Source of the DNA: Lachnospiraceae bacterium
GTDB lineage: Bacteria; Bacillota; Clostridia; Lachnospirales; Lachnospiraceae
Assembly (NCBI GenBank): GCA_014239155.1
Contig: JAAZZQ010000050.1
Span: forward strand, 22,284-86,283
DNA: 64,000 nt
Reading direction: 5' to 3'
Part shown: one piece after another, positions 1-64,000 of the stretch
How positions within the stretch are numbered: the stretch's first letter is position 1
How the letters are laid out: each line of letters opens with the position of its first letter
Made by a program: the position numbers and the translations under genes
Notes under the pieces: generated by a model
What the model was told of the DNA's origin: nothing
The model's input: the letters and a program-made list of their open reading frames with translations, nothing else
Databases searched by the model: none

Positions 1-1749
1 CTCCTTCAGAACTGTCTTTCCATAATTTAACCCATAGCCAAACGGATACTGTGCCTCGTTCTCCATATAGCGATAAGTTCTGCCTTTCATGGTATAATCT
101 GTAAACGCCGGCAACTCCTCCAAAGTGTTGTAGAATGTAACAGGAAGCTTTCCAAAAGCAGACACTTCACCAAAAAGTATCCGCGCGGCTGCCCTGCCGC
201 CCTGTGCGCCGGGATACCAAAGCTGTACCACCGCATTAAAGTGCTCACTCGCATAGCTCATATCAATATCGCTCCCTGCGCATAGGCACAGCACTACAGG
301 CTTTCCGCACTGTGCGATTGCCTCCATTAGCGCAAGCTGGGAATCTGGCAATTTCAATGACAATTTATCTCCAGAAGCATAGCTGTTTCCAGCATCTCCT
401 TCCTCCCCTTCCAATGTCTCATCTAGTCCCACGCACAAGACAACCACATCACTGTGCTGCGCGACAATCTTCGCCTCCGAAAGTCTATCATACTGATATC
501 CAAGCCCTTCTGTTCTGTCTTTTTGCAACTCTGCACCTACGGAGTAAAGAATTCTAACACTGTCCCCAACATACTGACGCACACCATCTAAAATGGTAAC
601 ATACTCTGTGGCGGTTCCGTGATAGTTGCCAATCAGTGCTGCGCGACTGTCTGCATTTGGACCAATCACGCCAATTGTGCCAATTACCTCCTTCTTTAAT
701 GGAAGAATACCATCATTTTTAAGCAGTACAAAGCTTTCTTCTGCAGCCCTCTGTGCAAGTGCAAGATGTTCTTTGCACTCCACACACTCATATGGAATCT
801 TATCAAATTCATTCTCGTCAAACAGCCCAAGCATATAACGCGCTGTAAAAAGTCGAACTGCCGCCTGTGTAATTGCTTCCTCTGTGACAAGCCCCTGCTG
901 ATAAGCTGTTAAAATATGAAGATAGGTAACACCGCAATTCACATCACACCCCGCATTTAATGCCATCGCAGCGGATTCCTGCGGTGTGCTTGTCACTTTA
1001 TGATTGACATGAAAATCTTTAATTGCCCAACAGTCCGATACAAAGTGTCCCTCAAATCCCCATTTTTCTCGAAGAATATCTTGTATTAGGGTTTTACTTC
1101 CGCAGCAGGGCTCGCCGTTTGTGCGATTGTATGCCCCCATCACCGCCTCCACGCCAGCTTCCTTCACCAGTGCTTCAAATGCAGGCAGATAGGTCTCCTC
1201 CATATCTTTTGGTGTTGCTTCGGCATCAAATTCATGGCGCAACTCTTCCGGTCCTGAATGTACAGCAAAATGTTTCGCACATGCAGCAGCCTTCATAATT
1301 GGTCCGTTCCCTTGTAGTCCCTGGACAAAATTCACACCCATTCTGGATGTCAACCAAGGATCTTCCCCATAAGTCTCATGACCTCTGCCCCATCTAGGAT
1401 CGCGGAAAATATTAACATTTGGCGCCCAAAAGGTCAATCCTTTGTAAATATCTCTGTCATCCTGTGCAGAATACGCATTGTACTTCGCACGCCCTTCCTC
1501 GGCAATCACATCTGCAATACTGTGTATCAGTTCCTCGTCAAACGCTGCGCCAAGTCCAATTGCCTGTGGAAAGACAGTTGCCTGTCCAGCTCTTGCCACA
1601 CCATGAAGTGCCTCATTCCACCAATTGTAGGCAGGTATCCCCAATCGGGAAATTGCAGGTGCATTATACCGCAACTGCGACGCTTTCTCCTCTAGGGTCA
1701 TTTGAGAAACTAAATTCTCTGCACGCTTTCTTGCCTCTTCTCTATTCAT
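1..1749 (-). CDS. Glycoside hydrolase family 3 (beta-glucosidase/beta-xylosidase-like); C-terminus cut by window edge
   Basis: Not in the ORF track because there is no stop in the window. My translation from ATG 1749..1747 (AGGAGGGAG RBS upstream) reads MNREEARKRAENLVSQMTLEEKASQLRYNAPAISRLGIPAYNWWNEALHGVARAGQATVFPQA. Later it reads ...REKWGFEGHFVSDCWAI, the GH3 nucleophile-region signature. The frame stays open to position 1. Confidence 0.85.
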   Translation of the reverse strand, partial: MNREEARKRAENLVSQMTLEEKASQLRYNAPAISRLGIPAYNWWNEALHGVARAGQATVFPQAIGLGAAFDEELIHSIADVIAEEGRAKYNAYSAQDDRDIYKGLTFWAPNVNIFRDPRWGRGHETYGEDPWLTSRMGVNFVQGLQGNGPIMKAAACAKHFAVHSGPEELRHEFDAEATPKDMEETYLPAFEALVKEAGVEAVMGAYNRTNGEPCCGSKTLIQDILREKWGFEGHFVSDCWAIKDFHVNHKVTSTPQESAAMALNAGCDVNCGVTYLHILTAYQQGLVTEEAITQAAVRLFTARYMLGLFDENEFDKIPYECVECKEHLALAQRAAEESFVLLKNDGILPLKKEVIGTIGVIGPNADSRAALIGNYHGTATEYVTILDGVRQYVGDSVRILYSVGAELQKDRTEGLGYQYDRLSEAKIVAQHSDVVVLCVGLDETLEGEEGDAGNSYASGDKLSLKLPDSQLALMEAIAQCGKPVVLCLCAGSDIDMSYASEHFNAVVQLWYPGAQGGRAAARILFGEVSAFGKLPVTFYNTLEELPAFTDYTMKGRTYRYMENEAQYPFGYGLNYGKTVLKE

Positions 1750-1849
1750 TGCCTTATCTCCCTCCTGCGTATTTTTTTGAATGAATGAAGGAACGCCTTA
1801 TTGGCAGTTCCTTCCTAAAATAATACTACACTTTCAATTCAACAGTCAA

Positions 1850-3556
1850 TTAATAACCCAATTTTGATTTATTTTTTTGGAAAATCTCATTGACTTGCGT
1901 CACATAGGTATTTACACCAAGGCTTTCCAATTCCGCTTTATAGTCTTCCCACTGTGTCTCAATGTCTGCCTGACCTGTAATAAATTTCTGAATCCATGCT
2001 TTTGTCGCGTCAATCAGTGGTGTAGAAATTAAATTCAGCTCTTCGCTCTCCTCCTCGTTTGCCATGTAAGGCGGAATGAGCGGACGATCTACCCTGTACT
2101 CATAAATTCTGTTGTTAAAACTTCTCTCACCCTCTGTCATCTTGGAAGTTCTCAGCCAGCTAGAGCCACCGTAAGCAAACATACCACCGCCAAAACCATA
2201 GTCCACATTCAGTTTCTTCTCTGCGTCTGGATTCATACCATTAAATGAAATATCCGAGTTTAGAATAACATTCTCGCCATCCATTGTGTAGGTTTCGCCT
2301 TCCACGCCCCACAGAGACAGCATTTGTCCTTCAGGAGAGTACCATAACCAATCCACAAAGCGCAGCATCTTGATAAAACCTTCCTCACCAAGCTCATCCA
2401 ATGCTTTCTGTGCAATCATAATACCATTTTCCAATTTGGAATTTTCAATCTGCAAAAGCCCAGCAGGACCACCCGGTGCTACAACCATATACAGTTCTGC
2501 TTCTGGGTCCGTCATTTTACTTGTATAATCTGCAAGATTTTGATAGTTTCCTGTCATTGCATAAGTCTCACCATTAAAGAATTTTGCTCTTGCTGTGTCG
2601 TCTTCCTGCGAGAAGGATTCTGGATCAAGTACCCCATCCTTTACCATCTTATTTAAGAATGTCAAATACTCTTTCATAACATCCTGTGTATCTGCATAGT
2701 AAAATTCAAGATTATCAAAGTCAAACTGAAGACCGCCGCCCATGCCCCAGCCTGCGTTCACACCATATTCTGCTGCACAGATATTAATTAGACAGTCACC
2801 CTTAGAAGCGTCAGAAATCACATAGTCGCATCCAGTAAATTCCTTCACTTTCTTGCACGCCTCATAGAAATCCTCATAAGTCCATGTTTTTTCAAGCTCT
2901 GTCACATCTACGCCGGCTGCGTCAAATATGTCCTTGCGAATCATAAAGGAATAACCGCCGCCTGCTGCCTCCCACATTCCCGGAAGCTTATAATACTTTC
3001 CATCTGACTGTAACTGTGTCTTTAAGTACTCATCAATTCCCCAGTCCTTAACACATTTTTGGTAATTTGGCATATACTTTACCCAGTCAGAAACTGCCAC
3101 TACCTGACCACCATTTACATATTTTCCTTCCTCGTAGGTCTTGGGAATAATATATGGCGAATCGCCAGAGTTAATCAATACGGACTTTTTGTCTTCATAG
3201 TCTGTTCTTGCAATCAGAGTCAGATCAAATGTCACGTTTGTTTTCTCCTCAATAGCAGACCAGAGTAACCAGTCAGCCTGATATGGATAATTCTCATGGT
3301 CAGAGTACATCATGGAATACGTCACTGGCTCATTAGAATGAAATGTCACTCCCTCGCCATAAGTATAATCAAGCTCATCTGCATTGTCCTCTGTCACAAC
3401 CTCTGAGTCAATCAAATCACCTACGCTGGTAGCAGCCTCCTTATTGGTGTCCTCCGTATTGTTGGATGCTGTCTCCCCAGAATCGCCGCCACACGCTGTC
3501 ATAGACAGAACCATAGCACCTGTCAAAATAAGTGATAACATCTTTTTTACTTTCAT
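1850..3556 (-). CDS. Sugar ABC transporter extracellular solute-binding lipoprotein (large LplA-type SBP)
   Basis: 568 aa. Lipoprotein signal MKVKKMLSLILTGAMVLSMTAC-GG. The size and composition are typical of family-1 oligosaccharide SBPs. It lies next to two permease genes. Confidence 0.88.
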   Translation of the reverse strand: MKVKKMLSLILTGAMVLSMTACGGDSGETASNNTEDTNKEAATSVGDLIDSEVVTEDNADELDYTYGEGVTFHSNEPVTYSMMYSDHENYPYQADWLLWSAIEEKTNVTFDLTLIARTDYEDKKSVLINSGDSPYIIPKTYEEGKYVNGGQVVAVSDWVKYMPNYQKCVKDWGIDEYLKTQLQSDGKYYKLPGMWEAAGGGYSFMIRKDIFDAAGVDVTELEKTWTYEDFYEACKKVKEFTGCDYVISDASKGDCLINICAAEYGVNAGWGMGGGLQFDFDNLEFYYADTQDVMKEYLTFLNKMVKDGVLDPESFSQEDDTARAKFFNGETYAMTGNYQNLADYTSKMTDPEAELYMVVAPGGPAGLLQIENSKLENGIMIAQKALDELGEEGFIKMLRFVDWLWYSPEGQMLSLWGVEGETYTMDGENVILNSDISFNGMNPDAEKKLNVDYGFGGGMFAYGGSSWLRTSKMTEGERSFNNRIYEYRVDRPLIPPYMANEEESEELNLISTPLIDATKAWIQKFITGQADIETQWEDYKAELESLGVNTYVTQVNEIFQKNKSKLGY

Positions 3557-3591
3557 AAAACATCCTCCTTTAACAATTTATTTTGCAATCA

Positions 3592-4506
3592 TTAGCCCTT
3601 TACAGAACCAATCATCATGCCCTGTACAAAATATTTCTGCACAAATGGATATACACAGATAATAGGCGCCGCAGTCAGTACCATACAACAGGAACGAACA
3701 TTTGCAGCAATTTGACTTGCCTCGTCACTGCCTGCACCAATCTCTTGCGTACCGGTTGCACCCATAATAATCTGGCGCAGATACAATGCCACTGGCCATT
3801 TATCTTTTGTGTCCAAATACAAGAATGGACCAAACCAGTTATTCCAGATACCAACAATGTAAAACAGAAACATAGAAGCTAAAATTGGCTTGGACAATGG
3901 TATAATAATCTTGACAAAAATACCATATGCGTTCATGCCGTCAATGGAAGCCGCCTCCTCTAGTTCATTGGGAAGCCCCGCAAAAAATGACTTCATAATC
4001 AACACGTTATAAGTGCTGATTGCTCCCGGAATAATGATTGCCCACATTGTATCGCGCATATGCAGCGCCTGTGCAATCAAAACATAGTTCGGAATCATAC
4101 CACCTGCGAAAAACATGGTAAATACTACAAATGGTGTAAAAAACTTATTTAACACCAACCTGTTTTTTGATAGTGGGTAAGCTAGTATTGCTGATCCAAA
4201 CAGCGAGATCAGCGTTCCTACCACTGAATAGACAATTGTATTCTTGTAATACAAGAAGAAATCCGGCTTGCTCAAGATTACATTGTAGGTCTGTGTCGTA
4301 AATTCTACAGGGAAAAAGCTTACCTCCCCTGCATAGATTGCTCGCTCAGAACTAAACGACTGTGCCACTAAGTACACAAACGGATACAAAGTAAAGAATA
4401 CAATTGCAATCATAATAATCGTATTGATTACCACAAAAATCTTATATCCTGTAGATTCCTTTACCTTTGGCCCGCTCATTGCCAAATCCGCATTTTTTCC
4501 AGCCAT
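3592..4506 (-). CDS. Carbohydrate ABC transporter permease (MalG/LplC-like)
   Basis: 304 aa, multi-TM. EAA-type loop LEEAASIDGMNAYGIFVKIIIPLSKP. Confidence 0.9.
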   Translation of the reverse strand: MAGKNADLAMSGPKVKESTGYKIFVVINTIIMIAIVFFTLYPFVYLVAQSFSSERAIYAGEVSFFPVEFTTQTYNVILSKPDFFLYYKNTIVYSVVGTLISLFGSAILAYPLSKNRLVLNKFFTPFVVFTMFFAGGMIPNYVLIAQALHMRDTMWAIIIPGAISTYNVLIMKSFFAGLPNELEEAASIDGMNAYGIFVKIIIPLSKPILASMFLFYIVGIWNNWFGPFLYLDTKDKWPVALYLRQIIMGATGTQEIGAGSDEASQIAANVRSCCMVLTAAPIICVYPFVQKYFVQGMMIGSVKG

Positions 4507-4522
4507 ATCTTTCCCTCCTTTC

Positions 4523-5461
4523 TCACCACAAGCTTGCTTCTGTCAGCTTTCTGGAAACCAGATTGGCTGTCGTAACCAAAATCAAACCAATCACACCTTC
4601 AAACAAGCCAACCGCAGTCGCGTAGCTAAAGTTACCGCCACTAATACCCATGCGATATACTAAGGTGGAAATAACATCCGCAGTTTCATAGGTAGAAGGC
4701 AGATACAGCAGAATAATCTTCTCAAAATTGGATCCCATAATACCACCGATATCCAGAATAAGCAGTGTCACAATTGTAGGCATAATGCCGGGAATTGTCA
4801 CATGAATTGCTTGCTGAAACCGATTTGCACCGTCTACCTTCGCCGCCTCATACAACTCAGTATTGATACCTGTCATCGCAGCCAGATACAGAATTGTTCC
4901 CCAGCCAAGACCCTGCCAAATACCAGAAATAATATAGATTGGCGGAAACCATGATGCCTCCTGTATAAATGAAATCTTTTCTCCGCCCATTGCAGATATC
5001 ATTGCATTGATTGGACCATTGAGCGATACTACTTCTTTAATCATACCGGCAATGATAACCATTGAAATAAAGTGTGGCAGATAAGAGACTGTCTGCACAA
5101 ATTTTTTCCACTTTGCCCTTCTAATCTCATTGAGCAAAAGCGCAAAAGTCAGCGTTATTGGAAAGCGAAACAGTAGATACGTCACACTCAAACTTAGCGT
5201 GTTGCGAAATGCCCGCCAAAATGACGGATCACGTAAAAACTGTCTAAAATACCGAAACCCTACCCACTTTTCACCAAAAATATTTACGCCACCGGAATAT
5301 TTTCGGAATGCAATGATATTTCCAAACATTGGTATGTACTTAAAAATAACATAGTAGACAATCGGAATTACCAAGAAAGAATACATCATCCACTCTTTCT
5401 TCAAATGTCGTCCCAAATTAATCTTTCCTAGCTCATTTTTCGGTTGTTTTTGTCTTGCCAT
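4523..5461 (-). CDS. Carbohydrate ABC transporter permease (MalF/LplB-like)
   Basis: 312 aa, multi-TM. EAA-type loop LYEAAKVDGANRFQQAIHVTIPGIMP. Confidence 0.9.
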   Translation of the reverse strand: MARQKQPKNELGKINLGRHLKKEWMMYSFLVIPIVYYVIFKYIPMFGNIIAFRKYSGGVNIFGEKWVGFRYFRQFLRDPSFWRAFRNTLSLSVTYLLFRFPITLTFALLLNEIRRAKWKKFVQTVSYLPHFISMVIIAGMIKEVVSLNGPINAMISAMGGEKISFIQEASWFPPIYIISGIWQGLGWGTILYLAAMTGINTELYEAAKVDGANRFQQAIHVTIPGIMPTIVTLLILDIGGIMGSNFEKIILLYLPSTYETADVISTLVYRMGISGGNFSYATAVGLFEGVIGLILVTTANLVSRKLTEASLW

Positions 5462-5505
5462 CTCACCATCACCCCTTCTTTTATCTAAGATAATTAGATA
5501 CTATT

Positions 5506-7524
5506 TCAGTATATTTTTCTTCCCTGTTCGTCCTCAATTCCTGTTTTTCTGTAAAAATAGGAATTAATCTGGTCACACCATTCCCTAGCGTGCCATACCT
5601 GATGGTCAAAGCGTTCGAGCGTTCGCTGATAAATGTCCTCTGATATTTTTCCCTGTAAAGACTGCCACATACTCCTCATCTTGCCAGCTTCCGCTGCCCC
5701 TTCAAAATGGGTATCATAGATGTGTTGCAACACAGTTTTTCCCGATTGCAGCTTGTATGTATAAGGCACATGATGGAAGAACAACTTTAGCGCGTCTGGG
5801 CAACAATCCAAGTTGTTATACATCGAAGCGTTTGGCTTCCTGTATTGCATTGCATATCCAGTACCTGCACTGCTCCTGTCCACACCGATTCCTTGGTGAT
5901 CTGCTCTGTGATAGGTTCCCCACCGATCATATTCATATCCATCTACACTCGGACCATAATGATAATTAGGATTAACCATCCAACCAATACCAAGTGGTGC
6001 ATTGTACTTTTCATATGCAGGCCAAGACATCATCAATATTTCTAAAATTGTCTTGACCACTTCAGCGTCCTCGCCAAATGTACAGAGAATCCACTCTCTG
6101 GCGATCTCCTCTGCCGAACAATTGGTGTTAAAACTTAGCCTGCCAAATCCATACAGATTTGCCGCAGCCAAATCATGCCCTGTCCAGTTTACATCATTTC
6201 CTGTGTTTGCCACCGCTGTCATGCCACAATTCTGATTTCCCCATGTTCTTCCGCTTACAATATCCGCCACGGTGTCATTCTGTTCTTTACAGTACGTATG
6301 AAATGCTAAAATTTCCTTGAACATTGGTATTAGATAGCAGACATGGCGCTGCTGTCCGGTATACTCCTGTGCAATCTGTACCTCAAGCATCTGGTTTGTC
6401 TTTGGCATTGCACCAAACAGCGGGTGTACTGGCTCCCGCACTTGGAAATCCATCGGTCCATTCTTAATCTGTAAAATCACATTGTCCAAAAACTTACCGT
6501 CGAGCGGTGCAAAATTATCATACCCGCTGCGCGCGCGATCCGTCTTGTAATCCCGCCAATCCTGCTGACAGTTATACACAAAACACCGCCAGATAATCAC
6601 GCCGCCGTAGGGTGCTACTGCCTCTGCAAGCATATTGGCGCCCTCCGCATGGCTGCGCCCATAAGTAAATGGTCCCTCGCGCCCTTCTGAATCCGCCTTT
6701 ACTAGAAATCCACCAAAATTTGGTATTTGAGTAAAGACCTTTTTCATGCGGTCTTTCCACCACTGACGCACCGTCTCGTCCAATGGATCTGCCGTTTCCA
6801 ATCCGCCCAATTCCATTGGCGCTGCAAAGTTCAAGCTAAGGAAAAGACGTATCCCATACACCGCAAAAATTTCTGACATTACCTTTATTTGTGGTGTATA
6901 ATCTTCCGCAATCAGACGCGTTGCATTTCCTCTGACATTGACATTGTTAATCACCACTGCATTGATGCCAATTGACGCAGCAAGCCTTGCATAACACTTG
7001 GTTCGTTCATTGATAAGCACTTCTTCGTCGCAAAAGAAAAACGAGTTTCCTGAATATCCTCGCTCTATACTGCCATCCATGTTGTCCCAATGATTTAACA
7101 TACGAAGAGGATTAGAAGGCTCCTCCTTAATATCAATTCCCTGCAAAGGAGCAGTCATCTGCAACTGCCGGATACAGGCAAAGCTTCCATATAAAATCCC
7201 TTGCGCGCCAGCGGATGCTATGACAAGAAGTCCTTCCTTCTCATACAGATGATATCCTTCTTTAGAAATTGTCTCTGTTATATCCAACTTTAGCCAGATA
7301 CCAACTGCTCCTAACACAGGTGCTTTTCTATGCAGCACAACACGCCGCCCCAATATTTGCTCTGATGCTATCTGCAATTCACTGACCGCAGAGTCAATTA
7401 CAGGATCTGTACACTCAACATAAACCGCTGCAAAATACTGCATATCTTTGCAGTCCGTTTGTAATCTATAAGAAAGCCATGCATTCTCAAATCCCTTGCA
7501 ATTCTCAGTTTTTTCCATTTTCAT
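5506..7524 (-). CDS. aguA: Alpha-glucuronidase, glycoside hydrolase family 67
   Basis: 672 aa. GH67-like blocks are recognised (NHWDNMDGSIERGYSGNSFFF, GGFLVKADSEGREGP, EYTGQQRHVCYL). GGGGAGGTGA RBS 9 nt upstream. Confidence 0.88.
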   Translation of the reverse strand: MKMEKTENCKGFENAWLSYRLQTDCKDMQYFAAVYVECTDPVIDSAVSELQIASEQILGRRVVLHRKAPVLGAVGIWLKLDITETISKEGYHLYEKEGLLVIASAGAQGILYGSFACIRQLQMTAPLQGIDIKEEPSNPLRMLNHWDNMDGSIERGYSGNSFFFCDEEVLINERTKCYARLAASIGINAVVINNVNVRGNATRLIAEDYTPQIKVMSEIFAVYGIRLFLSLNFAAPMELGGLETADPLDETVRQWWKDRMKKVFTQIPNFGGFLVKADSEGREGPFTYGRSHAEGANMLAEAVAPYGGVIIWRCFVYNCQQDWRDYKTDRARSGYDNFAPLDGKFLDNVILQIKNGPMDFQVREPVHPLFGAMPKTNQMLEVQIAQEYTGQQRHVCYLIPMFKEILAFHTYCKEQNDTVADIVSGRTWGNQNCGMTAVANTGNDVNWTGHDLAAANLYGFGRLSFNTNCSAEEIAREWILCTFGEDAEVVKTILEILMMSWPAYEKYNAPLGIGWMVNPNYHYGPSVDGYEYDRWGTYHRADHQGIGVDRSSAGTGYAMQYRKPNASMYNNLDCCPDALKLFFHHVPYTYKLQSGKTVLQHIYDTHFEGAAEAGKMRSMWQSLQGKISEDIYQRTLERFDHQVWHAREWCDQINSYFYRKTGIEDEQGRKIY

Positions 7525-8116
7525 AAGATTGTTTCACCTCCCCTATCTTACATATAACAATTTTCACAGATATGCTTTAACATCACACAACTCTTTGGAA
7601 ATACTTTCCTTGTGCACGACTCTGCATAAAACCCATTAGACATTTTGCACATCTCTTTCTTTTTGTTAATTTAAAGTATAAGCATTTTCACCAAAAGAAT
7701 CCTATCATTTTGTACTTTCCTATACTCAAATATTATTATTTTTCTCTTTTTAACAATAATTTGGCTTAAAAATGTGCGAAATTAATCTTTACTTATAGCT
7801 ACTTTTTGTTATATACTATGAATATAATTTCTATTTTTTCAAACACAAAAGAGATATTGTACACAATTATTCTTGTTTATTGTATGAATTATGTGATTAT
7901 ATACAAAAATTTCCATAGCAATTTTTGAGTACTAATTGCTTGCTATATTAAATTGTAAGATTTTTGGAAAAATTTATTTTTTTAATTGCACACACTAAAA
8001 ACGCAGCCTATTACGACTCCGTTTTTAGTAAATGTTATATAAAAACAATAAGTGCTTTTTTTCAAGAAAAAGAAATTAAAGAACTATAGAAAAAAAATTG
8101 TATAGGAGAGCGTTCT

Positions 8117-9016
8117 ATGATTGAAAACCTAAATGGTATCTATGAAACAATTATGTATCATGGTCTAAATGGTATACGACTGTATCACAACAAAGAATAT
8201 GAAGACTATCCGATTCATTGGCATTCAGCACTGGAAATTATTATGCCCTACCGCAATACATACTCTATTAAAATAACAAATCAATCTATTGTGCTGGAAG
8301 AGGGCGATATTCTGTTGATTCCGCCCGGTGAGCTTCATGCACTCTCCCCCGCTTCGCCAAATGGTGAACGTTTGATTGCACAACTGGATTTTACCTCTAT
8401 CAACCAACTTGGTGGTATGGATTCTTTGTTGCATTCATTACACCCTTATATGCTGCTGCGCAAATGCGACAATCCCGACTTTGTTGGAGAGCTGTCTTTT
8501 TGTCTGTCTGAGATTGAACGAGAATACTTCGCGAATGATCTTTTTACTGAGACAGCTATACACTCCCTGTATCTTCGTTTTTTCACACTACTTGGACGTA
8601 GTGCAGTAAGTGCCGCGGTCAAATTCCCAGATACGGCTCCAAGCAAGCAACATGAATACATTGAAAAATTTATGGCAGTCTGTAATTTTATCAACGATCA
8701 CTGTACAGAGGACTTGACTATTGATGAGCTGGCAATACGAGCTGGATTCAGCAAATCCCACTTTTCCAGACTTTTTAAACAATTCACTGGTATGACTTGT
8801 TATGCCTATATGATTAACAAACGCATTGCATATGCAGAGAGGCTGCTGATATCCCCGACTCTTTCTATCATGGATGCTGCCATGCAGTCTGGTTTCAACA
8901 GCCTTTGTACATTTAACCGCATTTTCAAATCTATCAAGGATTGTACTCCCAGTCAATACCGCCAACTAAATCGGCAGTACACTGCGCGGGCTACCACTCA
9001 AGACCTCACAAATTGA
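8117..9016 (+). CDS. AraC-family transcriptional regulator (cupin-like sensor + AraC HTH)
   Basis: 299 aa. C-terminal HTH LTIDELAIRAGFSKSHFSRLFKQFTGMTCYAYMINKRIAYAERLL. Divergent from the aguA operon across a 590-nt AT-rich region. Confidence 0.9.
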   Translation: MIENLNGIYETIMYHGLNGIRLYHNKEYEDYPIHWHSALEIIMPYRNTYSIKITNQSIVLEEGDILLIPPGELHALSPASPNGERLIAQLDFTSINQLGGMDSLLHSLHPYMLLRKCDNPDFVGELSFCLSEIEREYFANDLFTETAIHSLYLRFFTLLGRSAVSAAVKFPDTAPSKQHEYIEKFMAVCNFINDHCTEDLTIDELAIRAGFSKSHFSRLFKQFTGMTCYAYMINKRIAYAERLLISPTLSIMDAAMQSGFNSLCTFNRIFKSIKDCTPSQYRQLNRQYTARATTQDLTN

Positions 9017-12000
9017 AACCACTGGAAATCAAACTGACTTCCCGGCAGGAATACAAATGCTACATCTTGTATTCCTGTCACACATTTAAGTGGAAACTCC
9101 ATCTCCTGTGCTTTTTCTGCGTGTAAAAATTCTACCAACTGCCTGTGTTCCCCTTCTAGCGTCCGAAATCGAATGTGAACAGCCTGTTGCGCAAGGGGCG
9201 TTCTTCCACATATTTTTATGCCTGAAATTCCTGTTTCCCCAAAGTCCATTTTTTCAAACTCCACTGTCACATTGTTGCCAATTCCATTAATACCAGTCTC
9301 TGTCACAGTAAAACAATCTCCATATACATGGTCACACATGCAGGCTGAAAGCCTTTCAAATGCTTTGTTTTTTCTGGCAAAGGAAAACCCTTTGATGTGT
9401 ATCTTTTGATGCAGCACAAAACACAAACTTGTAATTCCTGTCAATCTTCTGTTCAACTTCCATGTTTCCGGCTGATAAACATTCCATATAGAAGGTTTTT
9501 GGTACACCACATCGCCCACAAGCGAACTTCCTTCCTCATCAGGCATTCCCTCCCAGATTTGAATGGAATATGGTTCATCTGACAGTGCAAAGATTGGCAC
9601 TGTAATCTCATCTGAGCCAAAGCTGCCAAAATCCAAATTTTTATAGCCAACTTGCGTTTCTCCATCTCTTGATGTAGCGACACCCTTCTCATTTCCATTC
9701 CCCACATCGCCCTTGTTATATTGATACTGCCCGCCACAGACAAATGCATAGGGATCAATATATGCCGTTCCAAGTCCTGTCACTGTAAAACCTAGCTGTG
9801 AAATAATCTCCACATGTTCTTGCCCACACTTTGACATACAACGCAACCAAAAAGCACCATCCGCCTTCGCCGTAACTCGTGCACAAGTTCCGTCTGTCTC
9901 CAACGTAGCCAAATTAGAGAGAATTCCCGCCTCATCCACCAAGGCAAAAATCAGATTTTTGTCCGATGCATTTTCAGGATATATTGCAGCGTGAACTATC
10001 GCGCTTGGATTAGCAGGTTCTAACCGCGTTCCTGTCTCGCAGGAAAGTTTTATTGTGCGGACAAAAATTTCTTCTTCCGGTGGCTGCATCTGCTCCCTTT
10101 CATCAAAACCATAGGCGGCAAAACTAACACCCTCCTCCGCCTCACACGCCTTCGCGTAAAGCACAAGCTGTGTCTCTGGCATTCCTTGTGACACAGCAGT
10201 CACAATCAGCTCTCCTGCTTCCCTATTCGCTGCAATTACGGCGAGCAACTTTCCGTTAAACAACCGTCTGCTATTGCCCTTGTAGGCGTCGTAATCTGTG
10301 CTATCTCCATTGTCCATTCCTACCAAACGTCCTGCACCGCTCACATGTACCTGAACGCGGTTATTAGCATTCTCCACTGGATATCCATCTACATCCCTCG
10401 CTGTGATCTCCACAAATATCAAGTCTCGTGCGTCCGCAAAAACCGTGTGTTTATCTGGCTCAAGACATAACTTTGCCGGCTCTTTAAAAGAATGGCGAAC
10501 CTCTCTTGCAAGCACTTTACCCTGTTCATCGTAAGCCACCGCCTCAATCGCGCCTGAATGGTAAGGCACAATCCAATTGCCTGTAAGTTGGCACCCCTTT
10601 TGGTGATCAATCTGATATTTTCCTTGGCTTTCTCCATTTACAAACAGCTCCACCTCCGGTGCATTCGAGCATACTCGAACATCAATCTGCTGTCCTTCAT
10701 TGAAATCCCAATACGGAAAAACATGCACCATTGGAGCAGTCTTAACATCTGTCCATTCCGCCTGATATAGATAGTAAGAATCTTTGGGAAAACCTGCTGT
10801 ATCAATCTGTCCAAAATAGGAATTCTTTGTGTGGTAGGGTGTTGGCTCTCCAATATAGTCAAACCCACTCCACAAAAACTGCCCACATGAAAAAGCACAG
10901 TCGCGCTCCGCAATAATACAACTCTCGGAAGATTTTGCACCCCAACTCGTCGTCGAATTTCCAAGCGCCGAACACTGCAAGTCCTCTTCTGCAAGCACTG
11001 ACCTTTGATATGGAAAATGGTATATCCCTCTGCTTTGCACTGTGGAGGACGTCTCGCTGCCATAAATTACCCAATTTGGGTGCGCACAGTGATGCTGATT
11101 ATAATAATTCTCCGCATAGTTGTATCCCACCGTCTCTATAATATCTGCACACTTCTGTGCGTTCTCCCACGGCATATAGTTTGAACCAATTGTCACTGGT
11201 GCATGGTTTTTGGGATCTTGTTTTCTAACCTCCAAAAGCAGTGCGCGCGCAATCCGCTGCCCGCTCTCATCTACATGCGTGTCATAAATTTCATTTCCGA
11301 CACTCCACATAATGATACTTGGGTGGTTTCTGTCACGCCGAATCCAGCTCTCCACATCTTTTTGATACCAATCCTTGAAAAAGCGTCCATAATCGTACTC
11401 TGTCTTTGTGCGTTCCCACATGTCAAACGCCTCCGAGACAATTAGTATTCCCATCTCATCTGCAAGCTCCATTAAATCAGAGGCAGGCATATTATGGGTT
11501 AGACGGACTGCGTTAACACCCATTTTTTGGAGTATTACAAATTTACGGCGCATTGCGGTTTTATTAAATGCCGCACCAAGGCAGCCTAAATCATGATGTT
11601 CGCAGACCCCTTTCAGTTTGACATGCCTTCCATTCAGGAAAAATCCCGTATTTGGATTAAATGCTATCTCACGAAAACCAAACCAGACTGCCTCCTCCTG
11701 TAAAAGCTTCTCTTTGCGCCAAAGATTAGCCTTTAAACAGTATCGCTTTGGCGCGCAGATATCCCATAATTGTGGATTGGGCACGAATGCTCTGGTCTGA
11801 TGTACTATAATATCTTGCTGTGGACAAAGAGACTCTCTGCCATTCCAAACCACGTTTTCCTCTTCGTCAACCAATGTATAAACAAGTGTTGCCTCCTCTT
11901 TACAAACCACTTCTGTATCAATTTCTAGCGACCACATATCTTCCTGTGTTTTGATTGCTGTCACATAGATACCATTCTTTGGAATATGTGTTTCCCAAAC

Positions 12001-12441
12001 TCTTCTAAGCTTGACATCTCGGTAAATCCCTGCGCCGCTGTACCAGCGGCTATTGGGGGATTGATGGCGCACACACACCACAATTTCATTGTTGCCATTC
12101 TGAAGAAAGGGCGTCATCTCAACCGAAAAAGCAGAGTAACCATATTTCCATTCGCCTGCCAAGTTTCCATTCACATATACTTGACAGTCCATATAAACCC
12201 CGTCAAAACACAAGCTAACCAGTTCCCCGACCGTCTTATTCCATAAAAAGTTCTTTCGATACCACCCAGTACTATTTTCATATAAGTTATTTACCTGTCC
12301 AATCAGCCAATCATGCGGAAGTCCCACAGGAACAAAACAATCATTCTTTGTGCGGACTTCCTCCAATTTGGTATCCAGCTTCTGCTTTGTAAATTCCCAT
12401 CCATCATTGAAAAGCACTTCTGTTTTCATATTAATCCCCAT
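8998..12441 (-). CDS. Glycoside hydrolase family 2 enzyme (beta-galactosidase/beta-glucuronidase type) with long C-terminal extension
   Basis: 1147 aa. N-terminal GH2 sugar-binding pattern FNDGWEF...LPHDW, and acid/base block IIMWSVGNEIYD. The start could instead be the internal MKTEV (12429). Its 3' end overlaps the araC-family 3' end by 19 nt (convergent). Confidence 0.85.
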   Translation of the reverse strand: MGINMKTEVLFNDGWEFTKQKLDTKLEEVRTKNDCFVPVGLPHDWLIGQVNNLYENSTGWYRKNFLWNKTVGELVSLCFDGVYMDCQVYVNGNLAGEWKYGYSAFSVEMTPFLQNGNNEIVVCVRHQSPNSRWYSGAGIYRDVKLRRVWETHIPKNGIYVTAIKTQEDMWSLEIDTEVVCKEEATLVYTLVDEEENVVWNGRESLCPQQDIIVHQTRAFVPNPQLWDICAPKRYCLKANLWRKEKLLQEEAVWFGFREIAFNPNTGFFLNGRHVKLKGVCEHHDLGCLGAAFNKTAMRRKFVILQKMGVNAVRLTHNMPASDLMELADEMGILIVSEAFDMWERTKTEYDYGRFFKDWYQKDVESWIRRDRNHPSIIMWSVGNEIYDTHVDESGQRIARALLLEVRKQDPKNHAPVTIGSNYMPWENAQKCADIIETVGYNYAENYYNQHHCAHPNWVIYGSETSSTVQSRGIYHFPYQRSVLAEEDLQCSALGNSTTSWGAKSSESCIIAERDCAFSCGQFLWSGFDYIGEPTPYHTKNSYFGQIDTAGFPKDSYYLYQAEWTDVKTAPMVHVFPYWDFNEGQQIDVRVCSNAPEVELFVNGESQGKYQIDHQKGCQLTGNWIVPYHSGAIEAVAYDEQGKVLAREVRHSFKEPAKLCLEPDKHTVFADARDLIFVEITARDVDGYPVENANNRVQVHVSGAGRLVGMDNGDSTDYDAYKGNSRRLFNGKLLAVIAANREAGELIVTAVSQGMPETQLVLYAKACEAEEGVSFAAYGFDEREQMQPPEEEIFVRTIKLSCETGTRLEPANPSAIVHAAIYPENASDKNLIFALVDEAGILSNLATLETDGTCARVTAKADGAFWLRCMSKCGQEHVEIISQLGFTVTGLGTAYIDPYAFVCGGQYQYNKGDVGNGNEKGVATSRDGETQVGYKNLDFGSFGSDEITVPIFALSDEPYSIQIWEGMPDEEGSSLVGDVVYQKPSIWNVYQPETWKLNRRLTGITSLCFVLHQKIHIKGFSFARKNKAFERLSACMCDHVYGDCFTVTETGINGIGNNVTVEFEKMDFGETGISGIKICGRTPLAQQAVHIRFRTLEGEHRQLVEFLHAEKAQEMEFPLKCVTGIQDVAFVFLPGSQFDFQWFQFVRS

Positions 12442-12626
12442 TCTTGATGCACCTGCGAATTCCTGACATCAAAAAGCGTAAACTCTTTGCTGTATGAAGC
12501 GCAGGCACAAATTTGCCGTGTAAAAAATTTATTTTCCACACTATCCTCTGAAGTTATTTTCCTTCATAAGTTATTGTTGTATTTTAATATTTTCACTATC
12601 ATTGTCTACTTCTAATTCGTGAACCT

Positions 12627-13931
12627 CTACAGTTTAGTCAAATTGAAAATCCATCTAAGCCAACCATATACAGAGCTTGCCCTGCGTACTATCTGTCCTT
12701 CATCACACACATGTAACGCACGCATTTTATTTTCAATGTCTTTTTTATTTGCCATAGTTCCTGTTTGAATCATATTATCAAAAAAATCGCCAAATATCTG
12801 ATGTTCTAAAATGAAAGCTACCAGTTTCAACTGTCTTTCCTTGTAGTTTAATTTAAAAACTTTATTTCCTAAAGCTGTCAATCGAATTACTCGTTGCTTG
12901 TCCTCACTTGTTTTCTCGAATAACCCCAAATATTTTCCTGCATTATAATAATAATCTGACTGGCGTAGTTCAAAATCCATCAATTCTGCAATCTGCTGGC
13001 TGGTCATTGGATTTTCGTACATGTTCTCTAATAAGGAAATAATTCTTTCCATTGAATTAGCCTGTATAAATGGCACATCTGAATTAGCCATATTGTCATC
13101 TGTCTTGACTGCTGTATTTTCTCTTACTTTCAGTAAGTCATCTAAAGTTATTGTTGTATCCTGCAAGGAATAATTTTTCATCCGAATTAATTCAATGGAG
13201 GAATAATCTTCTAACACATTAAAACGATATTCAAACAACCTGTAAATCATATTTGAATACACTGAAAAAACCAACCGAATTGGTTTTTTTACCTTATTTC
13301 TCCACAATCTATATGGATAGTATAGTTGACGGACATGAAAATCTTCATGAACCACATTCTTTGCTTCCATAATCACAACAGACTCAGCGTTCTCAAAACC
13401 ACCGTCTATTTCACACTGTGCATTATTAACATGAATCTTTTGTTTCACATTCCTTGTTGTATCAACTACAAAATCAAATTTCCCAGTTCCCATTCGCCCA
13501 TTAAATGTAGCAACATTCCCATTTGTATTTAAAAAATCATCTAATATACCTGTTAATATTAGCACATTGATTGCATTTGCTTCTGAGCTGATATTATTCA
13601 CATCTATTGATTCATAATCCGGCAGTTCTACGTGATCCATTTGTGTCACATGTTCCTCAAGTTCTGGAATCTTCTGGTACAATAAAAAATCACTTATAAC
13701 ATATGAGCTTCTACTATCTGATAAAATATTAATTTTATTGTCCCGCAATACCTTAGGTAAAGAATCGGTGCTATCCCACTTTGCCATTAATCTTGGCTCC
13801 TTATATGGTTTTATCTGACTTGCTTTCATATGATAGCATCCGTTTCTCTCAACTTCTTCTAAGATGTTATATTTATCTATCAACATCTTCCATGCGTCAT
13901 TAGCCGACATGTTATTTTTTTTCTGGGACAT
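12627..13931 (-). CDS. Putative type II restriction endonuclease (PD-(D/E)XK-like core, helical C-terminal region)
   Basis: 434 aa. Its start overlaps the stop of the upstream Dam-family MTase by 20 nt. Candidate nuclease motif EIDGGFENAESVVIMEAKNV (D...E-x-K). The region is AT-rich relative to its flanks. No family name could be assigned from memory. Confidence 0.55.
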   Translation of the reverse strand: MSQKKNNMSANDAWKMLIDKYNILEEVERNGCYHMKASQIKPYKEPRLMAKWDSTDSLPKVLRDNKINILSDSRSSYVISDFLLYQKIPELEEHVTQMDHVELPDYESIDVNNISSEANAINVLILTGILDDFLNTNGNVATFNGRMGTGKFDFVVDTTRNVKQKIHVNNAQCEIDGGFENAESVVIMEAKNVVHEDFHVRQLYYPYRLWRNKVKKPIRLVFSVYSNMIYRLFEYRFNVLEDYSSIELIRMKNYSLQDTTITLDDLLKVRENTAVKTDDNMANSDVPFIQANSMERIISLLENMYENPMTSQQIAELMDFELRQSDYYYNAGKYLGLFEKTSEDKQRVIRLTALGNKVFKLNYKERQLKLVAFILEHQIFGDFFDNMIQTGTMANKKDIENKMRALHVCDEGQIVRRASSVYGWLRWIFNLTKL

Positions 13932-14760
13932 AACAAATTAATACCTCACTAATTCCGCCACGCTTATTTGCATTGCTATTAATACTTCTTTTCGCTTGTA
14001 CTGTCCTAATATCATATTCTCTATACAATTCTCGTATCTCCGGGCAATCCGAATTGGATTGCAAAAAAGAGATTTCTTTTTCTTTTAACCTGTCACACTC
14101 ATTTTTTAATGCAACTTGCTGTTCGTATGAAAATCCATTTTCTGTATATCCCGTAAAAGACGAAGAAGATGATATTGGCATATAAGGAGGATCTAAATAT
14201 ACAAATGCTCCCCTTCGCAATCCTTTTAATGCCTCTCTGTAATCTCCCTGCTTAATCGTGATTTTTGAATTTTTAAGATAGCTCGACATTGCTCGTATCG
14301 TTGTCGCATTCACAATATTAGGATTTTTGTATTTTCCATATGGAGAATTAAATTGTCCTGCTGAATTTACTCTATATAAACCATTGTAGCACGTTTTATT
14401 AAGATAAATGATTCTTGCCGCTTTTTGAACACTACTCATCTTAGCATATTCTAAACTTCTGTCCAACGCTCTCAAATTATAAAAATACTCTCCTGTATTT
14501 TTTTCATTATGTTCTTCCAATAAGGCAATCAGTTCTTCCGGAAAATCTCTTACAACCTCATACACATTTATAAGTTCTGTATTATAATCGTTTATGATTG
14601 CCTTCTTAGGTTGCAATTCAAAAAAGACAGCTCCACCACCTACAAATGGTTCAACATACGTAGAACAATTTTTATTAATCAAGGGCATAATATCAGCCAA
14701 CAACTGCCTTTTGCCACCAACCCATTTTAAAATAGGACGAATTAAACTATTGTTAGCCAT
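13912..14760 (-). CDS. Dam-family site-specific DNA N6-adenine methyltransferase
   Basis: 282 aa. N-terminal KWVGGKRQL, SAM motif EPFVGGGAVFF, catalytic motif LDPPY. Confidence 0.9.
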   Translation of the reverse strand: MANNSLIRPILKWVGGKRQLLADIMPLINKNCSTYVEPFVGGGAVFFELQPKKAIINDYNTELINVYEVVRDFPEELIALLEEHNEKNTGEYFYNLRALDRSLEYAKMSSVQKAARIIYLNKTCYNGLYRVNSAGQFNSPYGKYKNPNIVNATTIRAMSSYLKNSKITIKQGDYREALKGLRRGAFVYLDPPYMPISSSSSFTGYTENGFSYEQQVALKNECDRLKEKEISFLQSNSDCPEIRELYREYDIRTVQAKRSINSNANKRGGISEVLICYVPEKK

Positions 14761-14900
14761 GAAATCTTCCCTTCCTAAACTCGTTTTAACATTTTATTTT
14801 ATAATATTATATCGTATCTTTGTTCTATAGTAAAGATATTTCCAATATTTTGCAAACATTTATTCTTATTTTGTCACTGTTCACTCCGTTCCAGTAACAG

Positions 14901-14942
14901 GTAAAAATCCATGTAAAATTTGCTTCGCAAATGGATTTTTAC
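14901..14942 (-). terminator. Hairpin terminator downstream of the reductase gene
   Basis: GTAAAAATCCAT (14901-14912) pairs with ATGGATTTTTAC (14931-14942). It lies just after the stop at 14959. Confidence 0.5.
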
Positions 14943-14958
14943 TTGCTTCTGCTCATTC

Positions 14959-16563
14959 CTAAACATATTTTTGCAGCGTTCTGCGGACTGCCCCTGGCTC
15001 TGCTGACAACTCTCTAAAATAACCGCACACCTTGTCAGCCAGACCTACTTTATACAGATTAACGCCAAAAATTTTATCATTTTCCATAATTGGTCTTAAG
15101 ACAGACTCCACATCAGTATCCCCCAATTTTAGCTTTGCCATCTGCGGGCATAGTGTCTCAAGCAATGGATCTGGACTTAATTCAAACGGTTTGCCGTTGT
15201 CATCTACTGCCATTAAATAGCGCATCCAACCTGCAAGCACAAGTGGTATTATGTGCAGGTCATCCACTCTGCGGTCACTATCTGTCTGATATGCCTTAAT
15301 TGTCTCGCCAAAACGAATTGCCAACTTCTGTGATGTGTCTGTCGCTATCCGCTGCGGCGTATCTGGCATAAACGGATTTGGCACACGCACTTTAAGCACT
15401 GTGTCAATAAATTCTCTAGGATTTAAAATCCCCGGATTAATCACCACAGGAAGTCCCTCCTGATACCCTACAGTCTCAACCAATTTCACCAGCTCCCTAT
15501 CTTGCATTTCATCCGAAATTTTATGATATCCAAGCAGACAGCCAAAAATTGCAAGACAAGTATGCAATGGATTAAGACAGGTGCACACTTTCATTTTCTC
15601 CACTTTGTCCACTGTCTCACGGTCAGTAAATAAAATTCCACCTTCCTCAAGTTTTGGACGCCCATTTGGGAAATCGTCCTCAATTACCAGATATTCCGTC
15701 TCCTCAGCGTTTACAAACGGCGCAACATATGTATTTTTAGAAGTAATAACTGGCTCTAGTTCCTCCACACCGTCCTCCTGTAAAATTTTTTCCACAGATA
15801 CATCTGGTCTAGGTGTAATTTTGTCAATCATACTCCACGGAAAGGAAACTTTTTCAGAGTCAATATACGTCAAAAAGTCTGCATCTACCTTTCCATTTTC
15901 CACCCATGCCTTCGCAAACGCTGAAACTGCTGCGTATAGTTTATCGCCATTGTGTGAACAGTTGTCTGTGCTGACCATCGCAATCGGTTTTTGTCCTGCA
16001 TCATATCGCGCATATAACAAAGCAGACACCTTTCCCATATAGCTTGCGGGCTTCTGTGGTCCCGCTGCAAAATCCGCCCCAACATCAGGCAACAGATCTC
16101 CCTTTGCATTTGTCAAGCTATAACCTTTCTCAGTGATTGTGAATGTTGCCATCTGCAAGGAATCATTCGCAAAAATTCCCTTCAGCCGCCCAAACGCCAT
16201 GTCATTTTGCGAATCCAGTGGCAGCGCCTCGGCAACGCTCCCGATTACTTTCTTGTCAATCGTGCCGTCCGCCTTCAATGTCACTGCAATGCCAAGATTA
16301 TCATGCGGCGCGTACATCTTTTCTATAATTTCATAATCAAACCCCTCCGCCACAAGAATTCCTTTATCTAGCTTCCCAACATCTAGCAGGCTCTGCACTA
16401 AAACAGCATGAAATGCGCGAAACAGATTTCCTGCCCCAAAATGAATCCAAAATGGATTCTCCCTCGCTGCTCTTATAGCTTTCTGCATATCATATTTTGG
16501 CAGAGAATATCCTTTCTCCTCCCACTGTTTTTGCTCTGCAATGCCCTGTAAACTAATTTTCAT
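14959..16563 (-). CDS. Mannitol dehydrogenase family oxidoreductase (fructuronate/tagaturonate reductase-like)
   Basis: 534 aa. N-terminal Rossmann block WIHFGAGNLFRAF. The length and context (GH67/glucuronate release) fit a hexuronate pathway reductase. Confidence 0.78.
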   Translation of the reverse strand: MKISLQGIAEQKQWEEKGYSLPKYDMQKAIRAARENPFWIHFGAGNLFRAFHAVLVQSLLDVGKLDKGILVAEGFDYEIIEKMYAPHDNLGIAVTLKADGTIDKKVIGSVAEALPLDSQNDMAFGRLKGIFANDSLQMATFTITEKGYSLTNAKGDLLPDVGADFAAGPQKPASYMGKVSALLYARYDAGQKPIAMVSTDNCSHNGDKLYAAVSAFAKAWVENGKVDADFLTYIDSEKVSFPWSMIDKITPRPDVSVEKILQEDGVEELEPVITSKNTYVAPFVNAEETEYLVIEDDFPNGRPKLEEGGILFTDRETVDKVEKMKVCTCLNPLHTCLAIFGCLLGYHKISDEMQDRELVKLVETVGYQEGLPVVINPGILNPREFIDTVLKVRVPNPFMPDTPQRIATDTSQKLAIRFGETIKAYQTDSDRRVDDLHIIPLVLAGWMRYLMAVDDNGKPFELSPDPLLETLCPQMAKLKLGDTDVESVLRPIMENDKIFGVNLYKVGLADKVCGYFRELSAEPGAVRRTLQKYV

Positions 16564-16831
16564 GATACCTGTCTCCTTTCCTATAGATTATTAAAATTAT
16601 TTTACACCCTTTCGCAAATCCATTTCTTATCATTTATTACGATAGTGTAAGCATATATTGCGATTTTGTATGCCTATTTTACAACAGTTTGGACTTATGT
16701 CAATACTTTGGACAAAAAGTTAAATATTATCACAAATATTGAAATTTTCCTTTATTTTTTGTACACTATAATAGACGACACAAAAGTAGATTCGTCTTCA
16801 ACTATGAGAATATTGAAAGGGAGATTATAAT

Positions 16832-18514
16832 ATGAAAAAAGCACTTAGCCAATCCTTACTCACCACCATCTTAAATGGTATTTCTATCATATCACTATTT
16901 TTTCTGGTGTTTTCACTGTATTCGTACAGAAACATCAACACACAGCTTGACAGTGCATATGAGGACCGCTTCAATCTCACTTACAACGCAAATCGCTTTA
17001 TGAATGGCTCCGCCTATCTGACAAATGAGGTGCGCGCATTTGCTGCTACTGGACTTCAAGAACACTTTGACAATTACTGGAATGAAGTTGACACTTTGAA
17101 AAACCGTGACAAAGGTGTCACCGCAATGCAGGAGATTGGTATCACCTCCTCAGAACAGCGAATGATTGATGACATGTATGCGCTCTCCAATCAACTTGTC
17201 CCACTAGAAGATGAAGCGATGAAGAATGTGAACAACGGAAAAAGAGCAGACGCACTAGATTATGTATATGGGACAGAATACAATGATTCCATCGCCAAAA
17301 TTAACACATTAAAAGAACAATTCCTCTCCGCTTTGGACACACGCACAGCACAACAAGTTTCACTTTTAAAACAGGATATTGAAACTATTCGTGTGCAGAT
17401 GATACTAGCGCTCTCTATTGTCGGCATCATGCAGTTGCTCAATATGCTCCTAGTCCGTTTCAAAGTGCTGCGTCCTGTTATGACAGTCAAAAGGCAAATG
17501 CAAGAAATTTCTCAAGGAAATCTCTCAGCTAGTTTTAATCTAACGCCAGACACTTCAGAAATTGGAATGCTTGTAAACTCTATCCACGACACAAAACGCG
17601 AGCTAAAAAAATATATTAGCGATATCAATAGCACCTTGACACAGATGGCACAGGGAAACCTGAATTTATCTATTGGCAACGACTATCGCGGTGAATTTCA
17701 ACCCATTCAACGCGCAATGGCACAAATCCTTGACGCTTTCAACAATGCGTTATATCAGATTAATAAGACTTCAGAGCATGTATCAGAAGAATCCGTTAAA
17801 GTGTCATCGAGTGCGCAGAGCATGTCAGATGGCGCCACAGAGCAGGCGGCTGCAGTACAAGAATTGTCCGCAAGTATCTCTGAGATTTCAACGCAGGTGA
17901 ACAATACTTCTTCTGACGCGGACAATGCAAACAAGGCGTCAGTGGAGGCTATGAAGCATCTGTCAATGTGCAATGAAAAAATGGAAGCGCTAGGCATAGC
18001 AATCGAGGAAATCTCTAACTCTTCCCGCCAAATCGGGGGTATTACAAAAGCAATTGAGGATATTTCCCTACAGACAAATATCCTTGCGCTAAACGCATCT
18101 GTAGAAGCAGCACGTGCGGGCGAGGCAGGCAAAGGATTTGCAGTTGTGGCGGGTGAAGTGCAAAGCCTTGCAAACAAGAGTACGGAATCCGCCAAAAATA
18201 TTTCACTCTTAATAGAAAAATCTATTAAGCAGGTTCAAAGCGGTGCTTCTTTGTCTGTCGAAACCATGAATGCACTGACAGAAGTAATTGCCAGCAGCGA
18301 ACAGTCTGCGGCAATGATTGAGCGGATTGCCTCCTCTGCCTTGCAGCAGGCAGAAGAACTAGAACAAGTGACAGTTGGAATGAACCAGATCTCTGATGTT
18401 GTTCAGAACAACGCTTCAACTGCAGAAGACACTGCCTCCTCTGCACAAGAATTACGACACAATGCTGAAGATTTGAAGGACTCCGTACATAGATTTCGAT
18501 TGCGAAGAAAATAA
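16832..18514 (+). CDS. Methyl-accepting chemotaxis protein
   Basis: 560 aa. N-terminal TM, HAMP-like segment, conserved signalling hairpin [35 protein letters not shown]. Confidence 0.92.
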
Positions 18515-18553
18515 TTTCTTTATAATACAATTACTTTAAGGAGAGAGATACCA

Positions 18554-20332
18554 ATGAAAAATGTAAGTGTGAAACTTAAAATGACAATAATTGGCATTAT
18601 GGTTATTGCCTTTATGATATTCAGCATTCAATTTTCTGTGCGCAATATGCGCGCGATTGATGAGCGAATTCTTTTAGAGGAGGAGGAAAATATCCGAGCA
18701 GATTATGACAACAACATCAGACAACAAGTAATGCAAGTCATCACACTTCTTGAGGCATATCAAGCTGACATTGACGCGGGCGTCTATACCAGAGAGGAGG
18801 GCATGAAACTTGCAGCCGGCAAAGTGCGAGCCCTGCGCTACAGTGAAGACGGTTATTTCTGGGTAGACCAATCTGACGGGACAAATATTGTGCTGCTCGG
18901 GAATAGTACTGAAGGAACAAATCGTCTTAGTACCAAAGATGTGACTGGATTTGAGATGGTAAAGGATTTTATCCACGGTGCCATCGCACAAAATGGATAT
19001 TTTTGTGACTATCAATATCCAAAAGAAGGCGAAACAGACCCCATGCCAAAACGAGCATATACAGAGTATTTTGAACCGTTTGACTGGATTGTTGGCACCG
19101 GAAACTACATTGACAATATTGATGCACAGATTGCTGCATCCAGAGAGAAGGCAAATACATTTACCAACCAAAAAATCAGGATTTTTATTGCTGTATGCAT
19201 TGCATTTGCACTTATTATTATTTTATTTCTTACTGTGACTATTTTTAATATTACAAAACCATTAAATCAAATTGGGGCAATTCTCCGCAGTATGTCAAGT
19301 GGTGACTTTTCAGTAAAAATTGATGAACGGACTTTACATCGTCGAGATGACTTTGGCGCATTGTCTCAGATTTTGGAGAAAATGCGAATTAACATTGGAG
19401 AACTGATACACAATGTTAAGGAAGAGACAAATCATACCATTGAGAGTGTTAATGGTATCTCGCAAAATATGTTACACCTCAATACCAAAGTAGAAGATGT
19501 GTCATCGACTACCACACAACTTTCCGCTTCTATGGATGGAACTGCCTCAACTGCCGGCAGCATTTATGAGATGACAAAACAAATTGAATTTGCAGCAAAA
19601 AATATTGCGGAACGTGCTCAGGAGGGAGCGGGACGCGCAGAACTTATTCACAAAAAAGCTGTGAATGCAAAAGGCTCGGCGGGGGATAGCAAAAATAGTC
19701 TAATACAGCAAAAGACTGCCATTGAAGGCAATCTACAGGAAGCGCTCGCAAAAGTAAAAGTTGTCTCTGAAATCTCGGCGCTTGCTGAGTCCATAATGGA
19801 AATTACATCTCAAACAAACCTTTTATCCCTAAATGCAAGCATTGAAGCTGCCAGGGCCGGAGATGCCGGCAAGGGATTTGCAGTTGTGGCAGATGAAATC
19901 CGAAAGCTCGCTGAACAGTCACAAAACAGCACAGAAAATATTAAAAAAGTTACAGAACAGGTCAATGCCTCTGTGGAAAGTCTTGCCCTTGACGCAAAAC
20001 AGTTACTGATTTTTATTGACACAAAGGTTATGGACAGCATTAATCTGTTTGAGACGATTGCTAACGATTACAATGAAGATGCTGGAGAAATTGATTCGCT
20101 TGTCACTGATTTCAGCGCTATTTCCGAAGAACTTCTCGCTTCCATCAACAATATTACGGATTCTCTAAATGGGATTTCTCAGGCAGCGCAGGAAAGCGCA
20201 CAAGGAACGGCAAACATAGCCGATCGTGTTATAGAGGTGGCACAGATTTCGGATTCTGTCAATACCTCACTACAAGATGCAAATGGAATTGTCGGCAGGC
20301 TAAACAATGCAACCGGAAAATTCCATTTATAG
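18554..20332 (+). CDS. Methyl-accepting chemotaxis protein with Cache-type periplasmic sensor
   Basis: 592 aa. Cache-like block [29 protein letters not shown], and signalling domain [35 protein letters not shown]. Confidence 0.92.
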
Positions 20333-20362
20333 ATACCACTGTCGTATTCTTATTTTATTGGG

Positions 20363-20398
20363 TTAGAAGACGGATTCACATTGCAGTCCGCCTTCTAA
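20363..20398 (+). terminator. Hairpin after the second MCP gene
   Basis: TTAGAAGACGGA (20363-20374) pairs with TCCGCCTTCTAA (20387-20398). The downstream T-run is weak. Confidence 0.5.
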
Positions 20399-20414
20399 TC
20401 TTTATATAACTCAT

Positions 20415-21194
20415 TCATGTTTGTAAGTTGTATTTCTTTGCCCTTAAAATAATACTATTCTCCTGAAATAACTCCTCAATTATTCGATGTTCTAATATTT
20501 TTCGCCGCTCTAAATGTGCTATCAGTCCATCAAAATCTGTCAAATGATACTTCCTGCCATATGGTGACGCTTGAAGATATTGCATCATCATTGGAAACCA
20601 TATTTCATTTCCATTCTCGTCAGAACGCTCTCTTTTAATAATATTAATTGACTCTGCAATATCCTCCACATCCAGATAAATAATTTTATATTGTTTGCTC
20701 GCAAGGATTTTCTTTAGCTTTCTGTAAAATGCAAAAATCTCCTCTTCTGACATCATAAGGTACAACATCTGATTTTCTATAATATTTTGAAAAATGGAGC
20801 ACTCAAAAATCTGCCCTGTCTCATTCCATCGCTCAAACCGCTCAAGAACTACACTTTCAAATGACTCCTTGTCCAAATTTCCATTGTAAATTTCATACTT
20901 TTCTAAGTCTTTATGAAATCCCGGAATCTCTGTCAAAATCTGCGTGTAACAAACAATCTTATAACTTCCTTCTGAGAAAGTTTTTTGTTTAATTTGCGCT
21001 TCAATTGCAGCGTAGCGCAACAGTATTTCCCTGTACTGTTTTTCTGTGACATAAGCGCACCAAGCAAGTTCTACAGGGGAATAATCCCCCTCACGAAAAA
21101 CCTGATAGTCTCTTTGTTTGTCAGAAAGTTTTTGCACAAGTGTCGATTTGCCTGCGCCCTGCAAACCTTCTATAAAATAATTTGTTTTGTTCAT
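20415..21194 (-). CDS. P-loop NTPase (kinase-like AAA-family ATPase), function unknown
   Basis: Walker A GLQGAGKST. I moved the start to MNKTNYFIEG (ATG 21194) because AGGAAAGGTAAGGG lies upstream. The track's longer start (21248) would translate through the conserved RNA-like motif copy. Confidence 0.7.
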   Translation of the reverse strand: MNKTNYFIEGLQGAGKSTLVQKLSDKQRDYQVFREGDYSPVELAWCAYVTEKQYREILLRYAAIEAQIKQKTFSEGSYKIVCYTQILTEIPGFHKDLEKYEIYNGNLDKESFESVVLERFERWNETGQIFECSIFQNIIENQMLYLMMSEEEIFAFYRKLKKILASKQYKIIYLDVEDIAESINIIKRERSDENGNEIWFPMMMQYLQASPYGRKYHLTDFDGLIAHLERRKILEHRIIEELFQENSIILRAKKYNLQT

Positions 21195-21230
21195 TGCCCT
21201 TACCTTTCCTGCAAATGTCTCTGTACAATT

Positions 21231-21303
21231 CAAGAATGCCATCGGCATTCTTGCTACAACATGCGGGTCAACTCTGCTAACAGATTACAGATTCGCGCGC
21301 CTG
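21231..21303 (-). repeat. Copy 4 of a conserved ~73-nt two-hairpin motif (family 1); intercistronic, 37 nt upstream of the P-loop gene start
   Basis: The reverse complement reads CAGGCGCGCGAATCTGTAATCTGTTAGCAGAGTTGACCCGCATGTTGTAGCAAGAATGCCGATGGCATTCTTG. It aligns with the copies at 27014, 28358 and 47958. Confidence 0.6.
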
Positions 21304-21318
21304 TAATAAAACTCTTTA

Positions 21319-22488
21319 TTAACCACGATAAATCCGGATTGTAGGTCCACCTTGCCCTTCTTCCACAACAGCCGTTAAATTAGTACTATTTAGCCACGCC
21401 AATTCTGCACTATCTGTTGTGGCAATCGGCTTCCAATCCATTTCTCCCCGCTGATTCACAATGTGAATTTTACACCTCTCACCGCAACTATCCAATCCTT
21501 CTAGCGTGTATTCTGCTCTTATATTCACCGCTCCATCAGCAAAATGTTTTTGCACATCACACCCGCTTGGCAATATCGTCCCCTGAAAATACTTTGTTTC
21601 ACACCAGCCTGTAAAAAAAAGCTTATCCACGCGCGTTTCGCCCTCCATCAATGATTCGCAGCGCGTTATTACAATGCGAATCGTCAAAATTTCCTCTCTG
21701 CCTGCCAAAAATTGCCGCACAGATGCAAACGCGCTTTGATACTGGCTCTCTGAAAAACCATGTCCCATATTTCGCACAAGCTGCAAATGGCACTGCCCTT
21801 TTTTGTAATTTTCTTTTGCGCGAATTGCATACGAATAGTTTACAATATCATCTTCTAATCCCTGCAAAATAAGTACTTGCCCGGAATACGGCGACAGCTG
21901 TAGATAAGGCTCCATCTGCACAGCCTCCTCATAGAATGCTCTGCCAAGCAATGTCTGCCCACAATCCAAAATTTCTGGCACTTTTTCTGTCTGATACTTA
22001 GAGCCGCCCAGACACCCCCGCCTTGCATGGTCTGGAATACATAATGCTGGAAAAATCATCACCAACTTTTTTATTTCTGCACCACACTTTGCCGCCGCAA
22101 GTCCTGAGACAAAACCTCCTTGGCTTTCTCCCAGCAAAATTAAATTTTCTAAATCCACATAAGTATGTTGGCACGCAAACTTTTTCACAGCAATCAAATC
22201 TTCTACTTCTGTCAATACAGACATTTTGGTACTCTCGCCATCACTTTTGAGTGCTTCCTCCTCAAACATGTTTCCACCACCACAAAAACTAAAGCAAAAT
22301 GCTACATAACCAATTTTTGCAAAATCCCTGCACCACTTTTCCATGCTTGTGTAATTGCAGAGAAAACCATGACTGGCAATGACGGTGGGATATCGCCGTT
22401 TTTGCTCAAAGTTTTCTGGAAAATATTGCATTCCACGAATTGTCAACCCTCCTCTGTCACATGTAAACTGTTGTTTTCTTATTTTCAT
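21319..22488 (-). CDS. Alpha/beta hydrolase fused to a C-terminal DUF3237-like beta-barrel domain
   Basis: Nucleophile elbow GESQGG. The C-terminal ~130 aa (FFTGWCETKYFQGTILPSGCDVQKHFADG...AELAWLN) resemble DUF3237. The start is set at MKIRKQQ (22488), which has an AAAGGAAG RBS. Confidence 0.72.
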   Translation of the reverse strand: MKIRKQQFTCDRGGLTIRGMQYFPENFEQKRRYPTVIASHGFLCNYTSMEKWCRDFAKIGYVAFCFSFCGGGNMFEEEALKSDGESTKMSVLTEVEDLIAVKKFACQHTYVDLENLILLGESQGGFVSGLAAAKCGAEIKKLVMIFPALCIPDHARRGCLGGSKYQTEKVPEILDCGQTLLGRAFYEEAVQMEPYLQLSPYSGQVLILQGLEDDIVNYSYAIRAKENYKKGQCHLQLVRNMGHGFSESQYQSAFASVRQFLAGREEILTIRIVITRCESLMEGETRVDKLFFTGWCETKYFQGTILPSGCDVQKHFADGAVNIRAEYTLEGLDSCGERCKIHIVNQRGEMDWKPIATTDSAELAWLNSTNLTAVVEEGQGGPTIRIYRG

Positions 22489-22749
22489 AAAACAATACTT
22501 CCTTTCTACTCCAATATTTGTATTTATACCTGTAGTCAAACAGATATTGCAAGATGAATGTTCTTTTAGTATATCATATCTAATTATATTTTGTTGCATT
22601 ACGTGCAAATTTAACTTTCTCTATTCAAAATCACTTTTTCATGTTAAAATGATTCTATTGTTGCAAACAGATAAAAGAAATCAAACAAATTTTATAAACT
22701 TTTGTTTGATATTTAATTATTACAAAATAGTAGAAAGGAAGAAACAACA

Positions 22750-22902
22750 ATGCATCTGTCAAATAAAAAAAAGACCTTTTTTCAATGTATCGTTCTTCTT
22801 GCCTCCATATTAATGATTGTATATGGTATAAGTCGCGGTGAAATAGAAACTGTTTGGAATAAAGCTATTAACATTTGTTTAGAATGTATTGGATTAGGGT
22901 GA
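22750..22902 (+). CDS. Small CXXC-motif membrane peptide (CD1871A-like), 50 aa
   Basis: Below the ORF-track cutoff. My translation is MHLSNKKKTFFQCIVLLASILMIVYGISRGEIETVWNKAINICLECIGLG. AAAGGAAG RBS upstream. It ends 5 nt before the 4Fe-4S gene. Confidence 0.6.
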   Translation: MHLSNKKKTFFQCIVLLASILMIVYGISRGEIETVWNKAINICLECIGLG

Positions 22903-22907
22903 TAGAA

Positions 22908-23774
22908 ATGAAAAATGCAGTAAAACGAAAATTTATACAAATTGCCGCCTTTGGTTTTACCAACTCTCATATAGGAAATTTTGCCAACGGAAAACTTTAT
23001 ACTGGAAAATGGAAACAGTTTTGCAATCCTGGTCTAAATTGCTACTCCTGTCCTGCTGCCACTCTTGCCTGCCCAATTGGTGCCATGCAGGCAGTTGCCG
23101 GATCCATGCAATACAGTTTTAGCTTTTATGTTGTTGGATTTCTACTTGCAGTCGGCGTGCTGTTTGGAAGATTTATCTGTGGCTGGATTTGCCCGTTTGG
23201 TTTGATTCAGGAGCTTTTTTATAAAATTCCATCACGCAAATACAAATTGCCCAAAATTTTTACTTATGTTAAATATGCAATTTTAATTGTATTTGTAATT
23301 GCGCTGCCAATTGTCGCCACAGACTATATGGGCATGGGGCAGCCTGCATTCTGTCAATATATCTGCCCAGCTGGCACCCTGTCTGGCGGCATTCCAATGA
23401 CTGCCACACATCCTGAGCTTCGGACAACAACAGGCTTCCTTTTTGGATTAAAAATGACAATACTATTTATAACAATTTTTGCATGTATTTTTATATTTCG
23501 CTTTTTTTGTAAAACACTTTGCCCGTTGGGCGCCATCTATGGCCTGCTCAACAAAATTAGTATTTATCACCTAGAAATAGACAATCAGACCTGCATAAAA
23601 TGTGGTAAGTGCGCCCACACTTGTAAAATGGATATTAACCCTGTTACAAATCCAAATTCCGCTGAGTGTATTCGCTGTGGTGCCTGCGCGTCTATCTGTC
23701 CCAAACAAGCAATCCACCTTGGATTTGGTCCAACAAAACGAAAAAATATTAAGGAGCATTCCTATGAAAAATAA
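22908..23774 (+). CDS. Membrane-bound 4Fe-4S ferredoxin-type protein
   Basis: Polytopic. Two cluster motifs, CIKCGKCAHTCK and CIRCGACASICP. The start is set at MKNAVKRKF (AGGGTGA RBS). Confidence 0.82.
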   Translation: MKNAVKRKFIQIAAFGFTNSHIGNFANGKLYTGKWKQFCNPGLNCYSCPAATLACPIGAMQAVAGSMQYSFSFYVVGFLLAVGVLFGRFICGWICPFGLIQELFYKIPSRKYKLPKIFTYVKYAILIVFVIALPIVATDYMGMGQPAFCQYICPAGTLSGGIPMTATHPELRTTTGFLFGLKMTILFITIFACIFIFRFFCKTLCPLGAIYGLLNKISIYHLEIDNQTCIKCGKCAHTCKMDINPVTNPNSAECIRCGACASICPKQAIHLGFGPTKRKNIKEHSYEK

Positions 23775-24825
23775 AAACTCTCTCACAGCAGTCCTTTCCA
23801 CATTAATTGTCCTCTCTCTTGTTGGATGCAATGCTAAGACACAAGAGCAAACTGTCAATCCTCCAGTTTCCTCTGAGGACTCCAAAAGTCAAATTATCAC
23901 TACCAATGTCAAGGAGCGCGGTCTTTGTTTTTCTATTGCTCAAGAATATCTTGACAAAGGTGTCACTTTAGAGTCTGCCAGCGAGAATGCAAAAGGATTC
24001 AAAAACATTAGTATCTTCTATTCCAGCCCGACTGCCATCGCTCTCCTAGAGGAAATCAATACTATAGATCCCGCAAAACTCACTCAGGAACTTGTTATGG
24101 AATACTCCGACAAACTCTGGTCATCAAGCCGCTGTTTAATGGAAATTGTTATGGTGGAAACCACACAGTATAACAACCTTACTTCAAACGGTGCTAAACC
24201 GGAAGATTTTACTTATTTTACCCCCGCAGAAGTGCTAGGCACCAATGAGGATTACACGTATATTCTCTCTATACCAGACCTCGACGATGGCACTCTAACA
24301 GAAGCCGAAATCGCAGATTATCATGCCTGCAAAGAATACATGCAAACGGTTCGGGATAATCTCGCGTTTATTCCTGTAGAAGCTGGAAACGTAATGCCAA
24401 CCTTTACAACAAAGGATATAAACGGTATTGAAGTGGACTCCTCAATTTTTTCAGAAAGAAAACTTACAGTTGTCAATGTCTGGGGAACTTTTTGTGGTCC
24501 TTGCATCCGAGAAATGCCAGACCTTGCTGAATGGGCAAAAGAAATGGGGGACGATGTACAACTTATTGGTATTGTTGGCGATATTAACGGTGAAAATGAT
24601 ACACAGCACATTGAACTGGCACAAACAATTGCGCAAAAAGCCAATGTCGAATTTGCCAATCTGATTCCGAACGAAGATTTTAGTGGATTTATGGCTGATA
24701 TTATTGGCTTCCCAACCACCTATTTTGTAGATCAGAGTGGCGCTTTTGTAGGAGAGCCTATTATTGGCGCAAATGTAGCAGGCTGCAAAGAATTTGTAGA
24801 GGCTTATTTCAGTGAAAATAAATAA
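23764..24825 (+). CDS. TlpA-like thiol-disulfide oxidoreductase lipoprotein (thioredoxin fold)
   Basis: The true start is MKNKNSLTAVLSTLIVLSLVGC (lipobox, AAGGAG RBS). Active site WGTFCGPCIREMP. Overlaps the 4Fe-4S gene end by 11 nt. Confidence 0.85.
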   Translation: MKNKNSLTAVLSTLIVLSLVGCNAKTQEQTVNPPVSSEDSKSQIITTNVKERGLCFSIAQEYLDKGVTLESASENAKGFKNISIFYSSPTAIALLEEINTIDPAKLTQELVMEYSDKLWSSSRCLMEIVMVETTQYNNLTSNGAKPEDFTYFTPAEVLGTNEDYTYILSIPDLDDGTLTEAEIADYHACKEYMQTVRDNLAFIPVEAGNVMPTFTTKDINGIEVDSSIFSERKLTVVNVWGTFCGPCIREMPDLAEWAKEMGDDVQLIGIVGDINGENDTQHIELAQTIAQKANVEFANLIPNEDFSGFMADIIGFPTTYFVDQSGAFVGEPIIGANVAGCKEFVEAYFSENK

Positions 24826-24864
24826 TTTTAATTTTTGTCTTCTAACATTTTTAATACAGCGTTA

Positions 24865-24912
24865 TTCTACCAGAATAGATGCCATCTTAACACAGCGTCT
24901 ATTCTGGTAGAA
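24865..24912. terminator. Long hairpin between convergent genes
   Basis: TTCTACCAGAATAGA (24865-24879) pairs with TCTATTCTGGTAGAA (24898-24912). Confidence 0.45.
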
Positions 24913-24916
24913 CTAC

Positions 24917-25219
24917 TTACTTATTTTTATTGCCCATTGTTTGGAGCAACTTTTCATTCATCTTTCTTACATTGTTTCTGCCCACAATAAACTGTACAAT
25001 CCATACAATTGCAAAAATTAAAACAAAAATTCCAAAATACATTAAAAATCCAATTACACTATGTTCCATCCAATATGCAAAATATGCGATTGGCAGCATT
25101 ATTATCGAAACAATCAAAAAATAAACTCCTGTCTGTTTTATAATACTCCAATACTCTATCTCCCATATTATTGAACTTGCAGCAAATCCTGTACCCAATA
25201 TTCCACATAGGATTCCCAT
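24917..25219 (-). CDS. Small integral membrane protein (3 TM), unknown function
   Basis: Hydrophobic, 100 aa counted from MGILCGILG. GGAGG RBS lies 5 nt upstream of that ATG. The track's TTG start at 25249 lacks an RBS. Confidence 0.55.
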   Translation of the reverse strand: MGILCGILGTGFAASSIIWEIEYWSIIKQTGVYFLIVSIIMLPIAYFAYWMEHSVIGFLMYFGIFVLIFAIVWIVQFIVGRNNVRKMNEKLLQTMGNKNK

Positions 25220-25391
25220 AAAGACCTCCATTTTAACTAAAATGCGCAACCACAGAACAAATATTTGTTCTTTAAATACATTGTGTTGATATCTACTATT
25301 ATATGAACTGTATTATAAATTCACAAGCGGAATCTCTCTCACGCGAAAACAGTTCCAGTCCAAAATATTATTTATATTCATTGATACAAAA

Positions 25392-25418
25392 TGCACTCCC
25401 TAGGCTGAACTGTTACCC
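25392..25418 (-). repeat. GTTACAGTTCAGCCTAGGG-type motif copy (family 3)
   Basis: The plus strand reads TGCACTCCCTAGGCTGAACTGTTACCC, the inverted orientation of the copy at 30195. Confidence 0.5.
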
Positions 25419-25553
25419 TTTTTCTTTCTTAATCATATAACCTCTTGCTATTTTTATCAAATAAATCTGCATTTCTGTGTTTACAAATGTTTTCACAGCG
25501 CGTACTATATAATAAGTAGGTATCATTTATTCTTTATTTATGAGGTTTTTATT

Positions 25554-26456
25554 ATGGTGATGTTTTTTATTTTCTTAAAAATTATATTATCGGTAGTCTC
25601 ACTGACAATTTTGTATCTAATCTCAATCAAACCACGTCTTCATGGGCGCCCCGACTACAAGCCATTCTTTGGGCATATGTACGCCCACCGTGGGCTACAT
25701 AATATGAATCCTGCAATTCAGCGCCTAAAAAATATTGGACAGCCTGCCAAAGATATTGAAAAAGCACAAGACTGTCTACCTGAAAATTCTTATGCTGCTA
25801 TTAAACGTGCGGCTGATTTAGGTTATGGTATCGAATTTGATGTCCATCTCACCAAAGATGACATTCCAGTCGTTTTTCATGATGATACCTTAAACCGCAT
25901 CTGTGGTGTCAAAGGAAATCTGAGAGATTACACCTTTGAAGAGCTTCAACAATTTCGCCTGCTCGGAACACAAGAACGCATTCCTGCTTTTGCAGATGTT
26001 CTAAAAATGATAAACGGTCGTGTCCCATTAATTATAGAGTACAAAGTTGAAAAAAATGCAGACAAGCTTTGTCGTATTTGCGACAGCATTCTTGCCAATT
26101 ATCAAGGGTTGTATTGCATTGAATCTTTTCATCCGCTGGCAGTACGTTGGTACAAAATTCACAGGCCAAATATTGTTCGAGGACAACTCTCTGAAGATTT
26201 TACAAAGCAAAAGTTGAACATTCCCTATTTTTTGCTCTCTCATCTAATTGGCAACTGTTATGCCTCGCCCGACTTTATTGCATACAACTGTAAGCATAAG
26301 AATGAGCTCTCCAGAACAATTTGCCGTAAGCTCTACAAAAGTTTGAGTGTGGCATGGACCGTCCGGTCACAAGAAGAGCTCGACAAAGTATCTCCAAGTT
26401 TTGACTTATTTATTTTTGAAGGATTCTCTCCTGAAAGCCAACAGAAAATTGTATAA
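25554..26456 (+). CDS. Glycerophosphodiester phosphodiesterase family protein (N-terminal TM)
   Basis: GDPD signature AHRGLH...LPENSYAAIKRAADLGYGIEFDVHLTKDDIPVVFHDDTLNR. Confidence 0.85.
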   Translation: MVMFFIFLKIILSVVSLTILYLISIKPRLHGRPDYKPFFGHMYAHRGLHNMNPAIQRLKNIGQPAKDIEKAQDCLPENSYAAIKRAADLGYGIEFDVHLTKDDIPVVFHDDTLNRICGVKGNLRDYTFEELQQFRLLGTQERIPAFADVLKMINGRVPLIIEYKVEKNADKLCRICDSILANYQGLYCIESFHPLAVRWYKIHRPNIVRGQLSEDFTKQKLNIPYFLLSHLIGNCYASPDFIAYNCKHKNELSRTICRKLYKSLSVAWTVRSQEELDKVSPSFDLFIFEGFSPESQQKIV

Positions 26457-26744
26457 AAATTATCTAATTTTTTATATATATCTGTCTTTGTTTTTGTAAT
26501 ATTTAACAATTTTTCCAGATATACTCATATTATTTTAATTTTTGCTTGAATTTGCATACAAAAACATGTATATTAAAAGTATTCAATACGGTATCCTATG
26601 TGGATACTGCGTTGCCTTTGTATCTTAATAAATGTCCCTTCCGTGGTATCTGTATTTTTGAGACCATAGAGTCACATTGCTATAAAAGTGCCCGTTCCTT
26701 TTATAGTTACTGTTCCTTAAATTAGGGATTAGGAGGATTCGAGT

Positions 26745-26945
26745 ATGAAAGAATCATTAAAAGAAATGGATTTCACAACTCTGAAAAACAATTTTGACGA
26801 AATATGCGACGAGATAAATAAAGGCAATGAGGCAGTCACACTCACATTAAAAAGTGGGCGTAAGGTTTTTATTATGCCTGAGGAAAATTTTGACAACATT
26901 TCCCGCTATGTAATAGACAATAATTCGGTAAATATCCTTCATTGA
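26745..26945 (+). CDS. Phd/YefM-family antitoxin-like protein (no adjacent toxin)
   Basis: 66 aa. FTTLKNNFDEICDEINKGNEAVTLTLKSGRKVFIMPEENFDNI fits the Phd/YefM N-terminal fold pattern. GGAGGA RBS. Followed directly by a strong terminator. Confidence 0.65.
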   Translation: MKESLKEMDFTTLKNNFDEICDEINKGNEAVTLTLKSGRKVFIMPEENFDNISRYVIDNNSVNILH

Positions 26946-26979
26946 AATATTGTTTCAGAATATGTCACTATTTAACCAG

Positions 26980-27012
26980 AAAATGCAGCTCCATTGGAGC
27001 TGCATTTTTATT
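26980..27012 (+). terminator. Rho-independent terminator
   Basis: AAAATGCAGCTCC-ATT-GGAGCTGCATTTT followed by a T-run. Confidence 0.8.
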
Positions 27013-27013
27013 G

Positions 27014-27087
27014 AGACGCGCAAATCCGTTACCTATCAGTAGATCTGACCTGCACACCGCAACAAGAATGCCGATAGCGTTCTTGAG
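27014..27087 (+). repeat. Copy 1 of the two-hairpin motif (family 1); most degenerate copy, no downstream same-strand gene
   Basis: GAGACGCGCAAATCCGTTACCTATCAGTAGATCTGACCTGCACACCGCAACAAGAATGCCGATAGCGTTCTTGAGTA. Both hairpins are retained, but I could not rebuild the outer P1 pairing. Confidence 0.5.
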
Positions 27088-27118
27088 TATACACAAACTT
27101 ATACAGAGAATTGTCAAA

Positions 27119-27829
27119 TTATTCCCCTACTCGATTTCTTGCCGCAGATATTCTTTTGTCTCGAACTGTAGTTTTCTTATAGCAGATGGAGTACATCACA
27201 GCTGACAGTAATAATGCAAGAAGTACATCAAGCATAGAATGCTGTTTAATAAGCACTGTTGAAAAAATAATACTTACACCAAGCGCAATCATTCCCGTCT
27301 TGATAATTCGATGGGTTGTAAAACATTTGCTTCGCCAAACGGCAATCATAACCGCAACAGAATTGTAAACATGAATGCTTGGAAGAATGTTTGTCGGGGT
27401 GTCTGTAGCATAAAGATTTTTAATTAAGTCAATAAAAATATTATCATGCGCAAATGTCTTTGGTCTTAAATTATGTCCATTTGGAAACACTGCTGAGACA
27501 ATAATAAATATAGTCATTCCTGCCATCAGAAATGCAACAAGTTTTTCACTCTCTTCCTTGTCTCGAATACACAATAATATTACTGTAAGCGCCACATAGG
27601 GAAACCACAATAAGTAAGGTACAATAAATATTTCGCAAAATGGAATATACGCGTCAATTCCTAAATTTATCTCATGTACTGCCACATTCCTTCTCTCCAA
27701 ATAGAAAAATGCTGTGAGATAAACCACTGCATACACAGTCATAACAGCCAATGACTTATATTGCAGAATTAGTCTAGTTCCCCATTTCCAGATGCTATTT
27801 TTCTCTATTTTCACAATATTTCCCTCCAC
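27119..27829 (-). CDS. PAP2-superfamily membrane phosphatase/transferase
   Basis: 236 aa, polytopic. PAP2-like block LPSIHVYNSVAV... Confidence 0.7.
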   Translation of the reverse strand: MEGNIVKIEKNSIWKWGTRLILQYKSLAVMTVYAVVYLTAFFYLERRNVAVHEINLGIDAYIPFCEIFIVPYLLWFPYVALTVILLCIRDKEESEKLVAFLMAGMTIFIIVSAVFPNGHNLRPKTFAHDNIFIDLIKNLYATDTPTNILPSIHVYNSVAVMIAVWRSKCFTTHRIIKTGMIALGVSIIFSTVLIKQHSMLDVLLALLLSAVMYSICYKKTTVRDKRISAARNRVGE

Positions 27830-28357
27830 AATGCCAAAATGCTAAGATACATTAAAAGCATTTCCAAAAACAATTCTTTTTATAAAGCTGTTCCTCATTA
27901 TAGAGTATGCATTGTGTAAAGTCAACTTCCAATTGCAATCTTTTGCATTCTTCATAAAATCTTAAGGAAAAATAAAATAAATAAACTCCTATTTTTATTT
28001 TTTATGCAAAAAAGGCGTTATCTGTGCATTTTTTTTAAAGTGTTTTTATAGAATTTAAACAGATATGGTTATAGAATTGTTTATTATATATACATTATGA
28101 TGTTTCTTTCCTTTTTGCAGAAAATTAGCTAAAATAAATAAACAATTCTTTTCTAAAATTTTTGTAAATTTTTTTATGTGTTTTCCATAAATTGATGTTT
28201 GATTATTTCTTTTATTTCGAGTACACTAAATAAGTGAGAACTGTTGTTGTTCACGCCTATTCGTTTTTAATAGACTTTTAAATGTAGACAGCAACACTTT
28301 TGCACATGATTTCCACTACTTTTTTAAACCCATGAGAGGAAACTGAAAACTTTTATT

Positions 28358-28433
28358 GCAGGCGTGCCAATCCGTTATCTGTCAGCCAAGCTGACCCGCA
28401 TGCTGCAGCAAGAATGCCGATGGCATTCTTGAA
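28358..28433 (+). repeat. Copy 2 of the two-hairpin motif (family 1); ends 29 nt before the PHP gene start
   Basis: P1 is GGCGTGC (28361-67) with GCATGCT (28398-404). P2 is GTCAGC-CAA-GCTGAC (28381-95). P3 is AAGAATGCC-GAT-GGCATTCTT (28410-30). Confidence 0.6.
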
Positions 28434-28459
28434 TATATATTTTGGAGGTTTTATCTGTT

Positions 28460-29233
28460 ATGAAATTAGATATGCACTGCCACACAAAGGAAGGATCTAT
28501 GGATGGAAAGATTCCAATTGCCGAGTATATTGCGCTTTTAAAGTCCAAGGGATTTCATGGTATGCTTGTAACAGATCACGATTCGTATAATGGTTTTCGC
28601 AAATATCGTGACTTCTTAAAGAATTCCACCGACGATTTTATTGTCCTAAAAGGAATTGAATATGACACAATTGACGCAGGACATATTCTTGTAATCCTGC
28701 CTGAAAATGTAAAGCTTCTTTTGATGGAGTGCCGCGGGCTTCCCGTAAAAGTTCTACAAGACGTCGTTCACAGACATGGTGGCATTCTTGGACCTGCACA
28801 TCCGTGCGGAGAACGCCATCTAAGCATCACACGCACACGCGCCTACAAGAAAAATCCTGATATTATGAGACAGTTTGATTTTCTGGAAGGGTTTAATTCT
28901 TGTGAATCGCAGGAATCAAATATGGAAGCGCGCAGACTTGCCTTCCAGTACAATCTACCAATGTTTGGCGGCAGTGATTCCCATCATCCAGACTGCGTAG
29001 GTACTGCCTACACAGAATTGGAATCTAATATTACCTGTGAGTCTGAATTGATTGGATATCTTAAAAATAAAAAGAGAGTCAATTATGGAGGCGAGTACTA
29101 TCATGGTACTGTAAAGGGAAAAATTGGCGTCTTAAACCATGTTCTTGTCGAAGGATTCTGGGTATATAACCATTTTGCAAGTATGTATCGCCACCACAAA
29201 AGAAAACTTGCTCTTTCTCTGCTAAATCAATAA
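28460..29233 (+). CDS. PHP-domain metal-dependent phosphoesterase
   Basis: MKLDMHCHTKEGSMDG...VTDHDSY is a PHP motif. The start is set at ATG 28460, with GGAGG at 28444-48. The track uses an upstream TTG. Confidence 0.85.
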   Translation: MKLDMHCHTKEGSMDGKIPIAEYIALLKSKGFHGMLVTDHDSYNGFRKYRDFLKNSTDDFIVLKGIEYDTIDAGHILVILPENVKLLLMECRGLPVKVLQDVVHRHGGILGPAHPCGERHLSITRTRAYKKNPDIMRQFDFLEGFNSCESQESNMEARRLAFQYNLPMFGGSDSHHPDCVGTAYTELESNITCESELIGYLKNKKRVNYGGEYYHGTVKGKIGVLNHVLVEGFWVYNHFASMYRHHKRKLALSLLNQ

Positions 29234-29250
29234 AATTGACCTTTTTACAT

Positions 29251-29284
29251 AAAAATGCGTTTTTAGTAGAAAACGCATTTTTTA
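29251..29284. terminator. Bidirectional rho-independent terminator
   Basis: AAAAATGCGTTTTT-AGTAG-AAAACGCATTTTTT. It has A/T runs on both sides and sits between convergent PHP and cheD-operon genes. Confidence 0.8.
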
Positions 29285-29340
29285 TGCGCTGACTCATGCA
29301 GATGAAATCAGCCGTTGCGACGGCGCATGGGTCGCGCGGA
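29285..29340 (-). repeat. Nested-hairpin unit (family 2), single copy
   Basis: The reverse complement CCGCGCGACCCATGCGCCGTCGCAACGGCTGATTTCATCTGCATGAGTCAGCGCAT aligns with the units at 63080-63240. Confidence 0.5.
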
Positions 29341-29351
29341 AAATAGAAAAA

Positions 29352-29549
29352 TTAAAGTTCATGTCCACTCTGTAATTTACGAGTGTGCATATCCATCAGT
29401 TTATATCGGTACTCATCATCTGTAATCACTTGCTCTAAAGTGTCCATATCTCCTTCCTCAAGCAATGTTTTTAACAACTCATTATAATTTTTTATAATAT
29501 TTTGCTCTAAAAGTTCCATCTCATTTAATTGTTTTTTTTCGTCTGCCAT
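29352..29549 (-). CDS. Small acidic hypothetical protein (65 aa)
   Basis: AAAGGCGGAA RBS. Lies 35 nt downstream of cheD on the same strand. No recognisable family. Confidence 0.45.
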   Translation of the reverse strand: MADEKKQLNEMELLEQNIIKNYNELLKTLLEEGDMDTLEQVITDDEYRYKLMDMHTRKLQSGHEL

Positions 29550-29583
29550 TTTTTATTCCGCCTTTCTTTATAATAAATATACT

Positions 29584-30096
29584 CTAAATTCTTCGCTCTT
29601 CCTTCCCCGGTGTGAGTATCCTAAATGTACCGCTTCCTGGTTCAAAAACCACTGTTCTTGGAAAATACTCTCCCACATCAGAAGCAAGTAATGGTATCTG
29701 CAACTCAGCAAGTTTTTTCTTCACTGCATCCACATTTCTCGAAGAAATATCGGTACTCTCAGGCACCTGTTCACACCGAATCATATGTGCTCCACCTGCT
29801 ATTTTTGCCACTAGATGGTCTCGTTTCGCTCCCTGCTGTACAAGAGTGTTAATCATCTCATCAAGCCCTGTATCCGCATACTTTGCCGCGACAAAATGCT
29901 CCCTGTTTGTTGTACTATGATGTGGAAGCATCACATGCAGCAATCCGCCCACCCCTGTATGTGGATCTCTTAGCGCTACACCAATACACGATCCTAAATC
30001 CTTTGTCATTAACTTCTTTTCCCCTTTTGCTGTCTTGTAGTCTCCCATGTTAACGACAATCATACTTTCCAATTCCGATACTGTAAATGCTGCCAC
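29584..30096 (-). CDS. cheD: Chemoreceptor glutamine deamidase CheD
   Basis: 170 aa. LGSCIGVALRDPHTGVGGLLHVMLP is a CheD active-site Cys block. GTG start with GGAGGG RBS. Confidence 0.85.
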   Translation of the reverse strand: MAAFTVSELESMIVVNMGDYKTAKGEKKLMTKDLGSCIGVALRDPHTGVGGLLHVMLPHHSTTNREHFVAAKYADTGLDEMINTLVQQGAKRDHLVAKIAGGAHMIRCEQVPESTDISSRNVDAVKKKLAELQIPLLASDVGEYFPRTVVFEPGSGTFRILTPGKEERRI

Positions 30097-30148
30097 CTTA
30101 AACCCTCCATTAAATCTTTCTTAAAATTCCATTAAATCTCATATCCTA

Positions 30149-30176
30149 ATTATACCAAATTTGTAAAGTCTTTCAA
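30149..30176 (-). promoter_or_regulatory. Sigma-A-type promoter for cheD
   Basis: The minus strand reads TTGAAA, a 16-nt spacer, then TGgTATAAT (extended -10). Confidence 0.55.
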
Positions 30177-30194
30177 GAAAAATCTTTGGAATAA

Positions 30195-30225
30195 CCGTTA
30201 CAGTTCAGCCTAGGGCTTTGCATTT
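30195..30225 (+). repeat. GTTACAGTTCAGCCTAGGG-type motif copy (family 3)
   Basis: CCGTTACAGTTCAGCCTAGGGCTTTGCATTT, about 20 nt upstream of the cheD -35. Confidence 0.5.
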
Positions 30226-30606
30226 ACCGCAAATTATGGCTTTATAAACCCCGTAAAATTGCATAATAGCAACAGTTCCTTATGAACTACCCACTGTCTA
30301 AAGCCAATGAGCTTCCTGCTCCATAAACCTCGTATCCTACTATCTCCGCAGACGTTAATTCGGGCAGTCCCTGCCCCATAATGGTATATATCGTACATTT
30401 TACCTTATAAATACACCGCCAATTATCGCAGAGCTTACAATGGACAACTTATTTTGTATGTTGCAGAAAATAAGAAAACCTCCACGGACACACCACTAAC
30501 GGTAACTGTGCGCAGAGATATGATACAAGCAAAAACTATGATTTTGTCATAGTTCCACTGTCTTCAAAACCGCTAAAACAACATTGTATAAATGCTGTTC
30601 TAGCGA

Positions 30607-31683
30607 TTATATTCTGTCTTGTGTGCGTTTTGGCATAAAAATTTCTCGCCCCAACTCCACTAGAATTAAAAGCGTCACTGGTCCTAAAATAAAACCACCA
30701 ATCCCATAATAGATAATCCCTGCATACACAGAAATTAAGATTGCCACAGGAGAAAACTTTAATCCATTTCCCAGCAATCGCGGCTCCAAAAACTCTCGAA
30801 TCATCACACAGGCAAAATATGTGAGAAAAACAATCACACCGCTGCCAATGTTTCCTTTTAGAAGGCTCATAACCCCCAATGGAATCAGCACAATTCCAGT
30901 TCCAATAAACGGCAAAAAATCCATAAATCCTGCAAAGACACCATAAAACCAACCTTCTTTGGAACCACTGAAATACAGACCAATTGTGGCAGTAATACTA
31001 ATGCACAGAAGTATGATTGTCTGTGTCTTTAGATACGTCTTTATCATTCCGCCAAGCTTTTTCCCAATGCGCAAAATAATAGACAGTATATGGTCAATTG
31101 CAGGCTCGATTGCCGCCAAATTCAAAAGCCCTTGCTGCCAACCTTCAATTTCTCTTGCAAACAAAACAACACAGATAAAACTCACCACAATAAATGTACC
31201 TACACGCCCTGCCACAGACAGATAACGCATACTTCCGGTAAGTAGCCCATCTCCGGATTTTGAAATACACTCCCTCAACTCCGTCGCTCTCTCAAATAAC
31301 CACTGTTCCACAATGCCATGCTGCAACTGAAAAAAACTTTCAATTTCTATGCTTAAATCTGTAATAAACTGTGCAATACTATTCGTCCAAAAATCCGCAT
31401 TCTGTACCAATATGCGTGCTTTGCTTATCAAAAAAGTACCAATGCCCACAATAATCAGTGCTGCAATCAAAATAATGCCAAACAAAATTCCCCCTGCCAT
31501 AAAACCCTTCTGCCCGGATTTTTTCCTGCGCTGGCAAAACCGCTGCAGAGGAACCACAATCAACAGTGCCACCAATAGTGGTAAAAAGTATGGAAGAAGA
31601 TACTTTAAAGCCAACAAAACTGACACAGATGTTAAAATATACAACACCACTCGCTGATAGTCCCCCCGCAATAAAAAATTCAT
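30607..31683 (-). CDS. AI-2E family transporter (PerM/YtvI-like permease)
   Basis: 358 aa, polytopic. C-terminal block DFLPFIGTGIVLIPLG...REFLEPRLLGNGLKFSPVAILISVYAG. Confidence 0.85.
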   Translation of the reverse strand: MNFLLRGDYQRVVLYILTSVSVLLALKYLLPYFLPLLVALLIVVPLQRFCQRRKKSGQKGFMAGGILFGIILIAALIIVGIGTFLISKARILVQNADFWTNSIAQFITDLSIEIESFFQLQHGIVEQWLFERATELRECISKSGDGLLTGSMRYLSVAGRVGTFIVVSFICVVLFAREIEGWQQGLLNLAAIEPAIDHILSIILRIGKKLGGMIKTYLKTQTIILLCISITATIGLYFSGSKEGWFYGVFAGFMDFLPFIGTGIVLIPLGVMSLLKGNIGSGVIVFLTYFACVMIREFLEPRLLGNGLKFSPVAILISVYAGIIYYGIGGFILGPVTLLILVELGREIFMPKRTQDRI

Positions 31684-31745
31684 ACGATTTCCCTGCCTTT
31701 TACAATATTATGTACAGGAATATCTGTGTTGTTCCCTCCCTATAT

Positions 31746-31789
31746 GTTACAGTTCAGCCTTGCCTATTCATATAGCTGAACTGTTACCC
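31746..31789. repeat. Inverted pair of family-3 half motifs forming a hairpin
   Basis: GTTACAGTTCAGC (31746-58) and GCTGAACTGTTAC (31775-87). There are 13 positions with one mismatch and a 16-nt loop. Confidence 0.5.
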
Positions 31790-31808
31790 TTATATTGTTT
31801 GTAATCCA

Positions 31809-34800
31809 TCAATTATTATACAACACAAATCCGTTTAAATATGGTTTTTTCGATGTCTTTTTCCATTCTCGAGCCAAGCTTACCTGACCACTGCGCGGCG
31901 GTGCCACAACCTCGCAATTTGGTGAAAAAGATGCAACAGTCACATAACTGCATTCTCCAGTAATTGTTTCCATCACTTGAAGTTCTACATTGGTTACAAA
32001 ACAGCGTTCGCCAAAAGACAAATCTTCCAGATACAAAATACCGCTGTAATCCTTTACACGCGGCAATAGAAGCTCTTCTGGCGCTCTGTTGTCAAATGAC
32101 AATACTGCCTTGAGACTCTTCTCCTGCGCAGTTGTATCTACCTTAACTCTCAAACCTGCACCATGCTGTATACTCCACGGTTGGCTCGTAACATCCAAAG
32201 AAAATTCTTGCGCTTGTGTCATAATGGTTCCAGCTACCTGCCTGTCCTCCTCTATATCAGATAACATAACATCATAACTGCTATCGCTCACAGCCACCCT
32301 GTATTCATACTCTGTACCCGGTTTAAGTCCATTAATAAAGGTCAGCATTCCACCTGTTGTCTTGCTGATAATATAACTCTTTTTATTCTTAATCCAATCA
32401 TCTGCCCCCTTTTCTCTATAAAATACATAGAGATACGAGTTCGTATTTATTGGATTGTTTGTAATCATCGCCTTAATTGAAATATAAGAATATCCGCTTG
32501 CCGCAATGACATTGGTAAGGCTTCTACCATCTGTCTGCGTCAGGATTTCGCCAGAGCAAGTTCCATTGAGAGTCGCTGTAATCGGTGGATATTGCACACT
32601 GCTAATACCAGTCACAAATTCATAAACTGTGTCTGCATTTACATCATCACCTAAATAGCTTGTAAGTTCAAAATTACACTCTGCCTGGTTCTCAGCCAGC
32701 AATGTCGTCCGAATATCCCAGTCCTCTTCATCTTTCTCCTTGAAAAACAACACAAGATATGAGTCCGGCGCTGGATCCCCCTCAATCTGTGCCTGCAATG
32801 TAATATTGTGTGCCCCTGCAATCTGATTGCCGACACTCACCCGCACACCATCAATTTTTGCATCAAAAGTAAACGTATAACTTCCATACTCTTTCCCTTT
32901 AATATCGCGGAAAGAAACATTATAGCTTCGCTCATCCACAAGACCAGAAATCGTATACCCTGTTGTCTGATACCCCTTTGCGGCGTAGAGATTAAAGCTA
33001 GAACCATTTTTATAATACGCTCCATCTTCCTCCTGAACATAGGCAAACAAAGTGATATCCTTTGTAATATTTTCTGTTCTGCCTTTCAGCGCAATTGTAC
33101 AGGTTATTGATTCTGATAAATTCGCTGTGATTGAAACCGCTACCTCTGATTTTTCTGTATGAATGCGTTGATATTGTGTATTTATCAACGTACTGCCTTC
33201 AAAAAGCTCCCATTTAAAACCATACTCTGTATCTGGAGAAAGTGCAAAATAATCTGCTGCCTGAACAAATATTGTATAATCCTCCACTGCTGTAAGTGCT
33301 GTTTTTGTCCGCAACTCTGCATAGAGTTTTGTCTCATCATTATAATAATACAATTTATAGCTGTACGCAAAACTCCTTGTCAGTTCCATTTCATCTAATC
33401 CATAAGAAAGCACAGAATCATATGCTCCTGTATCTGCTGTCAAGCGAGGATTAATGCGCGCTTTTCCCATCTGAAAAGTACCGCGCTTCACTACACCGGC
33501 AATCCAAACTTCATATTCATATCCTGCACCTTCCTGCAAACCAATCAGCACACCTTTTGCCGTACCGTCTTTCACCTGAATTACCTTTGTCTCATACTCA
33601 CCAAGGGAATTTTTCATTCGATACTTTAATTTTCCTGTCCAATAAATTGTATCGTCTGTTATATGAACCGTATACTCTGCTTTGGTACTTTTTTCCTTAC
33701 TCTGCTTAATCGAAACAGACAATGCGCTCTCTGAAAATGGTGCCAAATCTGTCTTAACCTCCAAAGTCTTTTCCTTAAAATGTGCAGAATACCCTGATTC
33801 ATTAATCCACATTGTAACAAGATACGACGTATTGTGTTGCAAATCAGGCACTGATTTCTCAATCGTCCATCGCTCGCGGCCTTTTGTAGCAAGTTTTTCT
33901 ATATCTGAAACGATCGTTTTGCCATTTTGATCTGCAATCTCGTAACATAAATTAAAATATTCTGGAACTTTTCCTGAAAATGCAGTAATATCTGCTCTAA
34001 GCACAATATTGTCTGGTCCAGATGATCTAACATTATAATTTACCACCGCTGGATATTCTTTTGTATCAACTGTTGTATATGCAAAAGTAACACCACTTCG
34101 ATTATAAAATTCAAAGTAATAGGTCTGCGCTGGTTCAAGCCCTGTTACCGTAATGCTCGAAGTTCCATTAATATATCGTTGTACTGTCACTTCCTTATCG
34201 TACTCTGCAAGTGGACCATAACTGTATTTTGCCACTGGTTCCACAGCCTCTACTTCCAGTGTGATGCTGTCATATCCAGCACGCTTACTCCGAAAAATCA
34301 AGTTTTCGCGCGAGCTTCCTGTCTGCATTTTAATCGGATTGCTCTCTGGTATCAATACTGCCTCAAGTTCTAGTGTACTTGCATTGACCAAATACATTGT
34401 AAAGTTGTACTCTACTCCTGCCTCAAGTGCATTGATCATTCTTTCTTTTTTTACTTCCGGTGAAATCTGCTCCTCAATTAATTGATAGCCAATATCACTG
34501 TTTCCATATCGAATTTGCCAGTAGTAATTTCCGCCAAGCGCTGCACCATTTTTAGAAGAAAGTTTTATGTCCGCTGAAATAGTCCTGCTGGCTGCTCTCC
34601 AACCAATCTGCGCTGTAAAGACTCCTGTACTTGCTGTATAACCATTGCCTGTTCTTCCTACAGATGCCATTTTCACCCCAGTTACACCAAACTGAACACT
34701 TTTCCCAATCGCAGGTCCACTTTCCGCACAGGAAAGCTGCGGATATACTGTCTGTCCTTTTTCCAGATACATCAAAGCATATCGTATTGTATTCTGATAT

Positions 34801-35651
34801 AACTGGTTTCTTAACTTAACTCCATCTGCATACCGGTCATATATGCTCAATGATACACCACCTACACTGCTTCCCTGTATATAAAAATTATAATATCCTG
34901 ATTCTGATGCAGTAAATTGAAACCACTGTGCCCCATTATGTTTTAAGAGCACAGACTTAGCAAAGCCACTTTTTATCACTATTGTGTTATTCAACACAGA
35001 CTCCTCAACCACAGTCTGTTCCTCTGTTGATTCCTCCTCCGTGGTAGTTGTCTCCTCTGTCTCTTCCTCCGTCGTTTCTTCTTCTGTCTCCTCGTCTGTG
35101 GTCTCTTCTTCCTCTGTCTCTGTATCCTTTTCCTTGGAGTACTCCTCCGATGTCTCCTCCGTACTTTGTTGCGTATCCGAAGTTTCAGACGAGGAAGACT
35201 CTTCCGTGTTTGTCTCTGTTGTGGAAGAGTCCTCGCTGCTTGTTGTCTCTGTACTAGAAGACTCCTCGGCGCTTGTCGTCTCTGTACTAGAACTTTCCTC
35301 ACTGCTTGCAGTTTCAGTGCGGGAAGGTTCTTCATTGGAAGTTTCTGTACTAAAATTTTCCTCACTGGAAGACTCCTCACTTGTACAAACTTCCTCTGAA
35401 GAATCTTCCTCTGAAAGCTCTTCAGAGGAAAACTCTTCTGAAGATTCTTCTTCACTGGAAGATTCTTCCTCAAGAGTTTCTTCCTCCGAAGGCTTTTCTG
35501 GCTCTGAAGGTGCTTCCTCCTCCGATTCTTCTGAATCTTGTGATACGCTGCTCTCTGTCAAAGTCTCCTCTTCCGCCCCATAACTGATCTGTGGTATGCT
35601 TACCGCTAAAAGGCAGCTGCACAACAACACTGATATCATTCTGAAAAACAT
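31809..35651 (-). CDS. Large secreted protein: signal peptide, ~190-aa acidic S/E/T-rich region, then multiple FN3/Ig-like beta-sandwich repeats; no recognisable anchor
   Basis: 1280 aa. Signal peptide MFFRMISVLLCSCLLAVSIPQISYG-AEEE. The low-complexity region reads SSEESSSTETTSAEESSSTETT.... FN3-like strand motifs recur (GLEPAQTYYFEFYN, GLKPGTEYEYRVAV, GLQEGAGYEYEVWI). The C-terminus has no LPXTG or TM. Confidence 0.8.
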   Translation of the reverse strand: MFFRMISVLLCSCLLAVSIPQISYGAEEETLTESSVSQDSEESEEEAPSEPEKPSEEETLEEESSSEEESSEEFSSEELSEEDSSEEVCTSEESSSEENFSTETSNEEPSRTETASSEESSSTETTSAEESSSTETTSSEDSSTTETNTEESSSSETSDTQQSTEETSEEYSKEKDTETEEEETTDEETEEETTEEETEETTTTEEESTEEQTVVEESVLNNTIVIKSGFAKSVLLKHNGAQWFQFTASESGYYNFYIQGSSVGGVSLSIYDRYADGVKLRNQLYQNTIRYALMYLEKGQTVYPQLSCAESGPAIGKSVQFGVTGVKMASVGRTGNGYTASTGVFTAQIGWRAASRTISADIKLSSKNGAALGGNYYWQIRYGNSDIGYQLIEEQISPEVKKERMINALEAGVEYNFTMYLVNASTLELEAVLIPESNPIKMQTGSSRENLIFRSKRAGYDSITLEVEAVEPVAKYSYGPLAEYDKEVTVQRYINGTSSITVTGLEPAQTYYFEFYNRSGVTFAYTTVDTKEYPAVVNYNVRSSGPDNIVLRADITAFSGKVPEYFNLCYEIADQNGKTIVSDIEKLATKGRERWTIEKSVPDLQHNTSYLVTMWINESGYSAHFKEKTLEVKTDLAPFSESALSVSIKQSKEKSTKAEYTVHITDDTIYWTGKLKYRMKNSLGEYETKVIQVKDGTAKGVLIGLQEGAGYEYEVWIAGVVKRGTFQMGKARINPRLTADTGAYDSVLSYGLDEMELTRSFAYSYKLYYYNDETKLYAELRTKTALTAVEDYTIFVQAADYFALSPDTEYGFKWELFEGSTLINTQYQRIHTEKSEVAVSITANLSESITCTIALKGRTENITKDITLFAYVQEEDGAYYKNGSSFNLYAAKGYQTTGYTISGLVDERSYNVSFRDIKGKEYGSYTFTFDAKIDGVRVSVGNQIAGAHNITLQAQIEGDPAPDSYLVLFFKEKDEEDWDIRTTLLAENQAECNFELTSYLGDDVNADTVYEFVTGISSVQYPPITATLNGTCSGEILTQTDGRSLTNVIAASGYSYISIKAMITNNPINTNSYLYVFYREKGADDWIKNKKSYIISKTTGGMLTFINGLKPGTEYEYRVAVSDSSYDVMLSDIEEDRQVAGTIMTQAQEFSLDVTSQPWSIQHGAGLRVKVDTTAQEKSLKAVLSFDNRAPEELLLPRVKDYSGILYLEDLSFGERCFVTNVELQVMETITGECSYVTVASFSPNCEVVAPPRSGQVSLAREWKKTSKKPYLNGFVLYNN

Positions 35652-35683
35652 GAACTTCCCTTCCTTTGCAAAATATTGCTTTC

Positions 35684-35713
35684 ATTATAATATACATTTT
35701 ACAAATGGGTAAA
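35684..35713 (-). promoter_or_regulatory. Candidate own promoter of the large secreted-protein gene
   Basis: The minus strand reads TTTACC, an 18-nt spacer, then TATAAT, within the 95-nt gap after the AAA+ gene. Confidence 0.4.
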
Positions 35714-35746
35714 CAAAATTACCAATAAAGCGAAACCATTATTCTA

Positions 35747-37258
35747 TCATTTCATCAACTCATCAATCTCTGCCAAAATATCTTTCTTTCGCTCTGTAAA
35801 TAACATATCCTTATTATGTTTAAAGTACGCTTGACAGCCATATTTGCCAATATATTGTGCCGCATAACTATTGATCGTCAGCTCTGTCACCAATATTAAA
35901 AGCTCCTGACTTCCCGCGTCAAAAGCCTCCTCACAAAACTGGAATACATTTGTCAGATTGCTATCTGCCTGCGAAACAAGTTTTGTGAGTGCCTTTTTTC
36001 TTTTGTCAAAATCTGTTTTTAAAAGTTTAAATGCAGCCTCACCACTTGCAGGAAGTTTTTGCGCAATCAACTTTAATTGCTCATCCAATACAGCCATTGT
36101 AATGTTCAGTATATACTCACGATCCGCCGAAAGATTTCCAGCTTTCTTTCCGACAGAAATTGCCTTTTGTTCTGCTAGTATCTGCCGATTGACAACCTCT
36201 ATAAAATCTTTCTCAACAACAAAATCCGCCCGCATTAGCCTTAGACAGTTCACCAATTCCATCACTGCCCCCTCCTGTGCTGACACTTCGCGCACCACAG
36301 TAACCAGACCATCTATAAGCAATCCCAGCAGAGATAAACGCTCGTCAAATTTCGCATCCTTGGCACGTTTGACAATCTCTTTTCCGGCCTTTCCAGCCAT
36401 AATCTTATCAACTTGATAATCAGATCTGTACTTTTTAAACAAATCATAATAGACTGCAAAACCTTTGGCTATTTTTTTATTCTGCAAATATTGAATCACA
36501 AGCTGTTCGGTAACAGGAATCTCCTTTTGCTCATACAATTTTATCATGTCAGAAAGGTCACTCCAACCACGTGCTGTCACAAAACTTTTCCCATCCACAG
36601 TTGTTTCTATTTTATAGAAATCATCCTTTTTAATATCCAGATATGTTGTGATTGCAGGGTGTGTACCTCTCGCATAAGCATATTCTTTCCATGCCTCATA
36701 ATCCGCTTTCACATCAATGCGCTTTAATCGATCCCACGTCACAATATCAAATTCCCGCACAGAATTATTATATTCTGGTGGATTTCCTGCGGTGACTACA
36801 ATCCAACCACCGGGAACACTGTGACGCCCAAATGTCTTGTACTGCAAAAACTGCAACATTGAGGGCGCAAGCGTTTCCGAAACACAGTTAATCTCATCAA
36901 GAAACAAAATGCCTTCCTTTAATCCAGTCACTTCCATTAAATCATAAATCGATGCTATAATTTCACTCATTGTATACTCACTGACACTGTACTCCTCACC
37001 GCCATAATTTTTCTTGACAATAAATGGCAGTCCTAGTGCAGACTGTCTAGTATGATGCGTCATAGAATAACTGACCAAACCAATCTGTAACTCCTGTGCA
37101 ATCTGTTCCATAATCGCTGTCTTTCCAATGCCTGGCGCTCCCATCAAAAAAATAGGGCGCTGCCGTTCAATAGGAATCACATAATTCCCAAACTGATCTT
37201 TTGTCAAATAAGCTGACACTGCATTTTTAATATCTTCCTTTGCCTGTTTAATATTCAT
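35747..37258 (-). CDS. MoxR-class (AAA_5-like) AAA+ ATPase with ~200-aa helical C-terminal extension
   Basis: 503 aa. Walker A LMGAPGIGKT and Walker B ILFLDEIN, followed by VVTAGNPPEYN. GGAGAG RBS lies 12 nt after the upstream stop. Confidence 0.85.
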   Translation of the reverse strand: MNIKQAKEDIKNAVSAYLTKDQFGNYVIPIERQRPIFLMGAPGIGKTAIMEQIAQELQIGLVSYSMTHHTRQSALGLPFIVKKNYGGEEYSVSEYTMSEIIASIYDLMEVTGLKEGILFLDEINCVSETLAPSMLQFLQYKTFGRHSVPGGWIVVTAGNPPEYNNSVREFDIVTWDRLKRIDVKADYEAWKEYAYARGTHPAITTYLDIKKDDFYKIETTVDGKSFVTARGWSDLSDMIKLYEQKEIPVTEQLVIQYLQNKKIAKGFAVYYDLFKKYRSDYQVDKIMAGKAGKEIVKRAKDAKFDERLSLLGLLIDGLVTVVREVSAQEGAVMELVNCLRLMRADFVVEKDFIEVVNRQILAEQKAISVGKKAGNLSADREYILNITMAVLDEQLKLIAQKLPASGEAAFKLLKTDFDKRKKALTKLVSQADSNLTNVFQFCEEAFDAGSQELLILVTELTINSYAAQYIGKYGCQAYFKHNKDMLFTERKKDILAEIDELMK

Positions 37259-37270
37259 TGATTTCTCTCC

Positions 37271-38962
37271 TTATTCTGTGGTGTATTGAAAACGAAACCC
37301 CTTTTCTTTGCAATAGTCTTCTGCCTTACTTCCTTTGGGACAGGATATAATCAGGTTTGGACAACCACTAAATATCTCATCTCCCTCATTAAACTTATTA
37401 AAAACAGATGTTAACCTTTGAACAGAGCTTGGCAGTATAACCTCTTTCAAATCACTACAACCCAAAAATGCATTTCCACCGATTTCAAGAACACCTTCAC
37501 AAATATGTACACGCTCTAATTTCTTACAATAGAAAAATGCACACGCCCCTATCCTCTTTACTGTTCCTGGAATGGTAAGACTTTTCAAAGATTCACATGC
37601 CCAAAACGCACCTATGCCAAGTTCTTCTAAACCATCAGCAATCATTATCTCTTGCAGGGAAGACATATTGCGAAACGCATACTTTTCAACCTTTCGCAGT
37701 GTCTTTGGCAGTATAATCTTTGTTATCTTACCATGTTGTTCAATCTGCTCTTGTCTTGTATATACAGAAGTAAAACCAGTATTTCCAGTAAATGCACCAT
37801 ATCCTATCACTGTGACAATACCCTTGCCAATCTTTTCTGGAACAGTAACTTCAATTTCCTTGCCTTTGTAGTTTGTAATGGCTAGTGTTCCATCCTCTTT
37901 TTTCTCATAACGCCACAGTTTTCTTAATGCTGTGACAGAATCTGACGCCATATTTAACTCCCGCATTAACTTTTTTTCTGCTTTCCTTTGTTCAGCCGTC
38001 AAGTCAACAGTACGATTTTTGAAATCCAAAAGCCATGCTGCCGATTCTATTTTGTGATTTTCTGAAGCATATGCAATTAATTCATCACGCCGGCGTATAT
38101 CCTTAAGCCAGCCGTAATCCTCTACAATTTTTAGACAGGAAACACGCTCATTATCAATGATTTCTCCTAGAATCCTTTTCTTGTTCATCTCAGATTGATT
38201 AAAATGTTGTAGAAAAACCATAAAAAACTCGGGAATCAAAAACCGCTGACTGTTTATTCGCCAAAGTTTTTCCGTGAAATGCAACTTTTTTTCTTCGCCG
38301 ATTTCTGTGTGTAATGCAGAGAGAACATGTGCCAATGTATCATCACTAAGTGTCCCTAGAAAATACCAGTACATCGTCCACCTGTCATTTTCATTTCCAC
38401 CTCCCTCTGTCAACATTTCTTTTATCTCATTGGAAAAGCAAATTCCTTTTTCCTTTAATGCATTGGCAATATTTCTCTCATCTGTAAGGATTGCATAGTA
38501 AAGATAGTCTCCAGAGAAAAGACAAAGCTTCCCCTCCTGTTCGCACAAATATTCTATAACCTGAATACGTTCTTCCTCACAGAGTGGCATAAGCGGTTTG
38601 CCCTCACTGTCAACAAGCTCATTCATCTTTCTATTTGGCGCAAAATAACCCTTGATTCGATCCACACCTTTTAATAAAAACAAAATAAAAAAATCCGGAA
38701 GAAGCATTAAATAGTGCGTGCCAAAATCATAATACAAATCGTAATCTATCCTTGTCTCATATCCGAATGATACGCCGCTTTCGACAAGAGCTTTCACCAT
38801 ATCCACCCCGGCAAAACGACCAGCAATTCCCAAAATACGAGCCGTGAGAAAAGGATTATGAAGCTCCTGATAAAGTCTCACCGCCTCGTCAGGTACACCG
38901 CTAAGCACTGCCTTCTCAATTGCTTTTAGCTTTGCCTTTTCCTCTCTATATTGTGTATTCAT
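37271..38962 (-). CDS. Cytoplasmic ankyrin-like + leucine-rich-repeat (LRR_5/BspA-type) protein, paralog 4 (most divergent N-terminus)
   Basis: 563 aa, no signal peptide or TM. Four xxAFxxCxxL LRR units by hand count. Conserved linker AAWLLDFKNRTVDLTAEQRKAEKKLMRELN. ATGA start/stop overlap with the upstream paralog. Confidence 0.8.
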   Translation of the reverse strand: MNTQYREEKAKLKAIEKAVLSGVPDEAVRLYQELHNPFLTARILGIAGRFAGVDMVKALVESGVSFGYETRIDYDLYYDFGTHYLMLLPDFFILFLLKGVDRIKGYFAPNRKMNELVDSEGKPLMPLCEEERIQVIEYLCEQEGKLCLFSGDYLYYAILTDERNIANALKEKGICFSNEIKEMLTEGGGNENDRWTMYWYFLGTLSDDTLAHVLSALHTEIGEEKKLHFTEKLWRINSQRFLIPEFFMVFLQHFNQSEMNKKRILGEIIDNERVSCLKIVEDYGWLKDIRRRDELIAYASENHKIESAAWLLDFKNRTVDLTAEQRKAEKKLMRELNMASDSVTALRKLWRYEKKEDGTLAITNYKGKEIEVTVPEKIGKGIVTVIGYGAFTGNTGFTSVYTRQEQIEQHGKITKIILPKTLRKVEKYAFRNMSSLQEIMIADGLEELGIGAFWACESLKSLTIPGTVKRIGACAFFYCKKLERVHICEGVLEIGGNAFLGCSDLKEVILPSSVQRLTSVFNKFNEGDEIFSGCPNLIISCPKGSKAEDYCKEKGFRFQYTTE

Positions 38963-40605
38963 TTATATATTGACTCCTCCATTGTATCTGCTTTTTCTTT
39001 ATCACAGTTTTGAAATGAAAGGTTATTTTTCTTACAGTAAGACTCTATTTCGCTTCCCTCTGGACAATATATAACAAGCTTGGGACAATCCGAAAATGCC
39101 CGCTGGCCAATTTTTAAGACCCCCTCGCTGATATACACCTCCTCAAGATTTCTGCAATCCGTAAAGGCATATTCCCCAATTTCTTTTACAGATTCAGGAA
39201 TTGTGAGTCTTTTGAGAGAACCACATTCATAAAAAATAAACGCGGCAATTTCCTCAACACCTTGAGGAATGTTAATTTCCCTGAGCGCCTTCATACTCAT
39301 AAATGCACCCGCACCAATAGATTGAACTGTTTCTGGCAGTGTAATTTTCTTAATAGTGCGATGCTGTTGTTCCTGTTCCCATGAGGTGTATGTAATGATG
39401 CCCGCTTTCCCTGATGAGCCCGCAAGTGCACCATCTTTGATCGCTGTGACAGTGCTTCTTCCTATTTTTTCTGGGACAGTCACCTCCGTATGTGTACCTT
39501 TATAGTTGGTAATCACAAGAGTACCATCTTCTCTTTTCTTATAGCTCCAAATCTTTTTCAGTGCTTCAACGGAATTCGGTGATATATTTTTGTTGAGTTC
39601 ACGCATCATCTTTTTGTCGGCTTTTTCCCGCTCTGCGGCAAAATCAGCAGTGCGGTTCTTGTAGTCTAAAAGCCATGCAAGCGCCTCTGTCTTCTTATTT
39701 TCAGAGGCGTACTCTATTATCTCATCGCGCTTTTTGGGCACAGAAAACCAACCTACTCGCTCAATTATTGGCAGTGCCTCTAAGATGTCATCATCAATTA
39801 GATCACGAATTATTTGATATTTCTTCATCTTATCCTGTCTAAAGTGCACAAGGAAATACTCAAACACTTCTAAATCCTGAAAACGCTTCTTGGTAACATC
39901 AAACATTTTTTCTGTATAATAAAATGGTTTTTCATCAATCTCCAAGGCAAGCTGTTGCATAACATCAAGATAATTCTTATCCGCAAGTTTTCCTGTCAGG
40001 GCACAAAATTCATACCAGTATCCATCTGAAATCGTAACACTCCCCTCTGTCATTGTATGAACACGTCTGTCAGAAAGTGTGACACCATGTCTTCTCAACT
40101 CTTCAAAAATAACAGCATCTTTGGCACAAATCGCATAAAACAGCATTTCTTCTGGCTGAAATGAAAGTTTTTCCTTCTGTGCAATAAGGTATTCCAACAC
40201 GGTCACTCGCTCCTTATCTGCAAGAAACGACAAGGGTTTTCCCGCTTCTCGTTTCCTATTTTTTGTGAACTTCATACCTGTGAGGCAGCAGGCGCCCTTT
40301 AGTTCACCGCGAAACACTTTCAACAAATACAACGCATAGTTTGTGCGATAATTCGCATACTTCTGCCCAATATAGCAGCCATATAATATCTCACTTTCTT
40401 GCGTTGATGGAAAGTCAAAGGTTGCACCTTTTTTTACTAAAATCTTTACCATATCAAGTCCACGAAAACGACAGGCAAGCCCAAGTGCTGGCGCGGACAT
40501 TTCCACATAGCCAAGCTTGTCATAGAGTTTAGAAAGCTCCTCAACAGAGCAGTTGATTACTGCATGTTCTAAGGCTTCTGCTTTTTCTTTCTGTGTAAGC
40601 TCCAT
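38959..40605 (-). CDS. Cytoplasmic ankyrin-like + LRR (LRR_5/BspA-type) protein, paralog 3
   Basis: 548 aa. ANK-like segment APALGLACRFRGLDMVKILVKKGATF. Four LRR units. GGAGGAA RBS lies inside the upstream gene's end. Confidence 0.8.
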   Translation of the reverse strand: MELTQKEKAEALEHAVINCSVEELSKLYDKLGYVEMSAPALGLACRFRGLDMVKILVKKGATFDFPSTQESEILYGCYIGQKYANYRTNYALYLLKVFRGELKGACCLTGMKFTKNRKREAGKPLSFLADKERVTVLEYLIAQKEKLSFQPEEMLFYAICAKDAVIFEELRRHGVTLSDRRVHTMTEGSVTISDGYWYEFCALTGKLADKNYLDVMQQLALEIDEKPFYYTEKMFDVTKKRFQDLEVFEYFLVHFRQDKMKKYQIIRDLIDDDILEALPIIERVGWFSVPKKRDEIIEYASENKKTEALAWLLDYKNRTADFAAEREKADKKMMRELNKNISPNSVEALKKIWSYKKREDGTLVITNYKGTHTEVTVPEKIGRSTVTAIKDGALAGSSGKAGIITYTSWEQEQQHRTIKKITLPETVQSIGAGAFMSMKALREINIPQGVEEIAAFIFYECGSLKRLTIPESVKEIGEYAFTDCRNLEEVYISEGVLKIGQRAFSDCPKLVIYCPEGSEIESYCKKNNLSFQNCDKEKADTMEESIYK

Positions 40606-40607
40606 CT

Positions 40608-42590
40608 TTATTCCTCCATAAAATAATTGATTTCCAAATCTTCATTATTCCGAAACCGAAGGCCTTTTTTAATGCAATATTCCTCCATTTTACTTTTTTT
40701 CGGGCATACTACAGTTAAATTGGGGCACTCTTCAAACACACCACACTTGCGCGCTCCATACTTTTTTGTTATCAGATGCTGGACGGATTTTGGGACAAAA
40801 ACCACCTTTAAATTCGGGCATTTAAAAAATACACCATCGTCCATTTCCTGAACCCCCTCACGGATCTGTACACTCTCAAGAACACTACATTCATAAAACA
40901 TGTATTTTTTCATATTAGTCACAGTTCCGGGAATCATTATATTTTTTAGACAAACACAACCATAAAATGCAGATGCACCGATTTCTTCAACGCTCTCCCC
41001 AATATGGATTTCCTCCAATTTTTGACAGTGCGCAAATGCAAGTTTCCCAATTTTCTTTAAAGAATTGGAAAAAATAAGCTTTCTTAGGGCGTTACAATTT
41101 GCAAATACTTCTTCACCAATTTCACAAACACCATCAGGAATGGTTATCTGTTTTAATGCTTCCATTACATAAAATGCTCTTGCACCAATTTTTTCTAAAC
41201 TCTTTGGAAGTGTAAGATGTTTTAGTGAGCGACAACACCCAAATGCCTCTTCCTCAATTACACTTACACCTTCAGGAATGTTAATCTCCACAAGTGACTT
41301 CATATTAAAAAAAGCACCCGCTCTAATTTCATGAACTGTTTCTGGAAGGATTATTTTTGTAATTTTACAGCGGTGTTCTATCTGCTCTGCGGTCACTTTT
41401 CCATTATAATAACTGCCCGAAAAAGCACCCTTTCCAATTGCTGCGACAACGCCTTTTCCTATCTTCTCTGGAACAGTCACCTCAAACTCTGTCCCTTTAT
41501 AATTAGTAATAGTAAGGGTGCCATTCTCCTCTTTTTTATAATTCCAAATCTTCTTTAACGCAGTAACAGAATTTGGTGCAGCATTCAGTTCACGCATCAG
41601 TTTCTTATCCGCTCTCTCCTGTTCTGCAGCAAAATCAGCCGTGCGGTTTTTAAAATCCAGAATCCATGACAACATCTCTGTCTTGTTGTTCTCCGATGCA
41701 TACGCTATAATTTCATCGCGCCTTTTGGTGACATTGAGCCACCCCTCACGCTCAATAATAGGAAGCACATCTATCTGATCTTGTTCTATAAAATCACGTA
41801 TCATCTCAATTTTATTCATTTTCTCCTGTTTGAATTGCGCTAGAAAAAATTCAAATATTTTGAGATCACAAAACCGTTTTTTAGTAATTTGGTATATATT
41901 CCATGTAAAATAAAATTGCTTTCCATCAAGTTCAGCAGCAATCTGCTGCATGATTTCCAGATAATCGCTGTCGGCTAACTGTTCTGTAAGAAGAACATAC
42001 TCAAACCAGTACCCATCCATAGCGATAGCACCTTCTGTTAGCTTTTGCACACGGATTTTAGAAAGTTTAATATTATACGTTTTCAATTCCTTTACAATGG
42101 CAGTATCTTTGAAGTATATCGCATAAAATAATAATTCTTCTGGCTGAAAAGCTATCTTTTCTCTGTTCTCTAAAAGATATTTTAACACATCCACACGTTT
42201 CTCATCCGAAAGAAATGGTAGTTGGCGTCCCTCTTTTGTATTTGCACTCCTTTCCATTGTCATACCGTTTATGCAAAAAATTCTTGAATTTTCTCCAAAA
42301 ATTTTTAATAAATACATTGCATAATTTGTTCGGTAATTCCCATATTTCTTCCCGATATAACAATGATATCTCTCCTCAATTTTCTTAGTGGATGGAAAGT
42401 CAAAGGTTGCTCCTTTTTCCACCAGCACCTTCACGATATCAAGTCCTCGGAAGCGGCAGGCAAGACCAAGTGCAGGTGCAGACATCTCTATTTCTCCAAG
42501 CGCGTCACAGATTTTTCTTAGGTCCTCAACAGAGTTATTAAGAACTGCCTGCTGCAACTGCATGGCTTTTTCTTCCTGTGTAAATTCCAT
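40608..42590 (-). CDS. Cytoplasmic ankyrin-like + LRR (LRR_5/BspA-type) protein, paralog 2
   Basis: The start is set at MEFTQEEKA (42590), because the track's MKGGMK extension is the RBS AAGGGGGG. Eight LRR units by hand count. Confidence 0.8.
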   Translation of the reverse strand: MEFTQEEKAMQLQQAVLNNSVEDLRKICDALGEIEMSAPALGLACRFRGLDIVKVLVEKGATFDFPSTKKIEERYHCYIGKKYGNYRTNYAMYLLKIFGENSRIFCINGMTMERSANTKEGRQLPFLSDEKRVDVLKYLLENREKIAFQPEELLFYAIYFKDTAIVKELKTYNIKLSKIRVQKLTEGAIAMDGYWFEYVLLTEQLADSDYLEIMQQIAAELDGKQFYFTWNIYQITKKRFCDLKIFEFFLAQFKQEKMNKIEMIRDFIEQDQIDVLPIIEREGWLNVTKRRDEIIAYASENNKTEMLSWILDFKNRTADFAAEQERADKKLMRELNAAPNSVTALKKIWNYKKEENGTLTITNYKGTEFEVTVPEKIGKGVVAAIGKGAFSGSYYNGKVTAEQIEHRCKITKIILPETVHEIRAGAFFNMKSLVEINIPEGVSVIEEEAFGCCRSLKHLTLPKSLEKIGARAFYVMEALKQITIPDGVCEIGEEVFANCNALRKLIFSNSLKKIGKLAFAHCQKLEEIHIGESVEEIGASAFYGCVCLKNIMIPGTVTNMKKYMFYECSVLESVQIREGVQEMDDGVFFKCPNLKVVFVPKSVQHLITKKYGARKCGVFEECPNLTVVCPKKSKMEEYCIKKGLRFRNNEDLEINYFMEE

Positions 42591-42604
42591 TTTCATTCCC
42601 CCCT

Positions 42605-44800
42605 TCAAACGCCGCTTTTTTCAAATACATTGTCTTTAAATCGAAACCCTTTTTCTCTACAATATGCTTCCGTATCACTTCCCTTAGGACAGATTACTGT
42701 CAGATTTGGACAAGCCCCAAACACCTCATAGACAATATTTCTATATTCCATAGATTTTAAGCGCTGAACAGACTGTGGCACACAGACTTCCTTTAGCGAA
42801 TCACAGCACCAAAATAAACCTGCATTTAGTTCTTGAACCCCCTCACAAATAAAAACTCTTTCCAAATTTTTACAGCCTGAAAATGCATGTAATCCAACAC
42901 GCACTACTGTACCGGGAATTGTGACATTTCTCAGAGCATTGCACCCATAAAAAGCCTCATCACCAATCTCTTGAATCCCTTCATTCATATAGATTGTTTC
43001 TATACTTCTACAGTCTGCAAATGCCTCTTTTCCAACGCGTTGTACTGTTTTAGGAATTATAATATTTTTTAAATTCTGACAGGCATAAAATGCACATTTG
43101 CCAATTTCCTCGACACCTTCACAGAGACCTACTTCTCTTAGTTTTCTACAGTTTGCAAATGCTTCCTCTCCAATTATTTTTACACTTGCAGGAATTGTAA
43201 GTTTCCTTAAAGAACTGCATCCAGAAAATGCATCTTTACTAATTTTCTCTACGTTTGGGGGAATTACAAGTTCTTTTAAAGAAGCGCATCCATGAAATGC
43301 CCCCTCACAAACCTCTCGCATATCTTTATGAATAGATACTGCTTCCAACTTTCGACAATTATAAAATGCTTTGTTGCCAATTTTTTCTATATTTTCGGAT
43401 ACAATAAGTTCTCTTAGATGACAACATCCGCTAAATGCCTCCACATCAATCTCTTTTACTCCTTCCGGAATATTGATTTGTTCCAAGTTGGCCAGCTCAT
43501 GGAAAGCACCTTTTCCAATGTATGTGATTGTCTGTGGCAGCACAATTTTTGTAATTTTTTTATTCCGATCTATCTGTTGTTGTGTCGCACATGGTTTGTA
43601 GGTATTATCCCCTGCAAATATACCTTTTCCAATCGCTGTGACAACGTTTTTCCCAATTTTTTCTGGAACAATAACCTCGATATGTATACCTTTGTAACCT
43701 GTAATAATAAGAGTATTATCTTTTTGTTTTCTATAATTCCATATCTGTCGAAGTGCAGTCACAGAACCCGGTGCTGCGCCGAGTTCTCGCATCAGTTTTC
43801 TATCAGCCTTTTCCTGCTCTGCAGCGATATTGGCAGTACGATTTTTAAAGTCAAGCAGCCACGCAAGTGCTTCTGTCTTTTTATTTTGTGATGCATATAA
43901 AATCATTTCATCACGTTTTTTTGGCGTAGCAAGCCAGCCTTGTCTCTCAATAACAGCCAACGCATCAATGGCATTCTCGTCAATTAGATAACGTATTATA
44001 GAAAATTTTTTCATTTTTTCTTGTCTAAAATTAGCAAGGAAAAATGAAAAAATATCAATATTATAGAAACGTTTTTGTGTACTATACAATATTTTTTCCG
44101 TAAAACGATATGGCTTTCCATGAAGCTCAGTAGAGAGTTGACGCATCACTTGAATATAATCTTTGTCGGCAAGCTTTGCGGTTAAAGAACTAAACTCAAA
44201 CCAATATCCATCCGCTATGGTACCCTCTGTTATTGCATAACTACGTTTTTCTGAAAGCACAATATTATGCTCTTTTAGGGTATCATAAATAACAAAATCC
44301 TTTGCAAATATTGCATAAAAAAGCATTTCCTCTGGCTGAAAAGATAATTCTTGTTTGTTTTCCAACAAAAAATAAAGCACCGCAATTCGCTCCTCATCCG
44401 CAAGAAGTGACAATTGCTCTCCATCTTCCCTCATTATCTTTTGAGTCAGCTTCATGCCCTGTAAGCAGCGAGCGCCCTTCAATCCACCACGATAACTTTT
44501 CAGCAAGTACAGCGAATAGTTTGTGCGATAATTTTCACGATAGTTTGCATGGTTTTTACCAATATGGCAATGATATGTCATTTCAATTTCCTCAGTTGAA
44601 GGAAAATCAAACGTTGCTCCTTTTTCCACCAGCGCCTTCACAATATCAAGCCCTCGAAAGCGGCAGGCAAGTCCCAACGCAGGCGCAGACATTTCCACAT
44701 ACCCTAACTTGTCATATATCTTACAAAGCTCCCCGACAGAATTATTGAGAACTGCATGCTGCAGCCGCGCAGCTTTTTCTTCCTGCGTAAGAAGTTCCAT
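42605..44800 (-). CDS. Cytoplasmic ankyrin-like + LRR (LRR_5/BspA-type) protein, paralog 1
   Basis: The start is set at MELLTQEEKA (44800), after an AAAGGTGGA RBS. Eleven LRR units by hand count. Confidence 0.8.
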   Translation of the reverse strand: MELLTQEEKAARLQHAVLNNSVGELCKIYDKLGYVEMSAPALGLACRFRGLDIVKALVEKGATFDFPSTEEIEMTYHCHIGKNHANYRENYRTNYSLYLLKSYRGGLKGARCLQGMKLTQKIMREDGEQLSLLADEERIAVLYFLLENKQELSFQPEEMLFYAIFAKDFVIYDTLKEHNIVLSEKRSYAITEGTIADGYWFEFSSLTAKLADKDYIQVMRQLSTELHGKPYRFTEKILYSTQKRFYNIDIFSFFLANFRQEKMKKFSIIRYLIDENAIDALAVIERQGWLATPKKRDEMILYASQNKKTEALAWLLDFKNRTANIAAEQEKADRKLMRELGAAPGSVTALRQIWNYRKQKDNTLIITGYKGIHIEVIVPEKIGKNVVTAIGKGIFAGDNTYKPCATQQQIDRNKKITKIVLPQTITYIGKGAFHELANLEQINIPEGVKEIDVEAFSGCCHLRELIVSENIEKIGNKAFYNCRKLEAVSIHKDMREVCEGAFHGCASLKELVIPPNVEKISKDAFSGCSSLRKLTIPASVKIIGEEAFANCRKLREVGLCEGVEEIGKCAFYACQNLKNIIIPKTVQRVGKEAFADCRSIETIYMNEGIQEIGDEAFYGCNALRNVTIPGTVVRVGLHAFSGCKNLERVFICEGVQELNAGLFWCCDSLKEVCVPQSVQRLKSMEYRNIVYEVFGACPNLTVICPKGSDTEAYCREKGFRFKDNVFEKSGV

Positions 44801-44817
44801 AGATATTCCACCTTTCA

Positions 44818-46203
44818 TTATAGTTCATCTTTTCTGAGTACCAACTTAATTGCCCACGATGGAATATCATAATTATTGTGCATACTATAAGTACTCTTCT
44901 CGTCCTCAATAAATACAAATGCGGTGTCGTAAGATGGCTTTTTGCTGGGAAATGGACCAAAACCATCTGTAAAATAAATCAAACCTTTAAGATTATCAAA
45001 TTCTCTATTGTGCACTAATGTATTGACATATTCAAACACAGGACGAAAATCCGTTCCTCCTAAACCATGAAGTTTCATGTGTTTTAGATACGCATCAAAC
45101 TCCTGCTGGGTAGTAATCTTGACATCTTCTTGAATATTTGCGTCACATTGAATAATGTGCAAATTTATTTTTGTAAAAAAGCTTTCTGTGCTCTTGAGAA
45201 TATTATAGGTTTTCTGCACAAAAGTCTGCACCAAATCACCGGAAGTTGAGCCTGACGTGTCAATCGCCACCACAAACTCCCGAATGCGCTTTACTTCCTT
45301 ATATTCTAGCGGTTCTATCAAGGGCATATTTTCATATAATTGTAGCCCATAAGTATAAAAATTATAGTCAAACTCATCCGGATTGATTTTCATCATCTCT
45401 GCTCTGACAGCAAATTTTTTAAGAAACTCTGTATAATCATAGCGCTCTCTGTTCACTTCCCGCAAATTCTGTGTTAACAGTCCTGCCTCTGTTCCTCGAC
45501 TCTTCAAAAAAACTTCTAGTTCTGTCTGCATGCGCAAAGAAATATCTCCCCAACTTTGTAAAAGTAGTAAGCGATTTGGCACAAGCCCTGCACCATTCCC
45601 AATGTTTGCTATCCGTTCCCCAAAAATGGCATAAATTCCCATCTCTTTTTTCTGCTCCTCTGTAAGATACCAGAGGCAGTGGTCATCTCCTTTAAACAAC
45701 CGTGACAGTCTTTCCACCAAATCATCAGAAAGTTTTTCATCCAAAAAATATCTGTATATCTTCTCCGCGGAAATTGTCTTTACCTTCTTTTTGAATAAAT
45801 CGAAAAATTGAACCTGTTCCTTCGCTTTGGTAATGTTTAAATAGTTTAGCTCCAAATCATTAATAGCGCTTTCCACTGCAATGTCACAAGCCAAATCCCA
45901 CATTGTTTGATTAACCAGTGTATTCACAAAAAAATGCTTAAAAACACAATGCAGTACACTATGTAAAAAATTACGCGTCGGATAATTTTCATCAAGTTGA
46001 TATGCATTCAAAATATGTACTGGATCATAAACATATACGTCGCCATCGCAGGCGGAGAAGGGAGTTACCTCAGGCTTGGGTCCAATTCTAAACTGATTTA
46101 ATGACATGTCCATAAAACGCATATTAACCAACAGCCGATTTTTGGACATCTGAATAATATCGGCTGCTATCTTTTCAATCTTTTCTTTTTTTTCCTGTTC
46201 CAT
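44818..46203 (-). CDS. VWA-domain protein with N-terminal DUF2201_N-like (degenerate metallopeptidase-like) domain
   Basis: 461 aa. MIDAS-type motif VVAIDTSGSTSGD. The N-terminal block NFLHSVLHCVFKH sits where related proteins carry HExxH. First gene of the operon. Confidence 0.75.
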   Translation of the reverse strand: MEQEKKEKIEKIAADIIQMSKNRLLVNMRFMDMSLNQFRIGPKPEVTPFSACDGDVYVYDPVHILNAYQLDENYPTRNFLHSVLHCVFKHFFVNTLVNQTMWDLACDIAVESAINDLELNYLNITKAKEQVQFFDLFKKKVKTISAEKIYRYFLDEKLSDDLVERLSRLFKGDDHCLWYLTEEQKKEMGIYAIFGERIANIGNGAGLVPNRLLLLQSWGDISLRMQTELEVFLKSRGTEAGLLTQNLREVNRERYDYTEFLKKFAVRAEMMKINPDEFDYNFYTYGLQLYENMPLIEPLEYKEVKRIREFVVAIDTSGSTSGDLVQTFVQKTYNILKSTESFFTKINLHIIQCDANIQEDVKITTQQEFDAYLKHMKLHGLGGTDFRPVFEYVNTLVHNREFDNLKGLIYFTDGFGPFPSKKPSYDTAFVFIEDEKSTYSMHNNYDIPSWAIKLVLRKDEL

Positions 46204-46341
46204 TTTGTTATCCTTATCTTAACTCATTTTTCTTGACAGATTACTCTTTCTTTGCTCTTGTCTTCACTGCACCATTCTTAAGGTTTCATTATTAAATTGG
46301 AAACTTTTATCGCTTCTAAATCCTTAAATCTATCCTAACAC

Positions 46342-46376
46342 AAAAATAAACAAACGTCTATAAAAGAACGTTTGCT
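46342..46376 (-). terminator. Rho-independent terminator of the beta-lactamase-like gene
   Basis: The minus strand reads CAAACGT-loop-ACGTTTG followed by TTTATTTTTGTG. Confidence 0.65.
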
Positions 46377-46410
46377 TATCTCTGTCTTATTCCCGCTTTA
46401 TTCCGAAACG

Positions 46411-47400
46411 TCACTCGCTATAATAATCTGACACAATCTGGATCGCGATCTCTTTTGCCAACGAACTAGATACATTCATACCATCTGTCCTTCCAAGATG
46501 TACACAAAAATAAATATTTCCTTCTGGGCTTTGGCTTTCTGCAAATCCGGTAAACCATGCATCAACAACAATGTTCTTTGCCTTGCCCATACCTGTTTTT
46601 CCATATATGGAAATATCTGTATTTTCCTCATTGGATACCAGCATAACTTGCTTTAATTCATTTCGTGTCATTTCTGAATAGTCCGAATTTTGTCCAAAAA
46701 TACGTTCCATTACCTCCACTTGTTCTTTCGGGGAAATCAGCAAAGACGATTCAATCCAAAAACCAGTTAACGCCCGATTATTATTGTTTGTATTCAATCG
46801 CCCTTCCCAATCGGAAATATCGCAATTACCATATTGGAGCCTATTTAGTTCTTTTTGCATGATATCTTTTCCAATATCGTCTACAACTTGTCTGTAATAC
46901 CATACGCAGGAAGTACGAAACGCTTCCTCAAAATCAATATCTTTATTCCAGTCTTCATTCCAAAATACTTCACCGCTCCATGTTCGGGTGGAATCTTTTG
47001 CTTCAAAGATTTCATTTTCCAACGCAATCAGAGAAGAAATAATCTTAAACGTAGAACACGGAGATCTTCTAGTCAATGCAGCCTCACTATGGTACATTGT
47101 ATACCGCCTGTTAGATGGATTGTATATAACTGCTTCACCATTTAGCCCATTAAAATATCCTGACCAGTCCGCATCAACAATTTCCGGTTCCATTACCATG
47201 CTTTCAGTATCGTTCCCTGTATTTGCCTCCGTGGAAACACTGTCTACTTCTATCTTTGTCATTTCCTGCTCGTTATTTTCCAAGAAAATTTCTTTTTTCC
47301 CGCCACGGCTATCAGAGCAACCTGCCAAGATAAATACACATGCTGTTATACAATATATTGCCTTTAAACAATTACACTTTCCTCTCATCATTCTCCTCAT
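46411..47400 (-). CDS. Class D (OXA-type) beta-lactamase-like lipoprotein / BlaR-sensor-like penicillin-binding domain
   Basis: 329 aa. Lipobox FILAGC. Motifs STFK, SCV (SxV), YGN, KTG and WFTGF are all present. A ~70-aa N-terminal linker follows the lipobox. Confidence 0.78.
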   Translation of the reverse strand: MRRMMRGKCNCLKAIYCITACVFILAGCSDSRGGKKEIFLENNEQEMTKIEVDSVSTEANTGNDTESMVMEPEIVDADWSGYFNGLNGEAVIYNPSNRRYTMYHSEAALTRRSPCSTFKIISSLIALENEIFEAKDSTRTWSGEVFWNEDWNKDIDFEEAFRTSCVWYYRQVVDDIGKDIMQKELNRLQYGNCDISDWEGRLNTNNNNRALTGFWIESSLLISPKEQVEVMERIFGQNSDYSEMTRNELKQVMLVSNEENTDISIYGKTGMGKAKNIVVDAWFTGFAESQSPEGNIYFCVHLGRTDGMNVSSSLAKEIAIQIVSDYYSE

Positions 47401-47493
47401 TCTTTTCTGCTTTTTCTTAATATTTTATACTGTAATACCTTTTTTCCAATTTTCGATTTGTGTCATTCTGAACTAAAGCGTAAAAAACAGCCA

Positions 47494-47760
47494 CTAGAGG
47501 AATAAAAAAATCATTCCCACCAGTCCAAACATCTTTCCACCAATCAAGGCTGTAATCAGTGTCCATAATGGAGAAAGACCAACCGAACTACCTACCATAT
47601 GAGAGTATATAAATTGATTTTCAATAAACTGGACTACAAAATAAGCTGTTACACATAGGAGTATTTTTGAAGGTTTAGCAAACAGAACCAAAAACATTCC
47701 TATCCGGCATGACATAAAAGCCCCAACATATGGAACTGTTGAGATAACGCATCTCCATAC
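47494..47760 (-). pseudogene. C-terminal remnant of an AI-2E family transporter gene
   Basis: Only the last ~85 codons are present (..TVPYVGAF MSCRIG...QFIENQFIYSHMVGSSVGLSPLWTLITALIGGKMFGLVGMIFLFL). No N-terminal 250+ aa lie upstream. Confidence 0.65.
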
Positions 47761-47957
47761 ATTTTCTTTGACTCCTCAAGTGTCCGAACTTAGATTTATA
47801 TCTATCATAGTCCGAACTCGGATGCTTGTCAAATGCACTTTCTCACAATTTTATCTCTGCCGGAGAAGACTCCCACTTCTATAAGTGACAAGTAAAATAC
47901 AATTTTGTCTCAGTGGGAGTACAATCTTGGACTAAAATAAGCCTCCAGCATGATTAT

Positions 47958-48030
47958 AGGTGTGCAAATCTGTAATCTGTCAGCAAAGCTGATCCGCATG
48001 CCGTAACAAGAATACCGATGGCATTCTTGA
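47958..48030 (+). repeat. Copy 3 of the two-hairpin motif (family 1); lies upstream of, not inside, the DUF2975 operon promoter
   Basis: P1 is GGTGTGC (47959-65) with GCATGCC (47996-48002). P2 is TCAGC-AAA-GCTGA. P3 is AAGAATACC-GAT-GGCATTCTT, with one A-C mismatch. Confidence 0.6.
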
Positions 48031-48122
48031 ATCACCTGCACTGCATTCGCTAATACATCTATAAATATTTTTCTTTATTAATATTTATCATATAAAAATT
48101 AATGACAATCATATATAAATCA

Positions 48123-48151
48123 TTGACTTTTCACTATTTACCACATATAAT
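48123..48151 (+). promoter_or_regulatory. Near-consensus sigma-A promoter of the DUF2975/XRE operon
   Basis: TTGACT, a 17-nt spacer, then TATAAT, 24 nt before the GGAGG RBS region. Confidence 0.65.
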
Positions 48152-48174
48152 CAAACTATAGGAGGTAAGAAAAA

Positions 48175-48717
48175 ATGAAACCAAGCCAAATAAAACTAAA
48201 AAACACAAGTAAAAAAATTGTGGTTATCCTCAAACTAGGATTTATTGCATCCATTATTGTAATGGCGCTGGCACTCATTGCCATCGGTATTTTAATGTTT
48301 TCAAAAGAAGATGTAAAGTCCTCTTTTCTTGCAGCATTTGAAGTTACAGCGAATAATGGAACTACAATAAGCATTGCTCCGCAATCACTCCTCGTCATGT
48401 TTGTCTTTATGCTGATAGACACATTGCTTATATCAGCCATACTATTTATAATTCATGCTATTTTTAAGGATATCCAAAAAGGAAATTCTCCCTTTTTGGA
48501 TCAAAATACAACGCGGATTAAACGCATTGCAATAATAGCGATTATTTTGAGTATCGTGGGAAGTTCCTCTGACGCGTTGGTTGATTACTTTACCATTGGA
48601 GAATTAACCTGGAAAGTCAATATTATTGGATTGATAGCCAGTATTATTATTTATTGTATTGCTTTGATATTTCGCTATGGCTGTGATTTGCAGCAAGAAT
48701 CCGATGAAACTTTGTGA
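48175..48717 (+). CDS. DUF2975-like multi-TM membrane protein
   Basis: 180 aa with 4 TM. The classic pairing with a downstream YozG-like small XRE regulator supports the call. Confidence 0.65.
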   Translation: MKPSQIKLKNTSKKIVVILKLGFIASIIVMALALIAIGILMFSKEDVKSSFLAAFEVTANNGTTISIAPQSLLVMFVFMLIDTLLISAILFIIHAIFKDIQKGNSPFLDQNTTRIKRIAIIAIILSIVGSSSDALVDYFTIGELTWKVNIIGLIASIIIYCIALIFRYGCDLQQESDETL

Positions 48718-48726
48718 GGTGATATC

Positions 48727-48942
48727 ATGCCAATAATTATGAGATTAGACCGAGTCATGGCAGACAGAAAAATGTCATTAAAAGAGCTATCCGAAAAAGT
48801 AGGGGTTGCAAATGTTAATTTATCAAAAATAAAAACAGGAAAAATAAGTGCAATTCGCTTTTCAACCTTAGAGGCAATCTGTGATGTTCTTGATTGCCAG
48901 CCGGGAGACATTTTAGAATATAAAGGAGAAAAGGAAGATTAA
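48727..48942 (+). CDS. XRE-family HTH transcriptional regulator (YozG-like)
   Basis: 71 aa. LDRVMADRKMSLKELSEKVGVANVNLSKIKTGKISAIRFSTLEAICDVLDCQPGDIL. Confidence 0.85.
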   Translation: MPIIMRLDRVMADRKMSLKELSEKVGVANVNLSKIKTGKISAIRFSTLEAICDVLDCQPGDILEYKGEKED

Positions 48943-48943
48943 A

Positions 48944-49252
48944 ATGAAGTTTACAGGAGTTCTTTTTGCTGTTCTCTATGCGATTTTAATGATATTTGCA
49001 GTATATAATCAAAAGTCAAAAAGTGTTTCCTCTGCATTTATCGTAATTGGAAGCTTGTTAATTGGTATCTATGCGCTATTTAGTGTGATTGGGCATAGAA
49101 ATTTAATCATTTTTTTAATTGTTGGAATGATAGGCATTTCTATTGGTACACTGATAAATGGTTATAAACAAAATAACATTCACATTTACCACCATGTAAT
49201 TCGTCTTATCATTGAAACTATTATCATTGCCATTTGTTGGAAAAATAGATAA
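48944..49252 (+). CDS. Small membrane protein (3 TM), unknown function
   Basis: 102 aa, hydrophobic. Starts 2 nt after the XRE gene stop. Confidence 0.5.
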   Translation: MKFTGVLFAVLYAILMIFAVYNQKSKSVSSAFIVIGSLLIGIYALFSVIGHRNLIIFLIVGMIGISIGTLINGYKQNNIHIYHHVIRLIIETIIIAICWKNR

Positions 49253-49323
49253 AACATAAACAGCACACCATAAAGAAACAATATTCAATTTTTATATTGT
49301 TTCTTTTGCATTATGGATAATCA

Positions 49324-50325
49324 TTAAGTAAATTTCATTCTGGTATCTTCAATAAATTTTTTGCGTGACGGATTTCCCTCAACTCTAAAAATTTTTTTGT
49401 TTTTAATATCATAAATGACCGACCACACTGTATCTGCTCCCTTGTTTCTTTCATACTGGCACATAAAGCCATACTTGCCCGATAAAATATCTCTTGCCAG
49501 TTTAAAAGAAAAATTGTTTTTATTTTCCCTTAACGCATTATAAGCAACAGAATATCTTTCACTTGAATGCCAGTCATCTATGCTATTATACTCTGTCATT
49601 TTTTGAGAAACAAACCCGTTTGCCGCTACAACAAAACTATCATTTTCTGTCGGTTTTATTACCTCAACATGACAGCAATTACATTCTATAACAGCAAAAT
49701 TTCCAAAGTGATCCATAACGGTCAGCGTTTGCTGTGAAGCAATGGGAAGTGCATTTAGACTTGCTATCACTTCGTCAACAGTTCTGCACTTTTCTAATAA
49801 ATATCGTACCAACATACCAGCATTAAATCCTACACCCACAATCTTGGGATATATAAATGTAAGACCAACCGCTAGACCATGTTCATTGATCCCATCCTCC
49901 ATCTCTATAAAAGCAGTCGTATTTCCGTTAAATCCATATACTCCGTTTAGTTTATACAAACAATTCATATACAGTTTTTCCAACGCCACAAGAAAATCAC
50001 TGTTCCTGCCAAAAATAAGATTATCCTTATCCTTAAATGCAAAACAAGTACAATGATTACTAGCCTCAAAACAATACATACTTAACAAAAACGTATAAAA
50101 ATCTTCATATCTGGCTTTTTGCCCATCTGCCAACCCCTTGATTTCTTCTAAAATTTCAGGATAATATTTCTCATAAACAGGCAGACACTTTTTCGCAAAT
50201 ATTTTACCTTCCTCTGTTATCCCAGAGATAAAGTTTTGGTCTATATTTTTACCATTTTTATATAGCTGGTTTCCCCAATGATAGCCCGTTTCATAATGGC
50301 TTTTTCTAAATCTTCCATGATACAT
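49324..50325 (-). CDS. C45-family Ntn hydrolase / acyl-CoA:6-APA acyltransferase-like protein
   Basis: 333 aa. The pattern ...SNHCTCFAFKDKDNLIFGRNSDF is typical of C45/choloylglycine-hydrolase-like Ntn enzymes (Cys nucleophile). Confidence 0.72.
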   Translation of the reverse strand: MYHGRFRKSHYETGYHWGNQLYKNGKNIDQNFISGITEEGKIFAKKCLPVYEKYYPEILEEIKGLADGQKARYEDFYTFLLSMYCFEASNHCTCFAFKDKDNLIFGRNSDFLVALEKLYMNCLYKLNGVYGFNGNTTAFIEMEDGINEHGLAVGLTFIYPKIVGVGFNAGMLVRYLLEKCRTVDEVIASLNALPIASQQTLTVMDHFGNFAVIECNCCHVEVIKPTENDSFVVAANGFVSQKMTEYNSIDDWHSSERYSVAYNALRENKNNFSFKLARDILSGKYGFMCQYERNKGADTVWSVIYDIKNKKIFRVEGNPSRKKFIEDTRMKFT

Positions 50326-50420
50326 TTCCTATGTTCCTCCTACTATGTTTTGAGTAGATACCTGCTCTGACTAAATGCTAGCATAATAAAAAATTTAAGT
50401 CAACAAAATAAAATTAGTTA

Positions 50421-50603
50421 TTACACTCTGACAACTGGCATATAAACATACCCCGATTCGTATTCGGTCATATCAAATACCTCCAATTCCTGCACACCGT
50501 TAGAAACCATTTTAAAGCCGTGCGTTGGCATAAAGAAATCTTTTATATGCGCAAAGAGTTCCCAAATCCCGCACTGTTCCTTGCATATTGTTTGGCTGAT
50601 TGT
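50421..50603 (-). pseudogene. Possible C-terminal remnant of a GyrI-like effector-binding domain gene
   Basis: My translation is ..CGIWELFAHIKDFFMPTHGFKMVSNGVQELEVFDMTEYESGYVYMPVVRV*. An in-frame stop lies just upstream, and there is no start or RBS. Confidence 0.35.
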
Positions 50604-50707
50604 CTATCATTACCTATCACCGAACCATACGCACGACACTTTATGACAAACCAAAAATAAACACTCAAATTTATATCGTAAATGGGCAATACATATTCCG
50701 ACAATTA

Positions 50708-50760
50708 AAACATTATAACACAATATAAATCAGGCAAGAAGAACTGATTGAAATGCTTTC
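50708..50760 (+). repeat. Direct repeat copy A (family 4)
   Basis: AAACATTATAACACAA...AACTGATTGAAATGCTTTC. It shares a 16-nt and a 19-nt identical block with 55918-55970. Confidence 0.5.
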
Positions 50761-50923
50761 TTGATTGGCATATATAGGAGGTCTAAATTGTTACTTTACG
50801 CGGGTTATGAATGCGCATAAACTGCATATTCCGTGAAAGCATAAAAATAATTGCCTGTTTAAACAAACTATGACATAATGGTGTCATAGTTTACTTGCTA
50901 TACTGAGACGGAAAGGAGAAAAA

Positions 50924-51055
50924 ATGAAGATTGATCGACTTATGGGCATTATTGTTTATTTATTAAATAATGGTCGGACATCCGCGCAAAAACTTGCTGA
51001 CGAATTTGAAGTTTCTCCAAGAACAATCATGAGAGATTTGGAATCGTTAGATTAG
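50924..51055 (+). pseudogene. YafY/DeoR-type HTH regulator gene disrupted by an in-frame TAG and truncated
   Basis: MKIDRLMGIIVYLLNNGRTSAQKLADEFEVSPRTIMRDLESLD* is followed by AGIPIQS in the same frame, then similarity is lost. GGAAAGGAG RBS. An 11-bp perfect palindrome (AACTATGACA...TGTCATAGTT) lies upstream. Confidence 0.6.
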
Positions 51056-51418
51056 GCAGGCATTCCCATTCAATCTTTTTTAGGGGCACCAACCTTGAAG
51101 AACAGTATTTGACAGTCCGCAGGAGTGTCCGCTACAACGACGCCACCCATAGGCACGAAATCGACCTTATAAAAATGAAGAAAGTACGGATTGTTGATTT
51201 TTAGAATGCCCTCACTAATATCTTCAATATGCAAGGAAACAGTAGCTTAAAAACCATACACAATATGGTGGGCTTTATTACTACCAAAAGACAATATAAA
51301 ACATAAACCTACTGTTTTTGTAATTCAAATACTAAAAATAGTAGGTTCATGCTCTCTTGTAATAGAAATTATTACAATTTTTGTTATGATGTACTAGGGC
51401 GTGTCTGAAAAATCATTC

Positions 51419-52240
51419 CTATAAACAAATATCTACAGGGGTATATATTGTCAACTGTGATGATAAGGTTCTAACCATTGCCTTACCCTTTGAAACAGAA
51501 ATATTCGACTGTGTATTTCCATTTTTTGAATCTGACACTGTTTTTTCCTGTGCATCTGCATCAAACATCGTTTTGTCTAAATCTTCTTCTTTTGCACCTG
51601 TGGTTTTTGTGTCCTTTCCATTTGTCCTTTTATCCTTGTTGTCTGCTTTTGCTGCTTCCTTCATTGTGTTGTTTGCATCTGCCAGCGTAGAAAGCTGCGC
51701 TGTGGTCGCTGCCTGTGCTTTCTGCTCCACATCGGCAAGCTCTTCTTCCTTTTTCAGCGTACTATTGTTTCTGGATTGATCTAATTTGATTTCAGATTCC
51801 AAAACCCCAGCTCTTCCTTCCATTTTTCTTGCCGCACTGCCCTGCGCTTTTGCCTGTTTAATAGAATTGCCCGCAGAAATCATTGTTGTCATGCTCGTCT
51901 GTGAAAGTCCTGTTTGGATTTCTGTCTTTGTATCCTTTGTGTTCTCAGCATCGTCAAACGTATCATTCCTAGAAGAGTCTTTTGCTTGCTGTTTCTCCCT
52001 GCGCTGTTGCATCTGATATTGTCTTAACTGCAGATTCAAATTGTTAATTTGTTGTTGTATCTCCTGACGCTTCTTCATTTTTTCCTTTGGCGGTATATCC
52101 TCGTTAGAAGAAAGCTCCTGCAACTGCTTCTGTGCATTAACAATCTGATTCTGAATATTTCGGCTATAAGAATCTGTTGCCTGGTTTATGCCCACTTGCC
52201 CCACTTGTGTATTTGCTCCACTGATATTACTAATTGTCAT
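51419..52240 (-). CDS. FlxA-like glutamine/lysine-rich coiled-coil protein
   Basis: The start is set at MTISNISGANTQ (AAGGAGGG RBS). The block QKQLQELSSNEDIPPKEKMKKRQEIQQQINNLNLQLRQYQMQQ resembles the FlxA family. Confidence 0.55.
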   Translation of the reverse strand: MTISNISGANTQVGQVGINQATDSYSRNIQNQIVNAQKQLQELSSNEDIPPKEKMKKRQEIQQQINNLNLQLRQYQMQQRREKQQAKDSSRNDTFDDAENTKDTKTEIQTGLSQTSMTTMISAGNSIKQAKAQGSAARKMEGRAGVLESEIKLDQSRNNSTLKKEEELADVEQKAQAATTAQLSTLADANNTMKEAAKADNKDKRTNGKDTKTTGAKEEDLDKTMFDADAQEKTVSDSKNGNTQSNISVSKGKAMVRTLSSQLTIYTPVDICL

Positions 52241-52653
52241 TTTCTTAGCCCTCCTTAATATAAACTCCTCATTTTGTAACTCCAACGGGAATTTTTGTTT
52301 CTACAACTAGTGCTTCATCCAGTCAGAAATTAAAATTGTGGGCTGCATGTTTCGTGCCAGTACTAGGCGGAATTTCGACGGCGATGTGGTGGCATCGTTT
52401 AGAAATTTCAACGACACAATGGTGCAAAACAGGTAGTTCACAGCTCTGATTTCTGGCCGGATGGAATACTAGACCTATTTGTCTAAAGCGTGTTTCTAAC
52501 ATGCTCTAATTATTTTTTCGACTCTTTTACTTTGACAATAAACCGATATGCTGTGGAACAACCATTTTCTGTTGTAAACCCATACACAATCAATAATTCT
52601 ATCTTATATATCAAATCTATTTTCTAACAAGAGAGACATTTCCAAACTCTTCT

Positions 52654-54024
52654 TTACCGTTCCAACATCAACATAATACTAAGCCAAAACTCCCCGTTCT
52701 TCAAAACAATATCAATATCACCAGAATATTTTCTTGCCACCTTGCGAATATTAGCCAGTCCATATCCATGTCCATCTAGCTTTTCTTTTGATGTTATTGG
52801 CAGTTCATTTTCTGCATCCCACTGCAAATTTCCTGTAAAACTGTTGCATACCTCAATCATATAAGCGTTCTTTCTGCGGTAAGAACGAACGAATATATGT
52901 GGTTCTTTACTCTTTTCTGAATTTTCCAGTGCATTTCGCAGAGCATTGTTTAAAATCACACTAACGTCAAAAGCATTCACACCAGAGTCTATGGGATAAT
53001 GAAAGTCCATCTCAAAGCGAATCTTTCTTTTGGTAGCGCTGATCTGCATTTCTTGTAAAATTACATCAGTTACAGGATTTCCACTATTGATATTTCCTGT
53101 CATTTCTGCAAGTGCTGCCTTTAGCTCTATGGTATAAGATTTGGCTTCCTCTACTTTATTTCCAGCATAAAGCCTTTCTAAAGTAAGAATATGATTTGTC
53201 ATGTCATGCCGAATACTGCGGGTATTCTGATATAGATTTTCTACCTGTTCCATATGCTGCTTAATGCTGTCGATTTGTGCAGCAAGCAATCCATTCTGCA
53301 CTTTCTCCTCCTGCTGCGCCTTAATACCTTGATATAGCACAATAACTACCACAATCACAGTGACAGCTGCCACACAATAGAAAATTGCCAACACATCATA
53401 AATATCAGAAAACTTTCCATTTTCTGCGATATAAGAAGTGCGATAATACCACATGCTTTCAAATCCCAATACCCCCATAATTGAAGGCGCTATTAAAATA
53501 AGCAACTCTCTCGCAGAAAGGTCTATATACTTATATGCGCATTTTTTTGAAATACATCTTATGCTCACAGCCATAAACACAAAATACAATGCCAGCCAAA
53601 ACAGACACATTACAGCGTATACGGCAAACCATTGATTTTGATGTACCACCATATAATTTGTCTTTAAGATTGCATCATACGTTTTATCACGCAGAATATC
53701 CGTCATTGCATACGCAAACCAATGCAATGAGAAAAATACCACTGTTATAAATGCCTTCTGCCCATAATTTCTCCGCTCTAACAGACACATCACAGCAAAG
53801 GCAGCAAAAACCCCAAAACCATATGCTGCAAAATTAATAAAATGCATTGGTATTATATAAAGCACTCGCATGGAAAGAAAATATATCGCTCCTACGCTAA
53901 CTGCCCGCTTTTTACTTTGCATAAACGATTTTGCCAAAAGGAAAAAACAATAACCCCCGATCAGGGCTTCCACAATTGGCACTAGATACGATAATCGCAT
54001 CATATCCAGTTCATCATTTGTCAT
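52654..54024 (-). CDS. AgrC/HPK10-type membrane sensor histidine kinase (GHKL ATPase domain)
   Basis: 456 aa with 6-7 N-terminal TM. C-terminal block GHGYGLANIRKVARKYSGDIDI. Overlaps the LytTR regulator gene by 11 nt. Confidence 0.85.
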   Translation of the reverse strand: MTNDELDMMRLSYLVPIVEALIGGYCFFLLAKSFMQSKKRAVSVGAIYFLSMRVLYIIPMHFINFAAYGFGVFAAFAVMCLLERRNYGQKAFITVVFFSLHWFAYAMTDILRDKTYDAILKTNYMVVHQNQWFAVYAVMCLFWLALYFVFMAVSIRCISKKCAYKYIDLSARELLILIAPSIMGVLGFESMWYYRTSYIAENGKFSDIYDVLAIFYCVAAVTVIVVVIVLYQGIKAQQEEKVQNGLLAAQIDSIKQHMEQVENLYQNTRSIRHDMTNHILTLERLYAGNKVEEAKSYTIELKAALAEMTGNINSGNPVTDVILQEMQISATKRKIRFEMDFHYPIDSGVNAFDVSVILNNALRNALENSEKSKEPHIFVRSYRRKNAYMIEVCNSFTGNLQWDAENELPITSKEKLDGHGYGLANIRKVARKYSGDIDIVLKNGEFWLSIMLMLER

Positions 54025-54736
54025 TGTTGCTGTCCTTCCTCTGGTTGTAATGTAAATACTGCTTTACAAATTTCCTGTAATTCTGCTTTGCCATAAGTGC
54101 CTGTCCTCTTTCCAGATAAATTGTTGTGCCATCATATTTCCTAATATAATTAAAATTTACAAGATACGCCCTGTGAGAACGATAGAAATCCTCTCCAGCC
54201 TTTGCTTCTAATTCTTTGAGCTTTCCATAGTATTCAATATCTTCATTAATTGTATGCAGAATTACTTTCCGGTCGAACACCTCTGCATATATAATGTTCT
54301 GCGGATTGACTACAATATGTTTTCCTTCTGTAGTTATCATCAAACTTGGAGTCTCATTCCCTATCTCCTTATTTTTCCTGTCCGCAAGCTGTTCTACCGC
54401 ACTTTTTAACACCGCCTCAAATTTTGTATCCTCAAAGGGTTTCACCAGATAATGAAATGCTCCTACATCAAATGCCTGAAATACATAATCCCCAAAAGCC
54501 GTCACAAAAATTAAAATTGTATTTTTATGATTTTGGCGAAATGCTCTAGCTGTCTCCATCCCATCTTTTCCCGACATCTGAATATCAAGCAGCAAAAGGT
54601 CCATCTGGCAGTCTGATACAAGCAATTCTTCACCAGATTGATAGAACGATAGAACAGCTTCTGGGTAAATCCTTTGTATCTTTTCCGCAAGCATATCTCT
54701 AATTTCTTTTTCATCATCGCATATTGCTATGTGCAT
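54014..54736 (-). CDS. LytTR-family response regulator
   Basis: 240 aa. Receiver domain (DLLLLDIQM) plus a LytTR DNA-binding domain (FYRSHRAYLVNFNYIRKY). Confidence 0.9.
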   Translation of the reverse strand: MHIAICDDEKEIRDMLAEKIQRIYPEAVLSFYQSGEELLVSDCQMDLLLLDIQMSGKDGMETARAFRQNHKNTILIFVTAFGDYVFQAFDVGAFHYLVKPFEDTKFEAVLKSAVEQLADRKNKEIGNETPSLMITTEGKHIVVNPQNIIYAEVFDRKVILHTINEDIEYYGKLKELEAKAGEDFYRSHRAYLVNFNYIRKYDGTTIYLERGQALMAKQNYRKFVKQYLHYNQRKDSNNDK

Positions 54737-54892
54737 AGTCTCACTTCCTCTGTGCCATTGATTATGTAATATATCGGAAACTCAATAAAGTCATAATAAT
54801 AGTATGATGTAAAAAGGACTTTTTTTGTTGTAATCCGTTCTAATCTGCGCGCATCCTATCTTGTATGTATCGTTAACTGTTGTTTTCTAATT

Positions 54893-55336
54893 TCAACAGG
54901 GAAAGTCCGTTAGCACACCTCTGCGCTTTGCTTCTTCTAGCAGTTTTGGCTGAATCAAGGGATAAGTCCACCTTTCAGGAAATATATCTGTTATCTCAAT
55001 CTTCTCTATTTCACTATGTAACTCTGTTTCAAACGAATAAATATCAGCATAGAATAACATTCCAAAGTTTTCTTGTCCTTCAAAATTATTTGGAGCTGTG
55101 ACAGAATATACACATATTGGTTCTATATGAAATTCCAACGCGCCTGTTTCTTCATATAATTCCCGTTTTGCAGTATCTATAATATTTTCTCCGACTTCTC
55201 TATGTCCGCCAGGAATTTCCCATGTGTCCCTATCTTTATGTTTACAAAATACATAGTTTTTATTATTTTTTGCAATAATAACAGCAAATTTAAGCAGTTC
55301 ATCTTTTATACTATCATAAAATTTTACTACTAGCAT
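54893..55336 (-). CDS. NUDIX hydrolase
   Basis: Complete Nudix box GGHREVGENIIDTAKRELYEETG. Confidence 0.9.
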   Translation of the reverse strand: MLVVKFYDSIKDELLKFAVIIAKNNKNYVFCKHKDRDTWEIPGGHREVGENIIDTAKRELYEETGALEFHIEPICVYSVTAPNNFEGQENFGMLFYADIYSFETELHSEIEKIEITDIFPERWTYPLIQPKLLEEAKRRGVLTDFPC

Positions 55337-55363
55337 TTTATCTCTCCAAACTCCAACCCTTTG

Positions 55364-55711
55364 TCAGCCATCCATTGAAAAATACTGCAAATCCGAAAAC
55401 GAATCATCCAAAAATTCAAATGTAAAAATGTGCATTTCATCAAATGATTGTTCCAAATATGTCACCTGTCCATTGTCATAACAAATAACCGGCTTTCCTA
55501 ATTTCTTTTTTATCTCATCAATACTGAAATTGCCAAAAACCCTTGTAATATTAGGCAACATAAATTCAATAATTGCATCCAAATGTGAATCATAATTTTC
55601 TGATATTGTTTTTACCTGTTCCAAATAGTCATCTTCTGGCTCCTCATCCCAAGCAAAAATCAATCCATTATACTCAAATACAAATTGTTCCATATCTTCA
55701 CGAAATTTCAT
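55364..55711 (-). CDS. Hypothetical acidic protein (immunity-protein-like size and composition)
   Basis: The start is set at MKFREDMEQ (GAGGAGAAA RBS). No family recognised. Confidence 0.45.
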   Translation of the reverse strand: MKFREDMEQFVFEYNGLIFAWDEEPEDDYLEQVKTISENYDSHLDAIIEFMLPNITRVFGNFSIDEIKKKLGKPVICYDNGQVTYLEQSFDEMHIFTFEFLDDSFSDLQYFSMDG

Positions 55712-55917
55712 AATAGATTTCTCCTCAAATTCCAATTGTGATTTGATGATTTTAAGGGAAAATGAGCTGTTATAAAATGTTATTAAAAACTCCAATCCCT
55801 CTTGAAAACACTAAATTTATCGCAGGTGGTCTTTCCCTTATCATCTCCTTTGTACCATATCTTCCCATAGGGCGTTATAACCTTGATAATGGAAAAAATA
55901 AGAAAAACAAAATTATA

Positions 55918-55970
55918 TAAAACATTATAACACAAAATGAACGGGTATGACAAACTGATTGAAATGCTTT
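55918..55970 (+). repeat. Direct repeat copy B (family 4)
   Basis: AAACATTATAACACAAAATGAACGGGTATGACAAACTGATTGAAATGCTTTC. Confidence 0.5.
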
Positions 55971-56438
55971 CAAAAATTTAAAAAAGAAGACAAATAAAAA
56001 TGAACATTCTTTATGCAACATATAACATCAACCATAACAGCATTGATCTATATACTTATGATGGCTAGCTTTTACGCATAAAAGTGGAAGAAAGATTGAA
56101 AACAACACCATGTTCTGATTGTTACGTTATAATAATATAATAACGATCCCGCAGAATGACACAATAATAAAATACAAGTAATAAAGAGACAGATATATGG
56201 AAAGTGTAAATTTGATTTACTATGCTTGAAGACACGATGCTGATTCAACAAACTTGAGAAAGAACCAAAACTCATAGTTATATGTTACATCATTTTATTT
56301 AAAATCACCTTTAGCGTTTGCACCAAATATATAAAAATCCTATTCCTGCTTTGCAAAACACAAAAGTCATACTTTGTAAAATCCATGTAAATGCAGGCTC
56401 TTTTTAGAAAGCCTGCATTTTACATAAATTCTATTCTC

Positions 56439-58085
56439 TTAAAAAGAAACCTGTATCGTTGTTCCTTCCCCGACTTTGCTTTGCAAATCAATTTTACCAT
56501 TCAGATGCTGCACTGCATGTTTCACAATAGAAAGACCTAATCCAGTTCCACCGGATTCTTTAGACCGACTCTTATCCACCCGGTAAAACCGTTCAAATAT
56601 CTTTGCCTGATGCTCAGGCGAAATACCAATGCCGGAATCTTTTACAGAAACTACAGCTTTGTCTTTCATTCTATTTACAGAAACCGCTACGATACCGCCA
56701 TCTCTATTGTATTTAATCGCGTTATCACAAAGATTAAAAATAGTTTCTGTCAAAAGCTGTTTTACACTTTTTATATAGACGGATTCCCCCACTATGCTTA
56801 TCTCAATATTTTTTGCTGCCGCTATATTTTTGAGCCTGCTGACCACCTCATCTGCAACCTCATATAAGTCAACATCTTCAAAAGGCATTTCATTCTCCTC
56901 GTCAAGCCTTGACAAGCGGATAATATCCTCAATCAGTGTAAGAAGTCGTTCCGCTTCTGTACGGATATGACCTACAAAACGCGGCATATCCTCCGTCTTT
57001 ACAAGACCATTTTCTATTAATTCCGCGCTTCCCATAATGGATTGCAGCGGAGTTTTTAATTCATGTGACACGTTGGCAGTAAATTCTTTTCGGTTTCTCT
57101 CTGCAAAAGCAGCTTCCGTTCTATCAAAAGCAAGCACAACAGCCCCAATCACAGCTCCATTTGATTCAATACGATTGACATGAAGCTGATACTCTTTGCC
57201 CTCGCGCTCTATCCGAATTTCGCTATGCCCATTCCGTAATGCACTCTGTACTGCATTGCTTACATCATGGCTTCTTTCAATTGTTAGAAAATCTTTCCCT
57301 TTGCAGGAACGTTCTGCACGAAACAAAGAAAGCGCAGCAGGATTGATACTTAAAATGATATTATTTTCATTCAGCAGCACAAGCCCCTCTGTCATGCTGC
57401 GGGTAATCTGCGTAAATTCATCATTTTTTCTTTGAAGTTCCGATAACTGCAAATCAATTTGCCTGCGTTGTTTATTGATACGATTCAACAGTGGAGCCAA
57501 TTCCTCATAAGTGTCATTTTCCAGTGGTTTTTCCAAATCAAGACAATCCAAAGGCTCCATAATATGTTTCGAAATCCTGCTGGCTAACACCCCTGATAAA
57601 ATAAACGCTACAACAAGGACTATCATAATTGGCTGCATCATTCCCAGCACAAGCACCCATATTGTCACACTTTTGACCGAGATTCGGAGCACCGAACCAT
57701 CTTTTAGTCGCTGTGCATAATAAAGTGTTTTTTCTAATAACGTTGTGGAATAGCGCGTGCTTTTTCCTTTACTATTTTGCATAGCTTCTTGTATCTCTAT
57801 TCTATCTGCATGGTTTTCCATACTTTTTTCATCAGAAAACGTATCATAAAGAACCGTTCCATTATCAGCAACCCATGTCAAGCGGTACTGGCGAGATTGC
57901 AAGTCCTCAAGATATTCCTGTCCGCTTTTCTCAACACCGGTAGCTGCTAACGTTAGCTCATCCTCTAACTGCCTTTCCTGAACATCACTAAAATAACGGT
58001 ATAAACAACCCATAATAATGACAATACTTGCCATTAGGATAGCCAGTGCCACAATCATAATTGACCGAAATATTTTCTTTGTCAT
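56439..58085 (-). CDS. phoR: PhoR-type phosphate-sensing histidine kinase
   Basis: 548 aa with 2 TM, PAS, H-box FTANVSHELKTPL and ATP-binding GGTGLGLSIVKH. 4-nt overlap with the upstream OmpR-family regulator. Lies in the pst-phoU locus. Confidence 0.85.
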   Translation of the reverse strand: MTKKIFRSIMIVALAILMASIVIIMGCLYRYFSDVQERQLEDELTLAATGVEKSGQEYLEDLQSRQYRLTWVADNGTVLYDTFSDEKSMENHADRIEIQEAMQNSKGKSTRYSTTLLEKTLYYAQRLKDGSVLRISVKSVTIWVLVLGMMQPIMIVLVVAFILSGVLASRISKHIMEPLDCLDLEKPLENDTYEELAPLLNRINKQRRQIDLQLSELQRKNDEFTQITRSMTEGLVLLNENNIILSINPAALSLFRAERSCKGKDFLTIERSHDVSNAVQSALRNGHSEIRIEREGKEYQLHVNRIESNGAVIGAVVLAFDRTEAAFAERNRKEFTANVSHELKTPLQSIMGSAELIENGLVKTEDMPRFVGHIRTEAERLLTLIEDIIRLSRLDEENEMPFEDVDLYEVADEVVSRLKNIAAAKNIEISIVGESVYIKSVKQLLTETIFNLCDNAIKYNRDGGIVAVSVNRMKDKAVVSVKDSGIGISPEHQAKIFERFYRVDKSRSKESGGTGLGLSIVKHAVQHLNGKIDLQSKVGEGTTIQVSF

Positions 58086-58759
58086 GCCTGCACCTCTAAT
58101 CTATATCCTACACCTCGTACTGTTTCAATGATTTTTCCGTAACTTTTCAGTTTCCCGCGCAATGTACGAATGTGCATATCAACTGTTCTTGTCTCACTGA
58201 CATAATCTGCGCCCCATATATCGTTAAAAAGTTGATCCCTTGTAAATGCAATGCCCGGATGAGAAAGAAACAGCCGAAGAAGTTCAAACTCCTTTAATGT
58301 GAGCTGTACCCTTTCATTATCAATCGTAACAGTATGTTCCTCCAAATGAACAACAAGACCACCCGTTTTCAAAAGATGCTGTACCTCTGTGGAATTGCAT
58401 CTGCGAAGTACCGCCCTCACACGGGAAACCATTTCCATCATTCCAAATGGTTTTACAAGATAATCGTCTGCCCCTAAGTCAAGGCTTTGTATTTTATCAT
58501 ATTCCATACCTTTTGCAGTAGCCATAATTACGGGAATCCGAGCGGTTTCTGTGTTATGTTTTAAAAATTTTAACAATTCTACGCCGTCCTCCCCCGGCAG
58601 CATAATATCAAGAATTATCAAATCCGGTTTCTCTTTGTTTAATGCCTCTTTAAAAGCTGCTGCGTCTGGAAAACCTTGTGCCTCAAAATCAGTGGAACGA
58701 AGCGTATATACTTCAATATCCCGAATACTTGCATCATCTTCAACACACCATATCTTCAT
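58082..58759 (-). CDS. phoP: OmpR/PhoB-family response regulator (PhoP/PhoB-like)
   Basis: 225 aa. Receiver domain (LIILDIMLPGEDG) plus a winged-helix domain (VDMHIRTLRGKL...VRGVGYRL). Confidence 0.88.
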   Translation of the reverse strand: MKIWCVEDDASIRDIEVYTLRSTDFEAQGFPDAAAFKEALNKEKPDLIILDIMLPGEDGVELLKFLKHNTETARIPVIMATAKGMEYDKIQSLDLGADDYLVKPFGMMEMVSRVRAVLRRCNSTEVQHLLKTGGLVVHLEEHTVTIDNERVQLTLKEFELLRLFLSHPGIAFTRDQLFNDIWGADYVSETRTVDMHIRTLRGKLKSYGKIIETVRGVGYRLEVQA

Positions 58760-58790
58760 ATATTTCCTCCAAAACCTTGACGTTTCATAC

Positions 58791-59441
58791 CTATCCTAGC
58801 TTTCCCTTGTGTGTTCCAGTCACAGAGAATACCACCCACTCCGCAATGTTCACCGCATGATCCCCAATACGCTCAAAATATTTTGCAATCATTAGAAGAT
58901 CCAATGCATATCCTCCGTCTGTCGGGTTCTCTGCTATCATTTTAATCAATGCTGTTTTTACTTGCATAAATAAATGATCCACTATATCATCATGGTCAAC
59001 AACCGTCTTTGCAAGAACAATATCTTGCTTTACAAAGGCATCTATGCTTTCTGTAACCATTTGCATTGTCGCTTCCGCCATAAAACGGATATATTCACAT
59101 TCTTCTCCAGTCCTGCCATCAAGAAATGTAATGATTTCTGCAATATCCGCTGCCTGTGTTCCAATCCGTTCCATATCCGTAATCATTTTAAGGGCCGCGG
59201 AAATCTGCCGCAAATCCCTTGCAACAGGCTGCTGCTGCAAAAGCAATTTCAAACACAATGTTTCTATTGTACGTTCCATCTGGTTTATTTCTCCATCAAG
59301 GGATAAAACCTTATCTGTCAGTTTCACATCACCCATAGAGAGCGCCTTTGAAGCAATGGCTATCGCTTCTTCGCACATCGCTCCCATCTGTGTAAGCTCA
59401 TTATTCAGCATAGCAAGCTGTTCATCAAACCGGCTTCTCAT
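58791..59441 (-). CDS. phoU: Phosphate signalling complex protein PhoU
   Basis: 216 aa. Two PhoU repeats (ERIGTQAADIAE, ERIGDHAVNIAE). Confidence 0.92.
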   Translation of the reverse strand: MRSRFDEQLAMLNNELTQMGAMCEEAIAIASKALSMGDVKLTDKVLSLDGEINQMERTIETLCLKLLLQQQPVARDLRQISAALKMITDMERIGTQAADIAEIITFLDGRTGEECEYIRFMAEATMQMVTESIDAFVKQDIVLAKTVVDHDDIVDHLFMQVKTALIKMIAENPTDGGYALDLLMIAKYFERIGDHAVNIAEWVVFSVTGTHKGKLG

Positions 59442-60196
59442 TATCCAAACCTCCCCGTAATATAATCCTCTGTTCGCTTATCTTTCGGCTGTTCAAACAT
59501 CTTTTCCGTGTTTCCATATTCAATTAAATCACCGAGGAGGAAGAACGCTGTATTATCAGAAATTCGCACAGCCTGCTGCATATTGTGCGTTACAATGACA
59601 ATAGTATACTTTTCTTTTAGTTCCATTGCAAGTTCTTCAATCTTAGATGTAGAAATCGGATCAAGAGCGCTTGTAGGCTCATCCATCAAAAGCACATCTG
59701 GTTCAACCGCTAATGCACGCGCAATACAAAGCCGCTGCTGCTGGCCTCCTGATAACCCTAATGCAGACTTTTTTAACCTGTCTTTTACTTCTTCCCAAAT
59801 GGCTGCCCCACGCAGGGAGCGTTCCACAATATCATCTAATTTTGCCTTGTTTTTTATTCCATGTGTCCTTGGTCCATAAGCAATATTATCATAAATGCTC
59901 ATGGGAAATGGATTTGGTTTTTGAAAAACCATTCCAATACTCCTGCGAAGTTCATTGACATCTGTTTTCGCACCAAAAATGTTATTTCCCCGATAGTACA
60001 CTTCCCCTGTAATTCTCACACTTGGAACCAAGTCATTCATTCGATTGAGCGTCTTTAGAAAGGTAGATTTTCCGCACCCCGAAGGACCGATGAGAGCTGT
60101 AATGCTGTGTTCTTCAATTTCAATATTTATATTTTTTAGAGCTTGTGTATTCCCATACCAAAGACACAAATCCTTCACTGTCATAACACCACTCAT
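59441..60196 (-). CDS. pstB: Phosphate ABC transporter ATP-binding protein
   Basis: Walker [10 protein letters not shown], signature LSGGQQQRL, and the PstB-specific N-terminal pattern. Confidence 0.95.
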
Positions 60197-61056
60197 AGTT
60201 CTCTCCTTTTCTGAAAGTATCTGCCTACCAATGTAGCTAACAGATTGATAAACACTGTCAGTATCATCAAAATAGCAGCAATGGCAAAAGCTATTCCAAA
60301 TTCTCCATTTTCTTTTGCATATACATACAATGCAACCGTCAATGTCGCCCCTGCGCTGCCAAGCCCCTCAAAAAAACCATTTAAGGAATGGGCAAAACCT
60401 GCCGTAAACAGAAGTGCTGCGGATTCTCCAAGAATACGCCCAACAGACAAAATACAGCCGGTTATAACGCCGTCAACGCAGCCAGGAAGTACAACAGTAC
60501 GAATGACACGCCATTTTCCTGCACCCAGTCCAAAAGCACCCTCACGCAAGTTTTCTGGCACTGTCTTTAGACTTTCCTGCGTCGTTCGCATAACCGTAGG
60601 CAGATTCATAATTACCAATGTAAAGGCGCCTGCCAAAAGAGAAGTTTTCATGCCGAAAAACTGACAGAAGAACAGCATACCTACAAGACCATAAATAATT
60701 GACGGAATGCCAGATAACGTTTCAGCAGCGTATTCAATCGCATTTACCAGTTTCTTATTTTCTGCATATTCTGTAAGGTAAATGGCTGCACCCACTCCAA
60801 TCGGAAGGACAATCACTAAAGTTGCCACTACGATATAGAGCGTGTTAAGAATATCCGGTAGGATTCCTATCCGCTCAGAAAGATAACTCGGTTTTGTAGT
60901 AAGCAGTTCCCACGTTATATTTGGGATTCCTTTCCACAGCACATAACCGACTAAAAACAACACCAATGCGACAGTAATTGTTATAGAAATTCCCATCAAC
61001 ACACGCATTATGACAATATATGCTTTCCTCTTAAGAGAAATTGTTTGTTTTTGCAT
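60193..61056 (-). CDS. pstA: Phosphate ABC transporter permease PstA
   Basis: 287 aa, polytopic. [20 protein letters not shown] loop. Confidence 0.9.
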
Positions 61057-61058
61057 AT

Positions 61059-61934
61059 TCAGTTCTCCTTACGATGTTTCAAAAAGAAATTTAATATAGC
61101 ATTTATTAGCATGATAAAGAGGAACAGCACCAATGCAATCGAAAACAATGCCTGTTTTTGCAGACTTCCGTCAGCCGCATAGGACATCTCACTTGCCACG
61201 GCAGTTGTCAAAAAACGAACACTTTGAAAAATCCCCGGCATATTCGGTGCATTCCCAGCTACCATCATAATCGCCATCGCTTCTCCAATCGCTCTGCCAA
61301 CCCCCAGAACCACCGCTGCAGCAATTCCGCTTTTGGCTGCAGGAACAGACACACGAAAGTACGTTTCAATTGGTGTCGCACCAAGGGCAAGGGAAGCGTC
61401 CTCATATTCCTTTGGCACAGCCTCTAATGCTGTAAGTGACACTTTTATAATGGAGGGCAAAATCATAATTGCAAGCACAATAATTGCCGCAAAAAGACTC
61501 GCTCCGTCTGGTATATGAAAAGCAATCCGTATTCCCGGAACAAGCACCATCATCCCCACAAGCCCATACACTACCGAGGGAATACCTGCCAACAGATTGA
61601 TTGCTGTTTCTATCATGGCTTTTACCTTCCGCTTTGCAATCTTAGACAAATAAACCGCTGTCATAAAACCAATTGGCACTCCAACAATAATTGCCCCCGC
61701 TGTTCCATAAATACTTGTTAGAATAAACGGCAATATTCCATACCTAGGCTGTGCGGCTGTAGATGCCCACTCTTCACCAAACAAGAAATCCAAGATACCA
61801 ATTTTGCGGATTGCTGGAATCCCTGATAAGATAAGATAAACCGTAATCAGAAGCACACAGCCAACTGTAATAAGTCCAAGCACAAGAAACACACCATGTA
61901 TTGCGTTTTCCATAAACCGTTTTCTGTTCTTCAT
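61059..61934 (-). CDS. pstC: Phosphate ABC transporter permease PstC
   Basis: 291 aa, polytopic. EDASLALGATPIETYFRVSVPAAKSG loop. Confidence 0.9.
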   Translation of the reverse strand: MKNRKRFMENAIHGVFLVLGLITVGCVLLITVYLILSGIPAIRKIGILDFLFGEEWASTAAQPRYGILPFILTSIYGTAGAIIVGVPIGFMTAVYLSKIAKRKVKAMIETAINLLAGIPSVVYGLVGMMVLVPGIRIAFHIPDGASLFAAIIVLAIMILPSIIKVSLTALEAVPKEYEDASLALGATPIETYFRVSVPAAKSGIAAAVVLGVGRAIGEAMAIMMVAGNAPNMPGIFQSVRFLTTAVASEMSYAADGSLQKQALFSIALVLFLFIMLINAILNFFLKHRKEN

Positions 61935-62060
61935 CTGCCTTCCCCTTTATATCTTTTAATTTGTGCAAGCAGACAAACAATGAATGACAAATGACAACTC
62001 TATTGCTTGTCTATTTTGCGACTGTCACGAGAACCAATAATTTTAATGTCTATATCAAAA

Positions 62061-62870
62061 TTACTGGCTGACTGGTACTGCGCCAGCAGAAGAAATAATT
62101 TCATTCGCTTCCGATGAAGTAATATAGTCGAAAAACTTCTGCGCTGTCACTGAAAGCTTTGTATCACTCTTTGTTACCAGTATAAAAGGGCGCTGCACAA
62201 CATAACCTCCGTCTTTTACTGTTTCTTCGGTAGGCATAATGCCGCCGACAGAGAGCGCTTTCACTGTTTCCTTTACAGATGCAAGGGAGGCATATCCAAC
62301 CGCCCCTGGATTACTAGCTACCGTTGTAATCACATCTCCGGTAGAGGTCAGTTCCTGACGATATTTACAGGCATCTTCCGTTCCAGTAATGGATTCAAAA
62401 CCATCTCTTGTTCCGCTTCCTGCTTCACGCCCAATCAGGACAATTTCCAAATCATTACCGCCGACATCTTTCCAATTTTTTATTTCACCTGTATAAATTC
62501 GGGAAATCGTTTCTAGGTCAAGATCATTTATTGGATTATCAGGATTCACTATAACAGCAATTCCATCCAGTGCAAGTATGGTTTCTTTAAGCCCCTGTGC
62601 CTTTTCTTCCTCTTTTAAGTTACGACTAGAAAGACCAATATCACATCGCCCCTCTGCTACTGCCGTTATCCCTGATCCAGAACCAGTAGGATTATATGTA
62701 AAGGTTACACCTGAATTGTTTTCCTCAAAAGATTCTCCCAATGCACCGATAACCTTCTCCATAGAAGTTGATCCGTCTGTAGATACTGTGCCGCCTTGCG
62801 TTTTTCCGCATCCAACCATTGTTACAATAGTAAGTGCTGAAATGATAATAAAACTGATCATTTTTTTCAT
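62061..62870 (-). CDS. pstS: Phosphate-binding lipoprotein PstS
   Basis: The start is set at MKKMISFIIISALTIVTMVGC (lipobox). GSGSG and GREAGSGTR phosphate-binding blocks are present. Confidence 0.9.
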   Translation of the reverse strand: MKKMISFIIISALTIVTMVGCGKTQGGTVSTDGSTSMEKVIGALGESFEENNSGVTFTYNPTGSGSGITAVAEGRCDIGLSSRNLKEEEKAQGLKETILALDGIAVIVNPDNPINDLDLETISRIYTGEIKNWKDVGGNDLEIVLIGREAGSGTRDGFESITGTEDACKYRQELTSTGDVITTVASNPGAVGYASLASVKETVKALSVGGIMPTEETVKDGGYVVQRPFILVTKSDTKLSVTAQKFFDYITSSEANEIISSAGAVPVSQ

Positions 62871-62885
62871 AATGTTTTGCACCAA

Positions 62886-62921
62886 GCCTCAAGCGAAAAT
62901 GCTTGCATTTTCATTTGAGGC
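62886..62921 (-). other. Perfect nested hairpin in the pstS 5' leader, abutting the start region
   Basis: GCCTCAA (62886-92) pairs with TTGAGGC (62915-21). Inner pair GAAAATGC (62895-902) with GCATTTTC (62905-12). The only GAGG near the pstS start lies in the stem. Confidence 0.4.
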
Positions 62922-63037
62922 GCAAACACAAGGGGTGAAAGATATGTGTTTGCATTTTATCCCTTTCTCTTTTTTTTCTTTCACCCTTACTCCTTTTTGT
63001 GATTTTTTATTTTACATTTATTATGATAACTATCATC

Positions 63038-63078
63038 TGTAAAATCCAAAACATAACTTTTGTAAAATCTTTGTAAAA
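63038..63078 (-). promoter_or_regulatory. Pho-box-like direct repeats upstream of pstS
   Basis: Three TTTTACA repeats on the minus strand (plus-strand TGTAAAA at 63038, 63061, 63072). Two are spaced 11 bp apart, as for Firmicute PhoP TT(A/T/C)ACA boxes. Confidence 0.4.
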
Positions 63079-63079
63079 T

Positions 63080-63240
63080 GAAAGTCTTTCCCTACTCGCG
63101 CGCTGGGTGCCCGTCAGCTTGCTGACATACTTCATTTGGGCACTCGTGTGCAATCGAGTAGGGAAAGACTTCTCCCCTACTTTCTGCGCGACCCGTGCGC
63201 CACATTAGTGGCATATTTCCTTTGCACGGGTCTGTGCATA
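63080..63240 (+). repeat. Two tandem nested-hairpin units (family 2); unit 1 is enclosed by a 17-bp perfect stem
   Basis: Unit 1: TGGGTGCCC / GGGCACTCG around GTCAGC-TT-GCTGAC. Unit 2: GACCCGTGC / GCACGGGTC around GCCAC-ATTA-GTGGC. The outer stem pairs 63082-63098 with 63155-63171. Confidence 0.55.
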
Positions 63241-63275
63241 AAAAAAGCAGCAAATCTTTTCAGACTTACTGCTTT
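63238..63275 (-). terminator. Rho-independent terminator of the CDF transporter gene
   Basis: The minus strand reads AGCAGTAAGT-CTGAAAAG-ATTTGCTGCT (10 bp including 2 G-U) followed by TTTTTTTAT. Confidence 0.65.
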
Positions 63276-63374
63276 CTTTGTTGACATATTCATTTTAAGA
63301 GTGACACGTTCGATTTGTGTTGTACATAACACCAACAAACTCATTTCTACCACTTTTAAAAACTTGCATTTTAA

Positions 63375-64000
63375 TCATTGCAGCTGCTCTGCCGGATTTA
63401 CATGAATCATAATGTGCTTTGTATCTGGAAAATCCTTTTCAACATTACTATGTACACTCTCCGCAATTGCATGTGCTTCGCGAAATGTTTTGTTTGCATC
63501 TACACTAATTTCCAAATCAACATACACCTTATTCCCAAACATTCTGGTATGAAGCACATCAATACCACAAATGCCATTTTGATTTAAAATATATTCACTT
63601 AATTCCTTTTCATAGGCTTCGCCGCAAGAAGTGTCCAATATTTTCTTGACCGCATCTAGTAGAATGTCAAATGCTACTTTCAAAATAAAAAGACAAATAA
63701 CAACACTCGCAACAGCATCTAACACAGGAAATCCAAGCATTGCACCGCCTATGCCAATCAGCGAACCAACGGAAGAAAAAGCATCTGAACGGTGATGCCA
63801 TGCATCTGTCATAAACTGATTTTGAAGTATGTGGAGCAGTATAAAGCCAACCACAGTTATTATGTACGTTATTAAAAATCTAAGGGCAAAGATGCCTACC
63901 TGCGCCGCCATGAAACCGAGCTTATCCTCCATAATGGTGCGTGCGGAAAATATGCTGAAACGTATGGGTATCAATCTGAAGAATATTGAAAAACTTCGCA
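63375..64000 (-). CDS. Cation diffusion facilitator (CDF) family transporter; N-terminus beyond window edge
   Basis: DAWHHRSDAFSSVGSLIGIGG (TM5 metal site region) plus a C-terminal cytoplasmic domain (VDLEISVDANKTFREAHAIAESVHSNV). The frame stays open to position 64000. Confidence 0.8.
   Translation of the reverse strand, partial: RSFSIFFRLIPIRFSIFSARTIMEDKLGFMAAQVGIFALRFLITYIITVVGFILLHILQNQFMTDAWHHRSDAFSSVGSLIGIGGAMLGFPVLDAVASVVICLFILKVAFDILLDAVKKILDTSCGEAYEKELSEYILNQNGICGIDVLHTRMFGNKVYVDLEISVDANKTFREAHAIAESVHSNVEKDFPDTKHIMIHVNPAEQLQ

Follow-up and report, generated by a model that had tools for sequence, protein, structure and literature searches.

A modular family of gene-less hairpin repeats located 3' of TTTAT motifs in gut Lachnospiraceae

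Introduction

A stretch of 64,000 nucleotides from a Lachnospiraceae bacterium (contig JAAZZQ010000050.1, called the window below) carries a conserved intergenic motif of ~73 nt with two hairpins. In a preliminary description of this DNA the motif was reported in four copies, and two explanations were offered, either a cis-regulatory leader or riboswitch with some decayed copies, or a structured repeat of the REP/MITE type. The question raised by the locus is which of the two the motif is, and how the copies came to lie where they are. The extent of the units, their fold, their insertion sites in related species and their gene contexts were analysed, and the outcome was compared with the small repeat systems described in other bacteria.

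Units in the window

All four copies were present as first reported (21303-21231 on the minus strand; 27014-27087, 28358-28433 and 47958-48030 on the plus strand). A 24-nt probe for the 3' hairpin (P3), with up to two mismatches, matched exactly four sites in the window, with 0 expected from shuffled sequences. The copies could be aligned across ~80 nt with an identity of 72-85%, and a covariance model of the short form (see below) gave them 62-90 bits (E 1e-15 to 1e-22). The four copies cannot be chance. Their extent and number had to be revised in part, as the motif at 47958-48030 was only the 3' part of an element of 177 nt, and the count of four was right for the set bearing P3, with three extra units in the window that contained the helices P1 and P2 and no P3. 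These three were further hits of the short-form model. The P1/P2 part was named the Y-module. With a covariance model of the Y-module, seven of them were found in the window (~1 unit per 9 kb), and none further at E < 0.1. The units and the adjoining features are as follows.

21229..21305, minus strand: copy A, a short element of 77 nt (aligned copies, covariance model)
26985..27011, plus strand: intrinsic terminator of the Phd-antitoxin gene, GCAGCTCC-ATT-GGAGCTGC followed by ATTTTTAT, whose TTTAT abuts copy B
27012..27087, plus strand: copy B, a decayed short element (covariance model, 62 bits)
28352..28356, plus strand: TTTAT directly 5' of copy C, a target-type (TAM-like) motif, also present at the empty site of a relative
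28357..28433, plus strand: copy C, a short element of 77 nt (covariance model, 90 bits)
29254..29285, plus strand: terminator of the PHP gene, AATGCGTTTT...AAAACGCATT followed by TTTTAT, the source of the TTTAT before the unit at 29286
29286..29339, plus strand: Y-module without P3, ACTCATGC/GCATGGGT, P2 GCCGT/ACGGC (48.6 bits)
47855..48031, plus strand: copy D, a full-length element of 177 nt (alignment of its flanks with other loci)
63081..63152, minus strand: second Y-module of a tandem, GAGTGCCC/GGGCAC.C (also given as GAGTGCCC/GGGCACCC), P2 GTCAGC/GCTGAC (62 bits)
63153..63237, minus strand: Y-module, ACCCGTGC/GCACGGGT, P2 GCCAC/GTGGC (58 bits)

Copy C was composed of a Y-module, with a P1 of 12 bp containing an A bulge, a 5' bulge of 11-13 nt and the P2 GTCAGC/GCTGAC, and of the P3 hairpin CAAGAATGCC-GAT-GGCATTCTTG, with the end TTGAA. 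It was located in sense orientation in the 5' UTR of the PHP phosphoesterase gene, 27 nt before the ATG. Copy A, which was preceded by TTTTAT (21311-21306), was also in sense orientation, 37 nt before the start codon of a dNK-type kinase gene, in the 124 nt that separate this gene from an alpha/beta-hydrolase gene. Copy B started directly after the T-tract...AT of the Phd-antitoxin terminator and faced the PAP2 gene; its P1 contained three A-C mismatches, and its P3 was altered by two changes. In copy D, which was preceded by TTTTAT (47849-47854) and lay upstream of the promoter of a DUF2975 gene, the Y-module (47953-48007) and P3 (48007-48029) were preceded by a 5' domain (47855-47952), consisting of the long stem CTCTGCCGGAG.../...CTTGGACTAAAAT, the inner hairpin CCCACTT-CTAT-AAGTG and the linker AAGCCTCCAGCATGA. 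The contexts recorded in the preliminary description were all correct under its own numbering: the distances to the PHP gene (29 nt) and to the dNK-type kinase gene (37 nt), the copy behind a terminator and the copy ahead of a promoter.

The three P3-less units had the same fold as the short form with entirely different stem sequences, and a similar purine-rich bulge (...GAAATAT). The unit at 29286 started directly after the TTTTTTAT of the PHP gene terminator. The unit at 63237 was located directly after the TTTTTTTAT of a terminator, and its Y-module was followed by another 3' hairpin, AGTAGGG-N11-CCCTACT, with the end CGAT. Right after this CGAT began the unit at 63152, which had half of the AGTAGGG hairpin.

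Distribution and forms of the family

An exact-pattern scan with the P3 hairpin was carried out on bacterial genomes, one genome per species, and on metagenome contigs, giving 29 genome loci and 40 metagenome loci. Nearly all of the genome matches came from Lachnospiraceae or 'Eubacterium' MAGs, and multi-copy genomes were found, with 10 loci in one MAG and 7 in another. Related units were observed at ~45 distinct loci of other Lachnospiraceae. The spacers were of every type, the units occurred in either orientation, and copies within one genome were 72-90% identical. The exact P3 hairpin was also seen inside an unrelated repeat of ~230 nt in a Peptostreptococcaceae genome.

Flank alignment showed that the 177-nt full-length form was common to many loci. 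Copies A, B and C belonged to a short form of ~77 nt, in which TTTTAT was joined directly to TGCAGG. Other loci contained internal-deletion forms, 5'-truncated copies and one 3'-truncated copy (L096), and two loci (L032 and L040) were versions of one locus that differed by an internal deletion. Extra units without P3 were revealed by the Y-module model in fetched loci outside the model set (L070, L016, L012, L099 and L098), in parts of these loci unrelated to the reason for fetching them. The Y-module could thus be found alone, with a 3' hairpin of one of two or more alternative kinds (P3 ending in TTGAA, or AGTAGGG...CCCTACT ending in CGAT, TGAT or CAAT), or with an additional 5' domain of ~100 nt. 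These units constitute a gene-less, multi-copy and modular family, whose presence is patchy between species.

A retro-element moving by target-primed reverse transcription was considered on account of the 5'-truncated copies; it was rejected because the pattern of 5' truncation came from a search with the 3' hairpin, and because the 3'-truncated copy exists. One further locus (L035) contained a different hairpin-rich sequence that shared the first ~30 nt of the 5' end and ran off its contig. Sequences of this type were sought at loci fetched via the adjacent Rrf2 gene, and only loci without such a sequence were reached.

Fold and covariation

The structure of P1, P2 and P3 that had been built by hand was right, and P1 could be extended by four pairs (TTGC.../...GCAG). 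For 13 full-length copies, RNAalifold gave an inner hairpin enclosed by a long outer stem, then a linker, a 12-bp P1 enclosing the bulge and P2, and an abutting P3; P1 in this consensus was TTGC-A-GGCGTGCG / CGCACGCC-GCAG. The full-length element had a multi-domain fold with z = -3.2.

The Y-module is an interrupted hairpin of ~55 nt (P1/P2), with a P1 of 12-13 bp. The sequence of its 5' bulge was conserved in the family (...GAAATAT / GAATAT); it ended in ...AAATAT beside P2 in many units, and it varied while the target-type motif stayed TTTAT. In IS200/IS605-derived elements an internal DNA guide is expected to covary with the motifs at the two boundaries. P3 was a perfect 10-3-10 palindrome, with a stem sequence conserved across genera, including copies found without the P3 probe. 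GCAG, GTAG or GCAA was present directly 5' of P3, and the same bases formed the extension pairs of P1. No common sequence was found between P2 (GTCAGC-AGA-GCTGAC) and either P3 (AAGAATGCC-GAT-GGCATTCTT) or the AGTAGGG hairpin.

Among 19 diverse units, 15 of the 18 pairs of P1 and P2 were changed on both sides, and 91.7% of the cells were paired. The covariation score was 0.577, against 0.213 for shuffles (0 of 500 reached 0.577) and at most 0.113 for slid partners. The preliminary description had made its motif depend on covariation, and this was strong. The fold of the Y-module is real; the covariation proves the fold, and identifies neither the strand nor the molecule.

The substitutions had also been read as favouring G-U pairs in the given strand, and RNA rather than DNA had been concluded from these wobbles. 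This reading failed, as G-U and A-C were about equally frequent in all three counts, with about 11 vs 8 in a hand count of the aligned window copies, 33 vs 26 across the family, and 26 vs 31 in a wider set with one terminal pair excluded. Thus the wobbles give no support to an RNA, and the near-equal frequencies match what is predicted for the neutral decay of DNA copies.

Insertion sites

TTTAT preceded 14 of ~20 stand-alone units, and nine of these 14 abutted a terminator hairpin, at the end of its T-tract. In the window a terminator TTTAT was used by three units, namely copy B and those at 29286 and 63237. The motif was found only on the 5' side of the units. Their 3' ends were TTGAA in the P3 type, for which the search pattern fixed TTGA and left only the final A open. 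In the P3-less units, which were found independently, they were TCGAT, TTGAT or CAAT.

Orthologous loci were fetched via the PHP protein. The 5' UTR of the PHP gene was empty in a 91%-identical relative (L098), with the sequence TTTTTTAT|TATATATTTTTGGAGG (extended, ...TTTTTTAT|TATATATTTTTGGAGGG), and the matching filled site in the window was ...CTTTTAT|77-nt element (copy C)|TATATATTTTGGAGG. It follows from this pair that TTTAT belongs to the target, that nothing was duplicated, and that the element is exactly TGCAGG...TTGAA. This was the only empty site that was clean on both flanks, the others resting on diverged spacers. The Phd terminator, which holds copy B in the window, was empty in L103 and L105 (GGAGCTGTTTTTTAT|TTGA, also written TTTTTTAT|TTGA...), with TTTAT at both empty sites as in L098. 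At the PHP terminator, TTTTTTAT was followed in L098 by a different unit with other stems and the AGTAGGG hairpin, and the site was empty in L099, L101 and L103. In L099 a unit of opposite orientation was present in the Phd-PAP2 spacer, again right after a T-tract. The 5' UTR of the PHP gene was without the element in the 91%, 86% and 84% relatives, and the kinase spacer (the site of copy A) held a P3-less unit in a 79% relative and no unit in a 71% relative. Presence, type and orientation of the units at orthologous sites therefore differ between related species. Within the species, empty sites were sought in three near-identical strains and none was found; all copies were present, and no recent movement was seen.

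No target-site duplication was detected in the comparison of empty and filled sites, and the flanks of ~40 copies shared no repeat. Terminal inverted repeats were also absent, the start (TGCAGG... or CTCAGCC...) and the end (...GGCATTCTTGAA) being non-complementary. Insertion takes place 3' of a TTTAT that is already there at the empty site, with neither duplication nor inverted ends. A classical MITE was rejected, as it would require terminal inverted repeats and a target-site duplication. Readings as an attC site, a dif site or an operator were considered from the sequence and were dropped as well.

Genomic context

The neighbouring genes of the units were unrelated. They encoded a dNK kinase, a PHP phosphoesterase, PAP2, DUF2975, an ABC exporter, an M29 peptidase, SelB, TetR, a helicase, QueA and others, with no common function. 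Among the non-redundant loci, 14 units were in tandem and sense, 5 in tandem and antisense, 8 in convergent and 8 in divergent spacers, so the orientation was antisense in 5 of 19 informative cases. Random orientation relative to genes, which the preliminary description had taken as a sign of a selfish repeat, was partly seen; the orientation was mixed, with a modest sense bias (14 vs 5).

The strand of the units followed the local GC skew in a ratio of 26 to 13. In the window the strands were split 4 to 3, and the GC skew had one sign throughout. Both biases, 14:5 for genes and 26:13 for skew, are weak and can be explained by the position of the T-tract target, which lies on the coding strand of the gene upstream.

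Searches for known families and for a transposase

Rfam 15 gave no match at the gathering score over the window, and nothing meaningful at E <= 10 in searches covering four regions, among them those around copies C and D and the units at 63 kb; the HEARO and IS605-orfB families had no match. This is in agreement with the preliminary description, in which the motif could not be assigned to any named class. The full-length element had no BLAST match in phage and plasmid collections, and the P3 sequence had none in a full-text literature search, either as DNA or as RNA. No name for the family was found in Rfam or in the literature searched, and as far as could be found it is previously undescribed and unnamed, and abundant in gut Lachnospiraceae.

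No transposase, integrase or reverse transcriptase was identified in the window (Pfam, non-nested ORFs >= 100 aa) or beside any unit examined. For an autonomous parent, Pfam was applied to the ORFs flanking atypical copies, and only housekeeping genes were obtained. Neither tnpB nor iscB was found flanking the ~45 loci or in the window, and tblastn with the TnpA of IS200 and IS608 (approximate query sequences) gave nothing in 810 kb of fetched DNA. Inverted pairs of units, as in REPINs, were not found, and the sole array in the window was a direct tandem.

Discussion

Of the two options first offered, the structured repeat was supported, and it could be sharpened to a hairpin-based, non-autonomous family that targets TTTAT. 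The reading that we prefer, with a probability of about 0.5, is that the units are non-autonomous hairpin transposons of the IS200/IS605 kind (PATE/REP-like), mobilised in trans by a putative HUH transposase. A fixed 5' motif without duplication and without inverted ends is the signature of the transposons of HUH enzymes, above all IS200/IS605 and PATEs. In addition, the two positions at which TTGAA departs from TTTAT, 3 and 5, are those at which the two motifs of ISGst2 differ (see below), which favours the IS200/IS605 kind. Several observations count against it. In IS200/IS605 elements the left and right hairpins are alike, and P2 and P3 are dissimilar. There was no transposase in the searched DNA, the replication-strand bias was weak (26 to 13), and an intragenomic identity of 72-90% together with fixation in three strains means that no recent movement was seen.

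On the preferred reading, the units would move as single-stranded DNA hairpins through the 'peel-and-paste' route of IS200/IS605-type elements. TTTAT would be the transposon-adjacent motif (TAM) and TTGAA (or T[CT][GA]AT) the transposon-end motif (TEM), and a putative HUH (Y1) transposase, encoded elsewhere in the genome, would act in trans. The covariation of the stems would reflect selection for hairpin formation in active master copies, and the inserted copies would then decay neutrally. The window copies would be old fixed passengers, with only incidental effects on the PHP and kinase mRNAs. The short form may have originated when ...GGAT|TGCAG, inside the element, served as another left boundary, and the tandem array at 63 kb from an insertion after the ...CGAT end of its first unit; the modest sense bias would come from T-tracts on the coding strand of the upstream gene. 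A covarying P1 of 13 bp and a purine bulge conserved in sequence go beyond what a Y1 transposase (TnpA) is known to need, which leaves room for a role as RNA, for example as an omega-RNA-like scaffold.

The insertion signature is shared by other mechanisms, and the units could be mobile and non-autonomous through a rolling-circle enzyme of the Y2 class (IS91-type), a recombinase of the IS110 type, or site-specific recombination at the P3 palindrome. Enzymes of the Y2 rolling-circle type insert beside a fixed tetranucleotide without duplication. The dissimilarity of P2 and P3 would suit such enzymes, and the exact P3 in the unrelated ~230-nt repeat of Peptostreptococcaceae suggests that P3 is a portable protein-recognition module. 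We nevertheless regard another enzyme as unlikely, since no such gene was seen near any unit, the TAM/TEM resemblance is specific to IS200/IS605, and the core sites of tyrosine recombinases need a longer spacer than the 3 bp of P3, as judged from XerCD/dif sites and integrase core sites. Somewhat less probable again is that the Y-module is a functional RNA scaffold, either an omega-RNA or guide-RNA scaffold, working or a remnant, used in trans by a TnpB- or IscB-like protein as reported for some PATEs, or another protein-binding RNA. The covariation would then stem from selection on the RNA. It would account for the very strong covariation, the conserved sequence of the 5' bulge, the multi-domain fold of the full-length element (z = -3.2) and the sense bias of 14 to 5; part of the 5' strand of the terminal hairpin also recurs in the bulge, which makes a pseudoknot or other alternative pairing possible, and PATEs 'often encode omega-RNAs' (PMC10055086). 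However, no tnpB or iscB adjoined any unit, Rfam gave no match including HEARO and IS605-orfB, G-U was not in excess over A-C, antisense units and truncated copies exist, and many units are located just 3' of terminators, where low transcription is expected. We consider improbable the specific form of this idea in which the Y-module and the terminal hairpin would make up a compact omega-RNA-like scaffold on gene-less elements, read by a TnpB/IscB/TldR-type protein encoded elsewhere, with the sequence 3' of TTGAA as guide. The host would then have hundreds of 'orphan guides' beside terminators and 5' UTRs.

Explanations without present mobility are weaker. Host roles have been proposed for REP and BIME elements, and the units could likewise be extragenic palindromes that the host retains for some function, such as 3'-end mRNA protection or a protein-binding site, and no longer mobile. 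They were fixed in all three strains examined, many of them were placed after terminators, and the P3 stem was conserved across genera; but their presence was patchy, unit types differed at orthologous sites, decayed copies such as copy B and internal deletions in situ were found, and a position after a terminator is outside the mRNA, which makes such a role quite doubtful. The cis-regulatory leader or riboswitch with decayed copies was the other original option, and in its favour copies A and C are in sense orientation, 37 and 27 nt before start codons, with a well-supported fold. It was refuted by the unrelated functions of the downstream genes, by the mixed orientation, with units after terminators, in convergent spacers and antisense, by the truncated and deleted copies, and by the orthologous spacers, since the element was absent from the PHP 5' UTR in the 91%, 86% and 84% relatives, and the 71% kinase orthologue had no unit while the 79% one had a different unit type. 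No conserved expression platform was present either, and we regard a riboswitch as very improbable indeed.

A false riboswitch candidate has thus been removed, and a strongly covarying mobile repeat can mimic a structured regulatory RNA, which is relevant wherever motif-discovery pipelines are applied to gut metagenomes. The insertion signature of the family is clear, with units 3' of TTTAT and commonly at terminator T-tracts. If the transposase were found, hairpin-guided single-strand transposition of the PATE/REP type would be extended to Lachnospiraceae, with a system that mobilises very short units (55-80 nt). Units inside 5' UTRs and operon spacers, as at the PHP and kinase genes, may alter the folding or stability of mRNA, and units are likely break points in metagenome assemblies.

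Comparison with known repeat systems

The family fits none of the PATE, REP, bcr1 and BOX/BIME systems fully. The closest are the PATEs of IS200/IS605, the GTAG-tagged REPs with RAYT transposases and the bcr1 repeats, and the modular build recalls BOX and BIME elements. ISGst2 of Geobacillus stearothermophilus has the TAM TTTAT and the TEM TTCAC, differing at positions 3 and 5, and PATEs without genes are mobilised in trans (PMC10055086). Like PATEs, the units are small, gene-less and multi-copy, with no terminal inverted repeats, no target duplication, hairpins near the ends and a presumed mobilisation in trans. Insertion is 3' of a 5-nt motif, TTTAT in both, and the 3' end motif differs from TTTAT at positions 3 and 5 in both (TTCAC in ISGst2, TTGAA in the Lachnospiraceae units). 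Unlike PATEs, the Lachnospiraceae units have two dissimilar hairpins and a core made of one long stem with an 11-nt bulge. Their length goes down to ~55 nt, neither a cognate TnpA nor a TnpB was found for them, and they are without sequence similarity to phage or plasmid records.

With the REP/REPIN and RAYT system (PMC3733652) the units share extragenic hairpins located mostly downstream of genes, subfamilies that differ by complementary changes in the stems, and mosaic and tandem arrangements. A G[C/T]AG that may correspond to the GTAG tag is present directly 5' of the P3 palindrome, with a 3-nt tail after it, and these bases also take part in the extension pairs of P1. REPs, in contrast, are 20-40 nt long and typically form inverted dimers, whereas the Lachnospiraceae units are single or direct and more complex, and a TTTAT target is not a REP feature. 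GTAG REPs had no report from Firmicutes in that survey (PMC3733652).

The bcr1, or group A, repeats of the Bacillus cereus group (PMC3184786, PMC6542083) also have a Firmicute host, are gene-less with ~155 nt, and are linked with a TTTAT motif. Their two-stem fold is kept by compensatory changes, their presence is patchy between close strains, and no transposase is known for them. On this comparison, which is by description only, they differ in being flanked on both sides by 5-bp direct repeats (TTTAT), whereas the empty site in Lachnospiraceae was without duplication. The BOX elements of Streptococcus pneumoniae and the BIMEs of E. coli (PMC3184786) differ from the family in their modules and sequences, and BOX is without known targeting of TTTAT or of terminators; both resemble it in having interchangeable modules, conserved ends and variable middles, an intergenic location and stable folds.

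Hairpin P3 and the full-length 5' end in other sequences

The P3 hairpin, which forms the 3' part of the ~77-nt short elements, was found exactly (AAGAATGCCGATGGCATTCTTGAT) in a Peptostreptococcaceae MAG, mid-way within a ~230-nt repeat unrelated to the window family. Since it occurs inside this unrelated repeat, P3 looks like a portable module common to different repeat families. The repeat was located in two fetched loci of the MAG:
L004:40-190, ~230-nt repeat bearing P3
L025:4286-4700, ~230-nt repeat bearing P3
In L025, two copies in tandem lie upstream of a queA-like gene.

A distinct, very hairpin-rich sequence was present in another fetched locus (L035:212-1, minus strand), its first ~30 nt matching the 5' end of the 177-nt full-length element (TTATCTCAGTCGAGAAGACTCCCACTTCT), after which it diverged and was then cut by the contig end. 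It had no match in Rfam; a relative whose body differs, or an autonomous parent, could explain it.

The spacer between the hydrolase and kinase genes carried a P3-less unit in one species (L070:2977-3030), whereas a P3-type unit occupied it in another (window 21229-21305), and the distance from stop codon to unit also differed. In L070, the remnant 3' of the P3-less unit (AGCAGGGAAGGAG) also serves as ribosome-binding site of the kinase gene.

Other features of the window

A second intergenic repeat, GGTAACAGTTCAGCCTAGGG, was unrelated to the hairpin family:
25398-25416, minus, repeat copy
30197-30215, plus, repeat copy
31746-31764, plus, repeat copy
The copies at 25398 and 30197 are mutually inverted, either side of a 4.8-kb block containing short elements B and C and the P3-less 29286 unit, and the 31746 copy and GCTGAACTGTTAC together make up a 13-bp inverted repeat. 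In fetched locus L013, a similar string adjoins the element.

Copy B lies near an antitoxin gene:
region 26745-27205, Phd/YefM-type antitoxin gene (66 aa)
No toxin gene was recognisable after it. An overlapping 87-aa ORF, which had no Pfam match, extends across the terminator and copy B.

Four tandem paralogous genes (37271-44818, minus) encode BspA-type leucine-rich-repeat proteins of 548-737 aa and have DNA blocks in common (70-77% identical); MoxR-type AAA and VWA-like genes come next. The 1280-aa product of ORF 31809-35651 (minus), with a weak fibronectin-III match only, is probably a repetitive surface protein; inside this ORF lie:
35031-35370, 33-nt tandem repeats
At 12627-14760 (minus), where GC content dips to 0.36, the gene for a Dam-type (D12) adenine methyltransferase and a DUF6996/DUF6997/DUF7226 gene overlap and are probably a restriction-modification pair.

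Follow-up and report, generated by a model that had tools for sequence, protein, structure and literature searches.

A Lachnospiraceae operon encoding a predicted MoxR-class AAA+ ATPase, a DUF2201/VWA protein and four LRR paralogs as an expanded form of a recurrent three-component module

What common task might an AAA+ ATPase, a VWA protein and an array of LRR paralogs serve when they are encoded in one operon? The question is raised by six genes (g1 to g6) that run on the minus strand from 46203 to 35747 of a 64,000-nucleotide stretch of Lachnospiraceae DNA (hereafter, the window), in which an ORF check recovered all six reading frames at the coordinates of Table 1. The junctions include a TAATG 1-nt overlap, which may alternatively be read as a 17-nt gap with GGTGG ahead of an inner ATG; also present are an ATGA overlap and gaps of ~2 to 14 nt bearing GGAGG-like sites, in line with the single tight unit proposed in a preliminary description of this DNA. 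An independent metagenome contig (L097) carries the six genes in an identical layout, with 99.7% identity across 21 kb, which indicates that the arrangement is not an assembly artefact. The database gene calls on this contig (461/731/660/548/563/503 aa) reproduce the shorter starts chosen earlier for g2 and g3, and the g2 start used here (731 aa, 44800) was taken from them.

The terminator placed upstream of the operon was borne out by RNA folding, the minus-strand segment 46335-46385 giving −21.4 kcal/mol (z = −8.0, equalled by 0 of 200 shuffles) with a U-rich tail; a consensus terminator scan missed this hairpin because the loop that it permits is too short. On the 3′ side of g6, RNA folding revealed no terminator-like structure (z = −0.9). 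The 1280-aa downstream gene had been credited with a promoter of its own, and a promoter-like match is indeed present (TTTACC-18-TATAAT, 35713-35684), but since this match is weak, read-through from the operon into the gene may also occur. A Kyte-Doolittle scan with a 19-residue window detected no TM segment or signal peptide in any of the six proteins (hydrophobic maximum ≤1.55), in agreement with what had been stated for the four paralogs.

Table 1 Features of the six-gene operon and its 5′ boundary in the window
Feature	Position	Strand	Details
g1	44818-46203	−	461 aa; predicted DUF2201/VWA adaptor
Zincin motif HSVLHCVFKH	45934-45963	−	g1; three His kept, catalytic Glu replaced
MIDAS DTSGS	45247-45261	−	g1 residues 315-319 (AIDTSGS, 313-319)
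MIDAS partner Thr in GGTDF	45046-45060	−	g1
MIDAS partner Asp in YFTDG	44962-44976	−	g1
g2	42605-44818 or 42605-44800	−	737 aa, or 731 aa from ATG at 44800; ankyrin-like helical N-terminal module of ~320 aa, charged linker, ~12 BspA-type 23-residue LRRs, C-terminal cap
g3	40608-42608 or 40608-42590	−	666 aa from TTG, or 660 aa from ATG at 42590; ankyrin-like module and ~10 LRRs
g4	38959-40605	−	548 aa; ankyrin-like module (residues 1-319) and 4-5 LRRs
g5	37271-38962	−	563 aa
g6	35747-37258	−	503 aa; AAA+ ATPase, MoxR-class by predicted fold
Walker A GAPGIGKT	37118-37141	−	g6 residues 40-47
Walker B ILFLDE	36893-36910	−	g6 residues 117-122
Helical extension	roughly 35750-36391	−	g6, ~210 aa; no NorQ/CbbQ counterpart
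Intrinsic-terminator-like hairpin	46342-46376	−	ends upstream PBP-transpeptidase gene; operon 5′ boundary

The class of the ATPase emerges from its predicted fold. At the sequence level, g6 matches the Pfam families AAA_5 (33.4 bits, cut-off 22) and AAA (30.6 bits), scores below the cut-off for bpMoxR (25.2 vs 27 bits), and retrieves midasin as the sole match in a PDB sequence search, sequence matches being confined to the P-loop. The GAPGIGKT and ILFLDE motifs are present as described earlier, and an alignment of 38 ATPase sequences shows no variation at G40, G43, G45, K46, T47, D121, E122 and N164. In the AF2 model (pLDDT 89.2, pTM 0.81), core and lid occupy about residues 1-290 and include a predicted helix-2-insert β-hairpin (strands 78-85 and 88-95, between β2 and α2) and a short predicted pre-sensor-1 hairpin (~142-147) ahead of β4. 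The best 17 Foldseek matches of this model are NorQ/CbbQ chains (E 1e-7 to 1e-5), the matches comprising NorQ 9qh4-9qhg (NorQD among the leading ones), CbbQ 6l1q and also 2r44. Both the hairpins and the structural neighbours speak for the MoxR-type ATPase originally proposed, and we therefore assign g6 to the MoxR class by predicted fold, its sequence-level membership being weak. A STAND NTPase (NACHT/NB-ARC) was considered and rejected, since nSTAND3 scores below its cut-off (17.3 vs 27.2 bits, P-loop only) and the modelled fold is MoxR-like.

The g1 protein combines an N-terminal zincin-like pseudo-peptidase domain with a C-terminal DUF2201 VWA domain (PF09967, 46.8 bits, cut-off 26.4) that carries a complete MIDAS and is followed by no further domain; its residues 6-438 match the phage family phrog_1314 of PHROG (113.8 bits). 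The MIDAS motif reported for this protein (AIDTSGS) is confirmed; the MIDAS is intact, and its DxSxS, T and D are conserved in at least 90% of the family in a 76-sequence alignment. In the same 76 sequences the three histidines of the HxxxHxxxxH motif (H81, H85 and H90) are invariant, and position 82 is I, T, V, M, L or S, with Glu in none. The N-terminal domain is thus metallopeptidase-like, as had been claimed, in being zincin-like with three His, but the catalytic Glu is lost in every one of the 76 members. An active metallopeptidase was rejected on the same grounds (HExxH missing in 76/76), DUF2201_N (PF13203) also scoring under its cut-off (17.4 vs 23.2 bits). Because the catalytic Glu is lost, this domain is most likely, as judged from the alignment, a metal- or peptide-binding module and not a protease.

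The four proteins between g1 and g6 all match LRR_5 (PF13306), with 431, 201, 99 and 92.8 bits for g2 to g5, and their assignment to the BspA-type LRRs is supported by these profile scores together with the solenoid predicted for g4. In the AF2 model of g4 (pLDDT 82.8), residues 1-337 are all-helical, 325-345 disordered and 353-533 LRR, and its Foldseek neighbours are TpLRR 6mlx (TM 0.66 on target), 4gt6 and 4fs7. The LRR register of g2 runs from 425, 448 and 471 onward. The paralogs differ mostly in LRR sequence and LRR number (~4 to 12 repeats), and g5 is the most divergent, its N-terminal module being 34-40% identical in the identity matrix. This module is modelled as an all-helical repeat (AF2; the fold was searched jointly with the LRR part). 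Among the ankyrin families of Pfam, Ank_3 passes in g3 only (26.6 bits vs cut-off 22.3), other Ank scores being mostly sub-threshold; hhalign gives P = 0.011 and one repeat against the ANK consensus, and P = 0.34 against TPR; there is also a weak match (P = 5.6e-4) to a true ankyrin protein that is the partner at another locus (L021). Of the ANK+LRR paralogs first described, the four genes and their LRR_5 repeats therefore stand, whereas the ankyrin call is weak, with one recognisable repeat.

The gene-neighbourhood survey covered 80 loci, which were retrieved by way of the ATPase only and came from at least five families in two phyla, and the module was found in Lachnospiraceae, Oscillospiraceae, Acutalibacteraceae, Erysipelotrichaceae and Eggerthellaceae. 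Only three families recur, namely AAA+ (73 loci), DUF2201-VWA (68) and LRR_5 (63); the fourth-ranked is a generic transporter, present at 11 of 80. At 68 of the 80 loci a DUF2201-VWA gene adjoins the ATPase gene, and contig ends truncate most of the remainder; an LRR or ankyrin-like gene is adjacent in 49 of the 53 loci with full flanks. Across 924 kb of flank, 94 repeat genes are adjacent and one is not. Gene order varies (VWA-AAA-LRR at 28 loci, VWA-LRR-AAA at 11, LRR-VWA-AAA at 5, plus divergent arrangements), as do the chromosomal neighbours by lineage (uvrC, pta-ackA, pst and others), which indicates that the trio is the conserved unit. Its three components co-diverge, the AAA+ protein being the most conserved, followed by the VWA and then the LRR protein (identities of 84/80/67% and 69/61/43%). 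In a reciprocal check, all three sampled relatives of the N-terminal module sit in VWA-(LRR)3-6-AAA arrays. Given this recurrence, the link of the AAA+/VWA pair to LRR genes cannot be ascribed to chance, which had been named beforehand as a refuting outcome. The commonest layout, VWA-AAA-LRR, has a single LRR gene of ~300 aa, and arrays of 3 to 6 LRR genes occur in the sublineage of the window. The wedging of LRR genes between ATPase and VWA genes, which had been singled out earlier, thus holds for this operon but not for the commonest layout elsewhere, and the four-paralog array is a lineage-specific expansion.

Some loci depart from this pattern. Lone ATPase homologs (L001-L003 and L012, 73-75% identity) have no VWA or LRR gene within 10 kb, two loci with full flanks (L047 and L072) have no obvious partner gene, and at L040 a DUF6273/zinc-ribbon protein occupies the partner position. 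An IS605-type gene lies upstream of the module at L127. The 84 linked partners include LRR_5 in 82, BRCT in 3 and DUF4132 in 3, with Ank and DUF6273 also represented in Pfam. In some LRR partners a conserved helical C-domain, DUF4132 or BRCT is fused on, and DUF4132 is fused to, or stands for part of, the LRR partner at L038, L059 and L034. Small LRR partners share a strongly conserved acidic motif, CGEEDY. A hydrophobic segment at the N-terminus is present in only three of the 84 linked LRR proteins, and by this sequence measure the LRR partners are cytoplasmic. A literature search found no published account of a MoxR/DUF2201-VWA/LRR module, in keeping with the earlier remark that no system of this six-gene architecture has been characterised.

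On balance, the operon probably represents a lineage-specific enlargement of a conserved three-component machine of the cytoplasm, an ATP-driven remodeller that would draw its specificity from exchangeable LRR/ANK subunits. The g6 protein would form a MoxR-class ring, presumably a hexamer as in NorQ, CbbQ and RavA, and supply ATP-driven mechanical work. The g1 protein would be the obligatory adaptor of this ATPase, its VWA/MIDAS binding an acidic residue of a partner, and by analogy with NorQ-NorD, where the VWA protein is mechanically coupled to the ATPase ring (PMC13036017), the g1 VWA is likely coupled to the g6 ring in the same manner; its pseudo-zincin may bind a metal or a peptide. One to six soluble repeat-scaffold proteins would serve as interchangeable target-recognition subunits. 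Their repeat surface would hold a protein target, and this target, or the repeat protein itself, would be presented to the VWA-AAA+ pair, to be remodelled, dissociated or sequestered. Because g2 to g5 differ mainly in LRR number and sequence, they could give one motor four specificities. Since no enzymatic effector is encoded, the output would be remodelling or sequestration, of own or invader proteins, and not cleavage or killing. Neither an effector nor an output could be recognised.

A rather unlikely alternative, although one that several features of the module fit, is an immune or conflict sensor, in which the LRR/ANK paralogs would be cytosolic receptors for phage or plasmid proteins in a split NLR-like logic, ligand binding being relayed through the MIDAS adaptor to a MoxR switch with sequestration or an unlinked effector as output. 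The LRR component, which would be the receptor, evolves at some two times the rate of the ATPase. LRR arrays comprise between 0 and 6 genes and turn over by birth-and-death, and 1:1 orthology is absent even where ATPases are 81-89% identical. In two strains that do not differ in pta-ackA (dS = 0), dS across the VWA-LRR segment is 0.12-0.26, and patches of 84-93% identity lie mostly at the 3′ ends that encode the LRRs, by sequence a mosaic of recombination or gene conversion; this comparison is a single pair of metagenome contigs, in which paralogous repeats could be misassembled. Such fast mosaic evolution and copy-number change point towards an arms race, and the occurrence of the module in both Clostridia and Eggerthellaceae, the phage-encoded nearest outgroup of the AAA+/DUF2201 pair and the interpretation of published MoxR-vWA ternary systems as conflict systems, one class of which lacks conventional effectors (PMC7159879), are further points in favour of a sensor. 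However, whole-gene dN/dS is 0.11-0.22, which indicates purifying selection overall and no positive selection at that level, and related species (L098, L126) share synteny at the locus, indicating vertical, core-gene-like inheritance. The NLR/STAND-like or conflict reading offered at the outset gained no direct support: g6 is no STAND NTPase, no effector domain was found in the operon, the peptidase-like domain is dead, and in PADLOC-DB v2 g6 alone has matches, to IetA and PDC-S73 at the P-loop level only (E 6e-6 to 7e-4, residues 5-63), the other five proteins having none. A defence-island position is likewise not borne out, as no defence or mobile genes occur in the window or among the recurrent flank families; the window flanks encode PBP, an AI-2E transporter, CheD, pst and two-component systems, and the recurrent flanks are housekeeping. 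A more specific conjecture, which we regard as unlikely, is that gut Firmicutes and Eggerthellaceae use effector-less cytosolic receptors, diversifying LRR/ankyrin proteins that would pass invader proteins in trans to a MoxR-VWA motor derived from, or mimicking, a phage AAA+/zincin-VWA pair, the pseudo-enzyme neutralising them by ATP-driven sequestration or disassembly. If true, this would be a split NLR-like immunity built on a MoxR and not a STAND NTPase.

The repeat proteins might instead be the clients of the pair, which would then fold, assemble or disassemble an LRR structure that is cytoplasmic or unconventionally exported. MoxR-type ATPases act in such an assembly/disassembly fashion on gas vesicles and on an archaeal-virus tail. 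Linkage and co-divergence fit a client as well as an adaptor, the acidic CGEEDY of the small partners could be the MIDAS ligand, and elsewhere LRR_5 proteins are typically found at the cell surface, with partial NCBIfam matches to the adhesin HupY/LrrG and cell-surface LRRs as PDB neighbours. Nevertheless, signal peptides are absent, secretion, anchoring or structural genes do not recur nearby, and partners that are LRR only, ANK only, LRR+DUF4132 or LRR+BRCT are hard to reconcile with a single kind of client, so that we hold this explanation to be decidedly unlikely. Highly improbable is a classical metal-cofactor or enzyme-maturation pair of the NorQD, CbbQO or CoxDE type that serves an enzyme encoded elsewhere, the LRR gene being a passenger. 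NorQ and CbbQ are indeed the best structural neighbours and metal binding by the three conserved His is conceivable, but known pairs adjoin their client, no candidate client enzyme recurs here, and a passenger would not be expected to keep its place beside the pair at 49 of 53 loci despite repeated rearrangement of gene order.

The favoured remodelling machine can be set beside several known systems. Phages encode DUF2201 and AAA+ pairs related to g1 (phrog_1314) and g6 (phrog_1297, 138.5 bits), an example being gp30/gp34 of Thermus phage phiFa; gp576 of Bacillus phage G is a further DUF2201 homolog. Of 26 IMG/VR loci, 17 have the two genes side by side or close together, and the MIDAS is retained, as in g1. 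In contrast to the bacterial family, where the Glu is lost, HExxH (HEVLH, HELLH etc.) occurs in each of the 17 phage and IMG/VR homologs where the motif could be located; none of the 26 phage-type loci has an LRR neighbour, unlike the bacterial module, and the phage ATPases are only 20-30% identical and have no counterpart of the C-terminal ~135 residues of g6. In eukaryotes, midasin (Rea1) is a MoxR-clade AAA+ protein with a MIDAS that pulls on the WD40 proteins Rsa4 and Ytm1 docked on a large complex. The likeness lies in the analogous logic only, a motor and a MIDAS acting on repeat-scaffold proteins, whereas midasin has ring and MIDAS on one polypeptide and its partners are WD40 proteins with UBL, not LRR/ANK.

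The uncharacterised Escherichia coli yehF-yehI-yehL-yehM-yehP-yehQ genes (WGR, DUF4132, MoxR, VWA, SWIM) also bring MoxR, VWA and DUF4132 together. YehL/YehP resemble g6/g1 only in the motifs of Walker A and MIDAS, none of the Yeh proteins shows a match to the LRR partners, and the window operon has no SWIM or WGR gene. NorQ/NorD and CbbQ/CbbO share with the present pair the closest AAA+ fold and an adjacent gene for a MIDAS-bearing VWA protein. They differ in that there is no sequence-level orthology, g6 adds its helical C-terminal region, g1 is a DUF2201 protein with an N-terminal pseudo-zincin, and the third component here is a repeat protein with no client enzyme gene nearby.

A further parallel in organisation is provided by the ternary systems of Kaur et al. 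(2020/2021), of the VMAP, iSTAND, iSTAND2, TERNS3, FtsH and β-propeller types. The paper in which they are read as conflict systems (PMC7159879) mentions neither DUF2201 nor ankyrin, LRR occurring solely in a reference title. In the present module the third component consists of LRR_5, with ANK or without it, and the six described ones are all absent; the vWA protein is a DUF2201 member whose extra domain lies at the N-terminus, instead of a C-terminal (effector) domain, g6 stays under the bpMoxR cut-off, and the hosts are unicellular gut anaerobes instead of multicellular bacteria. Common to both are a MoxR ATPase, a vWA protein with a fused domain that is often a catalytically inactive peptidase, and a variable, faster-evolving third component often made of superstructure-forming repeats, and the β-propeller type, like the present module, does without a conventional effector. 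We conclude that the ATPase/VWA/LRR module is an apparently unreported variant of the MoxR-VWA ternary systems.

The six consecutive minus-strand ORFs of the preliminary description (g1-g6) are present with exact coordinates, and their junctions run, as had been claimed, from a 4-nt ATGA overlap up to gaps no longer than 17 nt, with Shine-Dalgarno-like sequences in the ends of the preceding genes, where the ribosome-binding sites had been placed. A metagenome contig from a different sample (L097) is 99.7% identical to the window over 21 kb, and an independent gene caller finds on it the same six products of 461, 731, 660, 548, 563 and 503 aa, which also bears out the inner start codons chosen for the 731- and 660-aa proteins. 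The six-gene arrangement is therefore real, and an assembly artefact is ruled out as its source by this independent contig. The terminator placed upstream of g1 is a strong hairpin with a U tract (-21.4 kcal/mol, z = -8). No terminator-like structure was found 3' of g6, nor between g6 and the 1280-aa ORF that follows it, whose position is conserved in related genomes with a syntenic operon (79.6% DNA identity in L098; a gene of 1277 aa in L126). This ORF had been credited with its own promoter; a match was found, but it is weak and promoter-like only. Rfam gave no known RNA element or riboswitch in or around the operon, only matches at chance level.

Coordinates of the operon, its neighbours and related features in comparison loci (L-numbers)
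Feature	Sequence	Positions (strand)	Remarks
Operon g1-g6	window	35747-46203 (-)	g1, VWA/DUF2201; g2-g5, ankyrin-like + LRR paralogs; g6, AAA+ ATPase
1280-aa ORF	window	31809-35651 (-)	directly downstream of the operon; FN3 matches weak only
LytTR response regulator, GHKL (HATPase_c_5) kinase, FlxA-like protein	window	51419-54736 (-)	agr-like module, ~5 kb upstream of the operon
Strain-variable junction	L010 vs L011	11513-11746 vs 10812-14946	four-gene insertion immediately 3' of the ATPase gene: TetR regulator, NAD-dependent epimerase, DUF1295, others
Small ~300-aa partner	L044	11527-12459	26 similar loci, e.g. L045, L057, L075, L092
DUF4132 fused to LRR_5	L038	11522-14266	
DUF4132 fused to LRR_5	L059	3048-8483	
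DUF4132 fused to LRR_5	L034	3763-5832	
BRCT C-terminal to LRRs	L014	7732-9510	
BRCT C-terminal to LRRs	L020	7657-9918	
N-terminal module alone	L126	4249-5313	array member, 354 aa, LRR part lost
Phage AAA+ and DUF2201	L095	2968-4146	HExxHxxxxH and MIDAS intact
Phage AAA+ and DUF2201	L096	2216-5384	HExxHxxxxH and MIDAS intact
Phage AAA+ and DUF2201	L099-L124 (IMG/VR)		HExxHxxxxH and MIDAS intact

To determine which genes accompany the ATPase, we collected 80 loci from species-representative genomes, chosen by the ATPase alone via a diverse alignment of its family, which comprises 610 clusters at 50% identity (E <= 1e-30). The hosts belong to the Oscillospiraceae, Acutalibacteraceae, Lachnospiraceae, Erysipelotrichaceae and the actinobacterial Eggerthellaceae. 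Clustering of all ORFs left only three recurrent families, the AAA+ ATPase (73/80 loci), the DUF2201-VWA protein (68/80) and the LRR proteins (63/80, with 91 genes); the next most frequent, a generic transporter, is present in 11 of the 80, and no fourth conserved gene was found among them. Adjacency was scored with HMMs from the window's own proteins in the 53 loci with complete flanks. The preliminary description had regarded as decisive whether AAA+/VWA orthologs neighbour ANK-LRR genes, which they do in 49 of these loci: 94 LRR/ankyrin-like genes adjoin the pair, and the 924 kb of flanks contain just one more. Among the four exceptions, one has a genuine ankyrin protein (Ank_2, 40 bits), another a DUF6273/zinc-ribbon protein at the same place, and two have no obvious partner. 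In the reverse direction, all three sampled relatives of the N-terminal module of g2-g5 sit in VWA-(LRR)n-AAA arrays (n = 3, 4 and 6). The survey and this reciprocal test exclude chance juxtaposition. Gene order and chromosomal neighbours vary among loci, so that what selection keeps together is the trio and no larger island. Some ATPase homologs with 73-75% identity (L001-L003, L012-L013) are solo, with no VWA or LRR gene within 10 kb, and adjoin genes for EPSP synthase and a metallo-beta-lactamase-fold protein; these loci may be degenerate or split systems.

The four-paralog array described as the third component is real in the window, but it is an amplified form, the commonest layout being VWA-AAA-LRR with a single partner of ~300 aa (28/80 loci). 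This small partner has ~3 LRR_5 repeats and then a conserved ~190-aa helical domain, which has no Pfam family, carries a nearly invariant CGEEDY motif and also ends many larger partners. Other motifs of the domain are LLA...L, HTKG and a terminal E-x-K-A-Y-L-x-x-Y-K helix, the latter with weak likeness to the ends of the window's N-terminal module and of the ankyrin protein of L021; in hhalign, the similarity between module and domain is confined to that one helix (P = 0.033). Pfam detects LRR_5 in 82 of the 84 linked partner proteins, and an N-terminal hydrophobic segment is absent from all but three; the partners are soluble and variable in architecture. The ankyrin-like N-terminal module is limited to a small family (407 database matches) that includes the window and in which partners are amplified to 3-6 tandem paralogs; genes consisting of this module only also adjoin the ATPase in L024 and L042. 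Extra domains are occasional, namely BRCT (3), DUF4132 (2, plus L034) and single SLH or zinc-ribbon matches. The third BRCT fusion, again C-terminal to the LRRs, is one more aligned member, and one operon family (L007, L125) adjoins uvrC and an ogt-like methyltransferase gene, which together may reflect a nucleic-acid or damage context, or coincidence. In five Eggerthellaceae loci (L043, L048, L049, L051, L055) the LRR gene lies upstream of VWA-AAA in divergent orientation; in the two that were checked, L049 and L051, it adjoins an SMC_N/AAA_23 (RecN-like) gene, and the L051 partner is highly divergent, with no Pfam match and an LRR HMM E-value of only 2e-8.

The MoxR-type assignment proposed for g6 holds on the predicted structure. 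By sequence, the protein has canonical Walker A and Walker B motifs and matches only AAA_5 and AAA in Pfam, while its AlphaFold model (pLDDT 89, pTM 0.81) shows a helix-2-insert hairpin and a pre-sensor-1 hairpin, and its best structural neighbours, NorQ, the NorQ-NorD complex, CbbQ and CHU_0153, are all MoxR-class ATPases. The helical C-terminal region of ~210 residues has no counterpart in NorQ, CbbQ or CHU_0153. Sequence searches of the PDB with g6, its family profile and g1 returned P-loop matches or nothing, and no NCBIfam model names any of the operon proteins. No signal peptide or TM-compatible hydrophobic segment is present in any of the six proteins. The paralogs g2-g5 have very strong matches to BspA-type LRR_5 and differ chiefly in the number of 23-residue LRRs (~4 to ~12). 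The AlphaFold model of g4 (pLDDT 82.8) has an all-helical module of repeats at 1-337, a linker at 325-345 that is charged and disordered, and an LRR solenoid capped at its C-terminus; the nearest PDB folds of the LRR part are TpLRR and LRR proteins of gut bacteria, and this half dominates the matches of the whole model. Ankyrin families remain below threshold in g2-g5, except Ank_3 in g3, and the label "ankyrin-like" for the N-terminal module is weakly supported: one repeat (residues 40-65) aligns with the ankyrin consensus (hhalign P = 0.011, versus 0.34 for TPR), and the module's end shows a weak alignment with a true ankyrin protein from the same operon position in another genome.

In g1 the DUF2201 (VWA-like) profile scores above threshold, and the metallopeptidase-like N-terminal domain reported earlier is only partly sustained: its three histidines are kept, but the Pfam "putative metallopeptidase" family is below threshold and the catalytic Glu is lost. 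Among 76 aligned DUF2201 proteins of the surveyed loci, H81, H85 and H90 are invariant and the MIDAS residues are conserved, and the residue after H81, which in HExxH zincins is the catalytic Glu, is always hydrophobic, Ser or Thr. With a zincin motif that is dead by sequence, the DUF2201 adaptor appears to be a pseudo-peptidase. Distant phage homologs of g1 and g6 were found in phrog_1314 and phrog_1297 (PHROG), Thermus phage phiFa and 26 IMG/VR contigs, in 17 of which the two genes adjoin or lie near each other; for Bacillus phage G the match concerns the DUF2201 homolog. Wherever the motif was found in the phage proteins it reads HExxHxxxxH, and none of the 26 contigs has an LRR neighbour of the pair. 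Three changes that go together thus set the chromosomal subfamily apart: the catalytic Glu is lost, the C-terminus of the ATPase is longer, and a repeat-protein partner has been acquired. Because the chromosomal version has lost the Glu and gained an LRR partner, whereas the phage version has an intact HExxH and no such partner, the contrast provides a clean natural experiment in which the function of both can be tested. In three phage contigs separate ORFs encode the zincin half and the VWA half, and the DUF2201 protein is labelled "HNH endonuclease" in RefSeq and PHROG (phrog_1314, phage G gp576), apparently by mis-annotation. A prophage or plasmid origin of the locus is unsupported, as true phages have only 20-30% identical homologs; the close "Bacteriophage sp." matches are unannotated faecal-virome fragments of 4-15 kb.

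The trio co-diverges, each component at its own rate: in comparisons of locus pairs, 84% ATPase identity is accompanied by 80% for the VWA protein and 67% for the best LRR pair, and 69% by 61% and 43%, respectively. The operon is syntenic with that of the window in a related species (DNA identity of 78% for LRR genes vs 88% for the ATPase gene), which indicates that the locus is vertically inherited. Genomes whose ATPase is 81-89% identical to that of the window have three or four paralogs with no 1:1 orthology, the best matches being 72/56% identical (N-terminal module/LRR), and the arrays show birth-and-death. Between strains L010 and L011, pta and ackA are identical (dS = 0) and the ATPase gene has a dS of 0.026, while the VWA gene and the first three LRR genes reach 0.12-0.26, with patches of 84-93% identity concentrated in the LRR-encoding 3' ends. 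This mosaic is typical of recombination or gene conversion, in a single metagenome contig pair whose paralogous repeats may be misassembled. The dN/dS values of 0.11-0.22 point to purifying selection overall.

MoxR ATPases work with VWA adaptors, which bind an acidic target residue through their MIDAS and couple to the ATPase ring. In NorQ-NorD, this coupling involves a VWA finger in the pore and a C-terminal contact (PMC13036017). On balance, we lean towards the LRR/ANK proteins being interchangeable specificity subunits, which would present targets to the MoxR-VWA motor. Since no enzymatic effector is encoded, the motor output would be remodelling or sequestration of the target. That the LRR proteins are instead the clients of the MoxR-VWA pair seems improbable to us, and a chaperone for metal insertion, with the LRR gene as a passenger, very unlikely indeed.

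An immune sensor is a doubtful but more serious candidate, suggested by the diversification pattern of the LRR component and by analogy with the published MoxR-vWA ternary systems. Besides the missing effector, the chromosomal setting is core-like, which speaks against it: the window neighbours are ordinary (PBP transpeptidase, AI-2E transporter, CheD, pst/phoU, two-component systems) and the recurrent flanking families of the 80 loci are housekeeping. PADLOC also counts against a sensor, having returned P-loop matches only for the operon proteins.

BspA-type LRR proteins are among the largest protein families of gut anaerobes and are usually regarded as surface adhesins; if a large subset is cytoplasmic and linked to an ATPase motor, an entirely different role would follow. 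The g6 ATPase family is found in abundant gut taxa of humans, mice and ruminants, yet it has no name and no literature, and its accessory domains lack a Pfam family. The module is widespread in abundant gut bacteria, gives a functional context to cytoplasmic BspA-type LRR proteins and is readily testable. No published description of a MoxR, DUF2201-VWA and LRR module was found in the literature searched. The E. coli yeh cluster (yehF-yehQ, L094) shares the MoxR, VWA and DUF4132 theme, but orthology was rejected, the similarity being limited to shared motifs. In that cluster YehI (DUF4132) adjoins the uncharacterised MoxR/VWA pair YehL/YehP, and DUF4132 may be a recurrent MoxR-VWA-associated module. 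Overall, the module appears to operate like known pairs of MoxR and VWA proteins and is similar to the ternary conflict systems that Kaur et al. described, but it lies outside all six of their types, because its third component and vWA family are different, and it would constitute one more class of MoxR-VWA ternary system, in unicellular hosts.

Follow-up and report, generated by a model that had tools for sequence, protein, structure and literature searches.

The window, that is the whole stretch of 64,000 nucleotides of Lachnospiraceae DNA that was analysed, carries on its minus strand four intact open reading frames encoding related repeat proteins, paralogs A to D. They share an N-terminal module (N-module), a linker, an array of leucine-rich repeat (LRR) units and a C-terminal cap, and they lie between a gene for a VWA protein and a gene for a MoxR-like AAA+ ATPase. 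The features are as follows.

44818..46203, minus strand: DUF2201-type VWA protein, 461 aa, first gene of the operon (Pfam DUF2201, 4e-12)
42605..44818, minus strand: paralog A, N-module, linker, 11 LRR_5 units and cap; 731 aa from the likely start at 44800; A-type clade in the tree
40608..42608, minus strand: paralog B, N-module, linker, 8 LRR_5 units and cap; 659 aa from the likely start at 42587
38959..40605, minus strand: paralog C, 548 aa, N-module, linker and 4 LRR_5 units, the last one fused to the cap
39580..39742, minus strand: near-invariant segment ...RDE.I.YA....TE.LAWLLD[FY]KNRTAD..AE..KA.KK..RELN, here as found in paralog C (residues ~288-342)
37271..38962, minus strand: paralog D, 563 aa, the most diverged N-module, 4 LRR_5 units and cap
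35747..37258, minus strand: MoxR-like AAA+ ATPase, 503 aa, final gene of the operon (Pfam AAA_5, 5e-8)

The gaps between these genes do not exceed 17 nt and a ribosome-binding site precedes each of them; VWA-A-B-C-D-AAA is one tightly spaced predicted operon. The positions of the ribosome-binding sites indicate that A and B probably begin at 44800 (MELLTQ) and 42587 (MEFTQ) rather than at the ends of their open reading frames. In A, AAAGGTGGA precedes the ATG at 44800, which is also the end coordinate given in the first-pass annotation. In promoter and terminator scans shuffled sequence gave at least as many hits as the real one, and terminator-like sites on the coding strand inside the operon were not in excess over chance.

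Regular LRR units of 23 residues, at an exact spacing of 23 residues, were counted with a regular expression. This gave 11, 8, 4 and 4 units in A, B, C and D, in agreement with the earlier hand count, plus one degenerate cap unit in each of A, B and D. A hidden Markov model built from the units found 12, 9, 4 and 5, cap pseudo-units being counted in. The Pfam model LRR_5 (PF13306, cut-off 27.7) matches the four paralogs with 431, 201, 98.8 and 92.8 bits (E-values 5e-131 to 2e-26). Paralog C was modelled with AlphaFold2 (mean pLDDT 87.5); the full-length pTM of 0.59 leaves the arrangement of its domains uncertain. Foldseek matched the LRR part of this model to BspA/TpLRR-type structures with E-values of 9e-9 to 1.5e-5, including TpLRR 6mlx (E 8.6e-9, rmsd 1.1 over 165 columns). 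The Pfam and Foldseek matches bear out the initial assignment to the BspA type: the LRR region is BspA-type, with a predicted TpLRR-like fold.

The three elements first described as common to the four proteins are indeed present. A, B and C have the same N-terminal motif, SAPALGLACRFRGLD.VK.LV.KGATFDFPST, from which D has diverged; the linker A[LW]..LLD[FY]KNRT...AE..KA..K.MRELN ... W.Y.K....TL.IT.YKG...EV.VPEKIG and the cap CP.GS..E.YC are found in all four. Over 47 proteins, the best-conserved long stretch of the family spans residues 281-380 (majority identity 0.72-0.79); it includes the near-invariant segment, which is recognisable in 143 of 149 distant homologues. The description of the N-module as ankyrin-like is only partly supported. 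B scores 26.6 bits with Ank_3 (cut-off 22.3; A, C and D fall below), the Ank_2 cut-off is passed by an orphan paralog of the same genome and by some homologues, and these matches cover one or two helix pairs. The module as a whole, in contrast, has no significant counterpart in the PDB: a fold search with its model (~350 aa, pLDDT 85, pTM 0.81) returned no match at E <= 0.001 (best E 0.3), DARPin and ankyrin-1 appearing only at E ~1. A sequence search of solved structures yielded none similar to the N-module or to the VWA protein. We read the N-module as an irregular ankyrin-derived alpha-solenoid of ~350 aa, joined to an LRR horseshoe of variable length; it represents a new type of helical domain, marked by a signature peptide that is very conserved.

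At the protein level B, C and D are 55, 57 and 42% identical to A. Their best-conserved DNA stretches share only 68-77% identity, TRF found no tandem repeat and no two LRR units are more than 74% identical at the nucleotide level, which argues for old copies and against a recent repeat amplification. N-module clades are common to different species in the tree. As had been proposed, the four genes are, judging from these comparisons, old duplications that have been retained. Repeat number also varies on a constant chassis, as claimed: proteins of one orthologous clade measure 737, 725, 728 and 486 aa, and the number of LRR units spans 0 to 14 across the family. The predicted mode of evolution of the LRR paralogs is birth and death, with gain and loss of genes and changing repeat number.

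Annotations and discussions of bacterial LRR_5 proteins routinely treat them as surface adhesins. The first-pass annotation had noted the absence of an export signal, and we found no hydrophobic N-terminus, signal peptide, lipobox, membrane segment or anchor in paralogs A to D, whose maximum Kyte-Doolittle value over 19-residue windows is 1.52. Similarly, 165 of 174 homologues have no such window above 1.6. The four paralogs are therefore predicted to be cytoplasmic. It is highly improbable that they are adhesins reaching the surface by non-classical export, perhaps acting with a 1280-aa secreted FN3 protein. The nearest solved structures carry annotations as LRR proteins of the cell surface, partial NCBIfam matches point to the adhesin HupY/LrrG, and the FN3 gene lies downstream of the operon here as well as in the nearest species. 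However, the NCBIfam matches lie far under the cut-off, the FN3 gene is absent from more distant arrays, no secretion-system gene recurs nearby, and the two genes that bracket the array encode cytoplasmic proteins.

The first-pass annotation made no claim about these bracketing genes, yet it is the VWA(DUF2201)-MoxR operon context that gives the array a mechanistic reading. The VWA domain is C-terminal in its protein and has an intact MIDAS (DTSGS), the DxSxS pattern being kept in 32 of 32 homologues. The only other domain is a zincin-like N-terminal region, with a weak match to Pfam DUF2201_N, which lacks the catalytic Glu (HSVLH); HExxH occurs in none of the 32 homologues. The ATPase carries Walker A (GAPGIGKT) and Walker B (ILFLDE) motifs kept in 27 of 27 homologues. 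It matches Pfam AAA and, weakly, bpMoxR besides AAA_5, its best PDB sequence match is midasin, and it ends in a helical extension of ~300 aa. Array ATPases form their own clade (100/99 support), apart from a core paralog that is 53-58% identical and present in 50 of 60 species of the genus. The core triad, VWA, AAA and an LRR_5 protein of ~310 aa, was found at all 13 genus loci examined (own genome and 12 others) and at 11 of 12 loci from other genera; it is syntenic genus-wide and looks like a housekeeping system. The LRR protein of the core triad has a helical C-domain, whose homology to the N-module was considered and rejected (hhalign probability 0.4%, E 0.14). AWLLDFK of the N-module and AYLLRYK of the core-triad protein score at most 5.7 bits (shuffled maximum 0.6), a likeness that we set aside as evidence because it may just reflect an ankyrin-type second helix.

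The order VWA, n copies of N-module plus LRR, AAA holds at every locus with both flanks visible. There are 23 such complete arrays, with n from 1 to 7, from Lachnospiraceae and Oscillospiraceae (Oscillospiraceae and Ruminococcaceae MAGs included), so that gene copy number is variable too; one incomplete locus has at least 9 N-module genes. Related assemblies have 3-4 paralogs between VWA and AAA, and the cultured strain Lachnospiraceae bacterium A4 carries a three-gene array. The VWA gene lies upstream of the array wherever the upstream flank is on the contig; another genus shows the variant order VWA-AAA-N-module/LRR. Within the genus, the N-module occurs in 18 of 60 species. The array ATPase lineage (87-95% identical) is confined to genomes with the N-module, except for partial ATPase fragments in two (G192 and G198), and N-module proteins occur only in genomes with this lineage. 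The D lineage always adjoins the ATPase gene, and its clade is sister to the orphan type, whose representative in the own genome (contig C44) is not near any VWA or AAA gene. The family comprises ~400 clusters at 50% identity. Long homologues (1084-1623 aa) considered as Rosetta-stone fusions proved to be LRR-N-module-LRR proteins, not fused to VWA or AAA. Among 109 flanking and 10 intra-array ORFs at 24 loci, no defence, mobile-element or other gene family was recurrent and the flanking genes are housekeeping ones (UvrC, QueH, RNase H, kinases); a defence-island or mobile-element context was thus rejected. With PADLOC-DB 2.0 the LRR and VWA proteins gave no match, and the ATPase only weak P-loop matches to IetA (E 6e-6, residues 5-62) and PDC-S73 (E 7e-4). 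In the literature searched we found no function or description of a VWA/N-module-LRR/AAA array.

The components of the operon evolve at different rates. The dN/dS ratio is 0.02-0.04 for the ATPase and 0.03-0.08 for the VWA protein in four pairs (0.26 in one), and the Walker and MIDAS motifs are kept; both proteins are, from these ratios, under strong constraint. It reaches 0.19 in the N-module chassis and 0.27 in the LRR region, the paralogs evolving 5-10 times faster than the ATPase. To obtain per-position ratios along the LRR unit, Nei-Gojobori counts from 15 pairs of close orthologs were pooled. No unit position showed positive selection, the maximum being 0.71; beta-strand positions 3 and 5 stood at 0.36 and 0.51, and the highest values fell at positions 15-16, 19-20 and 22. 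Positive selection on the concave LRR face was thus rejected. Within one species, 58 alleles, each of 572 aa, are 97.4-99.8% identical. The array had been read at first as a diversified recognition repertoire. The rapid evolution of the paralogs agrees with this, but the claim is only partly supported since no unit position exceeds 0.71, other positions vary more than those of the beta strand and the alleles are nearly uniform.

Characterised MoxR-VWA pairs act on defined clients, Rubisco for CbbQO and NO reductase for NorQD, and the mechanism expected for such pairs is the capture of an acidic residue by the MIDAS followed by ATP-driven remodelling. We consider it somewhat probable, on sequence grounds, that the paralogs are interchangeable cytoplasmic target-binding third components of an accessory VWA(DUF2201)-MoxR AAA+ machine. 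Each paralog would dock to the VWA/ATPase pair through the near-invariant segment, which comprises the terminal ankyrin-like helix AWLLD[FY]KNRTAD, an acidic linker and the LRR N-cap; one conserved acidic residue of this segment may be the MIDAS ligand. With an LRR or solenoid surface of its own, each would engage its own target protein, cellular or foreign, and the hexameric ATPase could then remodel or release the bound target, by analogy with CbbQ-CbbO, NorQ-NorD and RavA-ViaA. The sequence by itself fits an adaptor role and a client role alike. The location of the orphan paralog away from VWA/AAA, the lack of positive selection and the near-uniform alleles count against the adaptor reading.

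That the LRR proteins are instead substrates of a VWA-MoxR chaperone, needing ATP-dependent folding, cofactor loading or assembly before paralogs take on different downstream roles, seems to us quite unlikely. The characterised pairs do serve a specific co-encoded client, the conserved tag could equally be a client recognition signal, and Cys-rich 23-residue repeats could need folding help. Known clients, however, are metal-centre enzymes, whereas Pfam and NCBIfam detect no enzymatic domain in the LRR paralogs and the N-module has no PDB fold match; nor is it obvious what would be gained by dedicating a chaperone to as many as nine quickly changing repeat proteins if nothing else came of it. 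A role in conflict, possible but unlikely, would make the LRR paralogs intracellular sensors of phage or invader proteins and the VWA-MoxR pair a threshold-setting switch or neutraliser, in a split NLR-like surveillance system. The patchy accessory distribution, the birth and death of sensor-like genes in arrays that reach 7-9 genes, and a fast third component beside a conserved NTPase, as in published MoxR-vWA ternary systems, are in line with this role. So is the ATPase: comparison of Lachnospiraceae with Oscillospiraceae arrays gives 68-78% identity, against only 55% to the core paralog of the own genome, which suggests lateral spread. Against it, no effector domain is found in or beside the operon, the zincin-like domain lacks its catalytic Glu throughout, the flanks are housekeeping genes, and PADLOC offers only a weak P-loop match. 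Furthermore, every unit position has a dN/dS below 1, alleles are at least 97% identical within species, and the homologous triad is syntenic over the whole genus. We regard as unlikely a specific form of surveillance in which the operon would be a split NLR-like machine without effectors. Every LRR paralog would then have its own target in the cytoplasm, either a foreign protein (from phage or plasmid) or a damaged one. The invariant tag of the paralog and the MIDAS of the VWA protein would deliver this target to the MoxR ATPase for dismantling or sequestering, and the size of the array (1 to at least 9) would govern the breadth of recognition.

The array paralogs share the unit LxxIxIPxxVxxIGxxAFxxCxx and the fold with BspA/TpLRR-type proteins (6mlx, 4gt6, 4fs7, 4oju and PcpA, 4cp6). 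These are secreted, lipoprotein or surface proteins, whereas the paralogs have no export signal, possess a family-specific helical N-module and are encoded inside an ATPase operon; a whole LRR_5 family is here predicted to be cytoplasmic and tied to an AAA+/VWA motor. Like NLR/STAND sensors, the array couples variable-length LRRs to an NTPase in a multigene sensor family. Its NTPase, however, is a MoxR AAA+ protein on a separate polypeptide rather than a STAND domain fused to the LRR; the array has no signalling or death domain, and no positive selection was detected. With CbbQ-CbbO, NorQ-NorD, RavA-ViaA and CoxD-CoxE it shares an AAA_5/MoxR ATPase with Walker motifs and a MIDAS-bearing VWA protein. 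Those pairs serve one metalloenzyme client, whereas the array co-encodes no enzyme but 1 to at least 7 repeat-protein genes, and its ATPase has the additional C-terminal extension.

A close parallel is with the MoxR-vWA ternary systems, described with VMAP, iSTAND/iSTAND2, beta-propeller, FtsH and TERNS3 types (Kaur, Burroughs, Iyer, Aravind 2020, 2021; PMC7159879, PMC8195603). These also combine MoxR AAA+ and vWA genes with a third component in one operon, and that component likewise evolves faster than the pair and can be repeat-built and multi-copy (PMC7159879, PMC8195603). In the arrays the two core genes share one conserved neighbourhood, with an N-module/LRR third component in 23 of 23 complete arrays. 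None of the VMAP, iSTAND, beta-propeller, FtsH or TERNS3 domains is found in the array paralogs, for which Pfam gives only LRR_5 and weak Ank matches; conversely, no LRR or DUF2201 type appears in PMC7159879 and PMC8195603. The array vWA protein, of DUF2201 type with an inactive zincin-like N-domain, lacks the C-terminal effector fusions of the ternary systems, and the array has no EAD, peptidase, TIR or other effector. Its paralogs sit between both core genes, unlike in the ternary systems, and its hosts are unicellular gut Clostridia instead of multicellular actinobacteria or cyanobacteria. MoxR-vWA systems would thus gain an LRR-based third component, in a phylum and lifestyle without earlier description. 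If the LRR proteins are target selectors, the array would show how one motor can be redirected by swapping repeat proteins.

Four tandem paralogs on the minus strand, A to D, each combine a helical N-terminal region of about 350 residues (the N-module), a linker, LRR_5 units and a C-terminal cap. They stand between the genes of a VWA protein and an ATPase:

44818-46203: DUF2201-type VWA protein, 461 aa (Pfam), directly upstream of the array
42605-44818, minus strand: paralog A, intact ORF with LRR_5
40608-42608, minus strand: paralog B, intact ORF with LRR_5
38959-40605, minus strand: paralog C, intact ORF with LRR_5
37271-38962, minus strand: paralog D, intact ORF with LRR_5
35747-37258: AAA_5 MoxR-like ATPase, 503 aa (Pfam), directly downstream of the array

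The spacing between these six genes does not exceed 17 nt and every gap contains a ribosome-binding site, from which the likely true starts of A and B are placed at 44800 and 42587. Terminator-like sites in the six-gene region were not above chance. The next gene after the ATPase (31809-35651) encodes a secreted protein of 1280 aa in which FN3-like modules accompany an acidic Ser/Glu/Thr tract; the nearest species (L007/L056, L074) likewise carries it behind the operon, and more distant arrays do not.

Pfam matched A-D to LRR_5 (BspA-type LRR) with E values of 5e-131 to 2e-26 and gave weak matches to ankyrin models, while NCBIfam returned partial LRR matches alone, far under cut-off. Protein alignment showed that B, C and D are 55, 57 and 42% identical to A. 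All the shared elements named in the first-pass annotation were present in this alignment: the N-terminal block SAPALGLACRFRGLD.VK.LV.KGATFDFPST, diverged in D, the near-invariant linker and the CP.GS..E.YC cap. The repeat numbers that it had counted by hand (11, 8, 4 and 4) were reproduced by a regular-expression search, with 23-residue units at exact 23-residue spacing and one extra degenerate cap unit in A, B and D. The units of A (LRR region 42605-43560) and of the other paralogs alternate between LxxIxIPxxV and LxxVxIxEGV types, thus forming a 46-residue super-repeat. The best DNA stretches shared by the copies are 68-77% identical, TRF detected no tandem repeats in the DNA of A-D, and nucleotide identity between any two LRR units is at most 74%. 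The copies are therefore old, as had been proposed. The predicted lack of an export signal was also borne out, since A-D have neither a hydrophobic N-terminus nor a membrane-like segment on the Kyte-Doolittle scale (19-residue maxima of 1.06-1.52).

An AlphaFold2 model of C was obtained with a mean pLDDT of 87.5; BspA-type structures, TpLRR among them, match its LRR part at E 9e-9 to 1.5e-5. Modelled alone, the N-module is an all-helical solenoid (pLDDT 85, pTM 0.81). No PDB sequence matched it and no PDB fold matched the model significantly, the best hit being importin-alpha (E 0.3), with ankyrin proteins at E about 1; the earlier term "ankyrin-like" therefore does not suit the domain as a whole. 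It does fit a helix pair or two: B scores above the Ank_3 cut-off, and an orphan fifth paralog and some homologues above that of Ank_2. The family comprises 401 representatives at 50% clustering. LRR_5 is present in all members examined, in some of them flanking the N-module on both sides. Two stretches, residues 41-60 and 281-380, are the best conserved among 47 members. The segment ...RDE.I.YA....TE.LAWLLD[FY]KNRTAD..AE..KA.KK..RELNA can still be made out in 143 of 149 homologues whose identity elsewhere falls to 30-40%. Together with the LRR N-cap, this segment may constitute a handle that would dock each paralog to the VWA/ATPase pair. The ATPase Walker A and Walker B motifs are kept in 27/27 homologues, and the MIDAS DxSxS of the VWA protein in 32/32. 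HExxH is absent from all 32 VWA homologues: the zincin-like N-domain of the window protein (44818-46203) carries HSVLH in its place, and the Glu is lacking in 32/32.

The association of these genes extends well beyond the window. The arrangement is VWA-700-725-650-573-AAA in a species whose proteins are 84% identical, and VWA-572-524-538-AAA, in another chromosomal neighbourhood, in a more distant one. We examined 17 loci, drawn from further species of the genus and from one other genus; wherever the flanks were included, the VWA gene came first, then one to four N-module+LRR genes and the ATPase gene, except for the order VWA-AAA-N-module/LRR in the other genus. One cultivable carrier is Lachnospiraceae bacterium A4, with three such genes in its array. 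A scan in which each species was represented by one genome yielded 69 loci, many from Oscillospiraceae, Ruminococcaceae and Ruminiclostridium MAGs. Its 23 complete arrays hold 1, 3, 4, 5, 6 or 7 such genes, and in a locus truncated by its contig end, the VWA gene is followed by at least 9 N-module genes. In loci L079-L100, L115, L117 and L119 (Oscillospiraceae/Ruminococcaceae MAGs), the same VWA and AAA genes enclose 5 to at least 9 N-module+LRR genes. L088 and L097 (Oscillospiraceae/Ruminococcus) show a second operon layout, in which three N-module genes diverge from AAA and VWA genes located on the other strand. Some arrays contain additional ORFs with no N-module match by BLAST (L071:2780-4729, L117:2873-5075). 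Pfam found LRR_5 in 10 of 119 pooled intra-array and flanking ORFs, a count for the pool as a whole; if the L071 and L117 ORFs are among these ten, the arrays recruit other LRR architectures.

A separate VWA-AAA-LRR_5 gene set, the core triad, is also present in the window's own genome:

contig C36 (L028:6934-10841): core triad of VWA (437 aa), AAA (502 aa) and LRR_5 protein (321 aa)

Its DUF2201 VWA protein, 42% identical to that of the array, precedes a second ATPase paralog, and the 321-aa protein that comes after the ATPase begins with an LRR_5 N-cap, continues with about three units and ends in a helical C-domain. Profile comparison revealed no homology of this helical domain to the N-module. 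The core triad was found in 12/12 other genomes examined in the genus, in most of them with flavodoxin and FKBP neighbours. Elsewhere in the family, 11/12 loci taken from different genera have it too. This distribution indicates that the tie between this VWA-MoxR type and a cytoplasmic LRR_5 protein is general. The window array is an expanded, accessory version of the core triad.

Of 60 other species in the genus, 18 have the N-module; outside the genus, 1 of 150 genera in the family has it. Among the 60 species, the window-type ATPase (87-95% identical) is found only in N-module genomes, the exceptions being partial fragments in G192 and G198, two genomes in which the N-module gave no match. 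The second ATPase paralog, 53-58% identical, is present in 50 of the 60 and in the window's own genome. In the ATPase tree, array ATPases form one clade (support 100/99) separate from the genus core clade, with the ATPase from the other genus bearing an N-module protein as sister. The orphan paralog (C44, L006:9242-11047, minus strand; 601 aa, about 41% identical) lies away from VWA and AAA genes, among unrelated neighbours (RibD_C, DUF5722, methyltransferase). About 15 of the 18 array-bearing species have an orthologue of it, and none of the 42 array-less species does.

The N-module tree contains at least 7 paralog clades, which the arrays combine differently: the window array has types A, B, C and D, and that of the nearest relative lacks D and has an extra type beside A, B and C. 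Wherever type D occurs, it adjoins the ATPase gene; in the tree its sister is the orphan type. Protein lengths within the A-type clade are 737, 725, 728 or 486 aa, and an HMM count over 174 proteins gave 0 to 14 LRR units per protein. Selection was estimated by the Nei-Gojobori method:

dN/dS in close species pairs
ATPase: 0.02-0.04
VWA: 0.03-0.08; one pair 0.26
N-module chassis: 0.19
LRR region: 0.27

By position in the 23-residue unit, dN/dS is 0-0.14 for scaffold and 0.2-0.71 for exposed residues. The maximum at any position is 0.71, and the highest values fall at positions 15-16, 19-20 and 22 rather than at the beta-strand positions 3 and 5 (0.36 and 0.51). For one gene of one common species, 58 alleles are 97.4-99.8% identical, every one encoding 572 aa, with 6.7% variable sites in the N-module and 12.1% in the LRR region. 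Neither positive selection nor hypervariability was detected; the pooled pairwise method is conservative and compatible with a few selected sites. Taken together, these data indicate diversification through gene turnover, change in repeat number and relaxed constraint. The observations of the first-pass annotation are confirmed and its interpretation is partly supported: the proposed diversified recognition repertoire agrees with copy- and repeat-number variation between species, but finds little support in the selection and within-species data.

Such an array could serve in conflict or in housekeeping. Its patchy distribution favours conflict, as does the finding that between two families the array ATPases share 68-78% identity, against 55% for the core paralog of the window's own genome. 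These identities suggest that the array ATPases have spread laterally between Lachnospiraceae and Oscillospiraceae/Ruminococcaceae. However, the operon encodes no effector, PADLOC was negative for the LRR and VWA proteins, and the homologous core triad is syntenic throughout the genus, all of which speak against conflict. Nor does any defence or mobile-element family turn up repeatedly in the 24 loci whose flanking (109) and intra-array (10) ORFs were scanned; further LRR_5 is the sole recurrent family. The design, for its part, resembles published MoxR-vWA ternary systems, a further point for conflict.

The most likely reading of A-D is that they act in the cytoplasm as interchangeable subunits with which an uncharacterised VWA-MoxR ATPase machine would bind its targets. 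Literature searches on DUF2201, on MoxR with LRR and on LRR_5 with related terms returned nothing relevant. The two papers in which MoxR-vWA ternary systems were defined (PMC7159879, PMC8195603) give VMAP, iSTAND, iSTAND2, beta-propeller, FtsH and TERNS3 as their third components. These papers mention neither a DUF2201 nor an LRR type, whereas the present operon pairs a DUF2201 VWA protein with LRR_5 proteins.
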